DNA from: an uncultured bacterium
GTDB lineage: Bacteria; Zhuqueibacterota; QNDG01; DSAB01
Direction of reading: 5' to 3'
Assembly: GCA_964651045.1 (NCBI GenBank)
Contig: CAZYVD010000002.1
Location: 7,930 to 71,929 of the forward strand
DNA length: 64,000 nucleotides
The notes beneath the pieces were generated by a model that ran no database searches, had not been told where the DNA came from, and was given only the letters and a program-made list of their open reading frames with translations. Shown here piece after piece: positions 1 to 64,000 of the stretch (positions within the stretch are counted from its first letter, which is position 1; each line of letters opens with the position of its first letter). A program made the translations under genes and the position numbers.

Positions 1-444
1 AAGAGCCCCAGAACCATATTCATCTCTGAACTGCTTGGTCATCAATTGATACAATTCAAATCGATTCATCAAATTGACAAAATGCAAGACTGCTGCAGCT
101 ATTGCGACAAGCGCAAGAATAATATAGAGCGGCCTGAAGCGGTCAAAAACTTCCAATCTCTCTTTCTTAACAGTAAGGTTCTTTCGATTTGAACCCCTCA
201 TTCTAACAGCCATTCCTCCCAAACAAAAGAAAACCATACATAGCACAACAAAAAGAATGCTCTTAAGGCTCACACCAAAGAAACCAAAATGTCGTCCTAT
301 AATATTTATCATACACACAACAACCGCATACGGCCACGCCAGTACTCCAAATGGCGATATTACTGTACCCAGTCTGCTGTATTCCCAGCAACTAATTGTA
401 ATGCAAAATATCAATATAATAAACGAGCCTGCAATATACTCCAT
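1..444 (-). CDS. Partial (3'-truncated) polytopic membrane protein, probably an O-antigen/EPS polymerase (Wzy-like)
   Basis: The minus-strand ORF starts at the ATG whose complement is 442-444 and has no stop before position 1. Its translation (MEYIAGSFIILIFCITISCWEYS...VLCMVFFCLGGMAV...ILALVAIAAAVLHF) is strongly hydrophobic with several TM helices. It lies immediately after the GT2 and Wzx genes of the same minus-strand operon. It is absent from the ORF track because it is open-ended. Confidence 0.4.
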   Translation of the reverse strand, partial: MEYIAGSFIILIFCITISCWEYSRLGTVISPFGVLAWPYAVVVCMINIIGRHFGFFGVSLKSILFVVLCMVFFCLGGMAVRMRGSNRKNLTVKKERLEVFDRFRPLYIILALVAIAAAVLHFVNLMNRFELYQLMTKQFRDEYGSGAL

Positions 445-453
445 ACCTGCCCT

Positions 454-1536
454 CTACTTAAAGAGCTCTATTGCCCTTAAGACCTCATCCCTTTTTACAT
501 AATCGAGCCGCTTGGATTCTTTAAGAAGATTCCTGCACAATAGCAGACATTCATCCATGTTAGCCTTATATTTTATCATAAACATTGGTATTATATATAT
601 AAAAGAGAGAACACGCCATATCCTGAAGTACCATCTAGGATAATATGTCTTCATGTCAATGTAACGATTTAAAAGAGCAATATATGCATGGGCCAGTCTG
701 TTTCCAACAAACAGATTGTCCATTGTTGCAGCAACCTTATGAAATATCTTTGATCCCATCACTGCTGCCATACCAATTCTATTTTTTTTCATCCTCAGAC
801 TAAACTCATAATCCTCTTCTCCAAAAAAAAATCTTTCTGAAAGAAGACCGTATTCTTTAAAAATCTTGCTTCTTGCAAACAGTCCACATCCGGTTATAAA
901 TGTAATCTTTTTAAAATTATTTTGCCTCACTTCACTACATCTCTTATCTGAAAAATAGTACCTCTTACTCCCTCTCATCGTCAGTCTTCCCCCACAGTTC
1001 CATATCCTGTCCGGTCTGTCATAGTAACAAATCATCGGTGTTGCTACATGATATTCTGTGTTATTGTTTAAAAAATCGGACAATCTCTTCAGACAGTCGC
1101 TCTCTACTGTAGTATCGTTATTCAACAGCATGATATAATCAAAATCGTTACTCAACGCATATCTTATTCCAACATTACATCCTCCTGCATAACCCAGGTT
1201 CCGACTGTTTCTAATCAGTATGATTCTATCAGAAGAAAATCCTCCATGCATTTTATGACTGTTAATAAACTCAACCCTTACCTTGACCTCCTCTTTTCCA
1301 TAAGGCCCAACTACTACTCCTATTCTTCCCTCTGACCATTCCATCAACCTTTCCAGAGAGTCATCCTCAGAGCCGTTTTCTACAAGTACAACACTAAATC
1401 TTTTATATGAACTCATCAAAAGCGATGTAAGACACTCTATTGTATCCTTCCACCCATTCCAGTTCAGAACTACTACTGCTATTGAGGCTGAAAAATCAAA
1501 ACCTTTCTCTCTGTTCTTCTCCCCTTCTGCTCGCAA
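454..1536 (-). CDS. Family 2 glycosyltransferase (rhamnosyltransferase-like)
   Basis: The N-terminal 'IAVVVLNWNGWKDTIECLTSL' and 'NLGYAGGCNVG' match the GT-A fold GT2 signature. It sits in the polysaccharide locus. Confidence 0.8.
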   Translation of the reverse strand: MRAEGEKNREKGFDFSASIAVVVLNWNGWKDTIECLTSLLMSSYKRFSVVLVENGSEDDSLERLMEWSEGRIGVVVGPYGKEEVKVRVEFINSHKMHGGFSSDRIILIRNSRNLGYAGGCNVGIRYALSNDFDYIMLLNNDTTVESDCLKRLSDFLNNNTEYHVATPMICYYDRPDRIWNCGGRLTMRGSKRYYFSDKRCSEVRQNNFKKITFITGCGLFARSKIFKEYGLLSERFFFGEEDYEFSLRMKKNRIGMAAVMGSKIFHKVAATMDNLFVGNRLAHAYIALLNRYIDMKTYYPRWYFRIWRVLSFIYIIPMFMIKYKANMDECLLLCRNLLKESKRLDYVKRDEVLRAIELFK

Positions 1537-1540
1537 AAAA

Positions 1541-3043
1541 TCAACCCTCCCTTCTCTTTATCAGCGACCTCAACAGCTCTTTCTCGCTATTCCCTGCCAA
1601 CCTGTTCCATGCAACCCAGAAGAATACAACAACTACCATTAAACCAACAAGAGATCTCATGCCAAGAGATGAAAATATTTTATTGTTGATAAAAAGCGTA
1701 CAACCCAAAAAAAAGAGCATCACCAGTTCTAACCCGATCCGTTCTCTTTTAAGTGTACTCAAAATATTGGGATAAAATTTATAGTAAAGGAGCGAAAAGT
1801 CAAGAATTATTCTAACCATCCAGGCAACTGCAGCTCCTTTGATCCCAAACAATTTGATCCCAACAAAGAGAAGAACAATATAGACTGGAAATTCCAATAT
1901 GTGAAACTTTGCGGGCAGATCGGGCCTTCCCGTTCCCTGAAAAACGGTAAACGGAACATATGCCAGTGCATTGATAGCTATACCGATTGAAAATATCCTG
2001 AATATGGTTGTACTCTGGTGCATAAAAGATTTGCCAAGCCAGAGAGATAGTATGTCTCTTGAAAAAAAGAATAATAAGATAGATGCCACTCCTGTGGATA
2101 TCAGTATGATCTTTATTGATCTGCTCATTAGAATTGCCGTCCTGTTATTTTGCGATCCGAGTGCACTGAATTCAGGAAAAAATGTCGTCATGAGTGCAAT
2201 CGATATTATACGAAGCCTATAGATTGCCTCAAAGGGTGCAGAATAAAACGAAACATCGCTCATAGAAAGAAATGCTCCAATGAATATACGATCCATATAA
2301 ACGAGCAGAGGACTGATTATGCCCGAAACGGTTACCCACCCTCCATATATCATCATCTTTTTTAATGCAGGGGTCTCTATTCTTACAGGAAATAGTCTTG
2401 TCCTGAAAATCTTAATACAGATGTAAAAATAAACAAGCGCAGCACAAATGCGTGTTACTATTATCAAAAGCACAACTGTGGACAGATCATATTTAAAAAA
2501 ATATGACATTGCAGGAATCAATAAACTAACAACAGTTGTAGGAACATAAACAAAATTCACAAGATCGAATCTCTGTGCCGCACCCAGGATCCCCTTCATG
2601 CTCAATGAGAGAAGAATAAATGGAAGTGCAATACCAAGATATATGAAAGAGAGTTCTGTTTCCTTGACATATAGATCTGGAACATTCAGTATGTTTGTAA
2701 TTAAAAAATCCTTTGTCAGAAGGATTATCAGTGCTCCTGCAATGCCAAATAGAAAATTGAGTCTTAAGGAAATCCAGAAGACAGAAGAGAACCCATTGTC
2801 CCTTTTGCTCAGGCTCTCTGCAGCAAACTTTGTAGAAGCCCTTGATATTCCGAAATCCAAAATGCCAAGATATCCAAGAAAAATCCATACTATTGAAAGT
2901 ATGCCAAAGCCATCTGTTGTAAGACCCCTAATAGCAAATGGGATTGCCACAATACCTACAACTGGAGGTATAATCATTCCCATTAAATTTAATAGACTAT
3001 TCTTGGCTAAAACGCTTCCAGGCGTAAATCCCCTGCTGTTCAT
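1541..3043 (-). CDS. wzx: Polysaccharide flippase Wzx (PST/MOP superfamily)
   Basis: A 500-aa protein with about 12 predicted TM helices typical of oligosaccharide-unit flippases. Neighbours are a GT2 and a chain-length determinant. Confidence 0.7.
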   Translation of the reverse strand: MNSRGFTPGSVLAKNSLLNLMGMIIPPVVGIVAIPFAIRGLTTDGFGILSIVWIFLGYLGILDFGISRASTKFAAESLSKRDNGFSSVFWISLRLNFLFGIAGALIILLTKDFLITNILNVPDLYVKETELSFIYLGIALPFILLSLSMKGILGAAQRFDLVNFVYVPTTVVSLLIPAMSYFFKYDLSTVVLLIIVTRICAALVYFYICIKIFRTRLFPVRIETPALKKMMIYGGWVTVSGIISPLLVYMDRIFIGAFLSMSDVSFYSAPFEAIYRLRIISIALMTTFFPEFSALGSQNNRTAILMSRSIKIILISTGVASILLFFFSRDILSLWLGKSFMHQSTTIFRIFSIGIAINALAYVPFTVFQGTGRPDLPAKFHILEFPVYIVLLFVGIKLFGIKGAAVAWMVRIILDFSLLYYKFYPNILSTLKRERIGLELVMLFFLGCTLFINNKIFSSLGMRSLVGLMVVVVFFWVAWNRLAGNSEKELLRSLIKRREG

Positions 3044-3047
3044 GTAT

Positions 3048-4301
3048 TCATTCTTTTCTATTGAGGGTTTTAAAGATTTGCCTTATTCCCGGCTCAACGT
3101 ATATATAGAGAAAACAAAACACAAGACTCATAAAACTAAAAAATACAACAATAAGAACTCTCTTTGGCCTGCATTTTTTTATCGGAAGATTCGCCCTGTC
3201 GAGCACCTGAACAGTTGGTGTGTCTCTTACCTCTCTTATCTTTGCCTCTTCATATTGAGGAAGAATAAACTCCAAAATTTTCTCCTGAAGCACAACCTCC
3301 CTGAAAAGTCTGAGATACTCCATTGCCAATCCTGGAGCCTCTTTAAATGATAAAAAAAGCTTTGTGTTGTCTCCCTTAGATGTCAGGTCATAATCTTCCT
3401 TACCACCTATGAGCTCTTTGTATCTTTTTTTCAGCTCTGCTAGCTCACTCCTTGCCCTTATGACATCCGAATGGCTCTGGCCAAAATATCTCTCTAGGCT
3501 GCCAAGCTCAACCTCCTTTACAATTATCCTTGCCTTCAACTCGGCAGCAGCGGACAAAGAGGCCGTTGTCTGCTCTGGAAGAGCAACAATACCGTGTTTC
3601 TCCTGAAAGGCTGTCAGGGCCTCCTCAGCCTTTCTCAGGTCTTCTAAATTCTTGTAATACCTCTTCTCAATGAATATCCTTGTGTTACGAGCCCTTTCAG
3701 ATCTTAATCTGGAATTTACCTCATCCAGCTTCTTTATAAAAAATTCTGCCATCTCTCTGGCCAGTTCTCTTGCCCCATCAATGCTTGTTCTTGAACCAAG
3801 TGCAGGGGCTCTTGCTTGAACACTCAATGTTATTGTTCCTTCATCATCTACAACCACCGAAACATTCTTTCTAAGGCTCTTTATTGCCTCTTCAATATTT
3901 CTGCTCCTGTATCTTTTTATCAGGTCGAACTCTTTTACAGCCGCTTCCATAACGGTTCTGCTCTTCAGAATTGCAATGAAAATATCCTTCTCTTCTGTGC
4001 CACCAAAACTCAAGCCCAATCCTTCCATCGAAAAATTACTTAGAACCGATGATATTCCCAGACTTCTCTTTTCTGGAACAGGCGGCATTATTGTTGTAGA
4101 GGATCTATACCACTTCGGTAAAACAAAACTAACTGCAATAGAAATAAAACAGACAGAAAAAAATACAATAAGAATATATTTTCTTCTTCTGTAAAAAATT
4201 AATAAGTATTCCAAAAACCCCTTATCCCTTTTCATTGTTAAACCCTCTCGACGATTTGATTTTGTATTATTTTCCAAAAAAGCCTGCCGCCTTGGCTGCA
4301 A
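3048..4301 (-). CDS. Polysaccharide co-polymerase / chain-length determinant (Wzz/GumC family) lacking a C-terminal tyrosine-kinase domain
   Basis: There is an N-terminal TM ('LIVFFSVCFISIAVSFVLPKWYRSS') with a Wzz-like motif, a long coiled-coil periplasmic region and a C-terminal TM. The protein is 417 aa with no Walker motifs. Confidence 0.6.
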   Translation of the reverse strand: MQPRRQAFLENNTKSNRREGLTMKRDKGFLEYLLIFYRRRKYILIVFFSVCFISIAVSFVLPKWYRSSTTIMPPVPEKRSLGISSVLSNFSMEGLGLSFGGTEEKDIFIAILKSRTVMEAAVKEFDLIKRYRSRNIEEAIKSLRKNVSVVVDDEGTITLSVQARAPALGSRTSIDGARELAREMAEFFIKKLDEVNSRLRSERARNTRIFIEKRYYKNLEDLRKAEEALTAFQEKHGIVALPEQTTASLSAAAELKARIIVKEVELGSLERYFGQSHSDVIRARSELAELKKRYKELIGGKEDYDLTSKGDNTKLFLSFKEAPGLAMEYLRLFREVVLQEKILEFILPQYEEAKIREVRDTPTVQVLDRANLPIKKCRPKRVLIVVFFSFMSLVFCFLYIYVEPGIRQIFKTLNRKE

Positions 4302-5538
4302 GTATCAATGATGTTATTGTAGGGATGATTGTAATGTACACAGAAAGTCTCTGCCACAAGGAAGGATTTAGATGAACCACGTCACCTGGCTCCACAACAA
4401 CATCGGGACCCTTCTGGCTCTCCCCTGTTCTTACATGGTAGACCTTTATGCTCTTAACGTTTCCTGATCTGAAATCCCCCCCGGCCATTCCAGCATAATC
4501 GATTGCCTTCAAATTCATTGCATATGGGTAGGCACCTGGTCTCTGCACTGCTCCCTTAACATATACATACTGAGACGGAAGTACGATTCTATCTCCCTTT
4601 TTTATAATAAAATCAGAACCGTTTCTTCCCCTCTCTGAAAATGGAAAAAATTTCTGTGCCCCCTCTGCTGACCTTAATACCATTATCTTTGTAATTTCCA
4701 TCTTCCTGCTCAGAGCCCGGATTCTTGTAAGGAAATCCAGAATCTTCTCATTGTTAAATATTGGATAGATTCCACTAAGCTCGAGATCTCCCTCCACCCT
4801 GACCAGACCTCCATCAAGGGGAATCTGCGGTACAACTATAATGTCTCCCCCAGTTACATAGATATTCTCTCTCAAGTCACCACTCTGGTTAAATCTGTCC
4901 AGATCAAAAAAATCTCTCCTGCCGTCCACATGACGAATCTCTATCTTTCCTGTCCAGGCCCATTCTGTAACACCCCCTGCTTCTTGTATCAACCCAGAAA
5001 CCCTGTCTACTGCCTGAGCAATAAAGGTGCCCGGATATCTTACCTCGCCCACAACATGGACGCGAAAAAATCGCAGGCGTTCAAGTGTTATTGTTACCCT
5101 GCTGTTTGCGTATGCCTCTGAAGCCCTGCTAATTACCTTCTCCCTTACACTGCTCAGCGACTCTCCTGCAACATCTATATCACCAATAGAAGGAATGGAG
5201 AGCTTCCCTCCAGCCGAAACCGTAACAGGGAGCTGTAATTCAATCCCTCCCCAAACGTTAAAGGAAAAAACATCACCAGGTCCAACAATATAATTGTCAG
5301 GATCCACAACACCTTCGAGTGCATCTATCTGCGAAAATCTTTCCCTCAACCTGGCCTCCCTTTCCCTCTTCAGCTCATCAAGCTCCTTTTTACTCATATC
5401 CTGCTTGAAGAGATCTGGAAACTCTATCGACTTCGGAAGCCTCTTTTGTTTCTTTTGAATATCTGTCCTGTCCTGTGTCTGGGCTTGAACAGATGCTCCC
5501 AAAATAAAAATCATACTAAAGATTATTAATCTCTTCAC
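4267..5538 (-). CDS. wza: Outer-membrane polysaccharide export protein Wza (Poly_export + SLBB domains)
   Basis: It has a signal peptide (MKRLIIFSMIFILGASVQA). 'YIVGPGDVFSFNVWG' is the canonical Poly_export motif. Repeated SLBB-like segments (GAVQRPGAYPY) follow. Confidence 0.8.
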   Translation of the reverse strand: MKRLIIFSMIFILGASVQAQTQDRTDIQKKQKRLPKSIEFPDLFKQDMSKKELDELKREREARLRERFSQIDALEGVVDPDNYIVGPGDVFSFNVWGGIELQLPVTVSAGGKLSIPSIGDIDVAGESLSSVREKVISRASEAYANSRVTITLERLRFFRVHVVGEVRYPGTFIAQAVDRVSGLIQEAGGVTEWAWTGKIEIRHVDGRRDFFDLDRFNQSGDLRENIYVTGGDIIVVPQIPLDGGLVRVEGDLELSGIYPIFNNEKILDFLTRIRALSRKMEITKIMVLRSAEGAQKFFPFSERGRNGSDFIIKKGDRIVLPSQYVYVKGAVQRPGAYPYAMNLKAIDYAGMAGGDFRSGNVKSIKVYHVRTGESQKGPDVVVEPGDVVHLNPSLWQRLSVYITIIPTITSLILAAKAAGFFGK

Positions 5539-5567
5539 ACAAACTCCTATTATTTACTACTTGTCTT

Positions 5568-6878
5568 TCAGGCCTTGACGATCTTCTCTCTGCAATGAAC
5601 AACTTCTTCGGTGGCATTTCTTGTATCAATTACAAGCCTTGCGTTCTTTACAATCATTTCATAATCGTAACAGCCGTGAGCAGTAGATATAACAATAGCA
5701 TCATACTCTTTAATTTTATCTGGATTTAAATCGACACTCTTCATGTCGAATCGATACTTACGAACCCTGGGCATTACAGGAATATAAGGGTCGTTGTAGT
5801 CGACATTTGCGCCCTTTTCTCTAAATATTTCTATCAATTTAAGGCTTGGACTCTCTCTCGTATCGTCAATATCCTTTTTATATGCTACTCCCAGTATTAG
5901 AATCTTCGATCCCTTTATGCTTACTCTGTTGTTGTTCAGCGCATCTACAGTCTTCTGAACAACCCAGTAAGGCATTTGAGTATTTATCTCTCCTGCAAGT
6001 TCAATGAATCTTGTCGGCATATCATACTCTTTTGCCTTCCATGTAAGATAAAAGGGATCTATGGGAATGCAGTGGCCTCCGAGTCCAGGTCCTGGATAAA
6101 AGGGCATAAAACCAAAAGGCTTTGTTGATGCAGCTCGAATTACCTCCCAGATATCTATTCCCATTCTGTCGAGTATCATCTTCATCTCGTTTACAAGAGC
6201 GATATTCACGCTTCGAAAAATATTCTCCAGAAGTTTGGTTGCCTCTGCTGCCTGACTTGAAGATACTACCACCGTCCTGATTACGATTTTATCATAAAGC
6301 GCTTTTGCACATTTCAATGCATATTTATCATTTGCGCCTACAACTTTTGGAATATTGCTAGTTGAATATTTGGGGTTGTTCGGGTCCTCTCTCTCAGGAG
6401 AAAACGCAAGAAAGAAATCCTTTCCATATTTTAATCCCGATCTTTCCAGTATCGGCCTCATAACCTCTTCTGTTGTTCCAGGCCATGTAGAGCTCTCCAA
6501 AACAACAAGCTGACCCTTTCTCAAATATTTCGATATGGTCTCTGATGTATGGACAATAAAACTCAAATCGGGCTGGTGGTGCTTATCCAATGGCGTGGGA
6601 ACAGCAACCAGAATGCAATCTGTCTCCTTTAACAGTGAAAAATCTGATGTGGCATCAAACAATCCACTTTTAATTGCATCCTCTATGCTACTATCTGATA
6701 TGTGTTTAATGTAGGTCTTTCTCTTTTTAAGAGTTCTAATCTTGGCCTCATCTATATCAAAACCAATAGAGTAGAATCCTCCTTTAACAAACTCAATAAC
6801 AAGAGGCAGTCCAACATATCCAAGGCCTATGACTCCCACTCTTGCTTCTTTATTGATTATCTTTTTATACAGGTCCAT
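5568..6878 (-). CDS. UDP-N-acetyl-D-hexosamine 6-dehydrogenase (nucleotide-sugar dehydrogenase, WbpA/TviB/WecC family)
   Basis: There is an N-terminal Rossmann motif 'VGVIGLGYVGLPL'. The 436-aa length and overall fit match the UDP-glucose/GDP-mannose dehydrogenase family. A catalytic Cys lies in 'GGHCIPID'. Confidence 0.8.
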   Translation of the reverse strand: MDLYKKIINKEARVGVIGLGYVGLPLVIEFVKGGFYSIGFDIDEAKIRTLKKRKTYIKHISDSSIEDAIKSGLFDATSDFSLLKETDCILVAVPTPLDKHHQPDLSFIVHTSETISKYLRKGQLVVLESSTWPGTTEEVMRPILERSGLKYGKDFFLAFSPEREDPNNPKYSTSNIPKVVGANDKYALKCAKALYDKIVIRTVVVSSSQAAEATKLLENIFRSVNIALVNEMKMILDRMGIDIWEVIRAASTKPFGFMPFYPGPGLGGHCIPIDPFYLTWKAKEYDMPTRFIELAGEINTQMPYWVVQKTVDALNNNRVSIKGSKILILGVAYKKDIDDTRESPSLKLIEIFREKGANVDYNDPYIPVMPRVRKYRFDMKSVDLNPDKIKEYDAIVISTAHGCYDYEMIVKNARLVIDTRNATEEVVHCREKIVKA

Positions 6879-6902
6879 TTTGTTCCTTAAGGTTTATTTT
6901 AA

Positions 6903-7907
6903 TCACAAATCTTGATCATATTGAGTTCTATAATACTCCAGATATTCTCCTGATTTAATCTTCTCCCACCACCACCTGTTGTCGCAATACCACTGTACCG
7001 TCTCCTCCATTGCCCTCTCAAACGAGTGTGATGGCTTCCACCCAAGTTTTTTAATTTTCTCTATATTAAGTGCATATCTCCTGTCGTGTCCCTTTCTATC
7101 CGGAACAAAAGTCATAAGAGTCTCTGGTTTATTTAATTTCTTGAGTATCATCTCTGTTATTTCAAGATTATTTCTCTCATTGCCTGCTCCTACATTATAG
7201 ACCTCTCCATCCCTGCCCTTCTCCATGACAATCTCGATTGCCTCACAATTATCTATTACATAAAGCCAGTCTCTAACATTTTTCCCATCACCATAAATCG
7301 GCAAATCCTTATCCTCAAGGGCATTTGTTACAAACAGTGGTATTAACTTTTCAGGATACTGATAGGGGCCAAAATTGTTTGAACTTCTCGGAATTACTAC
7401 GGGAAGTTTATAGGTCACATAATATGAATATGCAAGCCGATCTGCCCCTGCTTTTGAAGCAGCATACGGGCTCGAGGGCATTAGGGGATCATCCTCTCTG
7501 AACAGGCCCTTGTCAATGCTTCCATATACCTCGTCTGTGCTGATCTGAACAAAGCGTTCAACTCCATGTTTCCGAGATGCCTCGAGCAGGACAAAGACAC
7601 CAAATATGTCTGTCTTTATAAAATCATCGGGCTTTCCGATGGAGCGATCCACATGACTCTCTGCAGCAAAATTTACCACAACATCTATATCCTTTATCAG
7701 GCTCTCCACAACTGTTTCATCACATATATCCCCTTTTACAAACCTATATCTTGGATCGTTCTCAACATCTTTCAGGTTGTCAAGGTTGCCAGCATAGGTA
7801 AGCTTATCGAGGTTTATGATTTCAACATCCTCATGCTTCGAAAGCATGTAACGTATAAAATTGCTCCCTATGAATCCTGCTCCTCCTGTTATAAGAAATC
7901 TTTTCAT
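6903..7907 (-). CDS. rfbB: dTDP-glucose 4,6-dehydratase
   Basis: It aligns near-collinearly to E. coli RfbB: 'ITGGAGFIGSNF', 'DKLTYAGNL', 'AAESHVDRSI', 'STDEVYG', 'SPYAASKAGAD', 'NNFGPYQYPEKLIP', 'DGKNVRDWLYV', 'PDRKGHDRRYA'. Confidence 0.95.
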   Translation of the reverse strand: MKRFLITGGAGFIGSNFIRYMLSKHEDVEIINLDKLTYAGNLDNLKDVENDPRYRFVKGDICDETVVESLIKDIDVVVNFAAESHVDRSIGKPDDFIKTDIFGVFVLLEASRKHGVERFVQISTDEVYGSIDKGLFREDDPLMPSSPYAASKAGADRLAYSYYVTYKLPVVIPRSSNNFGPYQYPEKLIPLFVTNALEDKDLPIYGDGKNVRDWLYVIDNCEAIEIVMEKGRDGEVYNVGAGNERNNLEITEMILKKLNKPETLMTFVPDRKGHDRRYALNIEKIKKLGWKPSHSFERAMEETVQWYCDNRWWWEKIKSGEYLEYYRTQYDQDL

Positions 7908-7914
7908 ATTATAT

Positions 7915-8370
7915 CTATCCCATCTTTATTTCCCAGTCATATGGCACTTCATCAGAGTCGTATGGTAGACGAAACTCATCCGGTTTGTCATAATCATATG
8001 GCTCTGTAACACAGTTTACAACTATTGCCTCCTCCTCTCCAATACACTTCCAGCCGTGATAAACACCCTTTGGGATGTGAACAAGCTGAGGATTATGCTC
8101 CCCAATGAAAAATTCATTTATCTCACCCTTTGTGGAAGACCCCTCTCTATTATCGTAAAGTACAAGTTTCAACATTCCTTTAACAACACAGACATTATCA
8201 TCCTGTTTCTTGTGATAGTGCCATGCCTTAATAACGCCTGGATAGGTTGTGGTCATATAGACCTGACCGAATTTTTTAAACAACTCATCGTCACAACGCA
8301 GAATCTCCATGAGCCGGCCTCTTTCATCCGGTATTACTCTGAGGTGTTTAATCTTAACATCTTCAATCAT
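7915..8370 (-). CDS. RmlC-like cupin (dTDP-4-dehydrorhamnose 3,5-epimerase family or related dTDP-sugar isomerase)
   Basis: The 151-aa double-stranded beta-helix protein contains 'RGRLMEI...KAWHYHKKQDD', resembling the RmlC 'RGLHYQ' region. It is directly upstream of rfbB in the same operon. Confidence 0.5.
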   Translation of the reverse strand: MIEDVKIKHLRVIPDERGRLMEILRCDDELFKKFGQVYMTTTYPGVIKAWHYHKKQDDNVCVVKGMLKLVLYDNREGSSTKGEINEFFIGEHNPQLVHIPKGVYHGWKCIGEEEAIVVNCVTEPYDYDKPDEFRLPYDSDEVPYDWEIKMG

Positions 8371-8436
8371 TTAAGTTGCTCCTTTATTTATTTAATCAGT
8401 AATCTAATAAATATATTAACAAATGTCAATACATGA

Positions 8437-9181
8437 AGATATCATATGCATTCTACAATTTCAAATCATCTTTTACGGCAAATTTTTCGGAATGCAGAAC
8501 AACATCGTGTTCCCCTATGTTTTAAAGCAATTCTTTCTTCAAAAAAAGAAGACAGGAGGCAGTACCCATAGAGAAGGCTTCAGTTTATGATTTTTTTGTG
8601 ATCGATTTCACATGGTGTACGAATGTGTCGACTCAGTAAAACTACTCTTAGATAAGTCTCTATACAGTCTTGACATCTGCCTGCCACTTTGGATTCTTGG
8701 GAGCCCTGATGTGCTCTTCAAGTCCCCTCATAGAACCAGTGGATCATATCTTTAGCCCCGTTTACGTACTGTCTTTAGAGTTGTGCTAAAAGTCCGTGCA
8801 CTCCATGCTATCTGGTATAGCAAGCCATCTTACCTCGGACACTATTTATCTTTGCCTTGATGTATCTATCGGATTTATCCCATTGTCTTCTCCCTGTCTT
8901 TATGTTTGAGAATAAAAAGAGTTTTATTGGCCGTCAATTACTTCTTTAGAGTCCATGGGAGGATACCACCGCTGTAGAGACCAACTCCTCTAACCATTTC
9001 TCAGGCTATTCCCTCAACCCTATATGACTCTTTTGCCCAAATACCTTAAGTTTTTTTTACCTCAATATATGTACAACCATTTTCATGAACTTTTACGATC
9101 CAAAAAAATAACTGCCTTGACTTTTTCCAATATTATGATTATAATTTTAAGTTTAAACTGTCATTAATTAAAAGGATAGTC
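8437..9181. other. 745-bp non-coding gap at the minus-to-plus strand switch, with no ORF of 60 aa or more in any frame. It is a candidate structured RNA and/or divergent promoter region
   Basis: No ORF occurs in six frames. GC content is visibly higher than in flanking intergenic DNA. It contains an 'AAAAGTCCGTGCACTCCAT' stretch (about 8803-8821) that loosely resembles the RNase P RNA P4 region, but the rest of the RNase P consensus was not found. It lies between divergently transcribed operons. Confidence 0.3.
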
Positions 9182-10570
9182 ATGAAAGAAAAATCGGACA
9201 TCAAAAAAGCCATAGTATGCAGTGTTAAAGATAACCGATCCGGTCTTCAAGATGACTGGTGGACACAGATATCTCCCGACATCTGGAATTCCAAGGGATC
9301 GTATCTTCTTGATATCTCGGGCGTACAGTACCTTGACATGTGTGGTTTCTTCTCAACTGCTCCTGTTCGATACGACCATCCCCAACTGAGAAAAAAATCT
9401 TTTATCGAAAAAATCGGCCGTGCTGCTATCTACCGTCCTTCTCTGTCGGATTTCTGGACCAGAGAATTTGCAGAGTTTGTACAGACCTTCCGAAATCTTG
9501 CGACTCCTCCCTATATGCATCACTACTTCTTTATTAATGGAGGAGCCCTTGCTGTGGAGAATGCCCTTAAGGCATCCTTCGACTGGAAGGTTAGGTTGAA
9601 CATGGAAAGGGGAAAGATAAAAGAGGATCCACAGGAACAGCTCCAGCCTCTTGGAACAAAGATAATATGTTTCGAAAATTGCTTTCATGGACGGTCAGGC
9701 TATACGCTTTCTTTGACCCATACGAGTGACCCAAGAAAGTATAAATACTTCCCAAAGTTTGACTGGTACAGAATCGAACCGCCTGTTCTTACCTTCGATT
9801 CAAACGGTAATGTTTCTAACGAAAAACAGGTAGAGGAGCAGCACAGATCAGCAGTAGAAAAATTGAGAGAAATATTGGAAAAAGATGCAGACAACATTGC
9901 AGCAATCATAATAGAACCGATTCAGTGCGAAGGAGGAGACAGGCATATCCCGATCGAGTTTTTCTCAGACCTCCGCAGGCTAACAGAAGAATTCGACATA
10001 ATTTTGATTTACGATGAGGTTCAAACAGGATTTGGTGCAACAGGAAAGATGTGGGCTCACCAGTATTTCAGTAAAGATGCGATTCCTGATATCGTGGTAT
10101 TTTCCAAGAAGTCCCAGGTTGGTGGTCTTATGGCAAACAAGGATAAATTCTCAAGGGTCGAGTACAATGTATTTGGAAACCACGAAGAGTGTAAGAGCAG
10201 ATTAAACTCAACATGGGGGGGAAATCCTGTCGACATGGTACGCTCCTCAGAACTTCTTAAAATAATCGACAAAGAAAACCTCCTGGAAAACGCAAGAGGA
10301 GTTGGAAGTTACCTTCTGAAAGGAATACAGCAGCTCTGCAAACAATTTCCAGATATAATAGAAAATCCGCGTGGAAGAGGCATGATAATTGGATTTGATT
10401 TAAAAAATCCAGAAAAAAGAGGCAGCCTCTGGCAGCTTCTCTATGAAGAAAGAATGCTCTGTCTTTTATGCGGCTCTAAAACAGTCAGGCTTCGCCCCCA
10501 TCTCGATCTTACAGAAAAAGAAGCAGAAGAGGCCCTCTCGATATTAAAGAGAGCTCTTAAAAAAATGTGA
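9182..10570 (+). CDS. Class III PLP-dependent aminotransferase (L-lysine 6-transaminase-like)
   Basis: At 462 aa it matches the LAT-type class III family in length. 'NGGALAVENALKA' and 'STWGGNPV' resemble class III aminotransferase motifs. Confidence 0.65.
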   Translation: MKEKSDIKKAIVCSVKDNRSGLQDDWWTQISPDIWNSKGSYLLDISGVQYLDMCGFFSTAPVRYDHPQLRKKSFIEKIGRAAIYRPSLSDFWTREFAEFVQTFRNLATPPYMHHYFFINGGALAVENALKASFDWKVRLNMERGKIKEDPQEQLQPLGTKIICFENCFHGRSGYTLSLTHTSDPRKYKYFPKFDWYRIEPPVLTFDSNGNVSNEKQVEEQHRSAVEKLREILEKDADNIAAIIIEPIQCEGGDRHIPIEFFSDLRRLTEEFDIILIYDEVQTGFGATGKMWAHQYFSKDAIPDIVVFSKKSQVGGLMANKDKFSRVEYNVFGNHEECKSRLNSTWGGNPVDMVRSSELLKIIDKENLLENARGVGSYLLKGIQQLCKQFPDIIENPRGRGMIIGFDLKNPEKRGSLWQLLYEERMLCLLCGSKTVRLRPHLDLTEKEAEEALSILKRALKKM

Positions 10571-10579
10571 GGATTTATA

Positions 10580-11293
10580 TTGACTACCTGTTCTGAAAAA
10601 GGTACGCTCTATCTTGTCAGTACACCAATAGGCAATCTCAAAGACATCAGTCCAAGAGCAGTAGAGACACTTGACAGAGTCGATCTCATAGCGGCCGAAG
10701 ACACGCGCCATACAGGTCTTCTGCTTAAGCACCTTGGAATTAAAAAGTGCCTAGAAAGTTATCACGATCACAACAAAACTAAAAAGTCGCCAGGGATACT
10801 GAAACACCTCATGTGTGGAGAGTCGGTTGCTGTTGTGACAGACGCTGGCACTCCAGGCATCTCAGATCCTGCCTACTATCTAGTAAAGAAGGCAATTGAA
10901 ACTTCTATCAGAATAGTCCCAATACCAGGACCCAATGCAGCTATCACTGCCCTCGTTGCTTCAGGTCTTCCTACAGATAGATTCGTGTTCGAGGGATTTC
11001 TTCCAGTAAAAAAGGGAAGAAAAAAAAGGCTCCTGTCTCTTTCCAATGAACAACGTACAATAATACTGTATGAAGCTCCTCATCGTCTTCTCAGGACACT
11101 GTCAGATCTGCTAAATTATCTTGGCGACCGAAAGATAGCCGTATGCAGGGAGCTGACAAAAAAGTTCGAACAGATACACAGAGGATCAATATCGGAGATC
11201 ATTGAAGAGTTCTCAAACAAAAAGATTCGAGGAGAAATAGTACTAATCGTGCAGGGCACTGTTAAAAACAAAAGGAAGAGTAATGATTCCTGA
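10580..11293 (+). CDS. rsmI: 16S rRNA (cytidine1402-2'-O)-methyltransferase RsmI
   Basis: 'LYLVSTPIGNLKDISPRAVETLDRVDLIAAEDTRHTGLLLKHLGI' is the tetrapyrrole-methylase-fold RsmI signature. Confidence 0.9.
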   Translation: MTTCSEKGTLYLVSTPIGNLKDISPRAVETLDRVDLIAAEDTRHTGLLLKHLGIKKCLESYHDHNKTKKSPGILKHLMCGESVAVVTDAGTPGISDPAYYLVKKAIETSIRIVPIPGPNAAITALVASGLPTDRFVFEGFLPVKKGRKKRLLSLSNEQRTIILYEAPHRLLRTLSDLLNYLGDRKIAVCRELTKKFEQIHRGSISEIIEEFSNKKIRGEIVLIVQGTVKNKRKSNDS

Positions 11294-11873
11294 GAGAATA
11301 AAACAATCTTACCTGTCACTGCTAGATCCAATCGTATCGCTCTCCATAAAATTAAAGGTACATCCAAACACCTTCACCACTCTCTGTTTGCTTGCAGGTA
11401 TCTATTCCTTTTTTCTGTTTTCTGTAGGCTCAATCCGTCTCGGCTCTCTGATGATTATACTCTCAGGAATCTTTGATAACATAGATGGAAAGCTTGCAAG
11501 AAAGAGTGGAAAGGTAACAAAATTCGGGGCCCTCTACGATTCTACAATGGACAGATACTCTGAAACATTTATATTCTTTGGCATTGCCTACTTTTTTATA
11601 AAAAATCACCTGTACCTGACATCTATAGCGGTCGCAGTATCTCTCGGCGGATCGTTAATGATTAGCTACGTGCGGGCAAGAGCAGAAAGTCTTGGCTTTG
11701 ACTGCAATATCGGTCTCCTCCAGCGAGCAGAACGAATCGTTCTTCTTGGGATATTAGGTTTCATCCATCTTTATGGTCTAATCGCAGCAATTTGGATAAT
11801 TGCAGTACTTTCGCATATAACCGTAATTCAACGAATTATTTATGTATGGAAAAAAGATAGAAAAAATCAATAG
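11283..11873 (+). CDS. CDP-alcohol phosphatidyltransferase family protein
   Basis: The motif 'DNIDGKLARKSGKVTKFGALYDSTMD' equals D-x2-DG-x2-AR...G-x3-D-x3-D. The protein has multiple TM helices. Confidence 0.75.
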   Translation: MIPERIKQSYLSLLDPIVSLSIKLKVHPNTFTTLCLLAGIYSFFLFSVGSIRLGSLMIILSGIFDNIDGKLARKSGKVTKFGALYDSTMDRYSETFIFFGIAYFFIKNHLYLTSIAVAVSLGGSLMISYVRARAESLGFDCNIGLLQRAERIVLLGILGFIHLYGLIAAIWIIAVLSHITVIQRIIYVWKKDRKNQ

Positions 11874-11885
11874 AAGGAGATTGCA

Positions 11886-12245
11886 ATGCTACGGCACATA
11901 TTAAGAGCAAAAATTCACAGAGCAATCGTCACTGGTGCCGATCTCAACTACGAGGGTAGCATAACTATAGATGAGACCCTCATGAATGCTGCAGGAATTC
12001 TTCCTCATGAAAAGGTTCATGTGCTTAATATTGCTAATGGAAAACGGGCCTGGACCTATGTAATAAAGGGTAAAAAGGACAGCGGCGAAATAATAATGAA
12101 TGGCGCAATTGCACGACTTGTCCAGGTGGGAGATCCTATCATAATACTCTCATATGGATTGCTTGAGGAGGAGCAGGCCCGAAGGATCAATCCCATAGTT
12201 GTTCTTGTTGACGAAAACAATAAAATAATAAAAATTAAAAAATAA
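11886..12245 (+). CDS. panD: Aspartate 1-decarboxylase
   Basis: It aligns to PanD, with '[24 protein letters not shown]' and '[10 protein letters not shown]'. Confidence 0.9.
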
Positions 12246-12274
12246 TAAGAGCAAACAACTAATCTGGAGCACCA

Positions 12275-13639
12275 ATGGCCAGTAAAAGATCACACGGTAT
12301 TTCATTTCTGAAAACCTCTCTTCCTGCGGCTATAGACCTGGCCTCTCAACCTGTAATGTGGTTAGTAGAGGCAGTGTTTATCGGTAGGCTCAGCGCGGCT
12401 GCATTAGGAGGAGTTGGCTTTGCACTTCAGATTATACTGGTTACCTGCACGCTTCTTCTTACCCTGGTAATGGGCTCTATAATTTTAATAAACAGGCATC
12501 TTGGATCCAACAACAGATGGGAGGCCAATCACATATTAGGTCAGACAATAATGGCAGGCTTCCTTCTATCTATTCCTATAGGTCTGATCTGGTACTTTGG
12601 ATCCCCTCTAATCTTTCAAATAATAAATGAACGTTCCGCTCAGTCAATATCCATCTCTGGTATAAGGTCGGGCATACAGTATCTCCAGATAGTAGCCATT
12701 TTTACACCAGTAATAATAACAAACTTTGTTGCTGTGGGGTTGATAAGGGGATCGGGCGATACACATCTCTCGATGATAATAAATATCTCAATGAACATTA
12801 CAAACATAATACTCACACCAATACTGATCTATGGTCTTTTTGGGTTCCCTCGCATGGAGGTCAAAGGAGCTGCGATTGCAGTAGCCATATCGCATACATT
12901 AGGATTCTCCATGACCCTCTTCTATTTGAGAAGAAAAACCTCCACAATCTTTCTCTCGTTTAGCGAACTCACAACCCCCAAACTAAGCTCTTTTAAGAGT
13001 CTTTTCAAGATGGGTCTGCCCACAACGGTCGAGCAGCTCGTATGGTCATTCGGCCAACTAATAGTAACCATGTATGTGGCCCTCATAGGTATCTCTCAGC
13101 TTGCAGTACATCAGGTCTTCTTAAGAATCCAGGGAGTTCTATCCATGTTCTATCTTGGTTTTGGAATGGCAGCAATGACCTATATGGGGAAAAACTTAGG
13201 TGCAAACGACCACATCATTGCAGAGCGGACCAGCAAGATTACACACAGGGTTGTATTCATCTTTGGAATAATAATCCTTGTACTGATAATCGTATTTTCC
13301 GGCACGCTTCTCCATCTCTTTTTTAGAAAAGAAGATGTAATAATATATGATAAGAGTTACAGAATACTTTTTACAGTGTTCGCATTTGTGCAGTTTCCAA
13401 AGGCCATGAATACTGTCATTTCAGGAAACCTTAGAGGAGCAGGAGACATAAAATGGATCATGTGGATGACAATCATCGGAGTGTTTCTATTTGAGATTCT
13501 CTCAAACTGGATAGGTGTTTTCTTTTTCCATTTTGGTTTGGCCGGAATCTGGTCTGTGCAACTTGCAGATGAAATCTTTAAAAGCAACATGAACCACTGG
13601 CGATTTCGCGGCGGCAAATGGAAGCTGATAAAACTATGA
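12275..13639 (+). CDS. MATE family efflux transporter
   Basis: It has 12 TM helices in two repeat halves and a MATE-like N-terminus ('AAIDLASQPVMWLVEAVFIG'). Confidence 0.7.
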   Translation: MASKRSHGISFLKTSLPAAIDLASQPVMWLVEAVFIGRLSAAALGGVGFALQIILVTCTLLLTLVMGSIILINRHLGSNNRWEANHILGQTIMAGFLLSIPIGLIWYFGSPLIFQIINERSAQSISISGIRSGIQYLQIVAIFTPVIITNFVAVGLIRGSGDTHLSMIINISMNITNIILTPILIYGLFGFPRMEVKGAAIAVAISHTLGFSMTLFYLRRKTSTIFLSFSELTTPKLSSFKSLFKMGLPTTVEQLVWSFGQLIVTMYVALIGISQLAVHQVFLRIQGVLSMFYLGFGMAAMTYMGKNLGANDHIIAERTSKITHRVVFIFGIIILVLIIVFSGTLLHLFFRKEDVIIYDKSYRILFTVFAFVQFPKAMNTVISGNLRGAGDIKWIMWMTIIGVFLFEILSNWIGVFFFHFGLAGIWSVQLADEIFKSNMNHWRFRGGKWKLIKL

Positions 13640-14289
13640 ACAGTTTTGAAAAAAAAAGAGGCCTTTTGATTTCCTTTGAAGGAATCGATGGTTCTGGAAA
13701 ATCGCTCCAGGCAAGGGCCCTGAAAAAAAATTTACAGAATATGAATTATCCTGTTGTTCTTGTTAGGGATCCTGGAGGTCCTCCTGTTTCAGAGAAGATA
13801 AGAAAGGTTCTCTTAGATAAAAAAAACCGAACCATTACACCTATGACCGAGCTTCTTCTCTACTGTGCAGCAAGGTCTCAGCTCGTAACCGAATATATAG
13901 CCCCTGCTCTCAAGGAGGGCAAAATTGTGATAACAGACAGGTTCATAGATTCTACAATTTCTTATCAGGGATATGGTCGATCCATTCCGATTTCATACAT
14001 AGTGGAAACAAACAGGCTCGTATGTGGCAACATCCTTCCAGACAGGACCTATGTTCTCGATATTTCCTGGGATGAGTCGATCCGAAGAATGGGAAAGATT
14101 ACTATAAAAAAAGATCGCATGGAAAATCAGATGAAACACTTTTTTGATAAAGTTCGTAAAGGATATCTTACAATCGCAAAACAGGAGCCAGAACGAATAT
14201 TACTATTAAATGGAGAAAAATCTATCAATGAACTTGAAAAAGAAATTTTTAAAGATGCCTTAATGTTTATAAAGAAGTTTAACATTTAA
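13618..14289 (+). CDS. tmk: Thymidylate (dTMP) kinase
   Basis: It carries the P-loop 'FEGIDGSGKS' and 'DRFIDSTISYQGYGR'. The true start is probably the internal Met at 13636. Confidence 0.9.
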   Translation: MEADKTMNSFEKKRGLLISFEGIDGSGKSLQARALKKNLQNMNYPVVLVRDPGGPPVSEKIRKVLLDKKNRTITPMTELLLYCAARSQLVTEYIAPALKEGKIVITDRFIDSTISYQGYGRSIPISYIVETNRLVCGNILPDRTYVLDISWDESIRRMGKITIKKDRMENQMKHFFDKVRKGYLTIAKQEPERILLLNGEKSINELEKEIFKDALMFIKKFNI

Positions 14290-14303
14290 CAGGAGATCCT
14301 ATC

Positions 14304-15962
14304 ATGATAAAATTAAGAAAACATCTACCTCTAATTCTAATCTCTCTTCTCTTACTGACCGGCTCGATTCTTTGGACAAACGCTGTTAGCAGAGAAAACA
14401 TCTATACAAAAATATCCAAGAACCTCAGGCTCATAGGCGAAATATTTAAAACAGTCTCAAGTAACTATGTCGATGAGGTAGATTCTGAAGAATTCCTCAG
14501 GGCAGGCATTAACGGCATGCTCAATACATTAGATCCATATACAAATCTAATTGAAAAAGAAGAGGGTAAACACAGGCTACAGGTAATTACAAATGGCAAC
14601 TATGGTGGTGTTGGAATCCTGCTTACCTTCAGGAATAACTTAATTACTGTAGAAGAACCCCCATTTCCCGGCACTCCTGCTGCAAGGGCTGGCATAAGAG
14701 AGGGCGATATAATAGTCAAAGTTGATGGTGTTCCAACTGAGGAGCTTGGCTTTGACACAACTGCACAGAGGATTCGCGGTCCTGTGGGAACAGAAGTCAC
14801 ACTTACAATACGCAGAGAGGGAGAACCAAAGCTTCTTGAGTTTACTCTGATTAGAGCACAGATAAAGGTCGAAGACGTCAGATACTCAGGAACGATAGAT
14901 GAGAAAATCGGATATATTCAGCTATCCGGTTTCTCGAAAAATGCCCATATCGACCTTGCAAGGGAAATTCAAAATCTGAAGAGAAGAGAAGTCAGGGGGT
15001 TGATACTGGATTTAAGGTCAAACCCAGGAGGACTTCTCGATGCAGCCGTCAGGGTTTCTGATCTCTTTCTCCCAAAGAACAGAATAATAGTTTCAACAAA
15101 GGGAAGATCAAAGAGATCTAACCATGTATTTAAATCAATAAACGATCCCATATATGGAGACGGACCGCTGATCGTTCTGGTAAACAACCTCAGCGCTTCT
15201 GCATCAGAGATCGTTGCTGGCGCTATTCAGGACAATGACAGAGGAATAGTCATTGGCGACACCACTTTTGGAAAGGGTCTTGTGCAGACAGTCGTACCTC
15301 TCTCCCCATCAACATTCTTAAAGATTACTACTGCAAAGTATTTTACTCCGAGTGGAAGATGCATACAGTCTCGTACATACTCAAGATGGGAAGATAAATC
15401 AAAAAGAGAGAAGGATAATAGACTCTTCCATACGCTTTCCGGCAGGCCTGTAATAGGGGGGGATGGCATCGTTCCAGACATAGTAATAACCCCTCCCTTT
15501 GTCAGCAACATCTTGATCGATCTGACCAGAAAGTCGATGTTTTTCAATTTCGCAGTCCATTACGCAGCCTCTTCTAAAACACCTCCAGACTCCAGCCTGA
15601 AGATAACCGATGAAATATTAAACAGTTTCTATCAGTATCTAAAATCAAGATCATATGAATATCACCATCCAATAGAACAGAGCCTCTCTGTTCTTGAAAG
15701 AGAGATTGAGAAAGAGGGGTGTGAGAAGAATCTAATCAATGAAATCGAAAGACTGAAAAAATCTATAAACAGTATTGAAAAACAGATCATGGTTAAAAAC
15801 TCCGATATGATTAAAAGAATATTAAGACGAGAACTTGCTTCCAAATACTTTGGAACAAATCGCGGGATAGAGGTCTCTCTTGAAGAAGATCCAGTAGTGA
15901 GGGAAGCGGTAAGACTGATCAAGGATAAGAAAAGTTATAATGAAATTTTGAACGTAAGATGA
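14304..15962 (+). CDS. ctpA: Carboxyl-terminal processing protease (S41 family, PDZ-containing)
   Basis: It has a signal/TM segment, a PDZ region ('GDIIVKVDG') and the S41 catalytic motif 'GLILDLRSNPGG...SASASEI'. Confidence 0.85.
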   Translation: MIKLRKHLPLILISLLLLTGSILWTNAVSRENIYTKISKNLRLIGEIFKTVSSNYVDEVDSEEFLRAGINGMLNTLDPYTNLIEKEEGKHRLQVITNGNYGGVGILLTFRNNLITVEEPPFPGTPAARAGIREGDIIVKVDGVPTEELGFDTTAQRIRGPVGTEVTLTIRREGEPKLLEFTLIRAQIKVEDVRYSGTIDEKIGYIQLSGFSKNAHIDLAREIQNLKRREVRGLILDLRSNPGGLLDAAVRVSDLFLPKNRIIVSTKGRSKRSNHVFKSINDPIYGDGPLIVLVNNLSASASEIVAGAIQDNDRGIVIGDTTFGKGLVQTVVPLSPSTFLKITTAKYFTPSGRCIQSRTYSRWEDKSKREKDNRLFHTLSGRPVIGGDGIVPDIVITPPFVSNILIDLTRKSMFFNFAVHYAASSKTPPDSSLKITDEILNSFYQYLKSRSYEYHHPIEQSLSVLEREIEKEGCEKNLINEIERLKKSINSIEKQIMVKNSDMIKRILRRELASKYFGTNRGIEVSLEEDPVVREAVRLIKDKKSYNEILNVR

Positions 15963-16036
15963 TAACATCATTTGCTATTTACTTTTTAATTGAGTATATT
16001 TACAAGATTTTTACAAAAGCACAGGAGGTATAGTTT

Positions 16037-18745
16037 ATGGCAAAGAAATTCGTCTATTTTTTCGGCGGAGGACATGCTGACGGTAAAGCTGAAATGAAGG
16101 ACCTTCTTGGTGGAAAGGGTGCCAATCTTGCAGAAATGTCCCGACTGGGCATCCCCGTACCCCCGGGATTTACAATTACCACAGAAGTGTGCACCTATTT
16201 CATGAAATCGGGCGGCAAGTATCCCTCTGTATTGGAGAAAGAGGTCGATAAGGCTATCAATAAAGTAGAGAAATTAATGAATCAGCGCTATGGTGATCCC
16301 GACAATCCTCTTCTCTTTTCTGTTCGTTCCGGTGCACGCATTTCTATGCCAGGAATGATGGAAACGGTTTTAAATATCGGGCTCACGGAAAATACCATTC
16401 CTGGACTTATTTCAAAAAGCGGTAATGAAAGATTTGTATATGACGCCTATAGACGCCTCATAATGATGTATTCAGATGTAGTCATGGAAAAGGCCGCTGG
16501 CTTTACTCCCAGGGAAGGAGAGGGGATCAGGGAACAGCTTGAAAAAGAGATGCAGAAGATGAAGGATTCCAAGGGTGTAAAAAACGATCTGGATCTTGAT
16601 GTAGACGATCTAAAAAGACTCGTCAAGATATTCAAGAAAAAGGTAAAACAGCTCTTGAAAAAAGATTTTCCCGACGATCCTCATGAGCAGCTCTGGGGTG
16701 CAATCTCTGCCGTATTTCAATCATGGAACGGGAAAAGAGCCATATCCTATAGAAGAATAGAAAACATTCCTGATGAATGGGGCACTGCTGTTAATATTCA
16801 GACAATGGTCTTTGGAAACATGGGCGAAAACTCAGCCACAGGTGTTGCATTCACCAGAGATCCATCAACAGGTGAGAAGAAATTTTATGGTGAATTTCTC
16901 GTTAATGCCCAGGGAGAAGATGTTGTTGCCGGAATCAGAACCCCTCAGGCAATCAATGAGGAATCAAAATCTGAATCATCGAAACACCTCCCGTCTCTTG
17001 AAGAGTTAATGCCAGAATGCTATGCTCAGCTTGAGAAGATAAGGACAAAACTCGAGAAGCACTACAGGGATATGCAGGACCTCGAGTTTACAATTCAAGA
17101 TGGAAGGCTATTCATGCTCCAGACAAGAACTGGTAAAAGAAATGGTGTTGCAGCCATTCGTATTGCAGTAGAAATGTGCAAAGAGGGTCTAATCAACGAA
17201 AAAGAGGCCATAATGAGAGTCAGGCCCGACCAGATCGATGAGCTGCTCCATCCAATGCTAGATCCAAAATCTGAGAAAAAAACAAAACCAATAGCCAAGG
17301 GGCTGCCTGCAGGTCCTGGAGGTGGAGTAGGAAGAATAGTCTTTACTGCAGATGATGCTGAATCATGGGCTAAGAAGGGAGAAAGCGTTATCCTTGTAAG
17401 GGATGAGACGAGTCCTGAAGATGTACACGGTATGCGAGCTGCTGCTGCGATACTTACTGCAAAGGGCGGTATGACCAGTCATGCTGCTCTAGTGGCACGC
17501 GGCTGGGGAAAATGCTGTATAGTAGGATGTGGAGCATTAAATATCGACTCATCTAAAAAGGTGCTTTCTGTAAATGGTAAAACCTTAAGGGAGGGAGACT
17601 GGATATCACTCAACGGAACCATTGGTGTTGTATATGAAGGAAAGATTGATCTTCTTCCTGCAGACCCTGAGAAAAATGTCTATTATAAGACCCTAATGTC
17701 ATGGGCAGATAAAATTAGAAAGCTCGGCGTACGAACAAATGCGGATAATCCTGCAGATTCTAAGCTTGCCAGAACATTTGGCGCAGAGGGTATCGGGCTG
17801 TGCAGAACCGAACATATGTTCTTCGGCCCAGAGAGAATCAACGCTATGAGAGAGATGATTCTTGCGGATGATGAAAAGGGCAGAAGAAAGGCTCTGAAAA
17901 AACTCCTGCCGTTTCAGAAAAAGGATTTCATAGGTATATTCAAGGCCATGGATGGCCTGCCTGTTACAATTCGCACGCTCGATCCACCTCTCCATGAATT
18001 TTTACCTAATGATCCTGCTACCCAGAAGGAAATGGCAGATCAGATTGGAGTTGATGTCAAGAAAATAAAGGAAAAGGTTCAAACTCTTCACGAACTGAAT
18101 CCCATGCTTGGTCACAGAGGCTGCCGACTCGGCATCACATATCCAGAAATCACAGAGATGCAGGCTCAGGCCATAATCGAAGCCGCATGCACAGTTGCCA
18201 AGAAAGGAGTTAAGGTATTTCCCGAAATCATGATACCTCTCGTTGGTACCGTAGAAGAGCTTGAAAACCAGAAAAGAGTGGTTAATGATATTGCTGAAAA
18301 GACGATGGATAAGATGGGTATCAGGGTAAAATATCTTGTAGGAACAATGATTGAAATCCCCAGAGCAGCATTGACCGCAGATCATGTTGCAAGAGAGGCA
18401 GAATTTTTCTCCTTTGGTACAAATGATCTTACACAGATGACATTTGGCTACAGCCGCGACGATGCAGGTAAATTTCTTCCTGAATATATAGAAAAGAGAA
18501 TTCTGCCTGCCGATCCATTTCAAACCCTTGATCAGACTGGTGTGGGTCAGCTCGTAGAAATGGGAGTTAAAAAAGGAAGATCTACCAGGCCCGATTTAAA
18601 GGTTGGTATCTGTGGTGAACATGGAGGTGATCCTCAGTCTATCGATTTCTGTCACAGGGTTGGAATGAACTATGTAAGTTGTTCTCCCTTTAGAGTGCCA
18701 ATCGCCAGGCTCGCTGCTGCTCAGGCGGCTATAAGAAACAAGTAA
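16037..18745 (+). CDS. ppdK: Pyruvate, phosphate dikinase
   Basis: The N-terminus 'GGKGANLAEMSRLGIPVPPGFTITTE' matches PPDK. The phospho-His region 'GGMTSHAALVARGWGKCCIVG' and the 'GICGE' PEP-utilising motif are present. Length is 902 aa. Confidence 0.95.
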   Translation: MAKKFVYFFGGGHADGKAEMKDLLGGKGANLAEMSRLGIPVPPGFTITTEVCTYFMKSGGKYPSVLEKEVDKAINKVEKLMNQRYGDPDNPLLFSVRSGARISMPGMMETVLNIGLTENTIPGLISKSGNERFVYDAYRRLIMMYSDVVMEKAAGFTPREGEGIREQLEKEMQKMKDSKGVKNDLDLDVDDLKRLVKIFKKKVKQLLKKDFPDDPHEQLWGAISAVFQSWNGKRAISYRRIENIPDEWGTAVNIQTMVFGNMGENSATGVAFTRDPSTGEKKFYGEFLVNAQGEDVVAGIRTPQAINEESKSESSKHLPSLEELMPECYAQLEKIRTKLEKHYRDMQDLEFTIQDGRLFMLQTRTGKRNGVAAIRIAVEMCKEGLINEKEAIMRVRPDQIDELLHPMLDPKSEKKTKPIAKGLPAGPGGGVGRIVFTADDAESWAKKGESVILVRDETSPEDVHGMRAAAAILTAKGGMTSHAALVARGWGKCCIVGCGALNIDSSKKVLSVNGKTLREGDWISLNGTIGVVYEGKIDLLPADPEKNVYYKTLMSWADKIRKLGVRTNADNPADSKLARTFGAEGIGLCRTEHMFFGPERINAMREMILADDEKGRRKALKKLLPFQKKDFIGIFKAMDGLPVTIRTLDPPLHEFLPNDPATQKEMADQIGVDVKKIKEKVQTLHELNPMLGHRGCRLGITYPEITEMQAQAIIEAACTVAKKGVKVFPEIMIPLVGTVEELENQKRVVNDIAEKTMDKMGIRVKYLVGTMIEIPRAALTADHVAREAEFFSFGTNDLTQMTFGYSRDDAGKFLPEYIEKRILPADPFQTLDQTGVGQLVEMGVKKGRSTRPDLKVGICGEHGGDPQSIDFCHRVGMNYVSCSPFRVPIARLAAAQAAIRNK

Positions 18746-18774
18746 AAGAAGATTAAGATTATAAATTTTACAAT

Positions 18775-18800
18775 ACAGGGGCAGTAGCACCTGCCCCTGT
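18775..18800 (+). terminator. GC-rich hairpin (ACAGGGGCAG-tagcac-CTGCCCCTGT) 30 nt after the ppdK stop. It is a probable terminator without a strong U-tract
   Basis: A perfect 10-bp inverted repeat is seen directly in the sequence. Confidence 0.4.
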
Positions 18801-19414
18801 ATATCTCCTTATTAAAAATAATCTTATCTATAAAAATCAATCCGAATAAAATAAACATTAAATTTACACCTATTTAATGTTTAAAATCCGATCTGCATCT
18901 ATCAAAAAAGTAAATGGAATCACTATTATTGAAAATCTGAACAAAAAGCCATTGGATTTAAAATTTAAACTTGTTAAGAAAAATCATATCGGAAAACCTA
19001 TATGGACCAGATGAATATGTTTCTGGTTATATAGTCGATATTGCTATTAATAATGATTTTAATAATATTTATACTATCATAATAACCGGCTGACTTGTTG
19101 CTAATCCAGCTATACAGAGCATTAACTTTCGTTACTGGTTCTCAAATAGATTTAATGACTAACTCTAAAACTTTCTCCTTGACATTCATGTCAATTTTGA
19201 TAAATTGTCATCGCAATAAGAGGGAACATGTTGATGTGGATAAGTGGTGGATTATTTTGGTTAATCGCCTTTTTTCCCTCTTTATGATTGAAACTTATAG
19301 AGATATATATTTATTATTATTTATTTATTTTCCTTCGTAACATATTGTAAAATAATTATATTACATATTATTTAAATTGAACAGCTGGTCTTTTTTAAAC
19401 AATAGGGGTCTTTA
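18801..19414. other. Putative oriC upstream segment, an AT-rich intergenic region with DnaA boxes and a DNA-unwinding element
   Basis: A perfect DnaA box TGTGGATAA lies at 19235-19243, with a 2-mismatch box at 19245-19253. An extremely AT-rich stretch at 19290-19380 is a candidate DUE. A sigma70-like -35 TTGACA at 19180-19185 sits inside a TGACAT-tc-ATGTCA inverted repeat. Confidence 0.6.
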
Positions 19415-20800
19415 ATGAAAACAAATGTGGATAACTCATCCGCCTTTGTGGATAACTCGAGTCCTGAACACGTCTGGAACATGTGTCTTAAAATCATAAA
19501 GGAGAAGGTAAATCCTCAAACGTTTCATACCTGGTTTCTTCCTATTGTTCCTGTTAAACTGGAAAATCGAAATCTGACCATTCAAGTTCCAAGCCAGTTC
19601 TTTTATGAATGGCTTGAGGAGCACTATCCACACGTCATAAGATCTGCACTGTTCCAGATACTCGGTGAAGGAGCCACACCATATTATCTTGTTAAAAAAC
19701 ACAGCGAAGAAGAAGATGTTTCGCAAAGCGATGTTTTCAAGGTTCAATTTAATACCAACTATTCGGATGATGAGACCCATTTAAACTCCAGATATACATT
19801 TGAAAAGTTTGTAGAAGGAAGGGGCAATCAATTTGCAAAGGCTGCCTCTCTTGCTGTTGCAGAGGCACCAGGAAAAACATCTTTTAATCCATTAGTAATA
19901 TATGGTGGTGTAGGTTTAGGCAAGACCCACCTTGTCCAGGCAATCGGAAACTTCTCCAAGAAAATTAAATCTGCAAAAAAAATAAGGTATGTTTCGAGTG
20001 AAAAATTTACAATCGATTTTATAAACTCAATACAGAACAACTTCACTGCTGAATTCAGCCGTATATACCGAAACGTTGATCTCCTACTTGTAGACGACAT
20101 CCAATTCTTTATGAGTAAAGAACGCACCCAAGAAGAATTTTTTCATACCTTTAATGCTCTTCAGCAAAAAGAAAAGCAAATAGTACTAACATCAGACCGT
20201 CCTCCCAAGGAACTCAGAGGTCTTGAAGAAAGACTCCTATCAAGGTTTCAGAGCGGTTTAATAGTAGACATTCAGCCCCCAGATTTAGAGACCAGAATCG
20301 CTATACTTCAACAAAAGGCGGATGAGGACGAGATAGATCTTCCCATGGAAATAATTGAATATATAGCATCAAATATAACTTCAAACATACGAGAACTCGA
20401 AGGGGCACTTATTAAACTACTTGCATATTCATCATTAAGAGGTGTAGATATAACACTTGAACTTGCAAAGACAGTATTAAAGGATATTGTTATCAGAAAG
20501 CATCAAAACATATCTATTGAACAGATTCAGAAAGTTGTATGTGAACACTTCTCAATTCCTGATGATCTTCTACGGGGAAAGAGCAGAAAACAGGAGATAG
20601 TCTTTGCAAGACAGATTGCAATGTACTTATCAAAGGAACTCACCAGATATTCTTTAAAGAGTATAGGCCTACATTTTGGGGGAAGAGATCACACAACTGT
20701 AATTCATGCAGTAAGATCAATAAATAAAACATTAAAAGACAGCAAAGTAAAGAAGATAATAGAAGACTTAAAAAAGAAAATAGAAATCGCAACAATGTAA
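19415..20800 (+). CDS. dnaA: Chromosomal replication initiator protein DnaA
   Basis: It has the AAA+ Walker A 'GGVGLGKTHL', Walker B 'LLLVDDIQF', and C-terminal DNA-binding domain 'ARQIAMYLSKELT...LKSIGLHFGGRDHTTVIHA'. The N-terminal 'VWNMCLKIIKEKV' is DnaA-like. Confidence 0.95.
   Translation: MKTNVDNSSAFVDNSSPEHVWNMCLKIIKEKVNPQTFHTWFLPIVPVKLENRNLTIQVPSQFFYEWLEEHYPHVIRSALFQILGEGATPYYLVKKHSEEEDVSQSDVFKVQFNTNYSDDETHLNSRYTFEKFVEGRGNQFAKAASLAVAEAPGKTSFNPLVIYGGVGLGKTHLVQAIGNFSKKIKSAKKIRYVSSEKFTIDFINSIQNNFTAEFSRIYRNVDLLLVDDIQFFMSKERTQEEFFHTFNALQQKEKQIVLTSDRPPKELRGLEERLLSRFQSGLIVDIQPPDLETRIAILQQKADEDEIDLPMEIIEYIASNITSNIRELEGALIKLLAYSSLRGVDITLELAKTVLKDIVIRKHQNISIEQIQKVVCEHFSIPDDLLRGKSRKQEIVFARQIAMYLSKELTRYSLKSIGLHFGGRDHTTVIHAVRSINKTLKDSKVKKIIEDLKKKIEIATM
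19426..19455 (+). promoter_or_regulatory. Two perfect DnaA boxes (TGTGGATAA at 19426-19434 and 19447-19455, 21 bp apart) overlapping the first codons of dnaA. They are a likely autoregulatory site
   Basis: Two exact 9-mers are seen in the sequence, spaced two helical turns apart. An SD-like AGGGG lies 7 nt upstream of the ATG at 19415. Confidence 0.6.
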
Positions 20801-21058
20801 TTAAGGTTAATATCATGTTAATAGTTAGTGGATTCTCTTTACCTAAAATAAATCATATTATTTCAATATTTGTTCTTAACAATTTATTAACATCTATTCC
20901 ACAAAGGATATTCTTCTGTTGAAATTATAAGTTTCTATTATTTATATATTTAATGAATACATATTTTAACAACAACAACTATCCACATTCCTATTTTTAC
21001 TTGTATATTTTATATTAAATATTTAATTTATATATTAAATCAATAGGAGGACATAAAA
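20801..21058. other. AT-rich dnaA-dnaN intergenic region with degenerate DnaA boxes, a possible second oriC segment
   Basis: CTATCCACA at 20979-20987 is one mismatch from TTATCCACA, and TATTCCACA at 20895-20903 is two mismatches. Long A/T tracts lie around 20930-21040. Confidence 0.4.
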
Positions 21059-22177
21059 ATGAAATTTAATATTTTTCAGAGTCATCTCATAGAATCTCTT
21101 AACAATGTTGCCAGTGTAATTCCTAGTAGGTCTACTGCAACGGTTCTTGAGAACATTCTATTTGAACTTAATGATAATAATCTAAAAATTACTGGAACAG
21201 ATCTTGAGGTATATATAACCACCGAGGTTGTACCGGATAAGATCGAGAAGCAGGGGTCTGTAGCAATACCGGCAAAGGTACTGTTAGAGATGATTCGTTC
21301 GCTACCGGACATACCAATTCAATTTGAGATTGGCGATTCTAACAGAGTAAACATTACTACTGACAGGGGATATTATCAGATTACAGGAATTTCAAAAGAA
21401 AATTTCCCTGAACTTCCTGTATTCACAGAGGAAAAAACAATTGAATTAAAGAATATAGTACTCAAGAGAATGTTTGAAAAGACTATTTTTGCAGTATCAT
21501 CTGAGGAGTTGAGACCTGCTCTCATGGGTGTATACATGCAGGTAATGGCAGACGAACTTAGAATGGTGGCAACAGACGGCCATAGATTATCAAAAATAGT
21601 GGACAGGAGTTTCAGCTTTGATGATGCGCCTAAAAAGATGATTATTCCACCAAAGGCTGTACAGATTGCAATAAAAAATTTAGATGAAAAAGGATCCACA
21701 AAGATTACAATAGATGAACATGTAATATGTTTCAACTTTGACAGCACAAAGCTTTATACAAGGCTTGTAGAAGGAGAGTATCCAGATTATGAAAAGGTAA
21801 TACCAAGAGATAACGATAAGACATTAAAGGTCAATAAAGATCTACTTATGGATTCTGTGAAAAGAGTATCGCTTTTTTCCAGTTCATTAACAAATCAGGT
21901 AAGATTTTCTCTTTCATCCGATAAGCTTGTAATTTTTAGTGAAAATACAGATACTGGCGGCCAGGCAAGAGAAGAACTGGAAGCAGAATATTCTGATGAA
22001 GAAATGGAAATAGGATATAATGCTCAATATATCATGGATATACTTCGTCATATAGACAGTGATGATGTAACTTTTAATTTAAAGAGTCCTGTTAGAGCTG
22101 CTATTGTAACCCCAACTACACAGCTCGAAAACGAAGAATTTTTTATGCTGATTATGCCAATAAAAATAAGCAGTTAA
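21059..22177 (+). CDS. dnaN: DNA polymerase III beta sliding clamp
   Basis: It has a three-domain beta-clamp architecture and a length of 372 aa. Its position after dnaA is conserved. Confidence 0.9.
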   Translation: MKFNIFQSHLIESLNNVASVIPSRSTATVLENILFELNDNNLKITGTDLEVYITTEVVPDKIEKQGSVAIPAKVLLEMIRSLPDIPIQFEIGDSNRVNITTDRGYYQITGISKENFPELPVFTEEKTIELKNIVLKRMFEKTIFAVSSEELRPALMGVYMQVMADELRMVATDGHRLSKIVDRSFSFDDAPKKMIIPPKAVQIAIKNLDEKGSTKITIDEHVICFNFDSTKLYTRLVEGEYPDYEKVIPRDNDKTLKVNKDLLMDSVKRVSLFSSSLTNQVRFSLSSDKLVIFSENTDTGGQAREELEAEYSDEEMEIGYNAQYIMDILRHIDSDDVTFNLKSPVRAAIVTPTTQLENEEFFMLIMPIKISS

Positions 22178-22179
22178 TC

Positions 22180-24371
<2,192 letters not shown>

Positions 24372-24382
24372 TTAAATAGGGA

Positions 24383-26824
24383 TTGTTAATGACAGAGAGA
24401 AGAGAGAAAATAATACCGATCTATATTGAAGAGGAGATGCAGACATCTTATCTGAATTATTCCATGTCTATCATAGTATCGAGGGCACTTCCAGATGTAA
24501 GGGACGGATTAAAACCCGTTCACAGGCGGATACTTTATGGTATGCATGAACTAGCTCTTCATCCAAACAGGCCGTACAGAAAGTCAGCGAGAATAGTTGG
24601 AGATGTACTTGGTAAATACCATCCGCACGGAGATGCAGCGGTCTATGATTCTATGGTACGAATGGTACAGGAGTTTTCTCTTCGCTATCCTCTGGTAGAT
24701 GGACAGGGAAATTTTGGTTCTCTCGATGGTGATGCAGCAGCGGCAATGAGATATACAGAGGCGAGGCTTACACCAATAGCAGAAGAGATGCTGAAAGATA
24801 TAGATAAAAGAACTGTAGATTTTGTTCCCAATTTTGACGAGTCCGATAAAGAGCCAAAAGTACTGCCTTCAATGTTTCCAAACCTTCTCGTAAACGGATC
24901 TTCAGGAATTGCTGTTGGAATGGCAACAAACATACCGCCACATAATTTGAATGAGGTTGTAGATGCACTAATAGCATTGATCAACACCCCTGAGATAAAA
25001 ATAGAAACGTTAATGAAATATTTGAAGGGTCCAGATTTTCCCACAGGAGGAATCATATATGGCAGTGAGGGAATCTATGAGGCATACAGGACAGGAAGAG
25101 GCAGACTGAAGGTCAGGGCAAGAACAAGTCTGGAGAAGGGCAAGGGAGGAAGGGATTCGATAATAATAACAGAGATTCCATATCAGATAAACAAGTCAAA
25201 TCTTATAACATCGATTGTAAATTTAGTAAAGCAGAAGAAAATAGAGGGAATATCTGACATAAGAGATGAGTCTGACAGAGACGGAATGAGGATAGTAATA
25301 GAATTAAAGAGGGATGCTCAACCGAGAGTAATATTGAATCAACTATATGTTCATACACAGATGCAGACGACATATGGAGTAATACTTCTTGCTCTTGTAG
25401 ATGGAAGGCCGAGAGTTCTGACCCTGAAAGATATGCTGCAGCTGTTTATTGACCACAGACATGAGATCATTCTTCGTAGGACTCAATTTGAGCTTGAAAA
25501 GGCAGAGAAGAGAGCTCACATCCTTGAAGGTCTGAAGATAGCTCTTGATCATATAGATGAGATTGTTCAGCTCATTAAGAAATCGAGAAATCCAGAGACG
25601 GCAAAGAGTGGGCTGATGCGAAGATTTGGTCTTTCAGAAGAGCAGGCAAAGGCAATATTGGATATGAAGCTGCAACGATTGACGGGTCTTGAGAGAAAGA
25701 AGGTTGAGGAGGAGTATTTAGAATTAATAAAGAAGATAGAGAGATTCAAATTGATCCTGTCCAGCGAACAGAAACAGATGCAGCTAATTAAGGATGAACT
25801 CATTGAGATAAAGGAGAAGTATGGTGACGAGAGGAGGACAGAAATTGTATCAGATACTGAAGAGTTTAACATAGAGGACATGATAGCAGAAGAGGATATG
25901 GTTATAACAATAACACACTCTGGATACATCAAAAGATTTCCAGTTTCCGGCTATAAGAGACAGGCCAGAGGCGGTAAGGGAGTCATTGGAGCCAACATAA
26001 GAGAAGCGGATACGATCGAACACCTTTTTATTGCATCTACACACCATTATGTGCTTTTTCTTACAAACAAGGGGAGATGTTACTGGTTGAAGGTTTATGA
26101 GATGCCGCAGGCAGGAAGGGGCTCACGAGGAAGATCGATAGTGAACCTCTTAAGGGTAGAAAAAGATGAACAGATAACAGCAATACTGCCTGTGAGGACA
26201 TTTGAGCAGAATAGAAATATTATCATGGCAACAAGGAGGGGTACGGTAAAAAAATGCAGTCTCTCAGACTTCAGCAATCCAAGGAGCGTTGGAATTAATG
26301 CAATAAACCTTCGACCTGGAGATGAGTTAATATCGGCAAAGCTTACAGATGGAACTCAGGATATTATATTGGGCACTAAAAAGGGAAAGGCAATAAGGTT
26401 TCATGAATCGGGTGTGAGGGTCATGGGTCGTGCAGCAGCCGGTGTAAGGGGCATTACACTTTCAGAGGGGGATGAGGTTGTTGGTATGGTGGTTGCAAGT
26501 AGAGAAGACACCTTGATGGTAGTAACAGAGAGTGGTTATGGGAAGAGGTCTTTAATCTCAGACTATCGAATAACAGCAAGAGGAGGGAGAGGAGTTGTAA
26601 CACTTAAGATAACGCCCAAGGTAGGCGATATGCTAGCAATCATGGATGTAATGGATTCTGATGATCTTTTGATAATAACATCAAAGGGTCTTGTTGTACG
26701 GCAGAAGATAAGCAACATTAAGGTAATAGGTAGAAACACACAGGGAGTTAGACTGATAAGGCTTCAGGAGGGCGACAGGGTTGCAGATGTTGCCAGAGTT
26801 ATAAGAGAGGAGAGAGAACAGTAG
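24383..26824 (+). CDS. gyrA: DNA gyrase subunit A
   Basis: Motifs include '[26 protein letters not shown]', '[15 protein letters not shown]' (QRDR region) and the active-site '[11 protein letters not shown]'. C-terminal beta-pinwheel repeats are present. Confidence 0.95.
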
Positions 26825-26827
26825 GAG

Positions 26828-27271
26828 TTGGGGAGAAAAGGATTTGAAATTTTAGACCACACTGCAGATGTTAGATTGAGAGTGTGGGGTAAAGACTTGA
26901 GGGATATTCTTCAAAAGGCAGCAGAGGGAATGATAAATATAATGATGGATATAGAAACAATAAGAGAAGAGAAGGAGGATGAGGTTCGGATCGAGGGAGC
27001 AAATCCAGAGGAGCTGCTTTTAAAGTGGCTGAGAGAGATCTTGTTTAAAATTGAGAGCAAAGGAATGGTTTTCTCTAAATTCCGTATAAAAGAGGATAAT
27101 TTTTCCTACATGAGTTGTGATAAGTACTGGTTTTACGGTTTATTATATGGAGAAAAATATAACAGTGCGAGGCATGATATTTGCACAGAGATTAAAGCAG
27201 TTACAAGGCATGGTCTATATGTAGAAAAGAGAGGAGACAATTGGGAGTCAGAGATTCTGTTTGATATTTAG
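26828..27271 (+). CDS. Archease
   Basis: 'FEILDHTADVRLRVWGKDLRDILQKAAEGM' matches the archease N-terminal signature (F/YE.L.HTADIG..A.G). The C-terminal 'IKAVTRHGLYVEK...W..EILFDI' also fits. It has a TTG start 4 nt after the gyrA stop. Confidence 0.8.
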   Translation: MGRKGFEILDHTADVRLRVWGKDLRDILQKAAEGMINIMMDIETIREEKEDEVRIEGANPEELLLKWLREILFKIESKGMVFSKFRIKEDNFSYMSCDKYWFYGLLYGEKYNSARHDICTEIKAVTRHGLYVEKRGDNWESEILFDI

Positions 27272-27285
27272 AGAGGGTCATCGTT

Positions 27286-28614
27286 ATGTGGGAAAAAGAT
27301 ACTGTTCAGCTTACATCAACTCTTAAAGAAAAAATTCTTGAGGGGAAAGAGAGGATACAGGGCAGAAAGATTCTTAAAGATGATAAGATACCAGATTTCA
27401 TTAAAAATATATTTGCAAAAAAGATAGAGAAATTTCTTGTTTCAGAGAAGCCCTTTACCATTCGTCCGACTGCCCATTTTGAAATTAATTCTGATGATAT
27501 AGAGAGAATAAGTTCAAGGCTCTACGACATATTGAGAGAGAGAGCTGTCTTTAATTCCAGAGAGGTGGAGTACATTCTAGATGAGGCACTGGTACTGAGG
27601 TTAAACTATATTATCAAACCAGTAGACACAATGCGCAGGCTTCTTTTCAATGATAATAAAGATCGAATAGAGACTTCAAAGATAAAACAGATTCTAACTT
27701 CCTACAGTGAAATACTCCCATATTCAGAAATGTTGATACAAGAATGCACAAAATTAGATTCAGAATTTTTTAAGAGAGAAGAATATGATAATATCATGGC
27801 AGAAATTCTTCAGAGAATGGGTGGTGAAGATCCAGTAGGTTTTATATTGAAAGATTTCTCAGTACTAACAGAGTTTTTATCAGAGATTAAGAGTGAAAGA
27901 ATATCAAGGGTTGATGGAAAAACAATACAGAATTTTTTAGCAGATAGAAACCACTGGAATTTCAGAAGGGCAGTAGAAGTTGAGATGAAACTTGGCAAAG
28001 ATGAGTTTGATGCAGAAGAACTGAAAGTGACGCTTAAGCGATATCTTGAATTTAAAGAGGAATTTGAAAAAGGAAAAACAGAGTTGATAGAAGAGGTTTC
28101 TACTGAGCAGAAAGAGGAGGTAGCAGAAGAGGAGAAGAAACCGACTTTTGAGGCTGTTGAAGAGGAGGGATTGGAGGGATGGGAACTGGATGAGGTCGTT
28201 GTAAAGGAAGATGAGAAGGAACCTGAGGAGGTAAAAGAGGAGAGGCCAAAAGCAAAAAAGATGAGGATAATCCGCAGGGATCAGATTTTAGAAGAAGAGG
28301 AAGAAAAGAAAGAAGATCTGGTATTGGAAAAGCAGCAGGAGAGCCCAGAAAGAGAGGTGTGGGGGGGACTAAGAACATTAATCGATAAGAAGACAGAAAA
28401 GAGCTTTATAAAAAAGTTGTTTGGAGGGGATGAGCAATCATATGCACAGTTAATGGAAAAACTGGAAAATGCAGAAAGCTGGAGAGTTGCAAAGATACTG
28501 ATAGACAACGAGCTGTTCAAAAGAGATGTCGATCCGTTCTCCAGGGAGGCAATAAAACTTGTTGATATGGTATACACAAGATATTATCCAGAAGAAGGAA
28601 TAGGAGAGAGATGA
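27286..28614 (+). CDS. Hypothetical protein with a central Glu/Lys-rich acidic low-complexity region
   Basis: The 442-aa ORF has good coding texture, and its end overlaps the next ORF by 4 bp (ATGA). A roughly 110-aa linker is dominated by E, K and V (EEVSTEQKEEVAEEEKKPTFEAVEEEGLEGWELDEVVVKEDEKEPEEVKEERPKAKK...). No recognisable domain was found. Confidence 0.5.
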   Translation: MWEKDTVQLTSTLKEKILEGKERIQGRKILKDDKIPDFIKNIFAKKIEKFLVSEKPFTIRPTAHFEINSDDIERISSRLYDILRERAVFNSREVEYILDEALVLRLNYIIKPVDTMRRLLFNDNKDRIETSKIKQILTSYSEILPYSEMLIQECTKLDSEFFKREEYDNIMAEILQRMGGEDPVGFILKDFSVLTEFLSEIKSERISRVDGKTIQNFLADRNHWNFRRAVEVEMKLGKDEFDAEELKVTLKRYLEFKEEFEKGKTELIEEVSTEQKEEVAEEEKKPTFEAVEEEGLEGWELDEVVVKEDEKEPEEVKEERPKAKKMRIIRRDQILEEEEEKKEDLVLEKQQESPEREVWGGLRTLIDKKTEKSFIKKLFGGDEQSYAQLMEKLENAESWRVAKILIDNELFKRDVDPFSREAIKLVDMVYTRYYPEEGIGER

Positions 28615-29378
28615 TGAAGATATTTTATAAGATTATACCCGTATTTTTTGTCTTATTAATTGTTACTGTGCTTATTTCAGGGAAGAAGAGAGAAGATGAA
28701 AAAAAGGGTATAATTACATATACAGAAGGACAGGTCAAGTCAAAGAATCCTGAAATGGAGAACTGGAGAGACGCATTTGTAAATACAGAGATATTCTCAG
28801 GGGACAAGGTAAGAACGTATAATAGATCGAGAGCAGAAATTGATCTTGTGCAGCTTGATGTTATACGACTGGCCCCACAGACTATTATAGATATTGTAAA
28901 ACTTTATGAAGAGACAAAGGATCGGAAGATAAAGACAAAAATAGATGTCAAGCAAGGTGAGATTTGGGCCTCTATTCATGAAATCGAAATGGATACAGAG
29001 TTTGATGTGTCTGCACCGATTGCAGCTGCAGCCATTACTGGAACCACATTAAGATTCAGAGTAGAGGCTGACTCTACGACAATATTGAAAGTATATAAAG
29101 GCGAGGTGCTTATTACAAATGCACCAGAGAAAAAAGACCTGAAGCCAAGGTCGTTGATACCACATGAGATTCCCGGCCCCACAGAAATTCCTGGACCGAG
29201 AGAGGTAACAAAAGAAGAGTGGCTTTATATTGTTCAATCAATGCAGCAGGTAAAGATAGATAAGAATGGCAAGATCATATCAAAGGGAAAATTCAAGGCA
29301 GATGATGTTGACGAAAAGACAGACTGGGTAAAGTGGAACAGAATGAGAGATTTACAAAGGAACAAGAAATTGAGATAA
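28611..29378 (+). CDS. Membrane-anchored FecR-domain protein
   Basis: An N-terminal TM ('IIPVFFVLLIVTVLISG') is followed by 'GQVKSKNPEMENWRDAFVNTEIFSGDKVRTYNRSRAEIDLVQLDVIRLAPQTIIDI', matching the FecR fold pattern (G.V......W......L..GD.I.T...S.A.L....G..L.L...T...I). Confidence 0.5.
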   Translation: MMKIFYKIIPVFFVLLIVTVLISGKKREDEKKGIITYTEGQVKSKNPEMENWRDAFVNTEIFSGDKVRTYNRSRAEIDLVQLDVIRLAPQTIIDIVKLYEETKDRKIKTKIDVKQGEIWASIHEIEMDTEFDVSAPIAAAAITGTTLRFRVEADSTTILKVYKGEVLITNAPEKKDLKPRSLIPHEIPGPTEIPGPREVTKEEWLYIVQSMQQVKIDKNGKIISKGKFKADDVDEKTDWVKWNRMRDLQRNKKLR

Positions 29379-29406
29379 AAAAACCCGAAAATTAAAAATT
29401 AATATA

Positions 29407-29442
29407 ATCCCTTCAGAGAAGATTGAAGGGATTATTTTTTAA
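29407..29442 (+). terminator. Rho-independent terminator (AATCCCTTCA-gagaagat-TGAAGGGATT followed by ATTTTTT)
   Basis: A 10-bp perfect stem plus a T-run is seen directly, ending the gyrB...FecR transcription unit. Confidence 0.7.
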
Positions 29443-29448
29443 TGAAAA

Positions 29449-30291
29449 ATGAAGAAAGAAGATACGAGACATAAAATTGCACTCATCGGTTTTCCATGGG
29501 ACAATCACTCAAGTTTCATGAGAGGCTCTTCCCTTGCACCAGTAATTATCAGAGAGGCATTTGAATGTAAATCAACCAACAAGTGGAGCGAGTCAGGAGA
29601 AGATCTAGGCAAACAGGATTTGATCCTTGATGTTGGAGACATTGATCTGTCTTCCAATAAGGATGGATTTAATAAAATTAAGGAAACGATAAGGCGGGTT
29701 TTAAAGTATGACATTCCAATTATCTCACTGGGAGGAGATCATTCAATAACCTATCCGATAATAAAAGGATTTCATGAAAAGTATAAAAGTCTTCAGATTC
29801 TTCATTTCGATGCTCATCCCGACCTTTATGATGAGTTGAATGGAGATAGATATTCACATGGATCTCCATTTGCAAGGATAATGGAAGAGAGGCTCGTCGA
29901 CAGGTTAGTTCAGGTAGGAATAAGAACAATGAATGGACATCAGCGTGACCAGGCAGATCGGTTTAGAGTAGAAGTTTATGAGATGAGAGATCTAAAAGGC
30001 TACAGGAAATTGAAATTTAACAAACCCTTATATATCTCATTTGATATAGATGTGCTTGATCCTGCATTTGCTCCTGGTGTTTCTCATTTTGAGCCAGCCG
30101 GAATGACAACTAGAGAGGCTGTAGATATGATTCAAGGTGTAGTTGCTCCAGAGATTGTGGGAGCCGATATTGTTGAATATAATCCAAAAAGAGACATCAA
30201 TAAAGTTACGGCAATGGTTTGCGCAAAGATACTAAAAGAGATTATATCAAAGATGTTGGAGATAAAGAGCAACAAAAATAGGCGGTTCTAA
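29449..30291 (+). CDS. speB: Agmatinase (ureohydrolase/arginase family)
   Basis: It has the Mn-binding motifs 'GGDHSITYP', 'LHFDAHPDLYD' and 'SFDIDVLDPAFAPGVSHFEPAGMT'. At 280 aa it is typical for agmatinase. Confidence 0.8.
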   Translation: MKKEDTRHKIALIGFPWDNHSSFMRGSSLAPVIIREAFECKSTNKWSESGEDLGKQDLILDVGDIDLSSNKDGFNKIKETIRRVLKYDIPIISLGGDHSITYPIIKGFHEKYKSLQILHFDAHPDLYDELNGDRYSHGSPFARIMEERLVDRLVQVGIRTMNGHQRDQADRFRVEVYEMRDLKGYRKLKFNKPLYISFDIDVLDPAFAPGVSHFEPAGMTTREAVDMIQGVVAPEIVGADIVEYNPKRDINKVTAMVCAKILKEIISKMLEIKSNKNRRF

Positions 30292-30337
30292 ATAAGAACC
30301 GCCCAATTAGTGGTTTATCAAAGGATCTGTTGCTATT

Positions 30338-30979
30338 TTATCCTTCGATGTCTATCGATTTATTAACCATAATCAATTGTTTCATTCCTGATATAGTATT
30401 CATTTCCCTCATGAAACCGTCTCGATTTTCAGGAGTGTTTTTCTTAAACATCACCATATAGGTTACTTCCATATCTGGTTTTCCAGCAGGCCTTACAATA
30501 TTGACAAGGGTTACTTCCTGGAGATATTTTTTCATTATCCTTTCGACTGCAGACTCATCGATCTGTTGAGACCTGATCATTTTTATGAGATAGTCGATCT
30601 TCTGAGAGGATCCAAAGTTAATACGATATACGATGAAGAACAACAGGCTTATGAGCAAACAGGCAGTTATTCCAAGTTTGTAGTCTTTTACTCCTATTGC
30701 CATACCGATGGCTATAGAATAGAAAACAAAGCCTATATCGAGCGGGTCCTTTATTGGAGTACGGAATCGAATAATAGAAAGAGCCCCGATAAGGGCAAAT
30801 GCTCTCCCAACAGTATTGCCGATGACCATCATCACAGTACATGTAACAACAGTCAGAAGCACGAGGTTTTTAATAAAGGCCTGAGAGTGGGAAAAGCCCT
30901 TTTTTGTGAAGTGATAGGTTGTGGCAATGAAAAGTCCCAGAATAAATGAAAGAATAATCAGAGCGATGTTTGTTATCAT
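30338..30979 (-). CDS. DUF4956-family membrane protein
   Basis: The 213-aa protein has an N-terminal 4-TM region ('IALIILSFILGLFIATTYHF', 'LLTVVTCTVMMVIGNTVGRAFALIGALSIIRFRTPIKDPLDIGFVFYSIAIGMAIG') followed by a soluble C-terminal domain. The pattern and context (next to a VTC-domain gene) fit DUF4956. Confidence 0.55.
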   Translation of the reverse strand: MITNIALIILSFILGLFIATTYHFTKKGFSHSQAFIKNLVLLTVVTCTVMMVIGNTVGRAFALIGALSIIRFRTPIKDPLDIGFVFYSIAIGMAIGVKDYKLGITACLLISLLFFIVYRINFGSSQKIDYLIKMIRSQQIDESAVERIMKKYLQEVTLVNIVRPAGKPDMEVTYMVMFKKNTPENRDGFMREMNTISGMKQLIMVNKSIDIEG

Positions 30980-31003
30980 TTACAATGTCTCCTTTTTATT
31001 TTA

Positions 31004-31735
31004 TCAATTAAGTTCATAGGCCAATCTGTCGATGCTGAAACAGTATTTAGAAATCGATTCATAATCTAAGCTCAGTTTCTTTACCATGTTGTGAAGCCAG
31101 AAGGGAAGAAGTGTTCGGACTTTGATCTCAAGGATAATCTTACCAGGAAAAACAGAAGACCATCCGATGGAGGGGTCTGCAAAGGTGGAGTAAAACTTCT
31201 GACTCATTACAGATCTGTCAAATGTAATTCTTACGGTATCATCGTTTTCTGCTAGATAGGCTTCGCGTTCATATAGAATGAATGCTGCAGGGAAGAGAAT
31301 GTCACAGTTGCAGTGGTAGATCATCTCTTCCATGATGGTTCTATCCTCGAAGTCCTGGCTGAGAAATTTATCGGGCGGTCTTAAGAAATTGTTGTCCATG
31401 AATTCTCTGAAGTCTGAACTTGCCATTTTAACGCGGAGTTTATCGATATGGCTTTGGTCCCTCTTTTTTATTTCTGCAAAAAAATAATCTGCATCAAAGA
31501 AATTCTTGCTGTAACACCTCATTCTGATCTTGCGTCTGATCTTTTTGCCGGCCATCTTTTCTTCATAATATGCCCTTGAAGGAGAGTCGAGATAGAGGGA
31601 GTTGACATAATAACGATAACCTTCGTATTTTTTAGCATAGGGATCTGGCACAAGATATGAAGAGATGCACTCCATGACCCGCAGATATATCTCCTCATTT
31701 ATAAAGTATTTAAATTCGTACCTGATTATTCGCAT
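31004..31735 (-). CDS. VTC-domain protein (polyphosphate polymerase / CYTH-like domain, PF09359-type)
   Basis: 'MRIIRYEFKYFINEEIYLRVMECISSYLVPDPYAK...YYVNSLYLDSPSRAYYEEKMAGKKIRRKIRMRCY' follows the bacterial VTC-domain pattern (R.ELKY.I........YRV.SLYFD.........K.....R.K.R.R.Y). Its stop is 25 bp from the DUF4956 start. Confidence 0.6.
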   Translation of the reverse strand: MRIIRYEFKYFINEEIYLRVMECISSYLVPDPYAKKYEGYRYYVNSLYLDSPSRAYYEEKMAGKKIRRKIRMRCYSKNFFDADYFFAEIKKRDQSHIDKLRVKMASSDFREFMDNNFLRPPDKFLSQDFEDRTIMEEMIYHCNCDILFPAAFILYEREAYLAENDDTVRITFDRSVMSQKFYSTFADPSIGWSSVFPGKIILEIKVRTLLPFWLHNMVKKLSLDYESISKYCFSIDRLAYELN

Positions 31736-34611
31736 TACCAGTTACCCTGCTTCGCTCCATAGCCCTTTACAGCATATAGAGAGTTTTTTTTCAGCACATA
31801 CTTCAACTCTGGAGTGTTTGGACTAAAAGTAAACTCTGGAGGATCGGTAAATATTTTCTTCCCTGGATATCCTCCCTTAACTACACATTTCTGAATTACA
31901 AATTTTGAGTGGCTGAGATTTTCGATTTCATTTTGGTTGTTCCATATTATACATTGAGTTATTTTTGCAGATGGCTTTCCAAATTCATCAGGTTTTTTAA
32001 TGTAAAAAGATATCCCCTTTTTGTTTTCGCAGATTGTATTGTTTTTTATCAGGGGGTTCGAGTCATCTTTAACGGCAATTCCATAGGTGCCGCCAATGAG
32101 AAAGTTGTTTTCAATAACAGGGAAAGACCTTTCACCAACAGAGATGCACTTGTCAACCGGGGAGTCTATGTAGTTTCCATAGATTTTTGGATTTGAGGTT
32201 CCGCAGTCTATACCATCTCCGCCACTCTTGTAAATGTAGCAGTCTTTTATTTCCCCATCAGTAAAATCATAGTCAATGGCATCGTCTCTTGAGTTTAAGA
32301 ATCTGCACCCTAGTATCCTTGTCTGAGAGTTCTTTGTATTTATTCCGTCGTCGGCATGGATATGATCAAAAAGTGAAGATGAGATTGTTATTGTGGCATC
32401 GTACACAGAGACTACTCCTGTGAAGTTTACACCATCTATTCTTGCCATGCCAGCATTTCTGATAACCGCATGATCTATTCGAGAGTTGTTTTTAGTTTCA
32501 TGATAGATCAGGGCTCCCCAGGGAAGATTGTTTATTGCATTCTCAAGTATTACAGGTTTACTTAGTGTTCCATTTATGTTAAGTGTTCCCCTTACATAGA
32601 TAGATACGCCAGGGCCTATAAGAAAATGAACACCGGGTGATAGTGTAACAACCTTGGACCGGCCGATCTTCAATGTATGATTGATGCGGTAGGTACCCGC
32701 AGGAATTATAATATTTTTATTTGATGAGTATCTTGAGAGAAAATCTTCTATGTCAAAAGAGACAGCTGTTTTTGTATTAGATTTTTCTTTAAAAAGAGTC
32801 CTTGAAGGTGTTTCTGTTTCTCTATAAATATATGAAAACTCTTTCTCCTTATCGATGGTGAAATATTGGGGAGTCACAGGGTGGCCCGTAACAGAGTTTA
32901 TGGACTCTATTTTTATCTCTGGTGAGAGCAACGATTTTTTTGAATCAGAATCCTGGATCACAAAGAAGTTATAATAGCGATATGCAGGTATCGTTTGCAG
33001 GATATATCCTTTATCCCAGTAATCGAACCATGGGTCTCGAATGATGCTTCTTGCTGGGAGAAGAAGCTCATTTATCATAAGGGCAACAACAGGAGTGTCT
33101 GAATCGACAAGAAGTTTTTTAGTGCCATCTATTTCTCTGTCTTTTGAATCAAAGATAAGATTTCCATTTACATCAAGATAGAGTTTAATTTTATCGGGGT
33201 CTATTTTTTTAGTTAAGGGAATTTTGAAGGATTTAACCATTACACCAGACTGTTTTCCTGTACCAAGGGAGATCATGAGTCCCTTCTTCTTTGATGAATA
33301 AGGGAGAGGATTTACGGAGACCCTGAGATCTGCACTTTCAAGCTCATTGATCATAAAGCTGTATCGAAGTTTTACCCATTCCTTCATTTCTTTGATCTTG
33401 TTATCAAAATCCCTGTTTGAGAAGATCTCGGTTGAAGCCTGCTTAAGAGGGTCTGTATATATGTAATATCTCACCTTCTTGTAGTGAGAATCGATCAGTT
33501 CCAACTGTTTTTTTAGAGGGAGAAGTTCATGCAATGATTTCCATATTATTCGATTTCTTTTCTCAACAAATTCAGGGACTTGATTGAGACGGAAGATCAA
33601 TCGATTTGTACACCAGTCGAGAGCCATTTCTTCAGTCTTTCTTGGTTCGTGACCCCAGTGATCGAAGCCAGCAATGTCCCAAGGGATTAATTGAAAGCGC
33701 CGAATCGAAGAGTTGTAAAAGAGCTGTATGTTGTGAACATTCTGGTGTCCACTTCCGCATATCAGGGCATGAGCATGCCATGTCAATACTTCATCTATGT
33801 CGAGGATTTTTTCAGCCTCTTCTTTGAATTGGGAAATTGAAGGATTGGCAAGAGCCTTGTTTAGCCAGATGAGTTCCTCAAGAGAGTTGCCCTTTTTGTT
33901 TATGACTTTTATCTCTGGATAATCTTCGTCCTTAGATGATCTGTAGTCGAATGTGAATGAATGGTATCTTTTTTCAGTGAAGATGTATCCCATCAATCCA
34001 TTGCGTTCAAGAAAGTATTTGTCTATGTCTTCATAAAAAATGCGTACACCCTGATTTATACCATTTACCTCCAACCTAACAAAATCATATTGAGGAACAA
34101 CAAGGCCCATAAATGATGCAAAATCCCAGGCAAGAGGATCGATGATTACTCGAGGGGTTTCCGGTATGTTCAGATTTACCTCTTTAATACCATTATATAG
34201 CTTTTTATTGGGAAACCTGAGCCTTAATGATTTTCTTTTTCCCTTCCAGTGTCTCTGTCCACCCTTGCTTATGCGGAGTTTGCACTCATAGATCTGGTTG
34301 TCCACCTCAAGAGTTGCAGGGATTTCCTCTCTTGGGCTCCTACTGGTTATGTTTTCGTTTATCCTCTTCCATTCTGAAGGAGAGACGGTAATCTTGAATT
34401 TTTTTAATGGAAATTTCTCAACAGATTCCAGAATGTTTTCATCAGAGGAAGAGAATTGATCCTTGAATTCCTGAAAAAGATACCCGATCTTCTCTTTTGA
34501 AAAGTTATCACGAAGAAAGCTCTTTATTTTACCTCGTTGAGAATATATTATTCCAAAGAGTTGAATTATAATTATAAGAATAAGCAGTGTAATAACTTTT
34601 TTCTGAAACAT
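31735..34611 (-). CDS. Secreted or membrane-anchored CotH-kinase-family protein fused to a C-terminal right-handed parallel beta-helix (pectin-lyase-fold) domain
   Basis: It has an N-terminal signal anchor ('VITLLILIIIIQLFGIIYS'). The central region ('VRLEVNGINQGVRIFYEDIDKYFLERNG', 'LIPWDIAGFDHWGH') resembles the CotH atypical-kinase fold. The C-terminal roughly 300 aa shows PbH1-type repeats ('GNYIDSPVDKCISVGERSFPVIENNFLIGGTYGIAVKDDSNPLIKNNTICENKKGISF'). Its stop overlaps the VTC start by 1 nt. Confidence 0.55.
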   Translation of the reverse strand: MFQKKVITLLILIIIIQLFGIIYSQRGKIKSFLRDNFSKEKIGYLFQEFKDQFSSSDENILESVEKFPLKKFKITVSPSEWKRINENITSRSPREEIPATLEVDNQIYECKLRISKGGQRHWKGKRKSLRLRFPNKKLYNGIKEVNLNIPETPRVIIDPLAWDFASFMGLVVPQYDFVRLEVNGINQGVRIFYEDIDKYFLERNGLMGYIFTEKRYHSFTFDYRSSKDEDYPEIKVINKKGNSLEELIWLNKALANPSISQFKEEAEKILDIDEVLTWHAHALICGSGHQNVHNIQLFYNSSIRRFQLIPWDIAGFDHWGHEPRKTEEMALDWCTNRLIFRLNQVPEFVEKRNRIIWKSLHELLPLKKQLELIDSHYKKVRYYIYTDPLKQASTEIFSNRDFDNKIKEMKEWVKLRYSFMINELESADLRVSVNPLPYSSKKKGLMISLGTGKQSGVMVKSFKIPLTKKIDPDKIKLYLDVNGNLIFDSKDREIDGTKKLLVDSDTPVVALMINELLLPARSIIRDPWFDYWDKGYILQTIPAYRYYNFFVIQDSDSKKSLLSPEIKIESINSVTGHPVTPQYFTIDKEKEFSYIYRETETPSRTLFKEKSNTKTAVSFDIEDFLSRYSSNKNIIIPAGTYRINHTLKIGRSKVVTLSPGVHFLIGPGVSIYVRGTLNINGTLSKPVILENAINNLPWGALIYHETKNNSRIDHAVIRNAGMARIDGVNFTGVVSVYDATITISSSLFDHIHADDGINTKNSQTRILGCRFLNSRDDAIDYDFTDGEIKDCYIYKSGGDGIDCGTSNPKIYGNYIDSPVDKCISVGERSFPVIENNFLIGGTYGIAVKDDSNPLIKNNTICENKKGISFYIKKPDEFGKPSAKITQCIIWNNQNEIENLSHSKFVIQKCVVKGGYPGKKIFTDPPEFTFSPNTPELKYVLKKNSLYAVKGYGAKQGNW

Positions 34612-35008
34612 GTCTACCTTTTATTTATAAAAACCTTTGCCGTAATATACCAATAATATTAATTTTATTCAACAATAAAATTTTGCTGTAATGTAAAAAT
34701 GGAAACCGGCAACCTCCCTCCTCCTTGAAGAACTTTGGGTTTTTGGGCAAAGATAAATTGATATATTGAGAGAACAATGAGTGTGGGAGGCTGATTGTAC
34801 AATGACGCCTTAGAGTCTAAACTCCTATAAAAGAAATTTTAAGTTCACCGTAACCCTAATTAAAACTCAAGCAAAACAGAGATTTTAACATATGTAGGGT
34901 CCCAAACAGGAGTTTGGGAACCAGGGGTAAAAGAATTGGTTATTCGACTTTTTATTTAAGGATTTGCCGAAACTCAGGAGCTCACCCCATCATACTTGTA
35001 GCATTTGA

Positions 35009-35180
35009 TATCCCCCTTTTCCAAAGGGGGATTACAGGGGGATTTTTTGTTAGAGGATAAATTTTTCTCTTTAGTAATGAATCTTAAGCGTTTCAACTCA
35101 CATGAATTAGATTCCTTTTTTTGGAGTGCGGCAACGTGTTGCCGCTTTCAAAAGCGGCGCCAAGGCGCCGCAATCCAAAA
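35009..35180. repeat. Repeat unit B, copy 1 (palindromes at 35128-35145 and 35154-35171, CCCCC/GGGGG hairpin at 35012-35030)
   Basis: It was read directly from the sequence and is near-identical to 35235-35406. Confidence 0.85.
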
Positions 35181-35234
35181 CTGATTTTTAACACATCTGG
35201 GTTCCCAAACAAAAGTCTGGGAACCAGAGGATTA

Positions 35235-35406
35235 TATCCCCCTTTTTCAAAGGGGGATTATAGGGGGATTTTTTGTTAGAGGATAAAATTTTCTCTTTAG
35301 TAATGAATCTTAAGCGTTTCAACTCAAACGAATTAGATTCCTTTTTTTGGAGTGCGGCAACGTGTTGCCGCTTTCAAAAGCGGCGCCAAGGCGCCGCAAT
35401 CCAAAA
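35235..35406. repeat. Repeat unit B, copy 2 (palindromes at 35354-35371 and 35380-35397, CCCCC/GGGGG hairpin at 35238-35256)
   Basis: It was read directly from the sequence and is near-identical to 35009-35180. Confidence 0.85.
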
Positions 35407-35589
35407 GCGAATCTCAAGCAAAACAGAATTTTTTAACACATGTGAGTTCACAAGCAGATTATTATGTCTGTCTATTCAAATGGACTCTTATGCTGCTCCT
35501 TGAATCACATAACCTTTTTAATCTTTTTATTTAAAATCTAATGAAAAACAGAAAAAGATCTTTAGATAGAAAAAGCCATCATCACAAGC

Positions 35590-38500
35590 TTAAATACTCG
35601 ATAGTTTTATGTTTGCATGTATGCTGAAATCGGTTATTGTTTTTGTTCCCTGATTTAATCTGAACTCCTTTCCGATTAGGAAACTTATACCTCCTGTTAC
35701 GCTTTTTGAGAATGTGTAGTCGATCTTGGGCTGAAAGGACCAGCTCTTGGTTTCCATCATTGTTGTATATCTTCCACCCTCAGGTTTTCTTCTGGTCTTG
35801 TTGTGTTTATTTGAGAATGATAGATTGAAGTTTATGTTGTTTTCTATTCTTTTGTTAAGCAGGGGCAACCGGAATCCTCCTTTGATTGTATGCCTTGCCG
35901 TGATTGTAAGATCAAAAGAAGAGGTTTTTTGTATAGTGCTTGGGTTTTGCACTGTAATAGAAATTGCCTGTGATGTGTTCACTCGTATTGTTGTGGTTAA
36001 CCCATTTTTAAATGTCATGGTGAACTGGATAAATGGCCTGAAGTCTCTACTCAACGTCTGGTTTGTTATTGAATTGCCTTTTTTTGATATACTATTTTTT
36101 CCGGAAAAGCTGTGATTCAATGATACGCTTCTGGTAATCTTTGAGAGAAGAGGAAGCTTCTCAAGGCCATTCCACTGTATGGTCCAATTTGGAATGGGAA
36201 TGCCCTTGTTTCGTGCCTCAGGGTTAAGGACAAGGAACGACTTTGAGATGTTTGTTGTGTTCTGAGTAGACTGTGTGTTTGTTCTTGAATATTTGTAGTC
36301 GAGTTTAACACTGATTCGTGATGTTACATTAAAACCCGTTCCAAGAGACATATTTTTATCGTACCGCAGAGAGCTCTTCTGGGTAGTAGCATCGTCAGAG
36401 AACTTAACACCTGGATCTTCGATGTTGAATCCCATAGTATAAGCAAAGGAGGGATCTGCTCCGTTGAGGATTCCGTAATGGTTTGCACTCTTTTTTTCCT
36501 GATAGGTAATGCTGATAGGATCGATTTTTTTAAAAACCTTTCCAAATATTCTAAACACAGATGCAAAAGAAAATCCCTTCTTTTCTTTTTTTTCAGAAAT
36601 CTTCGGCTCTTTCTTTTTCGGTTCTTTTCTTGTTACTGGCTGGCGTCTGCGAGTTCTCACGGTTCTTTTACCCCTGCCGCCTGGCTGGAACATCTTTGCT
36701 GTATTGAGGCTTGTTCGGATCATCATGTCTGAATTGACTCTCGTACTAGTTCCAGACTCTTTTATTGAGGGGTTGTTTTGCCACGAGTAATTTGCATTGT
36801 AGCTGAAATTTGTTGAGAGCCATTTTATTAGCGATGGATTGAATTTTGTTCCAAACTGCTGGGTTTTGTTTCGAGCCATTCCAGGATCAAGAGAGAAGTA
36901 GTCGGGAAGATGTTTTCCTCTCATATCAGATTTTCTTGATTTTGTGTAAGTAAGAGAGAGAGCCTGAAAGGGTTGAATGGAGGTAGAGACCTTTTGATTA
37001 AAAAAAGATGTTTTCACTGTATCGGAGAGACCCTCTCTTCTCAGAGTGTGCTCGTCTCTGTCGTCTCCTGCCATTTGAATGTTGAGATTCTTTGGAAGAT
37101 AGTAAAATTTTATTGATGCTATATTCTTAAAAATACCTTTTGTGCCCAGCCATTTGAAGGGCTGCAGGGGCTTTATATTATTAAAAGAAAGATTGTATTG
37201 AATAGAACCGCTTCTCTGTTTTTTAAGAGATGATGCTATTTGAGAACTGCTCATTTCGTTTTTTGTATAACTGTACCTACCAGAGAAGGGATCAACAAGA
37301 TACCGTAAGAATGGATTTTTTGATTTCACTTTTTTTGAAAACGAGATGTTGAAAGACTGGTTTTTGTTTATTGTCTGAATCGTCTTTAGTATGCTGTCAG
37401 GAGCCGTTCGATCTGTCACAAGGATATCTGATCCGGGGAAATATTTTGGAGTCTGTGTGTTTTTTGTGATGTTTAATGAAAAAGGTATAGACATTCCCCA
37501 TTCTGTTGGGAGGAATTTATGTAGATTGATGTTTGCATATATATTCCCCTGTCTGGAATTTGAACCTCCTCCGAATCTTTCATTTATTGTATGAAAATCT
37601 GCATCTTTTCTGTTGTATTCTCCATTAATTGATATGAAATCGCCGAGCTTTATATCTGCTCGAACCCTCATTGCCAGACCCTTTTCTTTTCTTATCCCTG
37701 AAAGACGAAGCTCATCTATCCACACTTCTCCTGTAAAGGGGGTGTTAGATTTATTTTTGATTCCAACCATAAACCACCTTATCTTTGTCAGTGAGGGCTG
37801 GCCATAAACAGAGAGGGTTTGATTGTCAGTAATTTTTTTTGATATAGAATCCTGTCCAAGGCTTACCATATCTCTTTTAAGTACTCCGAGCTCTTCGAAG
37901 TCTACTTCTATAAAATTTCGCTTTTTTTCTTCGTCCCAGCCAGGGTAGATTTTCAAAAGTTTTGCCTGATAGTATATTTTGTTTTCATTATCGGTTCCCC
38001 ATTGAAGGACAAACTCCAGAGAATCTGATTCAAGGAGAGAGGAGTTGATTCCTCCCCCATGGACAAACATCTTAAGCTTTTTGTAGTGAATGAAATTTTG
38101 TTCCTTAAAAAATCTTTTCTCGGCAAAGGCGGCTTCTCCTGGCATGAGATTGCGAAGCCCGAGAACAAGAGATTGTTCTTTTGAGTGAATTTTCTTCACA
38201 GGATCAAACTCGCCTTTTACACCTGGAGGAGGAGAGTAAGATGGATTGTCATGTGTGTTGACAACAGAGATGTACATTGTAGAATCGTCGTCTTGCTGGT
38301 ATGTGGAGTCGAGTTCACTCTTGATTCCTCTGAATTTCCATTCGTTGCCTGTGAGGTTAATCTCTGCAATTGTTATCTTTGTGTTTTGTTCCACTCCATC
38401 GACCCAGAGCCTTACAAATTCAATGCGAGACCAGCTCGGGGTTCCAAATTTTTCTGCATCATCAAGAGGAAGTCGGTAGAGGCGCCAGCCGTCCTTGTTT

Positions 38501-41500
38501 ATCGTATCTCCTCCGGCTATATAGATCCTGTCTTCACTTTCCAGGTCAAGAGAGAAGCTCAATTCATAGTAGTTGTTGACAAGATCGACATCTCCATTTC
38601 CATTGAGATCTTCTGAGTCGGGTTTTTTAATGTTTCCATCTCTTTCATTGTTTTCTGTCCCATTTATTAACTCGTAATTGTTGCTGCCATGTTCGTAGTA
38701 AAAATTATCGTAACTCCACGGCTCATCAGGACTTTTTTCGCCATCGCCATTTATGTCCCAGAAATCGTAAGGTTCGCAGTAGACATATGAATGGCCGTTT
38801 TTGGTTGTTGTTTTTACCTTTGCACTCACGTGAGGATAAAACAGTGTTGGAGGGTCGTCTCCAAATGCCCCGTCGAGACCTGTGTCTTCGTTGTAATTGG
38901 GAGTCAAATTGTTGTCTCTGAACTCACCAGGAGGAGCCTTGTCTTCTGTATCCCATTTATTATTCGGTATGACATCCTCGGATATCTGTCCAAGATCTAT
39001 GTGAAGCCTACCCCTTTCCCCTTTTACCCAGATTTCGAGAAATTTACTTTCAGTATGATCCCACGAGCCTGAGCTCAGGGAGCGCTGAACTCCACCCCAT
39101 GATACTTTCTTATCATCAAGAGTATCGACAGGAGTAAAATCAAGAGTGAGAACCTCGATATAGTTTCTATCTCCAAGTCCTGAGATTTCTTTGTTTGGCC
39201 ATATATCTTTTATATATACTGCATTTTTTGGGTTGTACCAGATGAGTCTTCCCATTGTAGAAAGAGAGGCCTTGGAGGAGTCCTTTAAGAGGGGTTGAGA
39301 ACAGAGTCCCCAATTTTTTCTTATCTTTCCCAGTGATATCTTTCTTATCGCACCCTCAAAGTCATCTATATATGCGACCCCATCAGGGTCTCCGGTTGCC
39401 CTGTTGTTTAGAGGATTTGGATTGGGAATTACCTGAGCTATCTCGCCTTCCACAGACACAGAGGATTTACCAGTTACGCTGAGAAGGGGAATGAGGTTTA
39501 ATCCGCTGGTTAGGAAATCGGGTTTGAAATGAAGAGCTCCGTTGATGTCCCAGATCATGTTTTTCATTGGCCCGTTTTGGCCGAGTCGGATTCTTCTGTC
39601 CAGGGTTTGCTGAGAGAGATAGAGGAAGGTTCCTCCAATAAAAGAACGGTTTGATTCATTCTCCCAGAGGGTGTACTCGGCACGTGCACCTATGAGAGCC
39701 TTTTTGTCGATTTCTACGAATTGATGCGATTCATAATTTATCTCTATTTCGGCATTGGGATTGGAGGCCTCTTCTGTGAGTATTGTGGCCGTTCCGGTGA
39801 AGTAATCTATTGTATAATCTGTTCCCTTCTGCAATCTTCTTCCGTTTAGTGTGACAGTCTCGCTTCCCTCAATGATGTTCATGCCAAGGTCGTAGGTTGT
39901 GCTTTGTTTGGAAGATTTGACCTCAATGTAGAATTTGCTCTGGCGCTGAATTACGTTGTTTACTGTTGTATCGTATAGAGCGGGGCTTCTGAGTTCGTTC
40001 ATCTCCTCAGGAAAGGGGTATGTTGTATCTAAAAGAGGATCGGGGTCAAAGGGTCTGAGATTTGGGAAGATGAGAATTCCGTGTGTCTTGTCTATTATGT
40101 TTGGATTATCGTCTATCTTGTTATCTGATTTATCGTTTCCGTTTTTGTCCTTGTTGTCGAGCCCGAAGATCTTCAGAAATCCAACAGTCTGCCCGCTGTT
40201 TAATTTTATAGCCTGTTCATCATTTCCAGATCCACCAGTCTTATGATATATATTTATCTCAAACCCCTCTTCAAAATCTTCACTGGTTATCTGTCCAACA
40301 CCAAGATCGTATACATTTTTCCATTCTAGGTTCCATGTCTTGTAGGAAGGATGAGGCCCCTTTGCCTTTATGAGTTTAAAGATTGGTGTAGATGAGGAGT
40401 TTGGGTTTTCAGATATGAGAGTTCCATAAGATTTTCCTGAACTGTCTCTGTATGCCACGGCAAGTACTTCGCTGTCCTGAAGAGGCATTTTCATGATAAT
40501 TGACCCTATTAATGGCATGAGAAAGTAGTCGACATTTGGTTCGAGACGAATAAAATAGCCGCTGTATATTTCGCTGGAGGTCTTTGTTGTGTCGGGATTG
40601 TTAGGGTCTCCTCTTGGCGTTGCCCATGCATAAAAAGAGCCCTCTTTTTTTGTCTCGTAGTATGCATCGGACTTATATACTTCAATCTCTGTTATGATCT
40701 TATTTGGATCGATTATGTGTTTCCCATTGCTGTCGAGTTTTGGGAATTGTGCCCTGTAGAGTGAATCCAGGAAAAAATAGGTCCACCGTTTATATTCATA
40801 ATCATTGATTTTTCTTGTATGCTTTTCCTTGCCGCCCGTGAAGGTCTTTTTCTTTTTTTCTCCCTTTTGCATGCTTGCGATTGCAGTAATGTCGAGATTT
40901 CCCAATTTCATTTTAGATTTGAACCCAAATAGACCTGAATTTTGAGCATTAACTGTAACGAATCGGGTAGAGGGCAGATTTAGGGTAGTGTTTCCTGCCT
41001 CAAGGCTCTGTATGATTGCATCTTCATCTCCCTTGTACTCGAGCTTAAGGGCATTTTCAAATTCAAATGTTCTTTCGCTGTTTTGATCTACCTTGATAGA
41101 GACATTCTCTCCTATCTTTCCAGTTATGTTGAAATTTTGTTTCTGTTTCATATTAAAGCTTGTGTTGGGTCTTCTGTTTGTAACATCCTTAACCCAGTCA
41201 TATTTTTCGTTTCTCAGTCCACCATCTATTGTAATGTTGCCATTAACGATCAGGCTTAGATTTTCTCCTCCAAACATGCGTTTGAAGGTCTTACTTTTTA
41301 TTTTCGGTGATTTTATTGTGATTCCGCCTTTTCCCCCTCTTCGGATTTTCATAGATTTTAGATTTTCATATACAGATTTTCTCCAGAGCCGATCTGTCTC
41401 AATCGTGCTTCTCTTTTTAAGATACTCCTGTAGAGAAAGATGAAGGGGAAGGAGAATGTCGAGTTTGTTTGATTGAAGTCTTATTGTGACGAGCCTTCCT

Positions 41501-41727
41501 GTAGAATCAAAGGAGGTTGAATATTTAAAAGAGCGTGGATATTTTATAGATAGAAGAGAAGGTGTCTGTGCAGTAGAAGGAACTCTTATTTTATCATGAT
41601 AGATTATGGGAGCGAAATTTGTCCACTTAAGAGTTGTCTTAAGCCCGATATCTGCTTTTAAGAAAAAGGTAGTGGTAAGGGCGATAAAGGGAAGAATCTT
41701 AAAAATTGTTTTTTTACAGGAGTTCAT
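35590..41727 (-). CDS. Giant (2045 aa) secreted outer-membrane protein. It is putatively the T9SS translocon SprA/Sov family, or otherwise a very large beta-barrel surface protein
   Basis: A single uninterrupted ORF carries an N-terminal signal peptide ('KILPFIALTTTFFLKADIG'). Alternating hydrophilic/hydrophobic beta-strand-like texture runs throughout with many Asn/Ser/Thr/Gly-rich turns. Size and composition fit SprA-family proteins of about 2000-2500 aa. A T9SS-CTD cargo protein in the same window shows the organism has a T9SS. Confidence 0.4.
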   Translation of the reverse strand: MNSCKKTIFKILPFIALTTTFFLKADIGLKTTLKWTNFAPIIYHDKIRVPSTAQTPSLLSIKYPRSFKYSTSFDSTGRLVTIRLQSNKLDILLPLHLSLQEYLKKRSTIETDRLWRKSVYENLKSMKIRRGGKGGITIKSPKIKSKTFKRMFGGENLSLIVNGNITIDGGLRNEKYDWVKDVTNRRPNTSFNMKQKQNFNITGKIGENVSIKVDQNSERTFEFENALKLEYKGDEDAIIQSLEAGNTTLNLPSTRFVTVNAQNSGLFGFKSKMKLGNLDITAIASMQKGEKKKKTFTGGKEKHTRKINDYEYKRWTYFFLDSLYRAQFPKLDSNGKHIIDPNKIITEIEVYKSDAYYETKKEGSFYAWATPRGDPNNPDTTKTSSEIYSGYFIRLEPNVDYFLMPLIGSIIMKMPLQDSEVLAVAYRDSSGKSYGTLISENPNSSSTPIFKLIKAKGPHPSYKTWNLEWKNVYDLGVGQITSEDFEEGFEINIYHKTGGSGNDEQAIKLNSGQTVGFLKIFGLDNKDKNGNDKSDNKIDDNPNIIDKTHGILIFPNLRPFDPDPLLDTTYPFPEEMNELRSPALYDTTVNNVIQRQSKFYIEVKSSKQSTTYDLGMNIIEGSETVTLNGRRLQKGTDYTIDYFTGTATILTEEASNPNAEIEINYESHQFVEIDKKALIGARAEYTLWENESNRSFIGGTFLYLSQQTLDRRIRLGQNGPMKNMIWDINGALHFKPDFLTSGLNLIPLLSVTGKSSVSVEGEIAQVIPNPNPLNNRATGDPDGVAYIDDFEGAIRKISLGKIRKNWGLCSQPLLKDSSKASLSTMGRLIWYNPKNAVYIKDIWPNKEISGLGDRNYIEVLTLDFTPVDTLDDKKVSWGGVQRSLSSGSWDHTESKFLEIWVKGERGRLHIDLGQISEDVIPNNKWDTEDKAPPGEFRDNNLTPNYNEDTGLDGAFGDDPPTLFYPHVSAKVKTTTKNGHSYVYCEPYDFWDINGDGEKSPDEPWSYDNFYYEHGSNNYELINGTENNERDGNIKKPDSEDLNGNGDVDLVNNYYELSFSLDLESEDRIYIAGGDTINKDGWRLYRLPLDDAEKFGTPSWSRIEFVRLWVDGVEQNTKITIAEINLTGNEWKFRGIKSELDSTYQQDDDSTMYISVVNTHDNPSYSPPPGVKGEFDPVKKIHSKEQSLVLGLRNLMPGEAAFAEKRFFKEQNFIHYKKLKMFVHGGGINSSLLESDSLEFVLQWGTDNENKIYYQAKLLKIYPGWDEEKKRNFIEVDFEELGVLKRDMVSLGQDSISKKITDNQTLSVYGQPSLTKIRWFMVGIKNKSNTPFTGEVWIDELRLSGIRKEKGLAMRVRADIKLGDFISINGEYNRKDADFHTINERFGGGSNSRQGNIYANINLHKFLPTEWGMSIPFSLNITKNTQTPKYFPGSDILVTDRTAPDSILKTIQTINKNQSFNISFSKKVKSKNPFLRYLVDPFSGRYSYTKNEMSSSQIASSLKKQRSGSIQYNLSFNNIKPLQPFKWLGTKGIFKNIASIKFYYLPKNLNIQMAGDDRDEHTLRREGLSDTVKTSFFNQKVSTSIQPFQALSLTYTKSRKSDMRGKHLPDYFSLDPGMARNKTQQFGTKFNPSLIKWLSTNFSYNANYSWQNNPSIKESGTSTRVNSDMMIRTSLNTAKMFQPGGRGKRTVRTRRRQPVTRKEPKKKEPKISEKKEKKGFSFASVFRIFGKVFKKIDPISITYQEKKSANHYGILNGADPSFAYTMGFNIEDPGVKFSDDATTQKSSLRYDKNMSLGTGFNVTSRISVKLDYKYSRTNTQSTQNTTNISKSFLVLNPEARNKGIPIPNWTIQWNGLEKLPLLSKITRSVSLNHSFSGKNSISKKGNSITNQTLSRDFRPFIQFTMTFKNGLTTTIRVNTSQAISITVQNPSTIQKTSSFDLTITARHTIKGGFRLPLLNKRIENNINFNLSFSNKHNKTRRKPEGGRYTTMMETKSWSFQPKIDYTFSKSVTGGISFLIGKEFRLNQGTKTITDFSIHANIKLSSI

Positions 41728-41792
41728 CGTCTCTTCTGTTACAAGGTTTCCTTTTTTGAAAATTTAATTACTAAAACTGTAACAAAGAGACG
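41728..41792 (-). promoter_or_regulatory. 16-bp inverted repeat (CGTCTCTTCTGTTACA ... CTGTAACAAAGAGACG, 33-nt loop) abutting the start codon of the giant gene. It is a candidate 5'-UTR stem-loop or operator
   Basis: The arms at 41728-41743 and 41777-41792 show 15/16 complementarity. In the minus-strand mRNA the stem would end 1 nt before the AUG, and the loop contains AAAAAGGAAAC, which is SD-like. Confidence 0.4.
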
Positions 41793-41952
41793 ATAGGCAG
41801 CTCCTTTCTATTTAACACTCAACTTCAAATAAAATAATAAATTTATGTTTAAATTGCAACAAGAAAAAAATTGTCCTGTTGTTTAAAATCTATTTGCAAA
41901 AATCGAGCCAGTTCAATATATTATAAATGATTAAAATTTTACGAAACATAGA

Positions 41953-43347
41953 ATGTTAATTGTTACAAGATATATTCTTAAAGAACATCTGAGCCCCTTT
42001 TTTTCTGGTCTGGCCACTATTACATTTGTGTTTGTACTGAATCTGCTTTTCAGGGAGCTGGGCCGGCTCCTTGGCAAGGGGCTTGCAATTTCTGTAATCC
42101 TTGAGTTTTTTATTCTGAACCTTGCATGGATATTGGCACTTGCAGTACCAATGGCGGTTCTCATTGCAACTCTCATGGCATTTGGCAGGCTTTCTGGGGA
42201 CAACGAAATTGTGGCCTTAAAGGCAAGTGGCGTTAATCTTTATCGCCTGATCATTCCTGTGGCAATAGCAGCAGTATTTGTAGCAATAGGCCTGGAAAGA
42301 TTTAACAACTGTGTCTTACCAGATGCAAACCACAGGGTTCGACTTCTATCAAGAGATATTAGAAAAAAGAGGCCGACCATTGCCATAGAACCACATGTTT
42401 TTTTTGATGAGATACCAGATTACAGTCTCATGGTTTATGATATAAAAAAGATTGGAGGAGAGGATATTTTAAAGGGGGTTATTATTCACGACAGAAGCGA
42501 GAAGGGAAAGAGGAGGACTATACTTGCAGAAAAGGGGAAAATGGAGTATTTAAGCTCTCCAGAAGGCTTGAAGTTTATCCTGTTCAATGGAGAGGTGCAT
42601 GAGGTTGACGATAAGGATTTTGAGAACTATCAGCGTTCGATATTTGAGAGACAGGTAATTTTTATCCCTGTGTCCAACATTGAATTAAAGAGGACAAGTA
42701 GAGGCCGTAGAGGCGAGAGAGAGAAGAGCGCCTCAATGATGAGGGATGATATAAAGAGGAATCTGAAGGCAATTAAAAATAGTGAGGAGCAGATACGCCA
42801 GGCCGTTAGATATGATTTGGCTACAATATTTCCTGATGAGTATATAGATTTGATAAAAAGGGGGAGGGAAGATGTCAACCTTTTTTATGCTAAATTGTAT
42901 TCTAAGAGGAAGCAGGATCCGTCCATTCGTATCAGTAGAATGATAGATCAGATACAGGGATTAAAAAGGATCATAAATGGATACAGACGTTCAAACAATG
43001 CCCTATGGGTTGAGATACACAAGAAATATTCAATACCATTTGCATGCATTGTCTTTGTGTTTATTGGGGCACCTCTTGGTATAATGGCAAGACAGGGGGG
43101 ACTTGCCATAGGAGGAGGCATGAGCCTTGTATTCTTTTTGATTTACTGGACATTTCTTATTGGAGGAGAGCAGCTTGCAGATAGAATGATAATAAGACCT
43201 GCCACGGCTATGTGGTCCCCCAATGTGCTTGTTGGAACCCTGGGTATCTATTTAGTAATCAAGACGGTTAGAGAGACTACATTTATTAAACTCGACAGGT
43301 TGAGACAGATTTTATCGAGTCTTTACAGAAGGAAAAGTAAATGTTGA
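41953..43347 (+). CDS. LptF/LptG-family permease (YjgP/YjgQ)
   Basis: 'MLIVTRYILKEHLSPFFSGLATITFVFVLNLLFRELG' is the canonical LptF/G N-terminus. Six TM helices and a central periplasmic domain are present. Confidence 0.8.
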   Translation: MLIVTRYILKEHLSPFFSGLATITFVFVLNLLFRELGRLLGKGLAISVILEFFILNLAWILALAVPMAVLIATLMAFGRLSGDNEIVALKASGVNLYRLIIPVAIAAVFVAIGLERFNNCVLPDANHRVRLLSRDIRKKRPTIAIEPHVFFDEIPDYSLMVYDIKKIGGEDILKGVIIHDRSEKGKRRTILAEKGKMEYLSSPEGLKFILFNGEVHEVDDKDFENYQRSIFERQVIFIPVSNIELKRTSRGRRGEREKSASMMRDDIKRNLKAIKNSEEQIRQAVRYDLATIFPDEYIDLIKRGREDVNLFYAKLYSKRKQDPSIRISRMIDQIQGLKRIINGYRRSNNALWVEIHKKYSIPFACIVFVFIGAPLGIMARQGGLAIGGGMSLVFFLIYWTFLIGGEQLADRMIIRPATAMWSPNVLVGTLGIYLVIKTVRETTFIKLDRLRQILSSLYRRKSKC

Positions 43348-44420
43348 GAATACTGCCTCGATATATTAGGAGCCGCTTCATTGGAATCTTTCTATATTGT
43401 TTGCTGAGTGTTATTATAATATTTACCGTGGTTGACCTGGTTGAAAACTTAGACCAGTTTCTAGACAGAGATGTTCCAACAAGGATAGTATTTCTCTACT
43501 ATCTCTACTACACTCCATACAATATAGTACTAACACTTCCGGTTGCAACTCTTCTTGCCAGTGTTTTTTCTATAGGAACTCTGGCAAGACACAATGAAAC
43601 CATAGCAATGAAGGCCTTGGGATACAGCCTTTACAGGGTAATTAGAACTCTTCTTGGCATGGGACTGCTTATCAGCCTCTTCTCCTTTATGTTGGCAGAA
43701 GGAGTAGTAATCAAGGCAAACAGGAGAAAGGAAGATATTCAGGACACATATCTGCGAAACAGGATGTCTAGGGAATATACAAGAATAAGAAACATAGAGA
43801 TTCAAGAGCCACCAGACAGGATAATTACCATAAAATATTTTGATGCGAAAAGAAATATTGCCTATGGTGTTGAGATAAAAAGATACAGAAACAACAGATT
43901 AATATCAAGAATAGATGCTCCTTCTATGAGGTGGGATAAGGGAGAGTGGGTTGTGTCAAAGGGATATAGGAGAGAATTTAAAGATGAAAATGAGAAGGCA
44001 AGCATAATCGATAGTGAAGAGAGGTTTGATTTTCATATAACGCCAAAAGAGTTGATGCAGGCCCAGCTCAAGCCTGATGAGATGACAGTTGGTGAGCTTG
44101 TAGATTTTATTAAAAAGGTAAAGATTTCGGGTGGGGAAGTTCATAAATGGAAGACCGATTTGTATTTGAGATTTTCATATCCATTAACGAATTTGATAAT
44201 TGTACTCTTTAGTGTTCCGCTTGCGTACAATAGAAGAAGAAACAGTGTGGCAATGGGATTTGGCATAGCACTCACTGTATGTTTTTTTTATTTTGGTCTT
44301 GTAAAGATGGGACAGACAATTGGGCACAAGGGCGGTATGGATCCCATGTGTGCAGCATGGCTTGGTAATGGAATAATGGGTATTGGTGGAGTCATAAATT
44401 TGATCAAAACAAGGAAATGA
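43341..44420 (+). CDS. LptF/LptG-family permease (second paralog)
   Basis: 'MLRILPRYIRSRFIGIFLYCLLSVIIIFTVVDLVENLDQF' is the YjgP/YjgQ signature. It overlaps the upstream paralog by 7 bp. Confidence 0.8.
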   Translation: MLRILPRYIRSRFIGIFLYCLLSVIIIFTVVDLVENLDQFLDRDVPTRIVFLYYLYYTPYNIVLTLPVATLLASVFSIGTLARHNETIAMKALGYSLYRVIRTLLGMGLLISLFSFMLAEGVVIKANRRKEDIQDTYLRNRMSREYTRIRNIEIQEPPDRIITIKYFDAKRNIAYGVEIKRYRNNRLISRIDAPSMRWDKGEWVVSKGYRREFKDENEKASIIDSEERFDFHITPKELMQAQLKPDEMTVGELVDFIKKVKISGGEVHKWKTDLYLRFSYPLTNLIIVLFSVPLAYNRRRNSVAMGFGIALTVCFFYFGLVKMGQTIGHKGGMDPMCAAWLGNGIMGIGGVINLIKTRK

Positions 44421-44493
44421 CTTGACATTTTGGAATAAAAAGTTATTTTAATGTAGCTTAAAGGGTATAAAATTTAAGGAGAATTTATTAGTA

Positions 44494-44640
44494 ATGAAGA
44501 GAACATATCAACCAAGCAATAGAAAAAGAAGAAACAAACATGGTTTTAGGGCAAGGATGTCTTCCAAGTCAGGACGATTAATTCTAAAGAGGCGCAGGGC
44601 AAAGGGGCGTAAGCGATTAACAGTAAGCGATGAACGGTAA
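44494..44640 (+). CDS. rpmH: 50S ribosomal protein L34
   Basis: Manual translation gives [48 protein letters not shown], near-identical to bacterial L34. It is below the 60-aa cutoff of the ORF track. Confidence 0.9.
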
Positions 44641-44983
44641 GATGTTTCCTGATCAGCGCCTGCCAAAGAGCGAGATAATAAGGAAGAGAAAAGATTTTAA
44701 AGAAACATTACAGGATGGCAAGAGGTGGAGCGGAAGGTATCTGTCAATTTTTTATAAAGAGTCGGATGTAAGACAGGTTGCTTTTTCAGTCCCACGACGT
44801 GTTGGTAAGGCTGTAAAGAGGAATAGAATAAAAAGATTGATGAGAGAAGTTTATAGAAGACACAAGTACGAAATTGGCAGATTGAAATTAATTTTAGTAG
44901 CAAAAAATAGTGCTGTGAATGCAAACTTTTTAGAGATAGAGAAGGAGATCGAGAAGTTTATTCAGACCAAAGCGGATATGTAA
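44630..44983 (+). CDS. rnpA: Ribonuclease P protein component
   Basis: '[33 protein letters not shown]...[25 protein letters not shown]' matches RnpA. The true start may be the in-frame ATG at 44642, just after the rpmH stop. Confidence 0.85.
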
Positions 44984-45199
44984 ATGATATTTAAAGAGTT
45001 ATCCATAAAAGCTATTAAATTTTATAAGAAGTGGATATCTCCAGGGCTTCCATCGAGCTGCAGGTTCTATCCTACTTGCTCGGACTATACTGTCCAAGCC
45101 ATTGAAAAATATGGCTTTATGAAGGGTTTGTTTTTGGGTTTAAAAAGGATTCTACGCTGTCATCCGTTTAATCCCGGGGGTTATGATCCTTTACAATAA
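44984..45199 (+). CDS. yidD: Membrane protein insertion efficiency factor YidD
   Basis: 'WISPGLPSSCRFYPTCSDYTVQAIEKYGFMKGLFLGLKRILRCHPFNPGGYDP' is the YidD signature. Confidence 0.9.
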   Translation: MIFKELSIKAIKFYKKWISPGLPSSCRFYPTCSDYTVQAIEKYGFMKGLFLGLKRILRCHPFNPGGYDPLQ

Positions 45200-45221
45200 G
45201 AAATAATATAAGGAAAATAGT

Positions 45222-46871
45222 ATGGATAAGAATACAATAATAGCTTTTATCCTGATAGGAGTGATTCTTTTGTTATGGCCTATCTATATGAAAAAGGTTG
45301 TAGGAGTAAAAGAGAATACTCCTGAGAATGTAAATAAGATAGCCGCACAATCAGATAGTGTGGAAGGACAAGGTGCAGGGAGAGAAGAAAAGATCATTGC
45401 ACCAGAGAAGAACAAGAGAGTAAAAGAGAATATAGGCCAGGGCAGCCTCATAAGACTCCAATCATCCAGAAAGCCAGATACTATAAAAGTAAGCACAGAT
45501 ATTTTCGAGGGCAAAATATCTTCGCAGGGAGGAGGAACAATTGTTAGCTGGAAACTGAAGGAGTTTTATCTTCCAGAGGGAAAGGAGAGGTCCAAGGAGT
45601 TTGTTGAGTTGATTCCAGACTCTGCTGTTGGGAATCTGAGCATTATTGCAGGTGTTGATATGAGCAGGCTAGTTTTTGATGTGAAGTATGATACGATGGG
45701 AGAGGATAAAAGATATATATTTTCATACAGGTTTAAGGATGGAAAGAAAGTTGAAAAAGAGTTTATCATTCGGCCTGATAGTTATATAATTAATATGATA
45801 ATAAGACTCTCCTCATTCAATCAGTCAGATGTGGGAGACAGATATTCACTTCAATGGAGGTCTGGTCTTGAGTTTACAGAAAACGAGAGGAATAGAAAAA
45901 GAAATTTAAATTACTATCAGGCATGGGCACTCCAGGGAGGAGATGAAGTTCTTAAAACACGACTGAAGAATACAGGTGTGCAGGAGGGAATTACTAACTG
46001 GGCAGCAGTCAGAACAAAATATTTTTTAATGGCAATGATTCCCAAAAAACCTTTAGGAAAGGCTGTCAGGCTAAGCGGAAGGAAAGTTGATAATAATAAG
46101 TGGAAGAGTTTTGACATAAGGATCGACATGCCGTTTGAAGGCAAAGAGATAGAAACGTCTGAATTTATGATCTATCTTGGGCCAATGGAATACAAGCATT
46201 TAAAGGATGTAGGGGTTGGCCTTGAAAAGATGATGAACTTTGGCTGGGCGATAATAAAACCCTTCAGCATAGCCTTTTTCTATACGTTCAGATTCCTGTA
46301 TAAAATTATTGGTGATTATGGATGGGCAATAATAATATTTGCAATACTGATAAAGATAATCCTTTATCCTCTGACCCGTAAGAGTTATAAATCTATGAAG
46401 CAGATGCAGGAGCTCCAGCCACAGATAAATGCACTGAGAGAGAAATATAAAGATGATCCCCAGAGGTTGAATCAGGAGACCATGAAGCTATATAAGAAAC
46501 ATGGCGTAAATCCGATGGGTGGGTGTTTGCCGCTACTTCTACAGATGCCTGTATTGTTTGCGCTTTTCAATCTTTTCAGGACAACAATCATGCTGCGTCA
46601 GGCAGGATTTCTTGGACTGATCAAAGATCTCTCTTCTCCCGATCAGATATTAGGACCAGGAATAAACCTGTTGCCAATATTAATGGGAATAACGATGATC
46701 ATCCAGCAGAGGCTTTCGACACAGAATCCACAGCAAAAGGCAATGGCATTTTTCATGCCGATCTTTTTCCTGTTTATTTTTTATAGTCTTTCGGCAGGAT
46801 TGAACCTATACTATCTGACATTCAATATTCTGACAATAGCACAGGAGCTGGTTATCAAGAAACACAAATAG
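45222..46871 (+). CDS. yidC: Membrane protein insertase YidC
   Basis: An N-terminal TM is followed by a large periplasmic domain and a conserved C-terminal core ('YGWAIIIFAILIKIILYPLTRKSYKSMKQMQELQPQINALREKYKDDPQRLNQETMKLYKKHGVNPMGGCLPLLLQMPVLFALF'). Confidence 0.9.
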   Translation: MDKNTIIAFILIGVILLLWPIYMKKVVGVKENTPENVNKIAAQSDSVEGQGAGREEKIIAPEKNKRVKENIGQGSLIRLQSSRKPDTIKVSTDIFEGKISSQGGGTIVSWKLKEFYLPEGKERSKEFVELIPDSAVGNLSIIAGVDMSRLVFDVKYDTMGEDKRYIFSYRFKDGKKVEKEFIIRPDSYIINMIIRLSSFNQSDVGDRYSLQWRSGLEFTENERNRKRNLNYYQAWALQGGDEVLKTRLKNTGVQEGITNWAAVRTKYFLMAMIPKKPLGKAVRLSGRKVDNNKWKSFDIRIDMPFEGKEIETSEFMIYLGPMEYKHLKDVGVGLEKMMNFGWAIIKPFSIAFFYTFRFLYKIIGDYGWAIIIFAILIKIILYPLTRKSYKSMKQMQELQPQINALREKYKDDPQRLNQETMKLYKKHGVNPMGGCLPLLLQMPVLFALFNLFRTTIMLRQAGFLGLIKDLSSPDQILGPGINLLPILMGITMIIQQRLSTQNPQQKAMAFFMPIFFLFIFYSLSAGLNLYYLTFNILTIAQELVIKKHK

Positions 46872-46913
46872 ATATGGCTGTTTTTAGCTGGACATAAAAT
46901 TAATGAAAATTAC

Positions 46914-46953
46914 ATCTGCCCCATCGATTCTCACTTAAAAGATGGGGCGTTTT
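46914..46953 (+). terminator. Rho-independent terminator after yidC (GCCCCATC-gattctcacttaaaa-GATGGGGC + GTTTTATT)
   Basis: An 8-bp GC-rich stem plus a T-rich tail is seen directly in the sequence. Confidence 0.6.
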
Positions 46954-46954
46954 A

Positions 46955-48349
46955 TTGGAAAACATGATAACAAGACAGGAAGATACAATAGCAGCTATTT
47001 CTACTCCTCCGGGAGAGGGGGGAATAGCAATTGTTCGTATGAGCGGGAACAAGGCAGTTTCAATTGCAAGGAAGATTTTCAGCAGCAGGGAGCCTCTGGG
47101 ATCGCTTAAAGGCAAAAGAGCGTATCATGGCTGGATTGTAGATAATGGAGCCAGAATAGATGAAGTTGTGGTAACATTTTTTCTTGCACCAGATTCATAT
47201 ACGGGTGAGGATGTAGTGGAGATTAGCTGTCATGGTGGATATTTTGTAACCAGGCGTATTTTAGAATTGATAGTAAAAAGGGGAGCAAGAATAGCCGATC
47301 CAGGCGAGTTTACTAAGAGAAGATTTATAAATGGAAAGATCGATCTATCACAGGCCGAGGCAACAGCCGACATAATAAATGCAAAGACAGAAGCAGCACA
47401 CAGGGCTGCAGTGTCGCAGTTAAGCGGCGAGTTATACAGAAGAGTGAAAAAGATGTGTGATGATCTTATTAATATTTGTTCTCTGCTGGAGCTGGAGCTT
47501 GATTTTTGTGAAGAAGAGATAGAGTTTGAACCTCATAGCAAACAGCTGGAGAGAATTCTCTCAATCGAGAATGAGATGAAAGATCTTTTAAGCAGTTACG
47601 AAAGAGGCAGGATATGTCGTGATGGAGTGAAGATGGCAATAATTGGAAGAACGAATGTCGGGAAATCGAGTCTTCTTAATGCTATTGTAGAGAAGGAGAG
47701 AGCAATAGTTACAGATGTGCCAGGAACAACAAGAGACACATTAGATGAGATCTTAGACATAGAAGGAGTGTTGTTTAGGGTTACAGACACTGCAGGAATA
47801 AGAGAGACAGACGATCCTGTAGAGAGAGAGGGAGTGGAGCGCTCCATTAAGGCCTTTGAAGAGGCAGATGTTGTGCTGGCCGTTTTCGATGGAAGCGAGC
47901 CTCTTAAACCAGAAGATAGATTCATAATCGATCTGCTGGTGTCGAAGAAAAAAAGAACATTTTTGATAATAAATAAAATAGATCTTAAATTGAAAATCGA
48001 AGAGAGCGAGTTGAGGAGAACAGACTACAACATGGAAATTGTAAGGGTTTCTGCATTGAAAAAAACGGGAATAGATAAACTGATAAAGAAAATAAGAAGA
48101 AACCTTTTTTTTCAAGAAGGCGGTGTTGATGAAGAGGTGCTTCTTACCAATGTCAGGCACAGGGAGTCAATATTAAAGGCGATTTCCCATATTAAGACTG
48201 CACGGGAGACTATTGAGAAGGGGCTTTCACAGGAGTTTGTTGTGCTTGACCTGCGGGGAGCATTGGATTCTCTTGGCGAGATTACAGGAAAGACTACAAC
48301 AGATGATATATTGAATAGAATCTTTTCCGAGTTTTGTATTGGTAAATAG
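46955..48349 (+). CDS. mnmE: tRNA modification GTPase MnmE (TrmE)
   Basis: Motifs are 'DTIAAISTPPGEGGIAIVRMSG', the G-domain 'IIGRTNVGKSSLLNAI' and 'DTAGIRET', and the C-terminal 'CIGK'. The ORF track uses a TTG at 46955, but the likely real start is the ATG at 46964. Confidence 0.9.
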   Translation: MENMITRQEDTIAAISTPPGEGGIAIVRMSGNKAVSIARKIFSSREPLGSLKGKRAYHGWIVDNGARIDEVVVTFFLAPDSYTGEDVVEISCHGGYFVTRRILELIVKRGARIADPGEFTKRRFINGKIDLSQAEATADIINAKTEAAHRAAVSQLSGELYRRVKKMCDDLINICSLLELELDFCEEEIEFEPHSKQLERILSIENEMKDLLSSYERGRICRDGVKMAIIGRTNVGKSSLLNAIVEKERAIVTDVPGTTRDTLDEILDIEGVLFRVTDTAGIRETDDPVEREGVERSIKAFEEADVVLAVFDGSEPLKPEDRFIIDLLVSKKKRTFLIINKIDLKLKIEESELRRTDYNMEIVRVSALKKTGIDKLIKKIRRNLFFQEGGVDEEVLLTNVRHRESILKAISHIKTARETIEKGLSQEFVVLDLRGALDSLGEITGKTTTDDILNRIFSEFCIGK

Positions 48350-48391
48350 TGTTTCACGTGGAACGTTAAAAACTGGATCGAGAAAGTTAAA

Positions 48392-50320
48392 ATGAAAGAT
48401 AGCGACTATGATGTGATAGTTGTTGGAGGGGGACATGCAGGATGTGAAGCAGCACTGGCATCTGCGAGGATGGGAGCAAGAACCCTGATGGTAACCATGA
48501 ACATACCGACAATAGCCCAGATGTCATGCAATCCTGCAATCGGTGGTCCAGCAAAGGGCAATCTTGTGAAAGAGATAGATGCCCTTGGTGGCGAGATGGG
48601 TTTGGCAATAGACCAGACAGGAATCCAGTTTCGGATGCTGAATGTTTCAAAAGGACCGGCTGTCTGGGCACCAAGGGCGCAGGCAGATAGATTAGAGTAT
48701 TCAACAAGAATGCGATTTGCCCTCGAGTCACAGGAAGGGCTGTCGATATTTCAGGCAGCAGTTGTTGGAGTATGGAAAGCGGACAAAGCCGTAGGAGGTG
48801 TGATAGTCGATAGCGGAAGGAAGATTTCCGCAAGAGCAGTAATACTTGCGTGCGGTACTTTTTTAAATGGCCTTATTCATATCGGATTGAAGAGCTTTCC
48901 TGCTGGAAGGGCGGGTGAGTTTGCAGCAAGAGGTTTGAGTGAGTCTCTTGTATCCCTTGGCTTCAAGGTTGGAAGATTAAAAACAGGTACTCCGCCCAGG
49001 GTTGACGGTAAGACAGTAGATTTTTCGAAGATGGAGATACAGAACGGCGATCTCAATCCGAGGCCCTTTTCATATAGAACCAGGGCTATCAGCACAGAGC
49101 AGATACCTGTATTTCTCACAAAGACAAATCCGTTAACACACGAGATTTTACGATCTGGACTAGACAGGTCTCCACTTTATACAGGCAAGATTGTTGGTAT
49201 AGGTCCAAGATATTGTCCTTCGATCGAGGATAAGATTGTAAGATTTAAGGAGAGGGATCATCATCAGATATTTCTTGAGCCAGAGGGAAGAAGGACCCAT
49301 GAGTACTATGTCAATGGTTTTGCTACAAGCCTGCCGGAGGATATTCAATTGAAGGCTTTGAAGACCATTCCTGGTTTTAAAGATGTTGAGGTTACAAGGC
49401 TTGGATATGCTATTGAATACGATTTTTTCCCTCCAACTCAGATAAAGCCAAGTCTGGAAACAAAGATGGTAGAGGGACTGTTCTTTGCGGGTCAAATAAA
49501 TGGAACCTCTGGTTATGAAGAGGCTGCTGCACAAGGTCTTATGGCAGGAATAAATGCAGTACGAAAGATTCGCGGAGAAGAACCCGTAATAATTGATAGG
49601 TCAGAGGCCTATATAGGTGTGCTGATCGATGATCTAGTGACAAAGGGGACAGAAGAGCCGTATAGGCTCTTTACATCCAGAGCAGAATATCGCCTTCTTC
49701 TTCGACAGGACAATGCTGACCGAAGATTGATGAAACATGGATACAAACTTGGACTGATTCCTGAGAGTTTGATGTCCAGGCTCGAGAAAAAAGAGAAATT
49801 GATATCAAGCCTGATAGAGGGTCTGAAGAGAGTTAAACCAGATGTTGATGTAATTAATCGGATATTGATTGAAAACAATACTGAACCATTGAAATCTCCT
49901 CAGAACCTTTATAGTCTGTTGAAGCGGCCACAATTGAACCTTTCATGTCTGAGGAAAATTCCAGAAATGGAAAATATGCTTAACGATCTGGGCGATCTAA
50001 AGAATGAAGTGGTTGAACAGGTTGAGATTGAGATTAAATATGAAGGTTATTTTAGGCGCCAAAAAGAGCAGGTGAAGAGATTTTTGCTTCTTGAGAAGAA
50101 GCGTCTTCCACAATCTATTGAGTATAAGAAAATAGAGGGTCTGTCTCTAGAGGCAAGAGAGAAGCTTTCTGCTATCAGGCCAGTATCGCTCGGTCAGGCA
50201 GCAAGAATATCGGGTGTTTCGCCAGCAGACATAGCCATTCTTTCCATGATGATAGCAAGAGGAATTCTTGAGGGAGATGTTCCACGTGGAACAGATCGGT
50301 CTATTAAAAAAGGCTCTTGA
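48392..50320 (+). CDS. mnmG: tRNA uridine 5-carboxymethylaminomethyl modification enzyme MnmG (GidA)
   Basis: It has the FAD motif 'YDVIVVGGGHAGCEAALASARMGARTLM', a length of 642 aa and a conserved C-terminal domain. Confidence 0.95.
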   Translation: MKDSDYDVIVVGGGHAGCEAALASARMGARTLMVTMNIPTIAQMSCNPAIGGPAKGNLVKEIDALGGEMGLAIDQTGIQFRMLNVSKGPAVWAPRAQADRLEYSTRMRFALESQEGLSIFQAAVVGVWKADKAVGGVIVDSGRKISARAVILACGTFLNGLIHIGLKSFPAGRAGEFAARGLSESLVSLGFKVGRLKTGTPPRVDGKTVDFSKMEIQNGDLNPRPFSYRTRAISTEQIPVFLTKTNPLTHEILRSGLDRSPLYTGKIVGIGPRYCPSIEDKIVRFKERDHHQIFLEPEGRRTHEYYVNGFATSLPEDIQLKALKTIPGFKDVEVTRLGYAIEYDFFPPTQIKPSLETKMVEGLFFAGQINGTSGYEEAAAQGLMAGINAVRKIRGEEPVIIDRSEAYIGVLIDDLVTKGTEEPYRLFTSRAEYRLLLRQDNADRRLMKHGYKLGLIPESLMSRLEKKEKLISSLIEGLKRVKPDVDVINRILIENNTEPLKSPQNLYSLLKRPQLNLSCLRKIPEMENMLNDLGDLKNEVVEQVEIEIKYEGYFRRQKEQVKRFLLLEKKRLPQSIEYKKIEGLSLEAREKLSAIRPVSLGQAARISGVSPADIAILSMMIARGILEGDVPRGTDRSIKKGS

Positions 50321-50960
50321 AGATCGGGGAATTCCATTCCAAGAACGCACCATTTTGAACTTCGAAAAGTATCAGAAATTAATTCTCGAGTGGAACAGTA
50401 GAGTAAATCTTATTTCGAAAAGAGATGAGGAGAGACTCATAACCAGACACTTTTTAAGTTCATTGGGATTGGTTACAGTGGTCAATATTGGAGAGAGGTC
50501 AAGGGTTTTGGATCTTGGTTCTGGGGGAGGATTCCCAGGGATACCCTTGAAATTGTTAAGACCAGACCTTGAGGTTTTTTTAGTCGAATCAAAAAGAAAG
50601 AAGGGAAATTTTCTCAACGAAGTCATTGGGTCTCTCGATCTTGAGGGTATAGAGGTTGTGGTTGATAGAGCGGAGAATATTGAAAATAAGATAGAGCCTG
50701 TTGACTTTGTTGTGAGCAGGGCTGTGACAAATCTATCTGATCTGTCGAGATGGAGCAGGGGGTTGCTAAAAAGGGAAGAGGGAAGGCTTGTTGCATTCAA
50801 GGGGATGAATCTGAAAAAGGAACTTGAGATGTTGAAGAAAAGAGCCTCGAAACTAAGAGTTAAGGGATGGAGGGTTTCTCGATATGATCCCTTTCCATCG
50901 GTTTTCAATCTCAAAGAAAGCTATATAGTGGAAGTATTTTTTTATAGAGAGTTATTATGA
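50268..50960 (+). CDS. rsmG: 16S rRNA (guanine527-N7)-methyltransferase RsmG (GidB)
   Basis: It contains 'ILEWNSRVNLISKRDEERLITRHFLSSL' and the SAM motif 'VLDLGSGGGFPGIPLKL'. The annotated start overlaps mnmG by 53 bp, so the real start is uncertain (possibly 50277). Confidence 0.8.
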   Translation: MREMFHVEQIGLLKKALEDRGIPFQERTILNFEKYQKLILEWNSRVNLISKRDEERLITRHFLSSLGLVTVVNIGERSRVLDLGSGGGFPGIPLKLLRPDLEVFLVESKRKKGNFLNEVIGSLDLEGIEVVVDRAENIENKIEPVDFVVSRAVTNLSDLSRWSRGLLKREEGRLVAFKGMNLKKELEMLKKRASKLRVKGWRVSRYDPFPSVFNLKESYIVEVFFYRELL

Positions 50961-53900
50961 AGAGAGAGATAGAGTCTATCATAAAGAACTCAAATAGTTA
51001 TAAGTATATATATAACAAACTGTTAAAAAAAGAATCGATAGAGGCAAAAAATATTATAGGCTCGCTTAAGTCATTGATTTTTCTGTTGGTTACGCAAGAA
51101 TTAAACAGGCCCGCCATTATGATTCTGCCGGACAGGGAACAATCTGAACTTGTGGCAGAGGAGATAAATGGTTTGGTAGATTATGAATCGGTAATGTTTT
51201 TCCCTGGCGGTGAAGAAGAAAAAGACAGCCCCCTGATAATAAATCCGAGAAGGTCAGGCCTGCAGATGAAGACTCTTGCAGCCATTGTTTCTGGAGGTGT
51301 GAAGCATGTTGTTACATCTCCAGAGGGAATCATGCTGAGAGTTCCACCTCCTGAGGAGATAGAGAGAGGGTCAATAGAGCTTTATATTGGAATGGAATGT
51401 AATATGTATGATTTAATCGAGCGGCTGATCGATTATGGATATACGCGGGAGAGCATGGTCGAACGACCTGGCGAGATAAGCACAAGAGGGGGTATACTTG
51501 ATATATTCCCTCTGACAGGTGAAGAACCGCAAAGGATAGAATTTTTTGGAAATCGAATCGATTCTATAAGAATCTTTGATATTGAAACTCAGTGTTCAAA
51601 AAAAAGGGGAGATAAGATTGTAATTGTACCTTCTCCGATATCTTGGAAAGACAGAGAAGCGACTATTTTTTCATACTTTAATAAAGAATTAATTCTCTTT
51701 ATTGAGGATCGAGATCTGGTTTTTACAGAGATTGAAAAGATCGAAAATAGATCAGACGGAGATTTAATCGGCCTGGAAAGAATCAAAAAATTGATTGAAG
51801 ATTACCAGATTATTTCTATGAATACAATTGGCAGGTCCAGGCAGGCCTTTGATTTTGGGGCAAGACCGATCAATAAAACATCAAAGAGGGTGGATGAAAT
51901 AAGAAGAAATCTTTTAGAAGAATGTGAAAAATATAGAAATTGCTTTATCGCTGCTGAGGATGAGATACAAAAAGAGAGATTAAAAGAGTTTCTCAATTTA
52001 GAAGTTGACTCAATACCTGGCCTTACCATGAGTATCTATCCAATTACACAAGGATTTGTCCTTCCAGATGCAGATCTTGCAGTATATACAATTGAAGACA
52101 TTTTAGGCAGAAGAGTAGTGAGAAGGAAAAGGAGAGGATTCAAGGATGCAGTTCCGATTAGAGAGCTTTCAGAATTAAAAAAGGGAGATTTTGTAGTTCA
52201 TATTGATTATGGAATTGGTCAATATCAGGGACTCGAGAAGATAAGGATAAGAGGGTCTGAAAGCGAGTGTCTATCAATACTTTATAAAGATGGAGACAAA
52301 CTCTACGTGCCAGTCGATAAGATGGAGAGAGTTCAAAAGTATTCTGGACGTCAGGGTGTGTCTCCCCCACTCACAAAAATCGGAGGGGGAGGATGGGAGA
52401 AGAAGAAGTATCGAACCAAAGAGTTTATTAAAAAGATCGCAAGAGAGTTGATAGAGATCTATTCGGCACGCGAGGTCTTGCCAGGGCACTCCTTTTCAAA
52501 AGATACTGTGTGGCAGAGCGAACTCGAGGCTTCATTTCCATATCAGGAGACACCAGATCAAATAAGAACGATCGAAGAGGTTAAGAAAGACATGGAAAAG
52601 AGCAGACCAATGGACAGACTGGTCTGTGGAGACGTGGGGTTTGGAAAAACAGAGGTTGCACTCAGAGCCGCATTCAAGGCTGTAAATGACGGCAAACAGG
52701 TAGCAGTTTTAGTGCCTACAACGATTTTGGCCCAGCAGCACTATCAGACATTTAAAGAAAGATTGGATCGTTTCCCAGTAATAGTAGAGGTTCTCTCCAG
52801 ATTCAAGAGTAAAGGAGAGCAGAAATCAATAATTGAAAGAGTGAAGAGAGGAGAGATCGACATAATAATAGGAACCCACCGTATCCTATCTGCAGATATT
52901 GTGTTCAAAGATATTGGACTTGTTATAATAGATGAGGAGCACAGGTTTGGTGTAAAACACAAGGAGAAACTAAAGAAGATCAGAAAAACAGTCGATGTGC
53001 TTACTCTTACGGCAACACCAATTCCAAGGACGCTTCAGCTCTCTTTAATGGATATCAGAGATATGTCGATCATAAACACACCTCCAAAGGACAGGCTTCC
53101 GATTATAACAGAAGTGGTTGCCTTTAATGAGGATATAATTCGAGATGCAATTGAGGAGGAAATCGATCGGGAAGGACAGATCTTTTTTGTACATAATCAT
53201 ATTAATTCTATAGATGCTGTTGCCAGGATGATTAAAAAGATTGTTCCTCACCTGCGTCTTGCTATTGCTCATGGGAGGATGAAGACAGATGAATTGGAGA
53301 GGGTTATGCTCGATTTTATCGAAAGAAAATATGACTGTCTTGTTGCCACAATGATAATAGGATCAGGACTCGATATGCCCAATGTAAACACACTCATTGT
53401 AAACAGAGCAGACAAACTTGGACTTGCCCAGCTATATCAGTTAAGGGGAAGAATTGGAAGATCCGACAGGCGTGCATATGCATATCTTTTGACCCCGCCC
53501 ATTCAATCAATGACACAAGATGCGATAAAGCGTTTGAGAACCATAGAGGAGTTTACAGAGCTTGGTTCAGGTTTTCAGATTGCATTAAGAGATCTTGAGA
53601 TACGGGGCTCGGGAAATCTGCTGGGAATTCAACAGAGCGGCTTCATCGATGCTGTGGGTTTTGATCTATATCTGAGATTGATTGGTGAGGCCATAGAGGA
53701 GTTAAAAAGAGGCGAGAAAGAGAGGGAGATGCCCTCACTTGAGATGTCAGAGTGTGGAGTCGATATTGACATCGATGCATTCTTTCCTGTTTCATTTGTG
53801 CCTGACGAGAGCATTCGTGTTAATCTCTATAGAAAACTCTCATCTTTTAAAACAGAAGAACAGATCAGCAGTTTTACAAGAGAGCTTCGCGATCGCTTTG

Positions 53901-54202
53901 GCAAATTACCTATAGAAGCAGAGAATCTTTTAAATGTATCGGAATTAAAGATTCTGGGAACCAGGATGGGATTCAAGAGGATCATTATAAATGGTCGAAA
54001 GGGAGAGATTCTATTTAATCAAGAGTGGACAGAGAGATTCTCTTCAGAGGAACAAATTTCAGAATGGCTACGTTCAATAATAGAATCCAGCCCTGTGCCC
54101 GTGAGGTTTAAGCAGAGTAAAATATTTGCAGTGATGTTTGATATTCCAGAGGAGAGGGATAAACTCTCATTTACCAGAAAGTTGTTGCAAAGCTGGAGTT
54201 GA
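50957..54202 (+). CDS. mfd: Transcription-repair coupling factor Mfd
   Basis: The 1081-aa protein has an RNAP-interacting domain and superfamily-2 helicase motifs ('CGDVGFGKTEVALRAAF', 'VIIDEEHRFGV', 'LTATPIPRTL', 'QLRGRIGRS'). A C-terminal TRCF domain is present. Confidence 0.95.
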   Translation: MKREIESIIKNSNSYKYIYNKLLKKESIEAKNIIGSLKSLIFLLVTQELNRPAIMILPDREQSELVAEEINGLVDYESVMFFPGGEEEKDSPLIINPRRSGLQMKTLAAIVSGGVKHVVTSPEGIMLRVPPPEEIERGSIELYIGMECNMYDLIERLIDYGYTRESMVERPGEISTRGGILDIFPLTGEEPQRIEFFGNRIDSIRIFDIETQCSKKRGDKIVIVPSPISWKDREATIFSYFNKELILFIEDRDLVFTEIEKIENRSDGDLIGLERIKKLIEDYQIISMNTIGRSRQAFDFGARPINKTSKRVDEIRRNLLEECEKYRNCFIAAEDEIQKERLKEFLNLEVDSIPGLTMSIYPITQGFVLPDADLAVYTIEDILGRRVVRRKRRGFKDAVPIRELSELKKGDFVVHIDYGIGQYQGLEKIRIRGSESECLSILYKDGDKLYVPVDKMERVQKYSGRQGVSPPLTKIGGGGWEKKKYRTKEFIKKIARELIEIYSAREVLPGHSFSKDTVWQSELEASFPYQETPDQIRTIEEVKKDMEKSRPMDRLVCGDVGFGKTEVALRAAFKAVNDGKQVAVLVPTTILAQQHYQTFKERLDRFPVIVEVLSRFKSKGEQKSIIERVKRGEIDIIIGTHRILSADIVFKDIGLVIIDEEHRFGVKHKEKLKKIRKTVDVLTLTATPIPRTLQLSLMDIRDMSIINTPPKDRLPIITEVVAFNEDIIRDAIEEEIDREGQIFFVHNHINSIDAVARMIKKIVPHLRLAIAHGRMKTDELERVMLDFIERKYDCLVATMIIGSGLDMPNVNTLIVNRADKLGLAQLYQLRGRIGRSDRRAYAYLLTPPIQSMTQDAIKRLRTIEEFTELGSGFQIALRDLEIRGSGNLLGIQQSGFIDAVGFDLYLRLIGEAIEELKRGEKEREMPSLEMSECGVDIDIDAFFPVSFVPDESIRVNLYRKLSSFKTEEQISSFTRELRDRFGKLPIEAENLLNVSELKILGTRMGFKRIIINGRKGEILFNQEWTERFSSEEQISEWLRSIIESSPVPVRFKQSKIFAVMFDIPEERDKLSFTRKLLQSWS

Positions 54203-54244
54203 ATCATTATTTTTATTAAATATTAAGATTAAAGAGGTAAGGAA

Positions 54245-55963
54245 ATGGTTAGATATAGAATAATAACGGCTGTTTTTATATTAATATTTATTTTTAGCAG
54301 TTGTTCAAAAGAAGATCCAATAATCGTTAGGGTTGGGGAAAACCAGATAATAACAATAGATGAGCTTAAGGAGAGTTTCAACACTGAGAAAGATTTTTTT
54401 AATGCAGATTCTGTTAAGATTTGTGCTAATCTGGACTCTCTAATAAACATAAGAATAATGACTAATTACTGTTATAAACAGGGACTCGACAGAGATTCGA
54501 CCGTTCTGAAGAGTATAGAACCCATAGAAAGGTTTTATTTAACAAGAAGACTTTATGAAAAAAAGATATTGAGCAAACAGATAAAAGAGGGAGACATCAG
54601 AGATTTCTATAATCATATGGACAGAGATGTTTTGATAAGATATATATATTTTCAAGTTCCATCTGGTTCAGGGAAAGACGAAGAAGAGAAGATAAAAACA
54701 AGAGCAGAGAATGTATTAAGGAGACTCAAGCAAGGAGAGGATTTTGAAAAAATAGAACAGGAGTATTCCAGAAGTACCAGAAGTGGTTATGTAGGCATAG
54801 GCACAGACTCGATATCTTGGAACTGGTCATCTTATAAGAATCCTGTTGAAAACACTGCATTCTTATTAAAGGAGGGCAGTATTTCTGGCCTGATAAGGGG
54901 GCACATGGCTTATTACATAATAAAAGTAGAGAAAATCAGAAAAAAAGAGAGAAGGCCATACAATGAATTAAGAGGCTATATTTTAAACCAGCTTGAAAAC
55001 AGGGACAGGAGAATTTTATTAAAAAAGAAAGACCGTTACAGAAGCAGAGTTCTTGCTGAGCACAAATTTTCATGGAATAATGAAGGGATAAAATATTTTT
55101 TTGAAAGGCTTGGAATTAATGGGCCGGTTTATTGTGATATGTTAATAAAACATATTAAAGAGAATTTTACTGATGAGGAAAAGTCAACGGTCTTGGCCAC
55201 TTTTGACAACAAAGTCTTTACAATCAAAGAGTTTATAGACAGGTTAGAGTGGATTCCTCCCAAGAGCTCGATTCGTTTATACGCAATAGAGAGATTAAAG
55301 GGCAATATAAGACTTATGGTTGCAGAAGATATTCTGGTAGAAATTGCAAAGAGAGAGGGGCTGGATTCAGACAGATTTTTTAAGGAGAAGATAAGAGAGG
55401 AAAAAGAGAAGGCAATGATTGTTGTGCTGCTTAAAAAGATATATGGAGATATTGAGCCAGAAGAAGAGGATCTGAGAAGATTTTACAATGAAAGTGTAGA
55501 CAGCCTCTACTCTGTTCCAGAGCGAGTCGTGGTTCAGGAGGTATTGGTGACCGACAGATCAAAGGCAGAGAAAATAGTAAAAATTGCCAGGAGAGGAGAA
55601 TCGTTTTCAAGGTTGGTTGAGCAATTTTCAGAAAGAAGTGGGTTCAAGAAGATTAAAGGGAAAATTGGGCCGTTTGAGAGGGGAATGTGGGGAAGGATAG
55701 GTGAGGAGGCGTTCAAGATGAAGGAGGGAGAGATAGCAGGTCCAATAGAACTGGAGAACAATAAGGGATATTCAATAATAAAGCTTATTTCAAGAATTCC
55801 TATACAGAGAATTCCATTCAACGAGATAAAGAGGGATGTGATAGATGATTATATAGAAAACATTAAAAGGAGGAAGCTGGAGGCCTGGCTTGCGGAGAAA
55901 AGACAGGAGATTCCGGTAACTATATACAGAGATGTTTTAAAACGAGAATTGGAGGGATTATAA
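54245..55963 (+). CDS. SurA/PpiD-like periplasmic chaperone with a parvulin (PpiC-type) PPIase domain
   Basis: An N-terminal signal anchor is followed by a SurA-N-like helical domain. A C-terminal parvulin domain spans 'VVVQEVLVTDRSKAEKI...GPFERGMWGRIGEEAFKMKEGEIAGPIELENNKGYSIIKL'. Confidence 0.65.
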   Translation: MVRYRIITAVFILIFIFSSCSKEDPIIVRVGENQIITIDELKESFNTEKDFFNADSVKICANLDSLINIRIMTNYCYKQGLDRDSTVLKSIEPIERFYLTRRLYEKKILSKQIKEGDIRDFYNHMDRDVLIRYIYFQVPSGSGKDEEEKIKTRAENVLRRLKQGEDFEKIEQEYSRSTRSGYVGIGTDSISWNWSSYKNPVENTAFLLKEGSISGLIRGHMAYYIIKVEKIRKKERRPYNELRGYILNQLENRDRRILLKKKDRYRSRVLAEHKFSWNNEGIKYFFERLGINGPVYCDMLIKHIKENFTDEEKSTVLATFDNKVFTIKEFIDRLEWIPPKSSIRLYAIERLKGNIRLMVAEDILVEIAKREGLDSDRFFKEKIREEKEKAMIVVLLKKIYGDIEPEEEDLRRFYNESVDSLYSVPERVVVQEVLVTDRSKAEKIVKIARRGESFSRLVEQFSERSGFKKIKGKIGPFERGMWGRIGEEAFKMKEGEIAGPIELENNKGYSIIKLISRIPIQRIPFNEIKRDVIDDYIENIKRRKLEAWLAEKRQEIPVTIYRDVLKRELEGL

Positions 55964-55967
55964 GACA

Positions 55968-56816
55968 ATGAAAAAAAGGGAATTTCTTATTTATCTTGGT
56001 GTATTGTTAATTGTCGCATTTTGTTGCAAAAGAGGCGGTTCTGAGGATGAGATTGTTGCGCGTGTTAACAATGCAACACTGACTAAAAAGCAGTTGCGGA
56101 AGCAGATGGAGTGGGACGGAATAGACATCCAGCAGGAGTCGGAGTATGTTGACAGATGGATAGACAGGGAACTGTTATATCAGGAGGCAAGAAGACTAAA
56201 AAGAGAGAACAGAGAAGAACTCAAATGGATGCTTGAGAAGATGGAGAAGGAGTATTTGATAAATAAGTTGATAGAGAAAACATTCTCAGAAAAGATAAAT
56301 ATCACAGACGAGGAGATCAGTTTCTTTTATGAAAACAACAAGAGTATGTTCACCGTTGCAGAGGATGAGGTGCGAGCGCTTCATATATTAACAAAGACAA
56401 AAAAAGATGCAGATGCGGCAAGACAGCAGATAATGGCAGGCAAGCCATTTGATCAGGTCGCAAAGGAGTACTCTGTTGGAATTTTTAAAGACAGGGGTGG
56501 GGATATGGGGTTTTTTAAGAGAGATGAGGTTATTCCAGAAATAGGACGCTATGCCTTCAGGCTTTCAGAGGGTGGTGTTTCACCTGTTTTTAAGAGCAGC
56601 CATGGGTATCATATTATAAAGGTACTCAAGAAGCGGTTGAAGGGTGAAGTTAGATCTATAGAAGACGTCAGGGATGAGATATTTCAGCAGCTCAGAGCAA
56701 GTAAGGAACGGTCGGTTTACCAGGATCTTCTCTATCAGCTGAAGAACCGGGCAGATGTTTTAGTGGTTATTCCACCAAGAGAAGTGAGGCCCGATTCTTT
56801 AAAACAAAAAGATTAA
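55968..56816 (+). CDS. Parvulin-type peptidyl-prolyl isomerase (PpiC/PrsA-like)
   Basis: It has a signal peptide and the parvulin domain 'VRALHILTKTKKDADAARQQIMAGKPFDQVAKEYS...GDMGFFKRDEVIPEIGRYAFRLSEGGVSPVFKSSHGYHIIKV'. Confidence 0.7.
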   Translation: MKKREFLIYLGVLLIVAFCCKRGGSEDEIVARVNNATLTKKQLRKQMEWDGIDIQQESEYVDRWIDRELLYQEARRLKRENREELKWMLEKMEKEYLINKLIEKTFSEKINITDEEISFFYENNKSMFTVAEDEVRALHILTKTKKDADAARQQIMAGKPFDQVAKEYSVGIFKDRGGDMGFFKRDEVIPEIGRYAFRLSEGGVSPVFKSSHGYHIIKVLKKRLKGEVRSIEDVRDEIFQQLRASKERSVYQDLLYQLKNRADVLVVIPPREVRPDSLKQKD

Positions 56817-56834
56817 AACAAGCTGAGGATAGAC

Positions 56835-58130
56835 ATGAGAAAGAGCCAGATTATATTTTTAATTTTCATGATCATGAGTCTGATTTCAACATTATTAGGT
56901 CAGGAGGTGCTGGAGTGTATTGTTGCAATCGTTGGGGATAAGGCAATTCTTAAATCAGAACTAATGAGCACATCCCAGGCAATAGCATTACAGTATGGCA
57001 TAGATCCAAACACTGAACCAGAGAAGTTTAAAAGACTAACCAGAAGTGTGCTAGAAAATATGATTAACGAAAATGTTCTTCTTGCAAAGGCTGAGGAGGA
57101 TACAATTACAGTTGACGATCAGACTGTGGAGAAGGAGCTGGATGCAAGAATACAGAGTTTTATTGATCAGCTGGGTTCTAAAGAGAAGGTTGAAAAATAT
57201 TTTGGAGAATCAGTTAACAAGATAAAGAGAGACTACAGAGAGGTTATAAAAAACCAGCTAATAGTGCAGAAGGTGCAGAGCAGGAGGCTTATGGAGGTGC
57301 AGATATCGCGACGTGAGGTTGAACAATTTTTTAATGCCATTAAGGACAGCCTTCCTGAAATAGGAAGGCAGGTAAATCTCCGTCACATCTTGCTTGCATT
57401 TAAGCCGGGAACAAAGGCTAGAGATTACGCACTCGAAAGAATGAGAGAGATAAGGAAAAGGATAGAGAATGGAGAATCCTTTGAGAAACTGGCCGCGCAA
57501 TTCTCTGAGGATCCTGCCACTGCCTCAGATGGAGGAGATCTTGGTTTTATAGAGAGAGGCACACTCTTTCAATCGTTTGAAGAGGCAGCCTTTCGGCTAT
57601 CAAGACCGGGAGAGATATCAGAGATTGTCGAGTCGCCTGTTGGGCTCCATCTGATTAAACTAGTGGAGAAGAGAGGCAACAGGGTGCATGTAAAGCATAT
57701 ACTTATACGTCTTTCTGTGACAGATGTTGACGAGAGTGAAATATACAATAAGATACTGGAGTTGAGAAACAGGGCACTTGCTGGAGAAGATTTTGGTGCT
57801 CTTGCGAGTGAGTTCTCGGATGATCCCGATACAAAAGACAGCGGTGGCAGTTTAGGCTGGCAGCTTGTAGATGACTTTCAGATTAAGGAGTTTAAAGATG
57901 CAGTCGATACTCTGAAGGAGGGGGAGATATCGCTTCCGTTTAAGACAAAGTTTGGTTATCACATAGTTAAGGTTGAGGGCATAAGAGAGAAGAGAAGATA
58001 CTCACTTAAGGAGGATTGGGAGCAGATAAAGGGCTTTGCCCTCCAGAGAAAACGGCAGAAGGTATTGGGGGAATGGTTACAAGAGCTTCGTAATAATATA
58101 TATATTGATATCAAAGAAGACCTACTATAA
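56835..58130 (+). CDS. surA: Periplasmic chaperone SurA (two parvulin domains)
   Basis: It has a signal peptide, an N-terminal SurA domain, and two PpiC domains ('[13 protein letters not shown]...[43 protein letters not shown]' and '[11 protein letters not shown]...[43 protein letters not shown]'). Confidence 0.8.
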
Positions 58131-58150
58131 CCATTGATGAGCATAAATTA

Positions 58151-59797
58151 ATGAAGAAACACTTCTTTGCATTAATTGTACTTATAACGATTCAGTTTTT
58201 ACAGGCAGGGCTTCCAAAAAAGTTTGATCTTCGCGATGTTAACGGAAAAAACTTTGTAACTTCTGTTAGAACTCAGCAAGGAGGGACCTGCTGGACTCAT
58301 GGAACAATGGCAGCAATCGAGGGCAATCTTATGATAACGGGTGTATGGAGTGCGGCAGGAGAGCAGGGAGAGCCAAATCTTGCAGAATATCATTTAGACT
58401 GGTGGAATGGATTTAATAGCAATTCCAATAAGGATCGCACTCCTTCCGATGGAGGTGGGCTGGTTGTTCATATGGGTGGCGACTATAGAGTAAGTTCTGC
58501 ATATCTTTCAAGAGGGGATGGAGCAGTTAGAGATGTTGACGCTCAGCAGTACGAACCTGCTCCTCAGCAAAGAAGTACAGAGTATCACTACTATTATGTT
58601 CGTGACATTGAGTGGTACAGCGCAGGAGAAAATCTGGAACACATAGAGATAATCAAAAAGAAGTTGATGGAGCATGGAGTGATGGGTACGTGTATGTGTT
58701 ATAACTCATTGTTCATTAACAGGCAGTATGAACACTACCAGCCAGAATACAATAATGCAGACCCCAATCATTCCATTGCCATTGTTGGCTGGGATGATGA
58801 TGTAGAGATTGATGGAGCTCCTGGAAAGGGGGCATGGTTGTGCAAGAATAGCTGGGGAGCCTACTGGGGGCTGAATGGATATTTCTGGATCTCATATTAT
58901 GATAAACACTGTGGTAAACATCCAGAAATGGGAGCAGTCTCGTTTTATAATGTTGAGCCTATGAGATATGATACAATCTACTATCATGATTACCACGGCT
59001 GGAGAGATACAAGGCCTGAAATTAAAGAGGCCTTTAATTGTTTTGTTGGTAATGAAAACCAGAAACTGGAGTCTGTGAGTTTTTATACGGCAAAAGACAG
59101 CATTGAATATATAGTAATAATTTATGATAGATTTAAGAATGGCCAGCTGCTGGATGAGTGTTCTGTAAAGTCGGGAACAATTTACCATAAGGGGTTTCAC
59201 ACCATAGATCTCGATTCTTCTGTGGCTCTTGCGGAAGACGACTCCTTCTATATATATCTCTATCTTTCGGATGGGGGCCATCCTATTGACAGAACATCAA
59301 TTGTACCGGTTCTTCTTGGAGCAAAGAGTTATTATCCTCTAGTGGTCTCTAAGGCAGATCCTGGTGAGAGTTATTATATGAGCGATGGAGAGTGGAAAGA
59401 CCTTTACAATTATAGTTTTAGCGATCCTTCATGGAACCATTCAGCCAATTTTTGTATCAAGGGTCTTGCAGTTAACGAGTCGGGTGCAGAGGATTCGTCA
59501 TCTGGTAATGAGAGTCCAACCTCTTTTCAACTGTTTCCAAATTATCCAAACCCGTTTAATCTGACAACAAAAATCAGGTACTATCTCCCCCAAAAGACGA
59601 GAGCCGTTGTGAGGATATATAATCTCCGTGGAGAGAAAATAAAAACTCTAATAAATCAGATTCAGAGTTCTGGCATGAAGGAACTGACCTGGGATGGAAC
59701 AGACGAGGGCGGCATGGTAGTTGGTTCAGGCATATATTTGTGCGTGTTGCTGGCAGACGGAGAGACCTCAAGCATCAAGATTACACTCATTAAATAG
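58151..59797 (+). CDS. Papain-family (C1A) cysteine peptidase with a C-terminal T9SS sorting domain
   Basis: It has a signal peptide. The catalytic motifs are '[10 protein letters not shown]' (Cys), '[11 protein letters not shown]' (His) and '[17 protein letters not shown]' (Asn/Trp). The C-terminal approximately 85 aa ('[44 protein letters not shown]...[22 protein letters not shown]') match the Por_Secre_tail/TIGR04183 pattern. Confidence 0.85.
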
Positions 59798-59829
59798 TTT
59801 ATTTCTACCTGAGAAATCAGGAGGGCGGA

Positions 59830-60330
59830 TTGGAAATTGCAGGAATCATAATTTTCTGGATCGTTCTTATAGGTGGAATTGTTGTTATTCCATTTGGAAT
59901 TCCTGGTACATTCATTATTGTGGCCGATGCATTGGTATATGGCCTTGCAACTGGTTTTGAAAAGATAACACTGCTATTTGTTGGTATTCTTCTGGCAATG
60001 GCGGTTGCTGTGGAGGTTGTTGAGGGTATTCTTGGCGCATTCATGGCAAACCGTTTTGGTGGATCGAAATGGTCAATGGCAGGTGCAATATTGGGTGGAT
60101 TTATCGGGGCAGTAATCGGTACACCAATAGCGCCAGTTATTGGGACACTGCTCGGTGGATTTCTGGGAGCATTCACAGGAGCAACCCTACTGGAGTGGAT
60201 TCACTCATCAGATATTGAACGCTCGCTCAGAGCAGGACTTGGTGCATTTTTTGGGGCGGTTGGAGGAAAGATTACCAAGATTGTGGTAGCTATCATCATG
60301 GTAATCATGACAGGCATCAGAGTGTTTTGA
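59830..60330 (+). CDS. Small Gly-rich 4-TM membrane protein (DUF456-like)
   Basis: The 166-aa protein consists almost entirely of Gly/Ala/Ile-rich TM helices ('IAGIIIFWIVLIGGIVVIPFGIPGTFIIVADALVYG', 'GAILGGFIGAVIGTPIAPVIGTLLGGFLGAFTGA'). Confidence 0.45.
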   Translation: MEIAGIIIFWIVLIGGIVVIPFGIPGTFIIVADALVYGLATGFEKITLLFVGILLAMAVAVEVVEGILGAFMANRFGGSKWSMAGAILGGFIGAVIGTPIAPVIGTLLGGFLGAFTGATLLEWIHSSDIERSLRAGLGAFFGAVGGKITKIVVAIIMVIMTGIRVF

Positions 60331-60347
60331 TTTGATATGGGAAAGAT

Positions 60348-61019
60348 ATGGTTCGTTGCATCAAGATCCTTTTGTTAACAATTTTTATTGCTCCTAATGC
60401 TCTGATGCAGACAGAAGAGGCGAGCTCTCTGGTAATAGCAAGGGTAAAATATCGGGGAGGAGGTGACTGGTACAACGACCCTTCCATTTTGCCAAACCTC
60501 TGTAGATATATAAAAGAACACACAAATATCAAGATATCAGATAAAGAGGAATCGGTATCGCTGAGTGATGATGAGATGTTTTCATATCCTATTCTATTTC
60601 TAACAGGGCACGGAAGGATAACGTTGTCAGAAGAGGAAACGTTGCGGTTAAGAAAATATCTTTTACACGGAGGATTTCTCTATGCAGATGATGACTATGG
60701 CATGGACAGATATTTTCGGGCCATAATGAAGAAAGTTTTTCCTGAACGTGAACTGGTTGAACTTCCCTTTTCTCATGGAATCTATCATATATTTTATGAA
60801 TTTGATCATGGTCTTCCAAAAATACACGAGCATGACAATAAGAGCCCACAGGGCTTTGGAATTTTTGATGATGCAGGAAGGTTGATGGTCTTCTATACGT
60901 ATGAGACCAATATCTCTGATGGATGGGCCGATCCTGAAGTACATAACGATCCGCCAGAGAAGAGAGAAGAGGCATTTCGAATGGGTACAAACATCATAAT
61001 CTGGGCATTAATCAACTGA
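60348..61019 (+). CDS. DUF4159-domain protein
   Basis: It has a signal peptide. 'ARVKYRGGGDWYNDPS' and 'LSDDEMFSYPILFLTGHGRITLSEEETLRLRKYLLHGGFLYADDD' fit the DUF4159 pattern (LryggG.W...P...........L.dpeLf.yPfLymtG...f.ls..E...LR.YL..GGfL..DD). Confidence 0.55.
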   Translation: MVRCIKILLLTIFIAPNALMQTEEASSLVIARVKYRGGGDWYNDPSILPNLCRYIKEHTNIKISDKEESVSLSDDEMFSYPILFLTGHGRITLSEEETLRLRKYLLHGGFLYADDDYGMDRYFRAIMKKVFPERELVELPFSHGIYHIFYEFDHGLPKIHEHDNKSPQGFGIFDDAGRLMVFYTYETNISDGWADPEVHNDPPEKREEAFRMGTNIIIWALIN

Positions 61020-61028
61020 GAGGATATT

Positions 61029-64000
61029 TTGGAAAGGGATCGGGATGAATATATAAAAATCTGTAAAAAGATCGACGAACTCAGGCAAAAAGAGAAGAGA
61101 GTAGAGCTGATATCATCATTGATCTTATATCTTTCAATTCTGATTTTAATGCTCTTTGTGTTCTCAGTTCTTGAAGCGGTTTTTCATTTTAACTCTTTTG
61201 CAAGGGTTTGTATTTGTGCGGTGCTCTCCGTTTTACTTTTTTTATTTTTTATTATCATCATAGGGCGGAAAATTTATTCGCTTCTATTCAGAAGGAATCA
61301 TCCTTCGGATGACTCTATTGCATTGAGGATAGGAAACCACTTCCCAACAATAAAGGATCGTCTGGTAAATGGGATTCAGGTTTACAGGCAGAAATCGGAG
61401 AGAGGAACATCGAAATTTCTTGCAAGTGCTGCCTTGACACATATTGCAGAAGATTTCATATCTCTTGACCTTTCGAAGGTAGTTCAAAGAAAAAATATTT
61501 TTAAGTCTCTTAGGATGCTTCTTATCTTAATTGTGGTTGTGACAGTTTCATTTGTACTATTTAAACAAGATTTAATTTCATCGATTAATAGAATAAAATA
61601 TCCGCATATGGATTTTTCTAATATTTCAATACTTGGAATAGAGGTCCATCCTGGAAATAGGATAGTAAGAGCAGGAGAGGATGTTGAGATCTGGATTGAT
61701 GTAAATGGTAGAGTGGAAGATGGCCTGGTGCTGTGCTGGAGCAGGCAGAACGGAAAAGAGGAGTTTCGAAGACTGGAGAAGCCCTTTAAATATCGATTTT
61801 CATCAATGCGGAAATCGATCGATTATTATGTCAGATATAAGAGATATAAATCTGAAAAATACAGGATAGAGGTTGTTAGGCCGCCCTCAGTTGTTGGACT
61901 AAGAGTATTGATCAAACCACCCCCCTATGCAGGAGACGGTGTCTGGAAGGAGGAAACAAATGATGGAGAGATAGAAGCACTGAAGGGGTCTGCAGTTAAA
62001 ATAATTGTGACATCGAATAAAATATTAAGAAGAGGTGCGATTGTCTTTGAAAGCTCAAAAGAGGAAGAGATGGATGTGAATGGAAGAGCTGCAGAAGGGT
62101 TCTTTAGAATTGAAAAGGACGACAGCTATTTTATCATTTTAGAAGACACGCTTGGTTTTAAAAATTCAGACCCCGTTTCACACCAGATAAGAGTTCGGAA
62201 AGATTTCTATCCATTGGCAACTATTCTTTATCCAGAAGGAGATGTAGAACTTGATAGGTCGATGAGTGTACCACTTCGGCTTAGCGGTGAAGATGATTTC
62301 GGGATCCTTAGATACTATCTTGTATTTCGTATAAAGAGAGAGATGTTTGGTGAAACTTTCTCTGACACAATTTTCTTTTCACAAAGAGAAAAAGGAGTCA
62401 GGTCAAGGAGGGAAGTATACTTAGATTTTGTATGGGGTCTTGATACACTTCCTCTATTGCCTGAGGATGTTGTAGAATACAGATTTGAGGTGTGTGACAA
62501 CGATTTTGTATCGGGGCCAAAGATCGGGAGGAGCAAGATACTCTCAATACATTTTCCATCGATGTGGGAAATTTTTCAAAAGGTAAACAGTGAGCAGACA
62601 GATCAGATCGAAACCGTTTCTGCAATACTGGAGAGGGCAAAGAGAATAAAGAAGAAGTTGAGAGGCCTTGTAGAAAGAGTAAGGGGTGAAGATAGATTGA
62701 GATGGGAGAGAAAACAGGATTTGGAATCAGTGATTAAACAAGAGAAGATGGTTTTTAGTGGAGTCGACAGCCTTCAGCGCAGATTGGAGAGGATGATTGA
62801 AAGATTGGAAAGAGAAGATCTTGCTGCAGCCGAGACTATAGAAAAATACAGAGAGCTTCGGGAGCTCTTAAGTCGGATTTCATCACCAGAATTAAAAAAT
62901 GCAATGGAGAGGCTACAGAATGCGATCGAGAATCTTGATAAAGACTTAGTTGAAAAGGCTCTTGAAAAGATGAATATATCTCACGACGATGTTTTGCGTT
63001 CACTGGACAGGACGATATCTCTTCTAAAGAAGATTCAGATTGAACAGAGAATAGACAGGTTGGTAAAATCGATTGAAAGGATTATTGAAAGGCAGGAAGG
63101 AATAAGAAAAAGTGCAAGAAAAAGCAGTAAAGAGGCAGCAGAGTCTCAGAAGATTAATATAGATGATACTAAAAAATTTGAAGATGAGATGAAGGTGCTC
63201 TATAGCAGAAGAGATAATTTCCCTGAAATAGATTTTACTCTTTTAAAGGCAGCAGTCGATACGTTTGATTCGAGTGGTCTAATTAAAAAACTTGAAGTGA
63301 TTCAGAAGATGATTGAGGCAGGCAGAACAGAAGAGTCGTGTGAGATGAGTTCTCTTGCAGAGGGCAAGCTATCATCGGTCTCGAACTTACTTAAAATGAT
63401 GCGCAATGAGATTGGAAGAGAGCAGAGAGAAAAGACCGTTGCAATATTGAGAAGGGTTTGCTATGATTTACTGAAAATTTCAGAGGCAGAAGAGTCTCTG
63501 ATCTTTGACATCAAAGAGGGAGAGATACGGCCTGATGAAGCTGCGGAAATGCAGCTTTCACTTTTTTCAGGGTTAACAGCCATATCAGATTCTCTGCATC
63601 AACTCTCTCTTGAGACATTCTATGTTACACCCTCTATCTGGGCAATAATTGGAAGTTCACAGCAAGAGATGATGCATGCAATAAGGAGACTGGAGCAGAT
63701 GCAGCACTTGCAGGCAGTAGTTCACCAGAAAGAGGCAATGGGTCTTTTAAACAAGGGGATAATCGAGATTCAGAACATATTGAAAAGAGTTAAAGAGAAT
63801 GGTTCTTTTCTGGGGATGGAGGAATTCTTTAAAGAGCTCGAGGATATCTCAAAGAGACAGGAGGGAATAAACAGTGCTACCATGGGGCTATTTAAAAACA
63901 GGATGATGTTGGGCGACCAGACATCAATTTTAAAACTTGCGGCCGAGCAGCAAGCAGTAATGAAAGAACTTCAGCGGCTGTATGATCAGGTTTCAGATCG
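61029..64000 (+). CDS. Partial (runs off the window) large membrane-anchored coiled-coil protein of more than 980 aa, possibly DUF4175-like
   Basis: Manual translation of this frame is uninterrupted from the DUF4159 stop to position 64000. A GAGAGGA SD lies 6 nt before a TTG at 61029, and the first ATG is at 61149. Two N-terminal TM helices ('LISSLILYLSILILMLFVFSVL', 'VCICAVLSVLLFLFFIIIIG') precede hundreds of residues of heptad-like E/K/R/L-rich sequence. It is missing from the ORF track because it is open-ended. Confidence 0.6.
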   Translation, partial: MERDRDEYIKICKKIDELRQKEKRVELISSLILYLSILILMLFVFSVLEAVFHFNSFARVCICAVLSVLLFLFFIIIIGRKIYSLLFRRNHPSDDSIALRIGNHFPTIKDRLVNGIQVYRQKSERGTSKFLASAALTHIAEDFISLDLSKVVQRKNIFKSLRMLLILIVVVTVSFVLFKQDLISSINRIKYPHMDFSNISILGIEVHPGNRIVRAGEDVEIWIDVNGRVEDGLVLCWSRQNGKEEFRRLEKPFKYRFSSMRKSIDYYVRYKRYKSEKYRIEVVRPPSVVGLRVLIKPPPYAGDGVWKEETNDGEIEALKGSAVKIIVTSNKILRRGAIVFESSKEEEMDVNGRAAEGFFRIEKDDSYFIILEDTLGFKNSDPVSHQIRVRKDFYPLATILYPEGDVELDRSMSVPLRLSGEDDFGILRYYLVFRIKREMFGETFSDTIFFSQREKGVRSRREVYLDFVWGLDTLPLLPEDVVEYRFEVCDNDFVSGPKIGRSKILSIHFPSMWEIFQKVNSEQTDQIETVSAILERAKRIKKKLRGLVERVRGEDRLRWERKQDLESVIKQEKMVFSGVDSLQRRLERMIERLEREDLAAAETIEKYRELRELLSRISSPELKNAMERLQNAIENLDKDLVEKALEKMNISHDDVLRSLDRTISLLKKIQIEQRIDRLVKSIERIIERQEGIRKSARKSSKEAAESQKINIDDTKKFEDEMKVLYSRRDNFPEIDFTLLKAAVDTFDSSGLIKKLEVIQKMIEAGRTEESCEMSSLAEGKLSSVSNLLKMMRNEIGREQREKTVAILRRVCYDLLKISEAEESLIFDIKEGEIRPDEAAEMQLSLFSGLTAISDSLHQLSLETFYVTPSIWAIIGSSQQEMMHAIRRLEQMQHLQAVVHQKEAMGLLNKGIIEIQNILKRVKENGSFLGMEEFFKELEDISKRQEGINSATMGLFKNRMMLGDQTSILKLAAEQQAVMKELQRLYDQVSD

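Follow-up and report, generated by a model that had tools for sequence, protein, structure and literature searches.

A tandem cluster of palindromic repeats of probable REP/BIME type between sprA and a CotH operon in an uncultured bacterium

The spacer between a sprA-type gene and a CotH kinase gene in an uncultured bacterium contains an array of hairpin-forming repeats, which we interpret, with a probability of about 0.8, as a REP/BIME-type cluster of short palindromic intergenic repeats duplicated once in tandem. Such a cluster is selfish or semi-domesticated intergenic DNA and an ordinary class of element. As judged from sequence comparison, the GC-rich hairpin pair in the array, termed H, belongs to a REP family that flanks the gene of a REP-associated tyrosine (HUH/Y1) transposase (RAYT) in other bacteria. 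In addition, the array probably serves as a terminator or insulator after sprA.

Architecture of the repeat array

The analyzed DNA, a 64-kb stretch referred to here as the window, is the neighborhood of a chromosomal origin (dnaA, dnaN, gyrB/A, and rnpA-yidC-mnmE-mnmG). The host is an AT-rich, uncultivated lineage bearing a type IX secretion system (T9SS); among gyrB homologues, the closest was at 83%. The spacer under study (34612-35589, 978 bp) is bounded by two minus-strand genes; hence, in the direction of transcription the array follows sprA and precedes the CotH operon, in which the CotH gene is followed on the minus strand by VTC and then DUF4956. This is a putative polyphosphate/CotH operon, and its CotH protein has few relatives, with identities of at most 56%. 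Sigma-70-like promoter candidates were found before CotH on the minus strand at 34821-34794 and 34672-34644. An oriC function of the spacer was rejected: no TTATCCACA box with one mismatch or fewer was present in 34612-35589, and perfect boxes clustered at 19235-19455 beside dnaA.

A repeat search identified a direct repeat in two copies, R1 (35008-35191) and R2 (35234-35417). Pairwise alignment of the shared core (35008-35184 and 35234-35410, about 173-177 nt) indicated 5 substitutions and 97.1% identity. The tandem, near-identical repeats that an inspection of the letters alone (the sequence-only reading) had placed between the giant outer-membrane protein gene and the CotH operon are thus real; the 172-bp module described there exists but corresponds to R only, the period being 226 bp, and the identity of 98% given there is 97% by alignment. 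One period consists of R (~177 bp) and a 49-bp unit, F, three copies of which had been recognized and were found again at 34863-34927, 35185-35230, and 35410-35456 (F1, F2, and F3; 79-85% identity), in the layout F1 - 80 nt - R1 - F2 - R2 - F3. Tandem Repeats Finder did not report this two-copy 226-bp repeat. Folding of one 226-nt period, a check suggested in the same reading, showed far greater stability than that of shuffled sequences on both strands (z -7.6 and -8.0). The hairpin motifs were confined to the sites listed in Table 1 within the window, with 0 expected from 100 shuffles. Further copies were not found in the window by blastn, nhmmer, or a covariance model, and the modules were absent from the 8.5 kb and 7 kb past its ends. 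The repeats also give rise to spurious ORFs, for example, one of 76 aa in the window and one of 172 aa in the contig L147 described below.

Table 1 Features of the array, its flanking genes, and the transposase-like ORFs. Positions refer to the window unless a locus is named.
Feature	Position	Strand	Evidence and remarks
CotH kinase/beta-helix protein, 958 aa, heading the CotH-VTC-DUF4956 operon	31735-34611	-	Pfam
F1: leader (AAACTCAAGCAAAACAGAGATTTTAACATATGT) and hairpin 34897-34922 with one G/A mismatch	34863-34927		Direct and inverted repeats, pattern search; 80% identical to F2
F1-R1 spacer	34928-35007		Terminal ~19 nt, 34989-35007 (...GCATTTGAT), equal to the 'leader' that also precedes P modules in L147
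P of R1: ATCCCCC-loop-GGGGGAT hairpin 35010-35032, second GGGGG, TTTTTTG	35008-35049		Repeat and pattern search, six-copy alignment, fold
M of R1: AT-rich, two weak hairpins	35050-35115		Folds, alignment
H of R1: REP doublet, head-to-head heterodimer	35116-35184		Covariance model match 35119-35180, 82 bits, E 9e-24
F2: shortened leader, hairpin 35200-35225 with one A/C mismatch on the plus strand, G-U on the minus strand	35185-35233		Repeat and pattern search, fold
P of R2: hairpin 35236-35258	35234-35275		Repeat and pattern search, alignment
M of R2	35276-35341		Alignment, fold
H of R2: REP doublet, hairpins 35354-35371 and 35380-35397	35342-35410		Covariance model match 35345-35406, 82 bits
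F3: decayed; leader kept, hairpin lost	35410-35456		Repeat search, alignment
SprA_N-domain outer-membrane (type IX secretion) protein, 2045 aa	35590-41727	-	Pfam PF14349, E 2.7e-39
Transposase-like ORF	L088 749-1273		NF047646, E 4.5e-21, 75 bits, full length
Transposase-like ORF	L119 4093-4617		NF047646, E 1.2e-20, 74 bits, full length

R is a chain of the hairpin modules P, M, and H. H comprises two hairpins inside an outer stem and is nearly identical on either strand. Its parts in R1 are, in order, a T-run (TTTT), the tag GGAGT (35123-35127), the hairpin GCGGCAAC GT GTTGCCGC (35128-35145), the spacer TTTCAAAA, the hairpin GCGGCGCC AA GGCGCCGC (35154-35171), the tag complement AATCC (35172-35176), and AAAA. 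Each REP unit in H has, at the foot of an 18-nt hairpin (GCGGC-N8-GCCGC), a tag of 5 nt that reads GGAGT on one arm and GGATT on the other; TTT follows the hairpin. The sequence-only reading took these hairpins for perfect 18-bp palindromes; each of them is 18 nt long, has 2 positions that do not match its reverse complement, and forms an 8-bp stem around two unpaired central bases. The arms of the F hairpin are GGGTCCCAAAC/GTTTGGGAACC in F1 and GGTTCCCAAAC/GTCTGGGAACC in F2, with one mismatch each, at different positions, and an F copy in L147 is decayed, like F3. Hence, the proposal that the F arms are different but still complementary was not borne out, nor were there compensatory changes that would point to selection for RNA structure.

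Short T-runs follow the hairpins on both strands. On the minus strand, TTTTGAAA comes after the hairpin GCGGCGCCTTGGCGCCGC and UUUU after the hairpin GCGGCGCCUUGGCGCCGC; on the plus strand, TTTC follows the hairpin GCGGCAACGTGTTGCCGC and TTTTTTG follows P. The tails of H are thus short, UUUU(G) or UUUC, and the T-run of P is TTTGTTG in other copies of a six-copy alignment and hence is not conserved. A consensus terminator scan with a threshold of 5 T per 8 nt called neither H nor P. The H doublets are located 184 and 410 nt past the sprA stop codon; that of R2, in which TTTTGAAA comes after the second hairpin on the minus strand, occupies 184-245 nt past it.

Dispersed copies in the same genome

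When metagenomes were scanned with GCCGCTTTCAAAAGCGGC, the junction between the two hairpins, a 32.9-kb contig, JGI Ga0190360_1000210 (L147), was recovered from a JGI sample that also yielded one copy of the CotH contig. L147 contains an F+R composite with 92.7% identity to the window over 219 nt, together with a shorter R variant having a 29-nt deletion in M, solo P pieces, a hairpin module termed K, and a decayed solo hairpin. These pieces are located in two spacers between minus-strand genes, and the likeness of the two spacers is partly due to a segmental duplication of tandem paralogous genes. The stretch 34989-35067 of the window, which begins with the leader of P, was 91% identical to L147 279-357, and the second M hairpin (GAATCT..AGATTC) was deleted in copy A2 of L147. 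No other match was observed between L147 and the rest of the window. The spacer of L147 was also present at 100% identity in L289, from the ENA sample ERZ27248172, which contains the contig of the window as well. In L289, diverged P and F modules (77-84% identity) are present in a further spacer, the fourth, which separates convergent genes; there they have the opposite orientation.

The tetranucleotide correlation between L147 and the window was 0.912, within the 0.87-0.96 spanned by 12-kb pieces of the window itself and far above the values of other loci with comparable GC content, which reached at most 0.57. From this signature and from the shared sample ERZ27248172 via L289, L147 belongs to the genome of the window, and the window and L147/L289 are unlinked. 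The unit is therefore present elsewhere in the same genome, and the absence that the sequence-only reading had named as evidence for a neutral duplication was not found. Overall, the modules are found again, recombined and partly decayed, in at least four other spacers of this genome. The six-copy alignment revealed modules that are present, absent, or permuted, the 29-nt deletion in M, and one flipped hairpin loop. The covariance model gave two matches in the window, two in L147, and decayed ones elsewhere. The copies of H known within ~104 kb of the genome are few: four intact doublets, half of which stem from the local duplication, and decayed solos, in 3-4 spacers. The composite was seen in four samples. 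The leading suggestion of the sequence-only reading, recent duplication and/or a structured repeat resembling MITEs or REPs, holds in both its parts.

Assemblies from Logan, ENA, and JGI all have contigs that terminate within the repeats. Logan contigs ended at 35037 and ~35390 of the window, the Logan contig L248 ending inside H of R2, and 3-kb contigs from two other samples ended on either side of a gene of L147. Both genes flanking the array were present together on at least two contigs of 50-200 kb.

The H hairpin family and a probable associated transposase

H is composed of the unit TTTGGAGT-GCGGC..GCCGC-TTT arranged as a head-to-head tagged pair. In a GTDB scan with hairpin 1, most of the listed matches were chance matches in coding DNA. 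Among the matches listed, 24 of 121 exact hairpins carried GGA[G/C/T]T on exactly one side, where fewer than 1 was expected, and these tagged matches had TTT/AAA on the side opposite the tag. The metagenome scan revealed many GC-rich doublets of the form TTTGGAGT-GCGGC..GCCGC-TTTCAAAA-GCGGC..GCCGC-ACTCCAAA. Head-to-head doublets with the 8-nt spacer were identified in the window, in L147, and in 27 other loci. The hosts of the family were Verrucomicrobiota, Planctomycetota, Acidobacteriota, and Anaerolineae MAGs and also IMG/VR contigs, where the tagged unit occurred in 32 stretches. An IMG/VR scan with the inter-hairpin junction gave chance matches only, and blastn of the H module against PLSDB plasmids gave no match. 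All-versus-all blastp detected no recurrent neighbor protein around family members.

We aligned 30 distinct doublets over 68 columns. Under a model of two hairpins inside an outer stem, 93% of positions were paired against 85% in shuffles, and the stems were 97.5-97.9% paired in the 30 members, with compensatory changes present. The covariation score was 0.230 against 0.082 in shuffles, 0 of 500 of which reached it, and slid controls gave 0.08 or less. The doublets were gathered with patterns that fix GCGGC/GCCGC, so only the covariation in the interior and the tag is informative; changes on both sides occurred within the hairpins (15/25, 16/24, 44/54, and 45/53) and in the outer stem (8/61), and the outer tag position was paired as GC in 19, CG in 5, and UA in 2 doublets. 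A single long hairpin, that is, a perfect REPIN, was considered and rejected, as its interior pairing was unsupported (18 of 30 doublets unpaired at 15/54). Minimum free energy folding of single sequences favors the long hairpin. Sequence-conserved stems with free loops are the pattern of REPs and not that of a functional RNA.

A motif scan of 2.18 Mb of collected loci identified two 175-aa ORFs with the motif NHYH...YVHYNP in the Verrucomicrobiota MAG loci L088 and L119. Both matched the NCBIfam model NF047646, 'REP-associated tyrosine transposase', over its full length (Table 1), with scores falling just under its cut-off of 80 bits. They also showed a weak match to Pfam Y1_Tnp, and their sole PDB match was E. 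coli TnpA-REP (4ER8). Each ORF has tagged hairpin trimers within 100 nt on either side, and these include the window's own hairpin, GCGGCAAC(GT/AC)GTTGCCGC. The REPtron layout, in which REPs flank a RAYT gene, has been described for REP/RAYT systems (PMC6006769), and the arrangement in L088 and L119 is, on the basis of their sequences, this layout. The two RAYTs are orthologues with 90% identity; hence, they effectively amount to one independent case. RAYT genes were not found in the window, L147, L286, L289, L249, or L251, and an IMG/VR scan for RAYT relatives gave none. No transposase of any kind was present in the ~104 kb of the window's genome, and a cognate RAYT of this organism is therefore hypothetical.

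H might, as a tentative extension, mark an undescribed 'GGAGT-tagged' REP superfamily with its own RAYT subclass (NHYH/YVHYNP), the tag and foot of which barely vary among at least five phyla, the lineage of the host included, and some viral contigs. We consider this less probable than the contrary. If true, it would imply repeated transfer of the REP-RAYT pair between phyla or an unusually constrained recognition code between transposase and DNA, and the REPs in the genome of the window might persist without a resident RAYT. A literature search with sequence strings and with REPIN/RAYT plus phylum names returned no description of the GGAGT tag, which is not proof of novelty.

Alternative explanations, origin, and comparison with known systems

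The most serious alternative places function first: the hairpin modules would be bidirectional terminator or insulator cassettes selected by the host, their design reused after many genes, and the tandem copy would reinforce termination between sprA and CotH. The T-runs on both strands agree with this, as does the head-to-head layout, which offers a tag-hairpin-TTT unit first from either side. Moreover, many family members are located 3-8 nt past stop codons, some of them, as in L175, occupying the interval between convergent genes, and singletons followed a co-oriented ORF end in 20 cases versus 9, a noisy bias; the naive ORF context analysis was noisy in GC-rich loci. However, a RAYT gene is flanked by these hairpins, decay and rearrangement are seen among the copies, and module orientation varies between loci. 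P points away from the flanking genes in 3 of 4 spacers and has a different T-run elsewhere, and the doublets of the window are far from the stop codon and were passed over by the terminator scan. We thus regard terminator cassettes as an unlikely primary explanation; as a secondary role, termination is compatible with the REP/BIME reading. Tandem small-RNA genes, each R (or F+P) encoding a plus-strand trans-acting or antisense sRNA that ends at P or H, would account for the very stable fold (z about -8), the terminator-like P on the plus strand, and the ~93% conservation of the AT-rich M between unlinked loci. Recent copying explains this high identity, the structure is as good on one strand as on the other, and the modules are shuffled, truncated, and inverted between loci, with the T-run of P unconserved. 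No promoter was called upstream of R, and no tRNA or tmRNA was detected. Rfam, to which the sequence-only reading had pointed, gave 0 matches at the gathering score in the window (best sub-threshold E ~1, LhrC and PyrR), and in L147 and 14 family-bearing loci it gave nothing relevant except one unrelated neighboring Acido-Lenti-1. The small-RNA proposal made in that reading is not supported, and we assign it a very low probability.

A cis-regulatory leader or protein-binding array for the CotH-VTC-DUF4956 operon, also put forward earlier, would fit the position upstream of the operon and the repeated palindromes. Three orthologous CotH-VTC-DUF4956 operons (CotH identity 51-56%) have upstream spacers of 86-157 bp with different upstream genes and no similar DNA, and the same composite is located beside unrelated genes in L147/L289; a conserved leader was therefore rejected, and a regulatory array is highly improbable. 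Apart from a weak candidate at 16626-16687 of L004, the orthologous CotH loci contained no copy by blastn, nhmmer, or the covariance model. Equally improbable are an assembly artefact and a single neutral duplication of spacer DNA unique to this locus: only two copies are present in the window and short-read assemblies break here, but the composite was found on a second contig of this genome and in four samples, 5 sites distinguish R1 from R2, and both flanking genes are on at least two contigs of 50-200 kb. As for a MITE, no duplicated flanking bases were found in the window or at L147 415-680, no IS was found, and the F units on either side of R have the same orientation.

Here, we proposed an origin of the array as a REP/BIME-type cluster by summarizing the above results. 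The family would spread as single-stranded hairpin DNA handled in trans by a transposase of the RAYT type, and recombination between modules would reshuffle it. Neither a target-site duplication nor an empty site was found; hence, we infer the mobility of the cluster rather than observe it. The 226-bp (R+F) duplication may be the product of slippage or unequal recombination involving the F units on either side of R, which would give F-R-F-R-F. At the 3' end of the minus-strand sprA message, each H would form a stable GC hairpin followed by UUUU, and the two copies may together form a stack of imperfect intrinsic terminators, or protect the 3' end, and in this way insulate the CotH-VTC-DUF4956 operon. 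The array probably sets a transcriptional boundary between sprA and the CotH operon and says nothing specific on the regulation of that operon. In practical terms, the repeats break short-read assemblies of the host at every locus examined, and their recognition aids MAG finishing and gene calling.

The closest known systems are the REP/BIME/REPIN-RAYT systems of E. coli, Pseudomonas, and Stenotrophomonas. REPs are tagged palindromes with GTAG or CGTC tags, which form head-to-head or tail-to-tail homo- or heterodimers and trimers and are found for the most part behind coding regions, the neighboring genes being convergent or pointing the same way (Di Nocera et al., PMC3733652). The present array and the H family share with them a short GC-rich hairpin with a tag 5' of the foot, head-to-head heterodimers in inverted orientation, trimers and larger clusters reiterated with flanking DNA, an intergenic position that is often just past stop codons, and, in two loci, hairpins flanking a RAYT-homologous gene. 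In contrast, its tag is GGAGT (GA[G/C/T]T at the foot) and not GTAG or CGTC, and its 8-nt spacer (TTTCAAAA/TTTGGAAA) is very short and conserved. The RAYT has NHYH, WF, and YVHYNP motifs and scores below the NCBIfam cut-off, and none was seen in the ~104 kb of the window's genome. Furthermore, GGAGT-GCGGC recurs in at least five phyla and in some IMG/VR contigs, in contrast to the species specificity usually described for REPs (Quentin et al., PMC6006769). REP-RAYT systems have mostly been characterized in Proteobacteria, and a differently tagged family in PVC bacteria, Acidobacteriota, Chloroflexota, and a T9SS lineage would widen their host range; it would also be a test case for the reading of guide sequences by a Y1 transposase. 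The moderately notable part is this cross-phylum GGAGT-tagged REP family with its RAYT clade, the cluster itself being ordinary.

Other systems resemble the array less closely. BOX elements of Streptococcus pneumoniae and other modular mosaics are likewise dispersed, non-coding, strongly folding intergenic composites built from a small set of modules whose number and order vary; they have no sequence relationship to the array, whose modules are single palindromes, one being a REP doublet. MITEs such as Correia/NEMIS of Neisseria are also small, non-coding, structured, and multi-copy, may contain terminators, and can be compared with an R bracketed by F units, but the F units are direct repeats, each palindromic, and not true IS terminal inverted repeats, and neither a target-site duplication nor a parent IS was found. 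Finally, the array shares with Rho-independent bidirectional terminators the GC stems followed by T-runs between same-direction or convergent genes, and differs from them in its conserved tags and stems, short U-tracts, multi-copy decayed relatives, and association with a transposase.

Modules and block X in other contigs of the genome

Further hairpin modules were identified in L147 and L289, two contigs assigned to the window's genome. A module termed K occurred twice in L147 (100% identity between copies), clustered together with P and F, two modules of the window's repeat, and was absent from the window. In L289, diverged P and F occupied the spacer of convergent genes encoding a DUF4926 protein and an LRR protein, and P has the orientation expected of a terminator of the gene upstream. 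Both contigs also carried block X, whose copies shared 93.8% identity; one block lies ahead of each of the two genes encoding the tandem paralogous T9SS-tail proteins P0135 and P0136 (93% identity). Block X terminates in the hairpin ATCGCCCAGCATAGATATACTGGGCGAT, followed by a T-run on the minus strand, and had no match in Rfam.

Two mechanical ORFs run through the GC-rich repeats; neither matched Pfam, and both are probably spurious. ORFs of this kind could end up miscalled as genes.

Coordinates of modules, ORFs, origin features and an RNA family
Feature	Sequence or size	Locus	Position	Strand
Module K	GTGTGGCACGACCCTTGTGGTCGTGC	L147	356-394; 3421-3459	
Diverged P and F	ATCCTCCTTTCTCAAAGGGGGACTTAAAGGGGATTTTT; TTCCCAAACCCCTGTTTGGGAA	L289	7100-7250	
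Block X	~280-357 nt	L147	1-357; 2940-3296	
Block X		L289	1333-1867	
ORF	76 aa	window	35273-35503	+
ORF	172 aa	L147	487-1005	+
dnaA		window	19415-20800	
Perfect DnaA boxes		window	19235; 19426; 19447	
Acido-Lenti-1 RNA (RF01687)		L040	1327-1373; 1506-1552	

Origin neighbourhood and assembly break

The window is the neighbourhood of the chromosomal origin. Its regions 18745-27000 and 44400-51000 contain dnaA with three perfect DnaA boxes, dnaN, DciA, gyrB, gyrA and the rnpA-yidC-mnmE-mnmG-rsmG group. The cumulative GC skew turns at ~10-12 kb. To the left, the independent ENA contigs L249 and L250 end at the identical point ~170 nt past serS, ~8.5 kb from the window. The shared end suggests either a further repeat that breaks assemblies or an rRNA/tRNA locus; the ends carried no module of the window's cluster.

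Relatives in other bacteria

L004, a relative with a 56% identical CotH, contained a weak, AT-richer candidate for the window's doublet directly after a gene end (16626-16687; TTTGGAGTGCAGC...; 16.8 bits). In the Verrucomicrobiae contig L040, a three-hairpin GGAGT-tagged module lies ~300 nt away from Acido-Lenti-1 RNA, one copy of which was at the gathering score and the other weaker. The Anaerolineae MAG H71_738 carried a tandem array (L068 4040-4230) of ~7 units with a 26-nt period, each comprising the hairpin GCGGCAACGTGTTGCCGC and AATCCAAA, with point variants among units. Long mixed arrays at four loci of Anaerolineales MAG S143 (L027, L034, L035 and L111) combined GTAG...CTAC palindromes (GTAGGGGCGAACGGCCGTTCGCCCCTAC) with two other elements, the hairpin GCGGCAACGTGTTGCCGC and a unit rich in CTTCTGTG; these arrays look like a classical GTAG-REP cluster that includes the window's hairpin.
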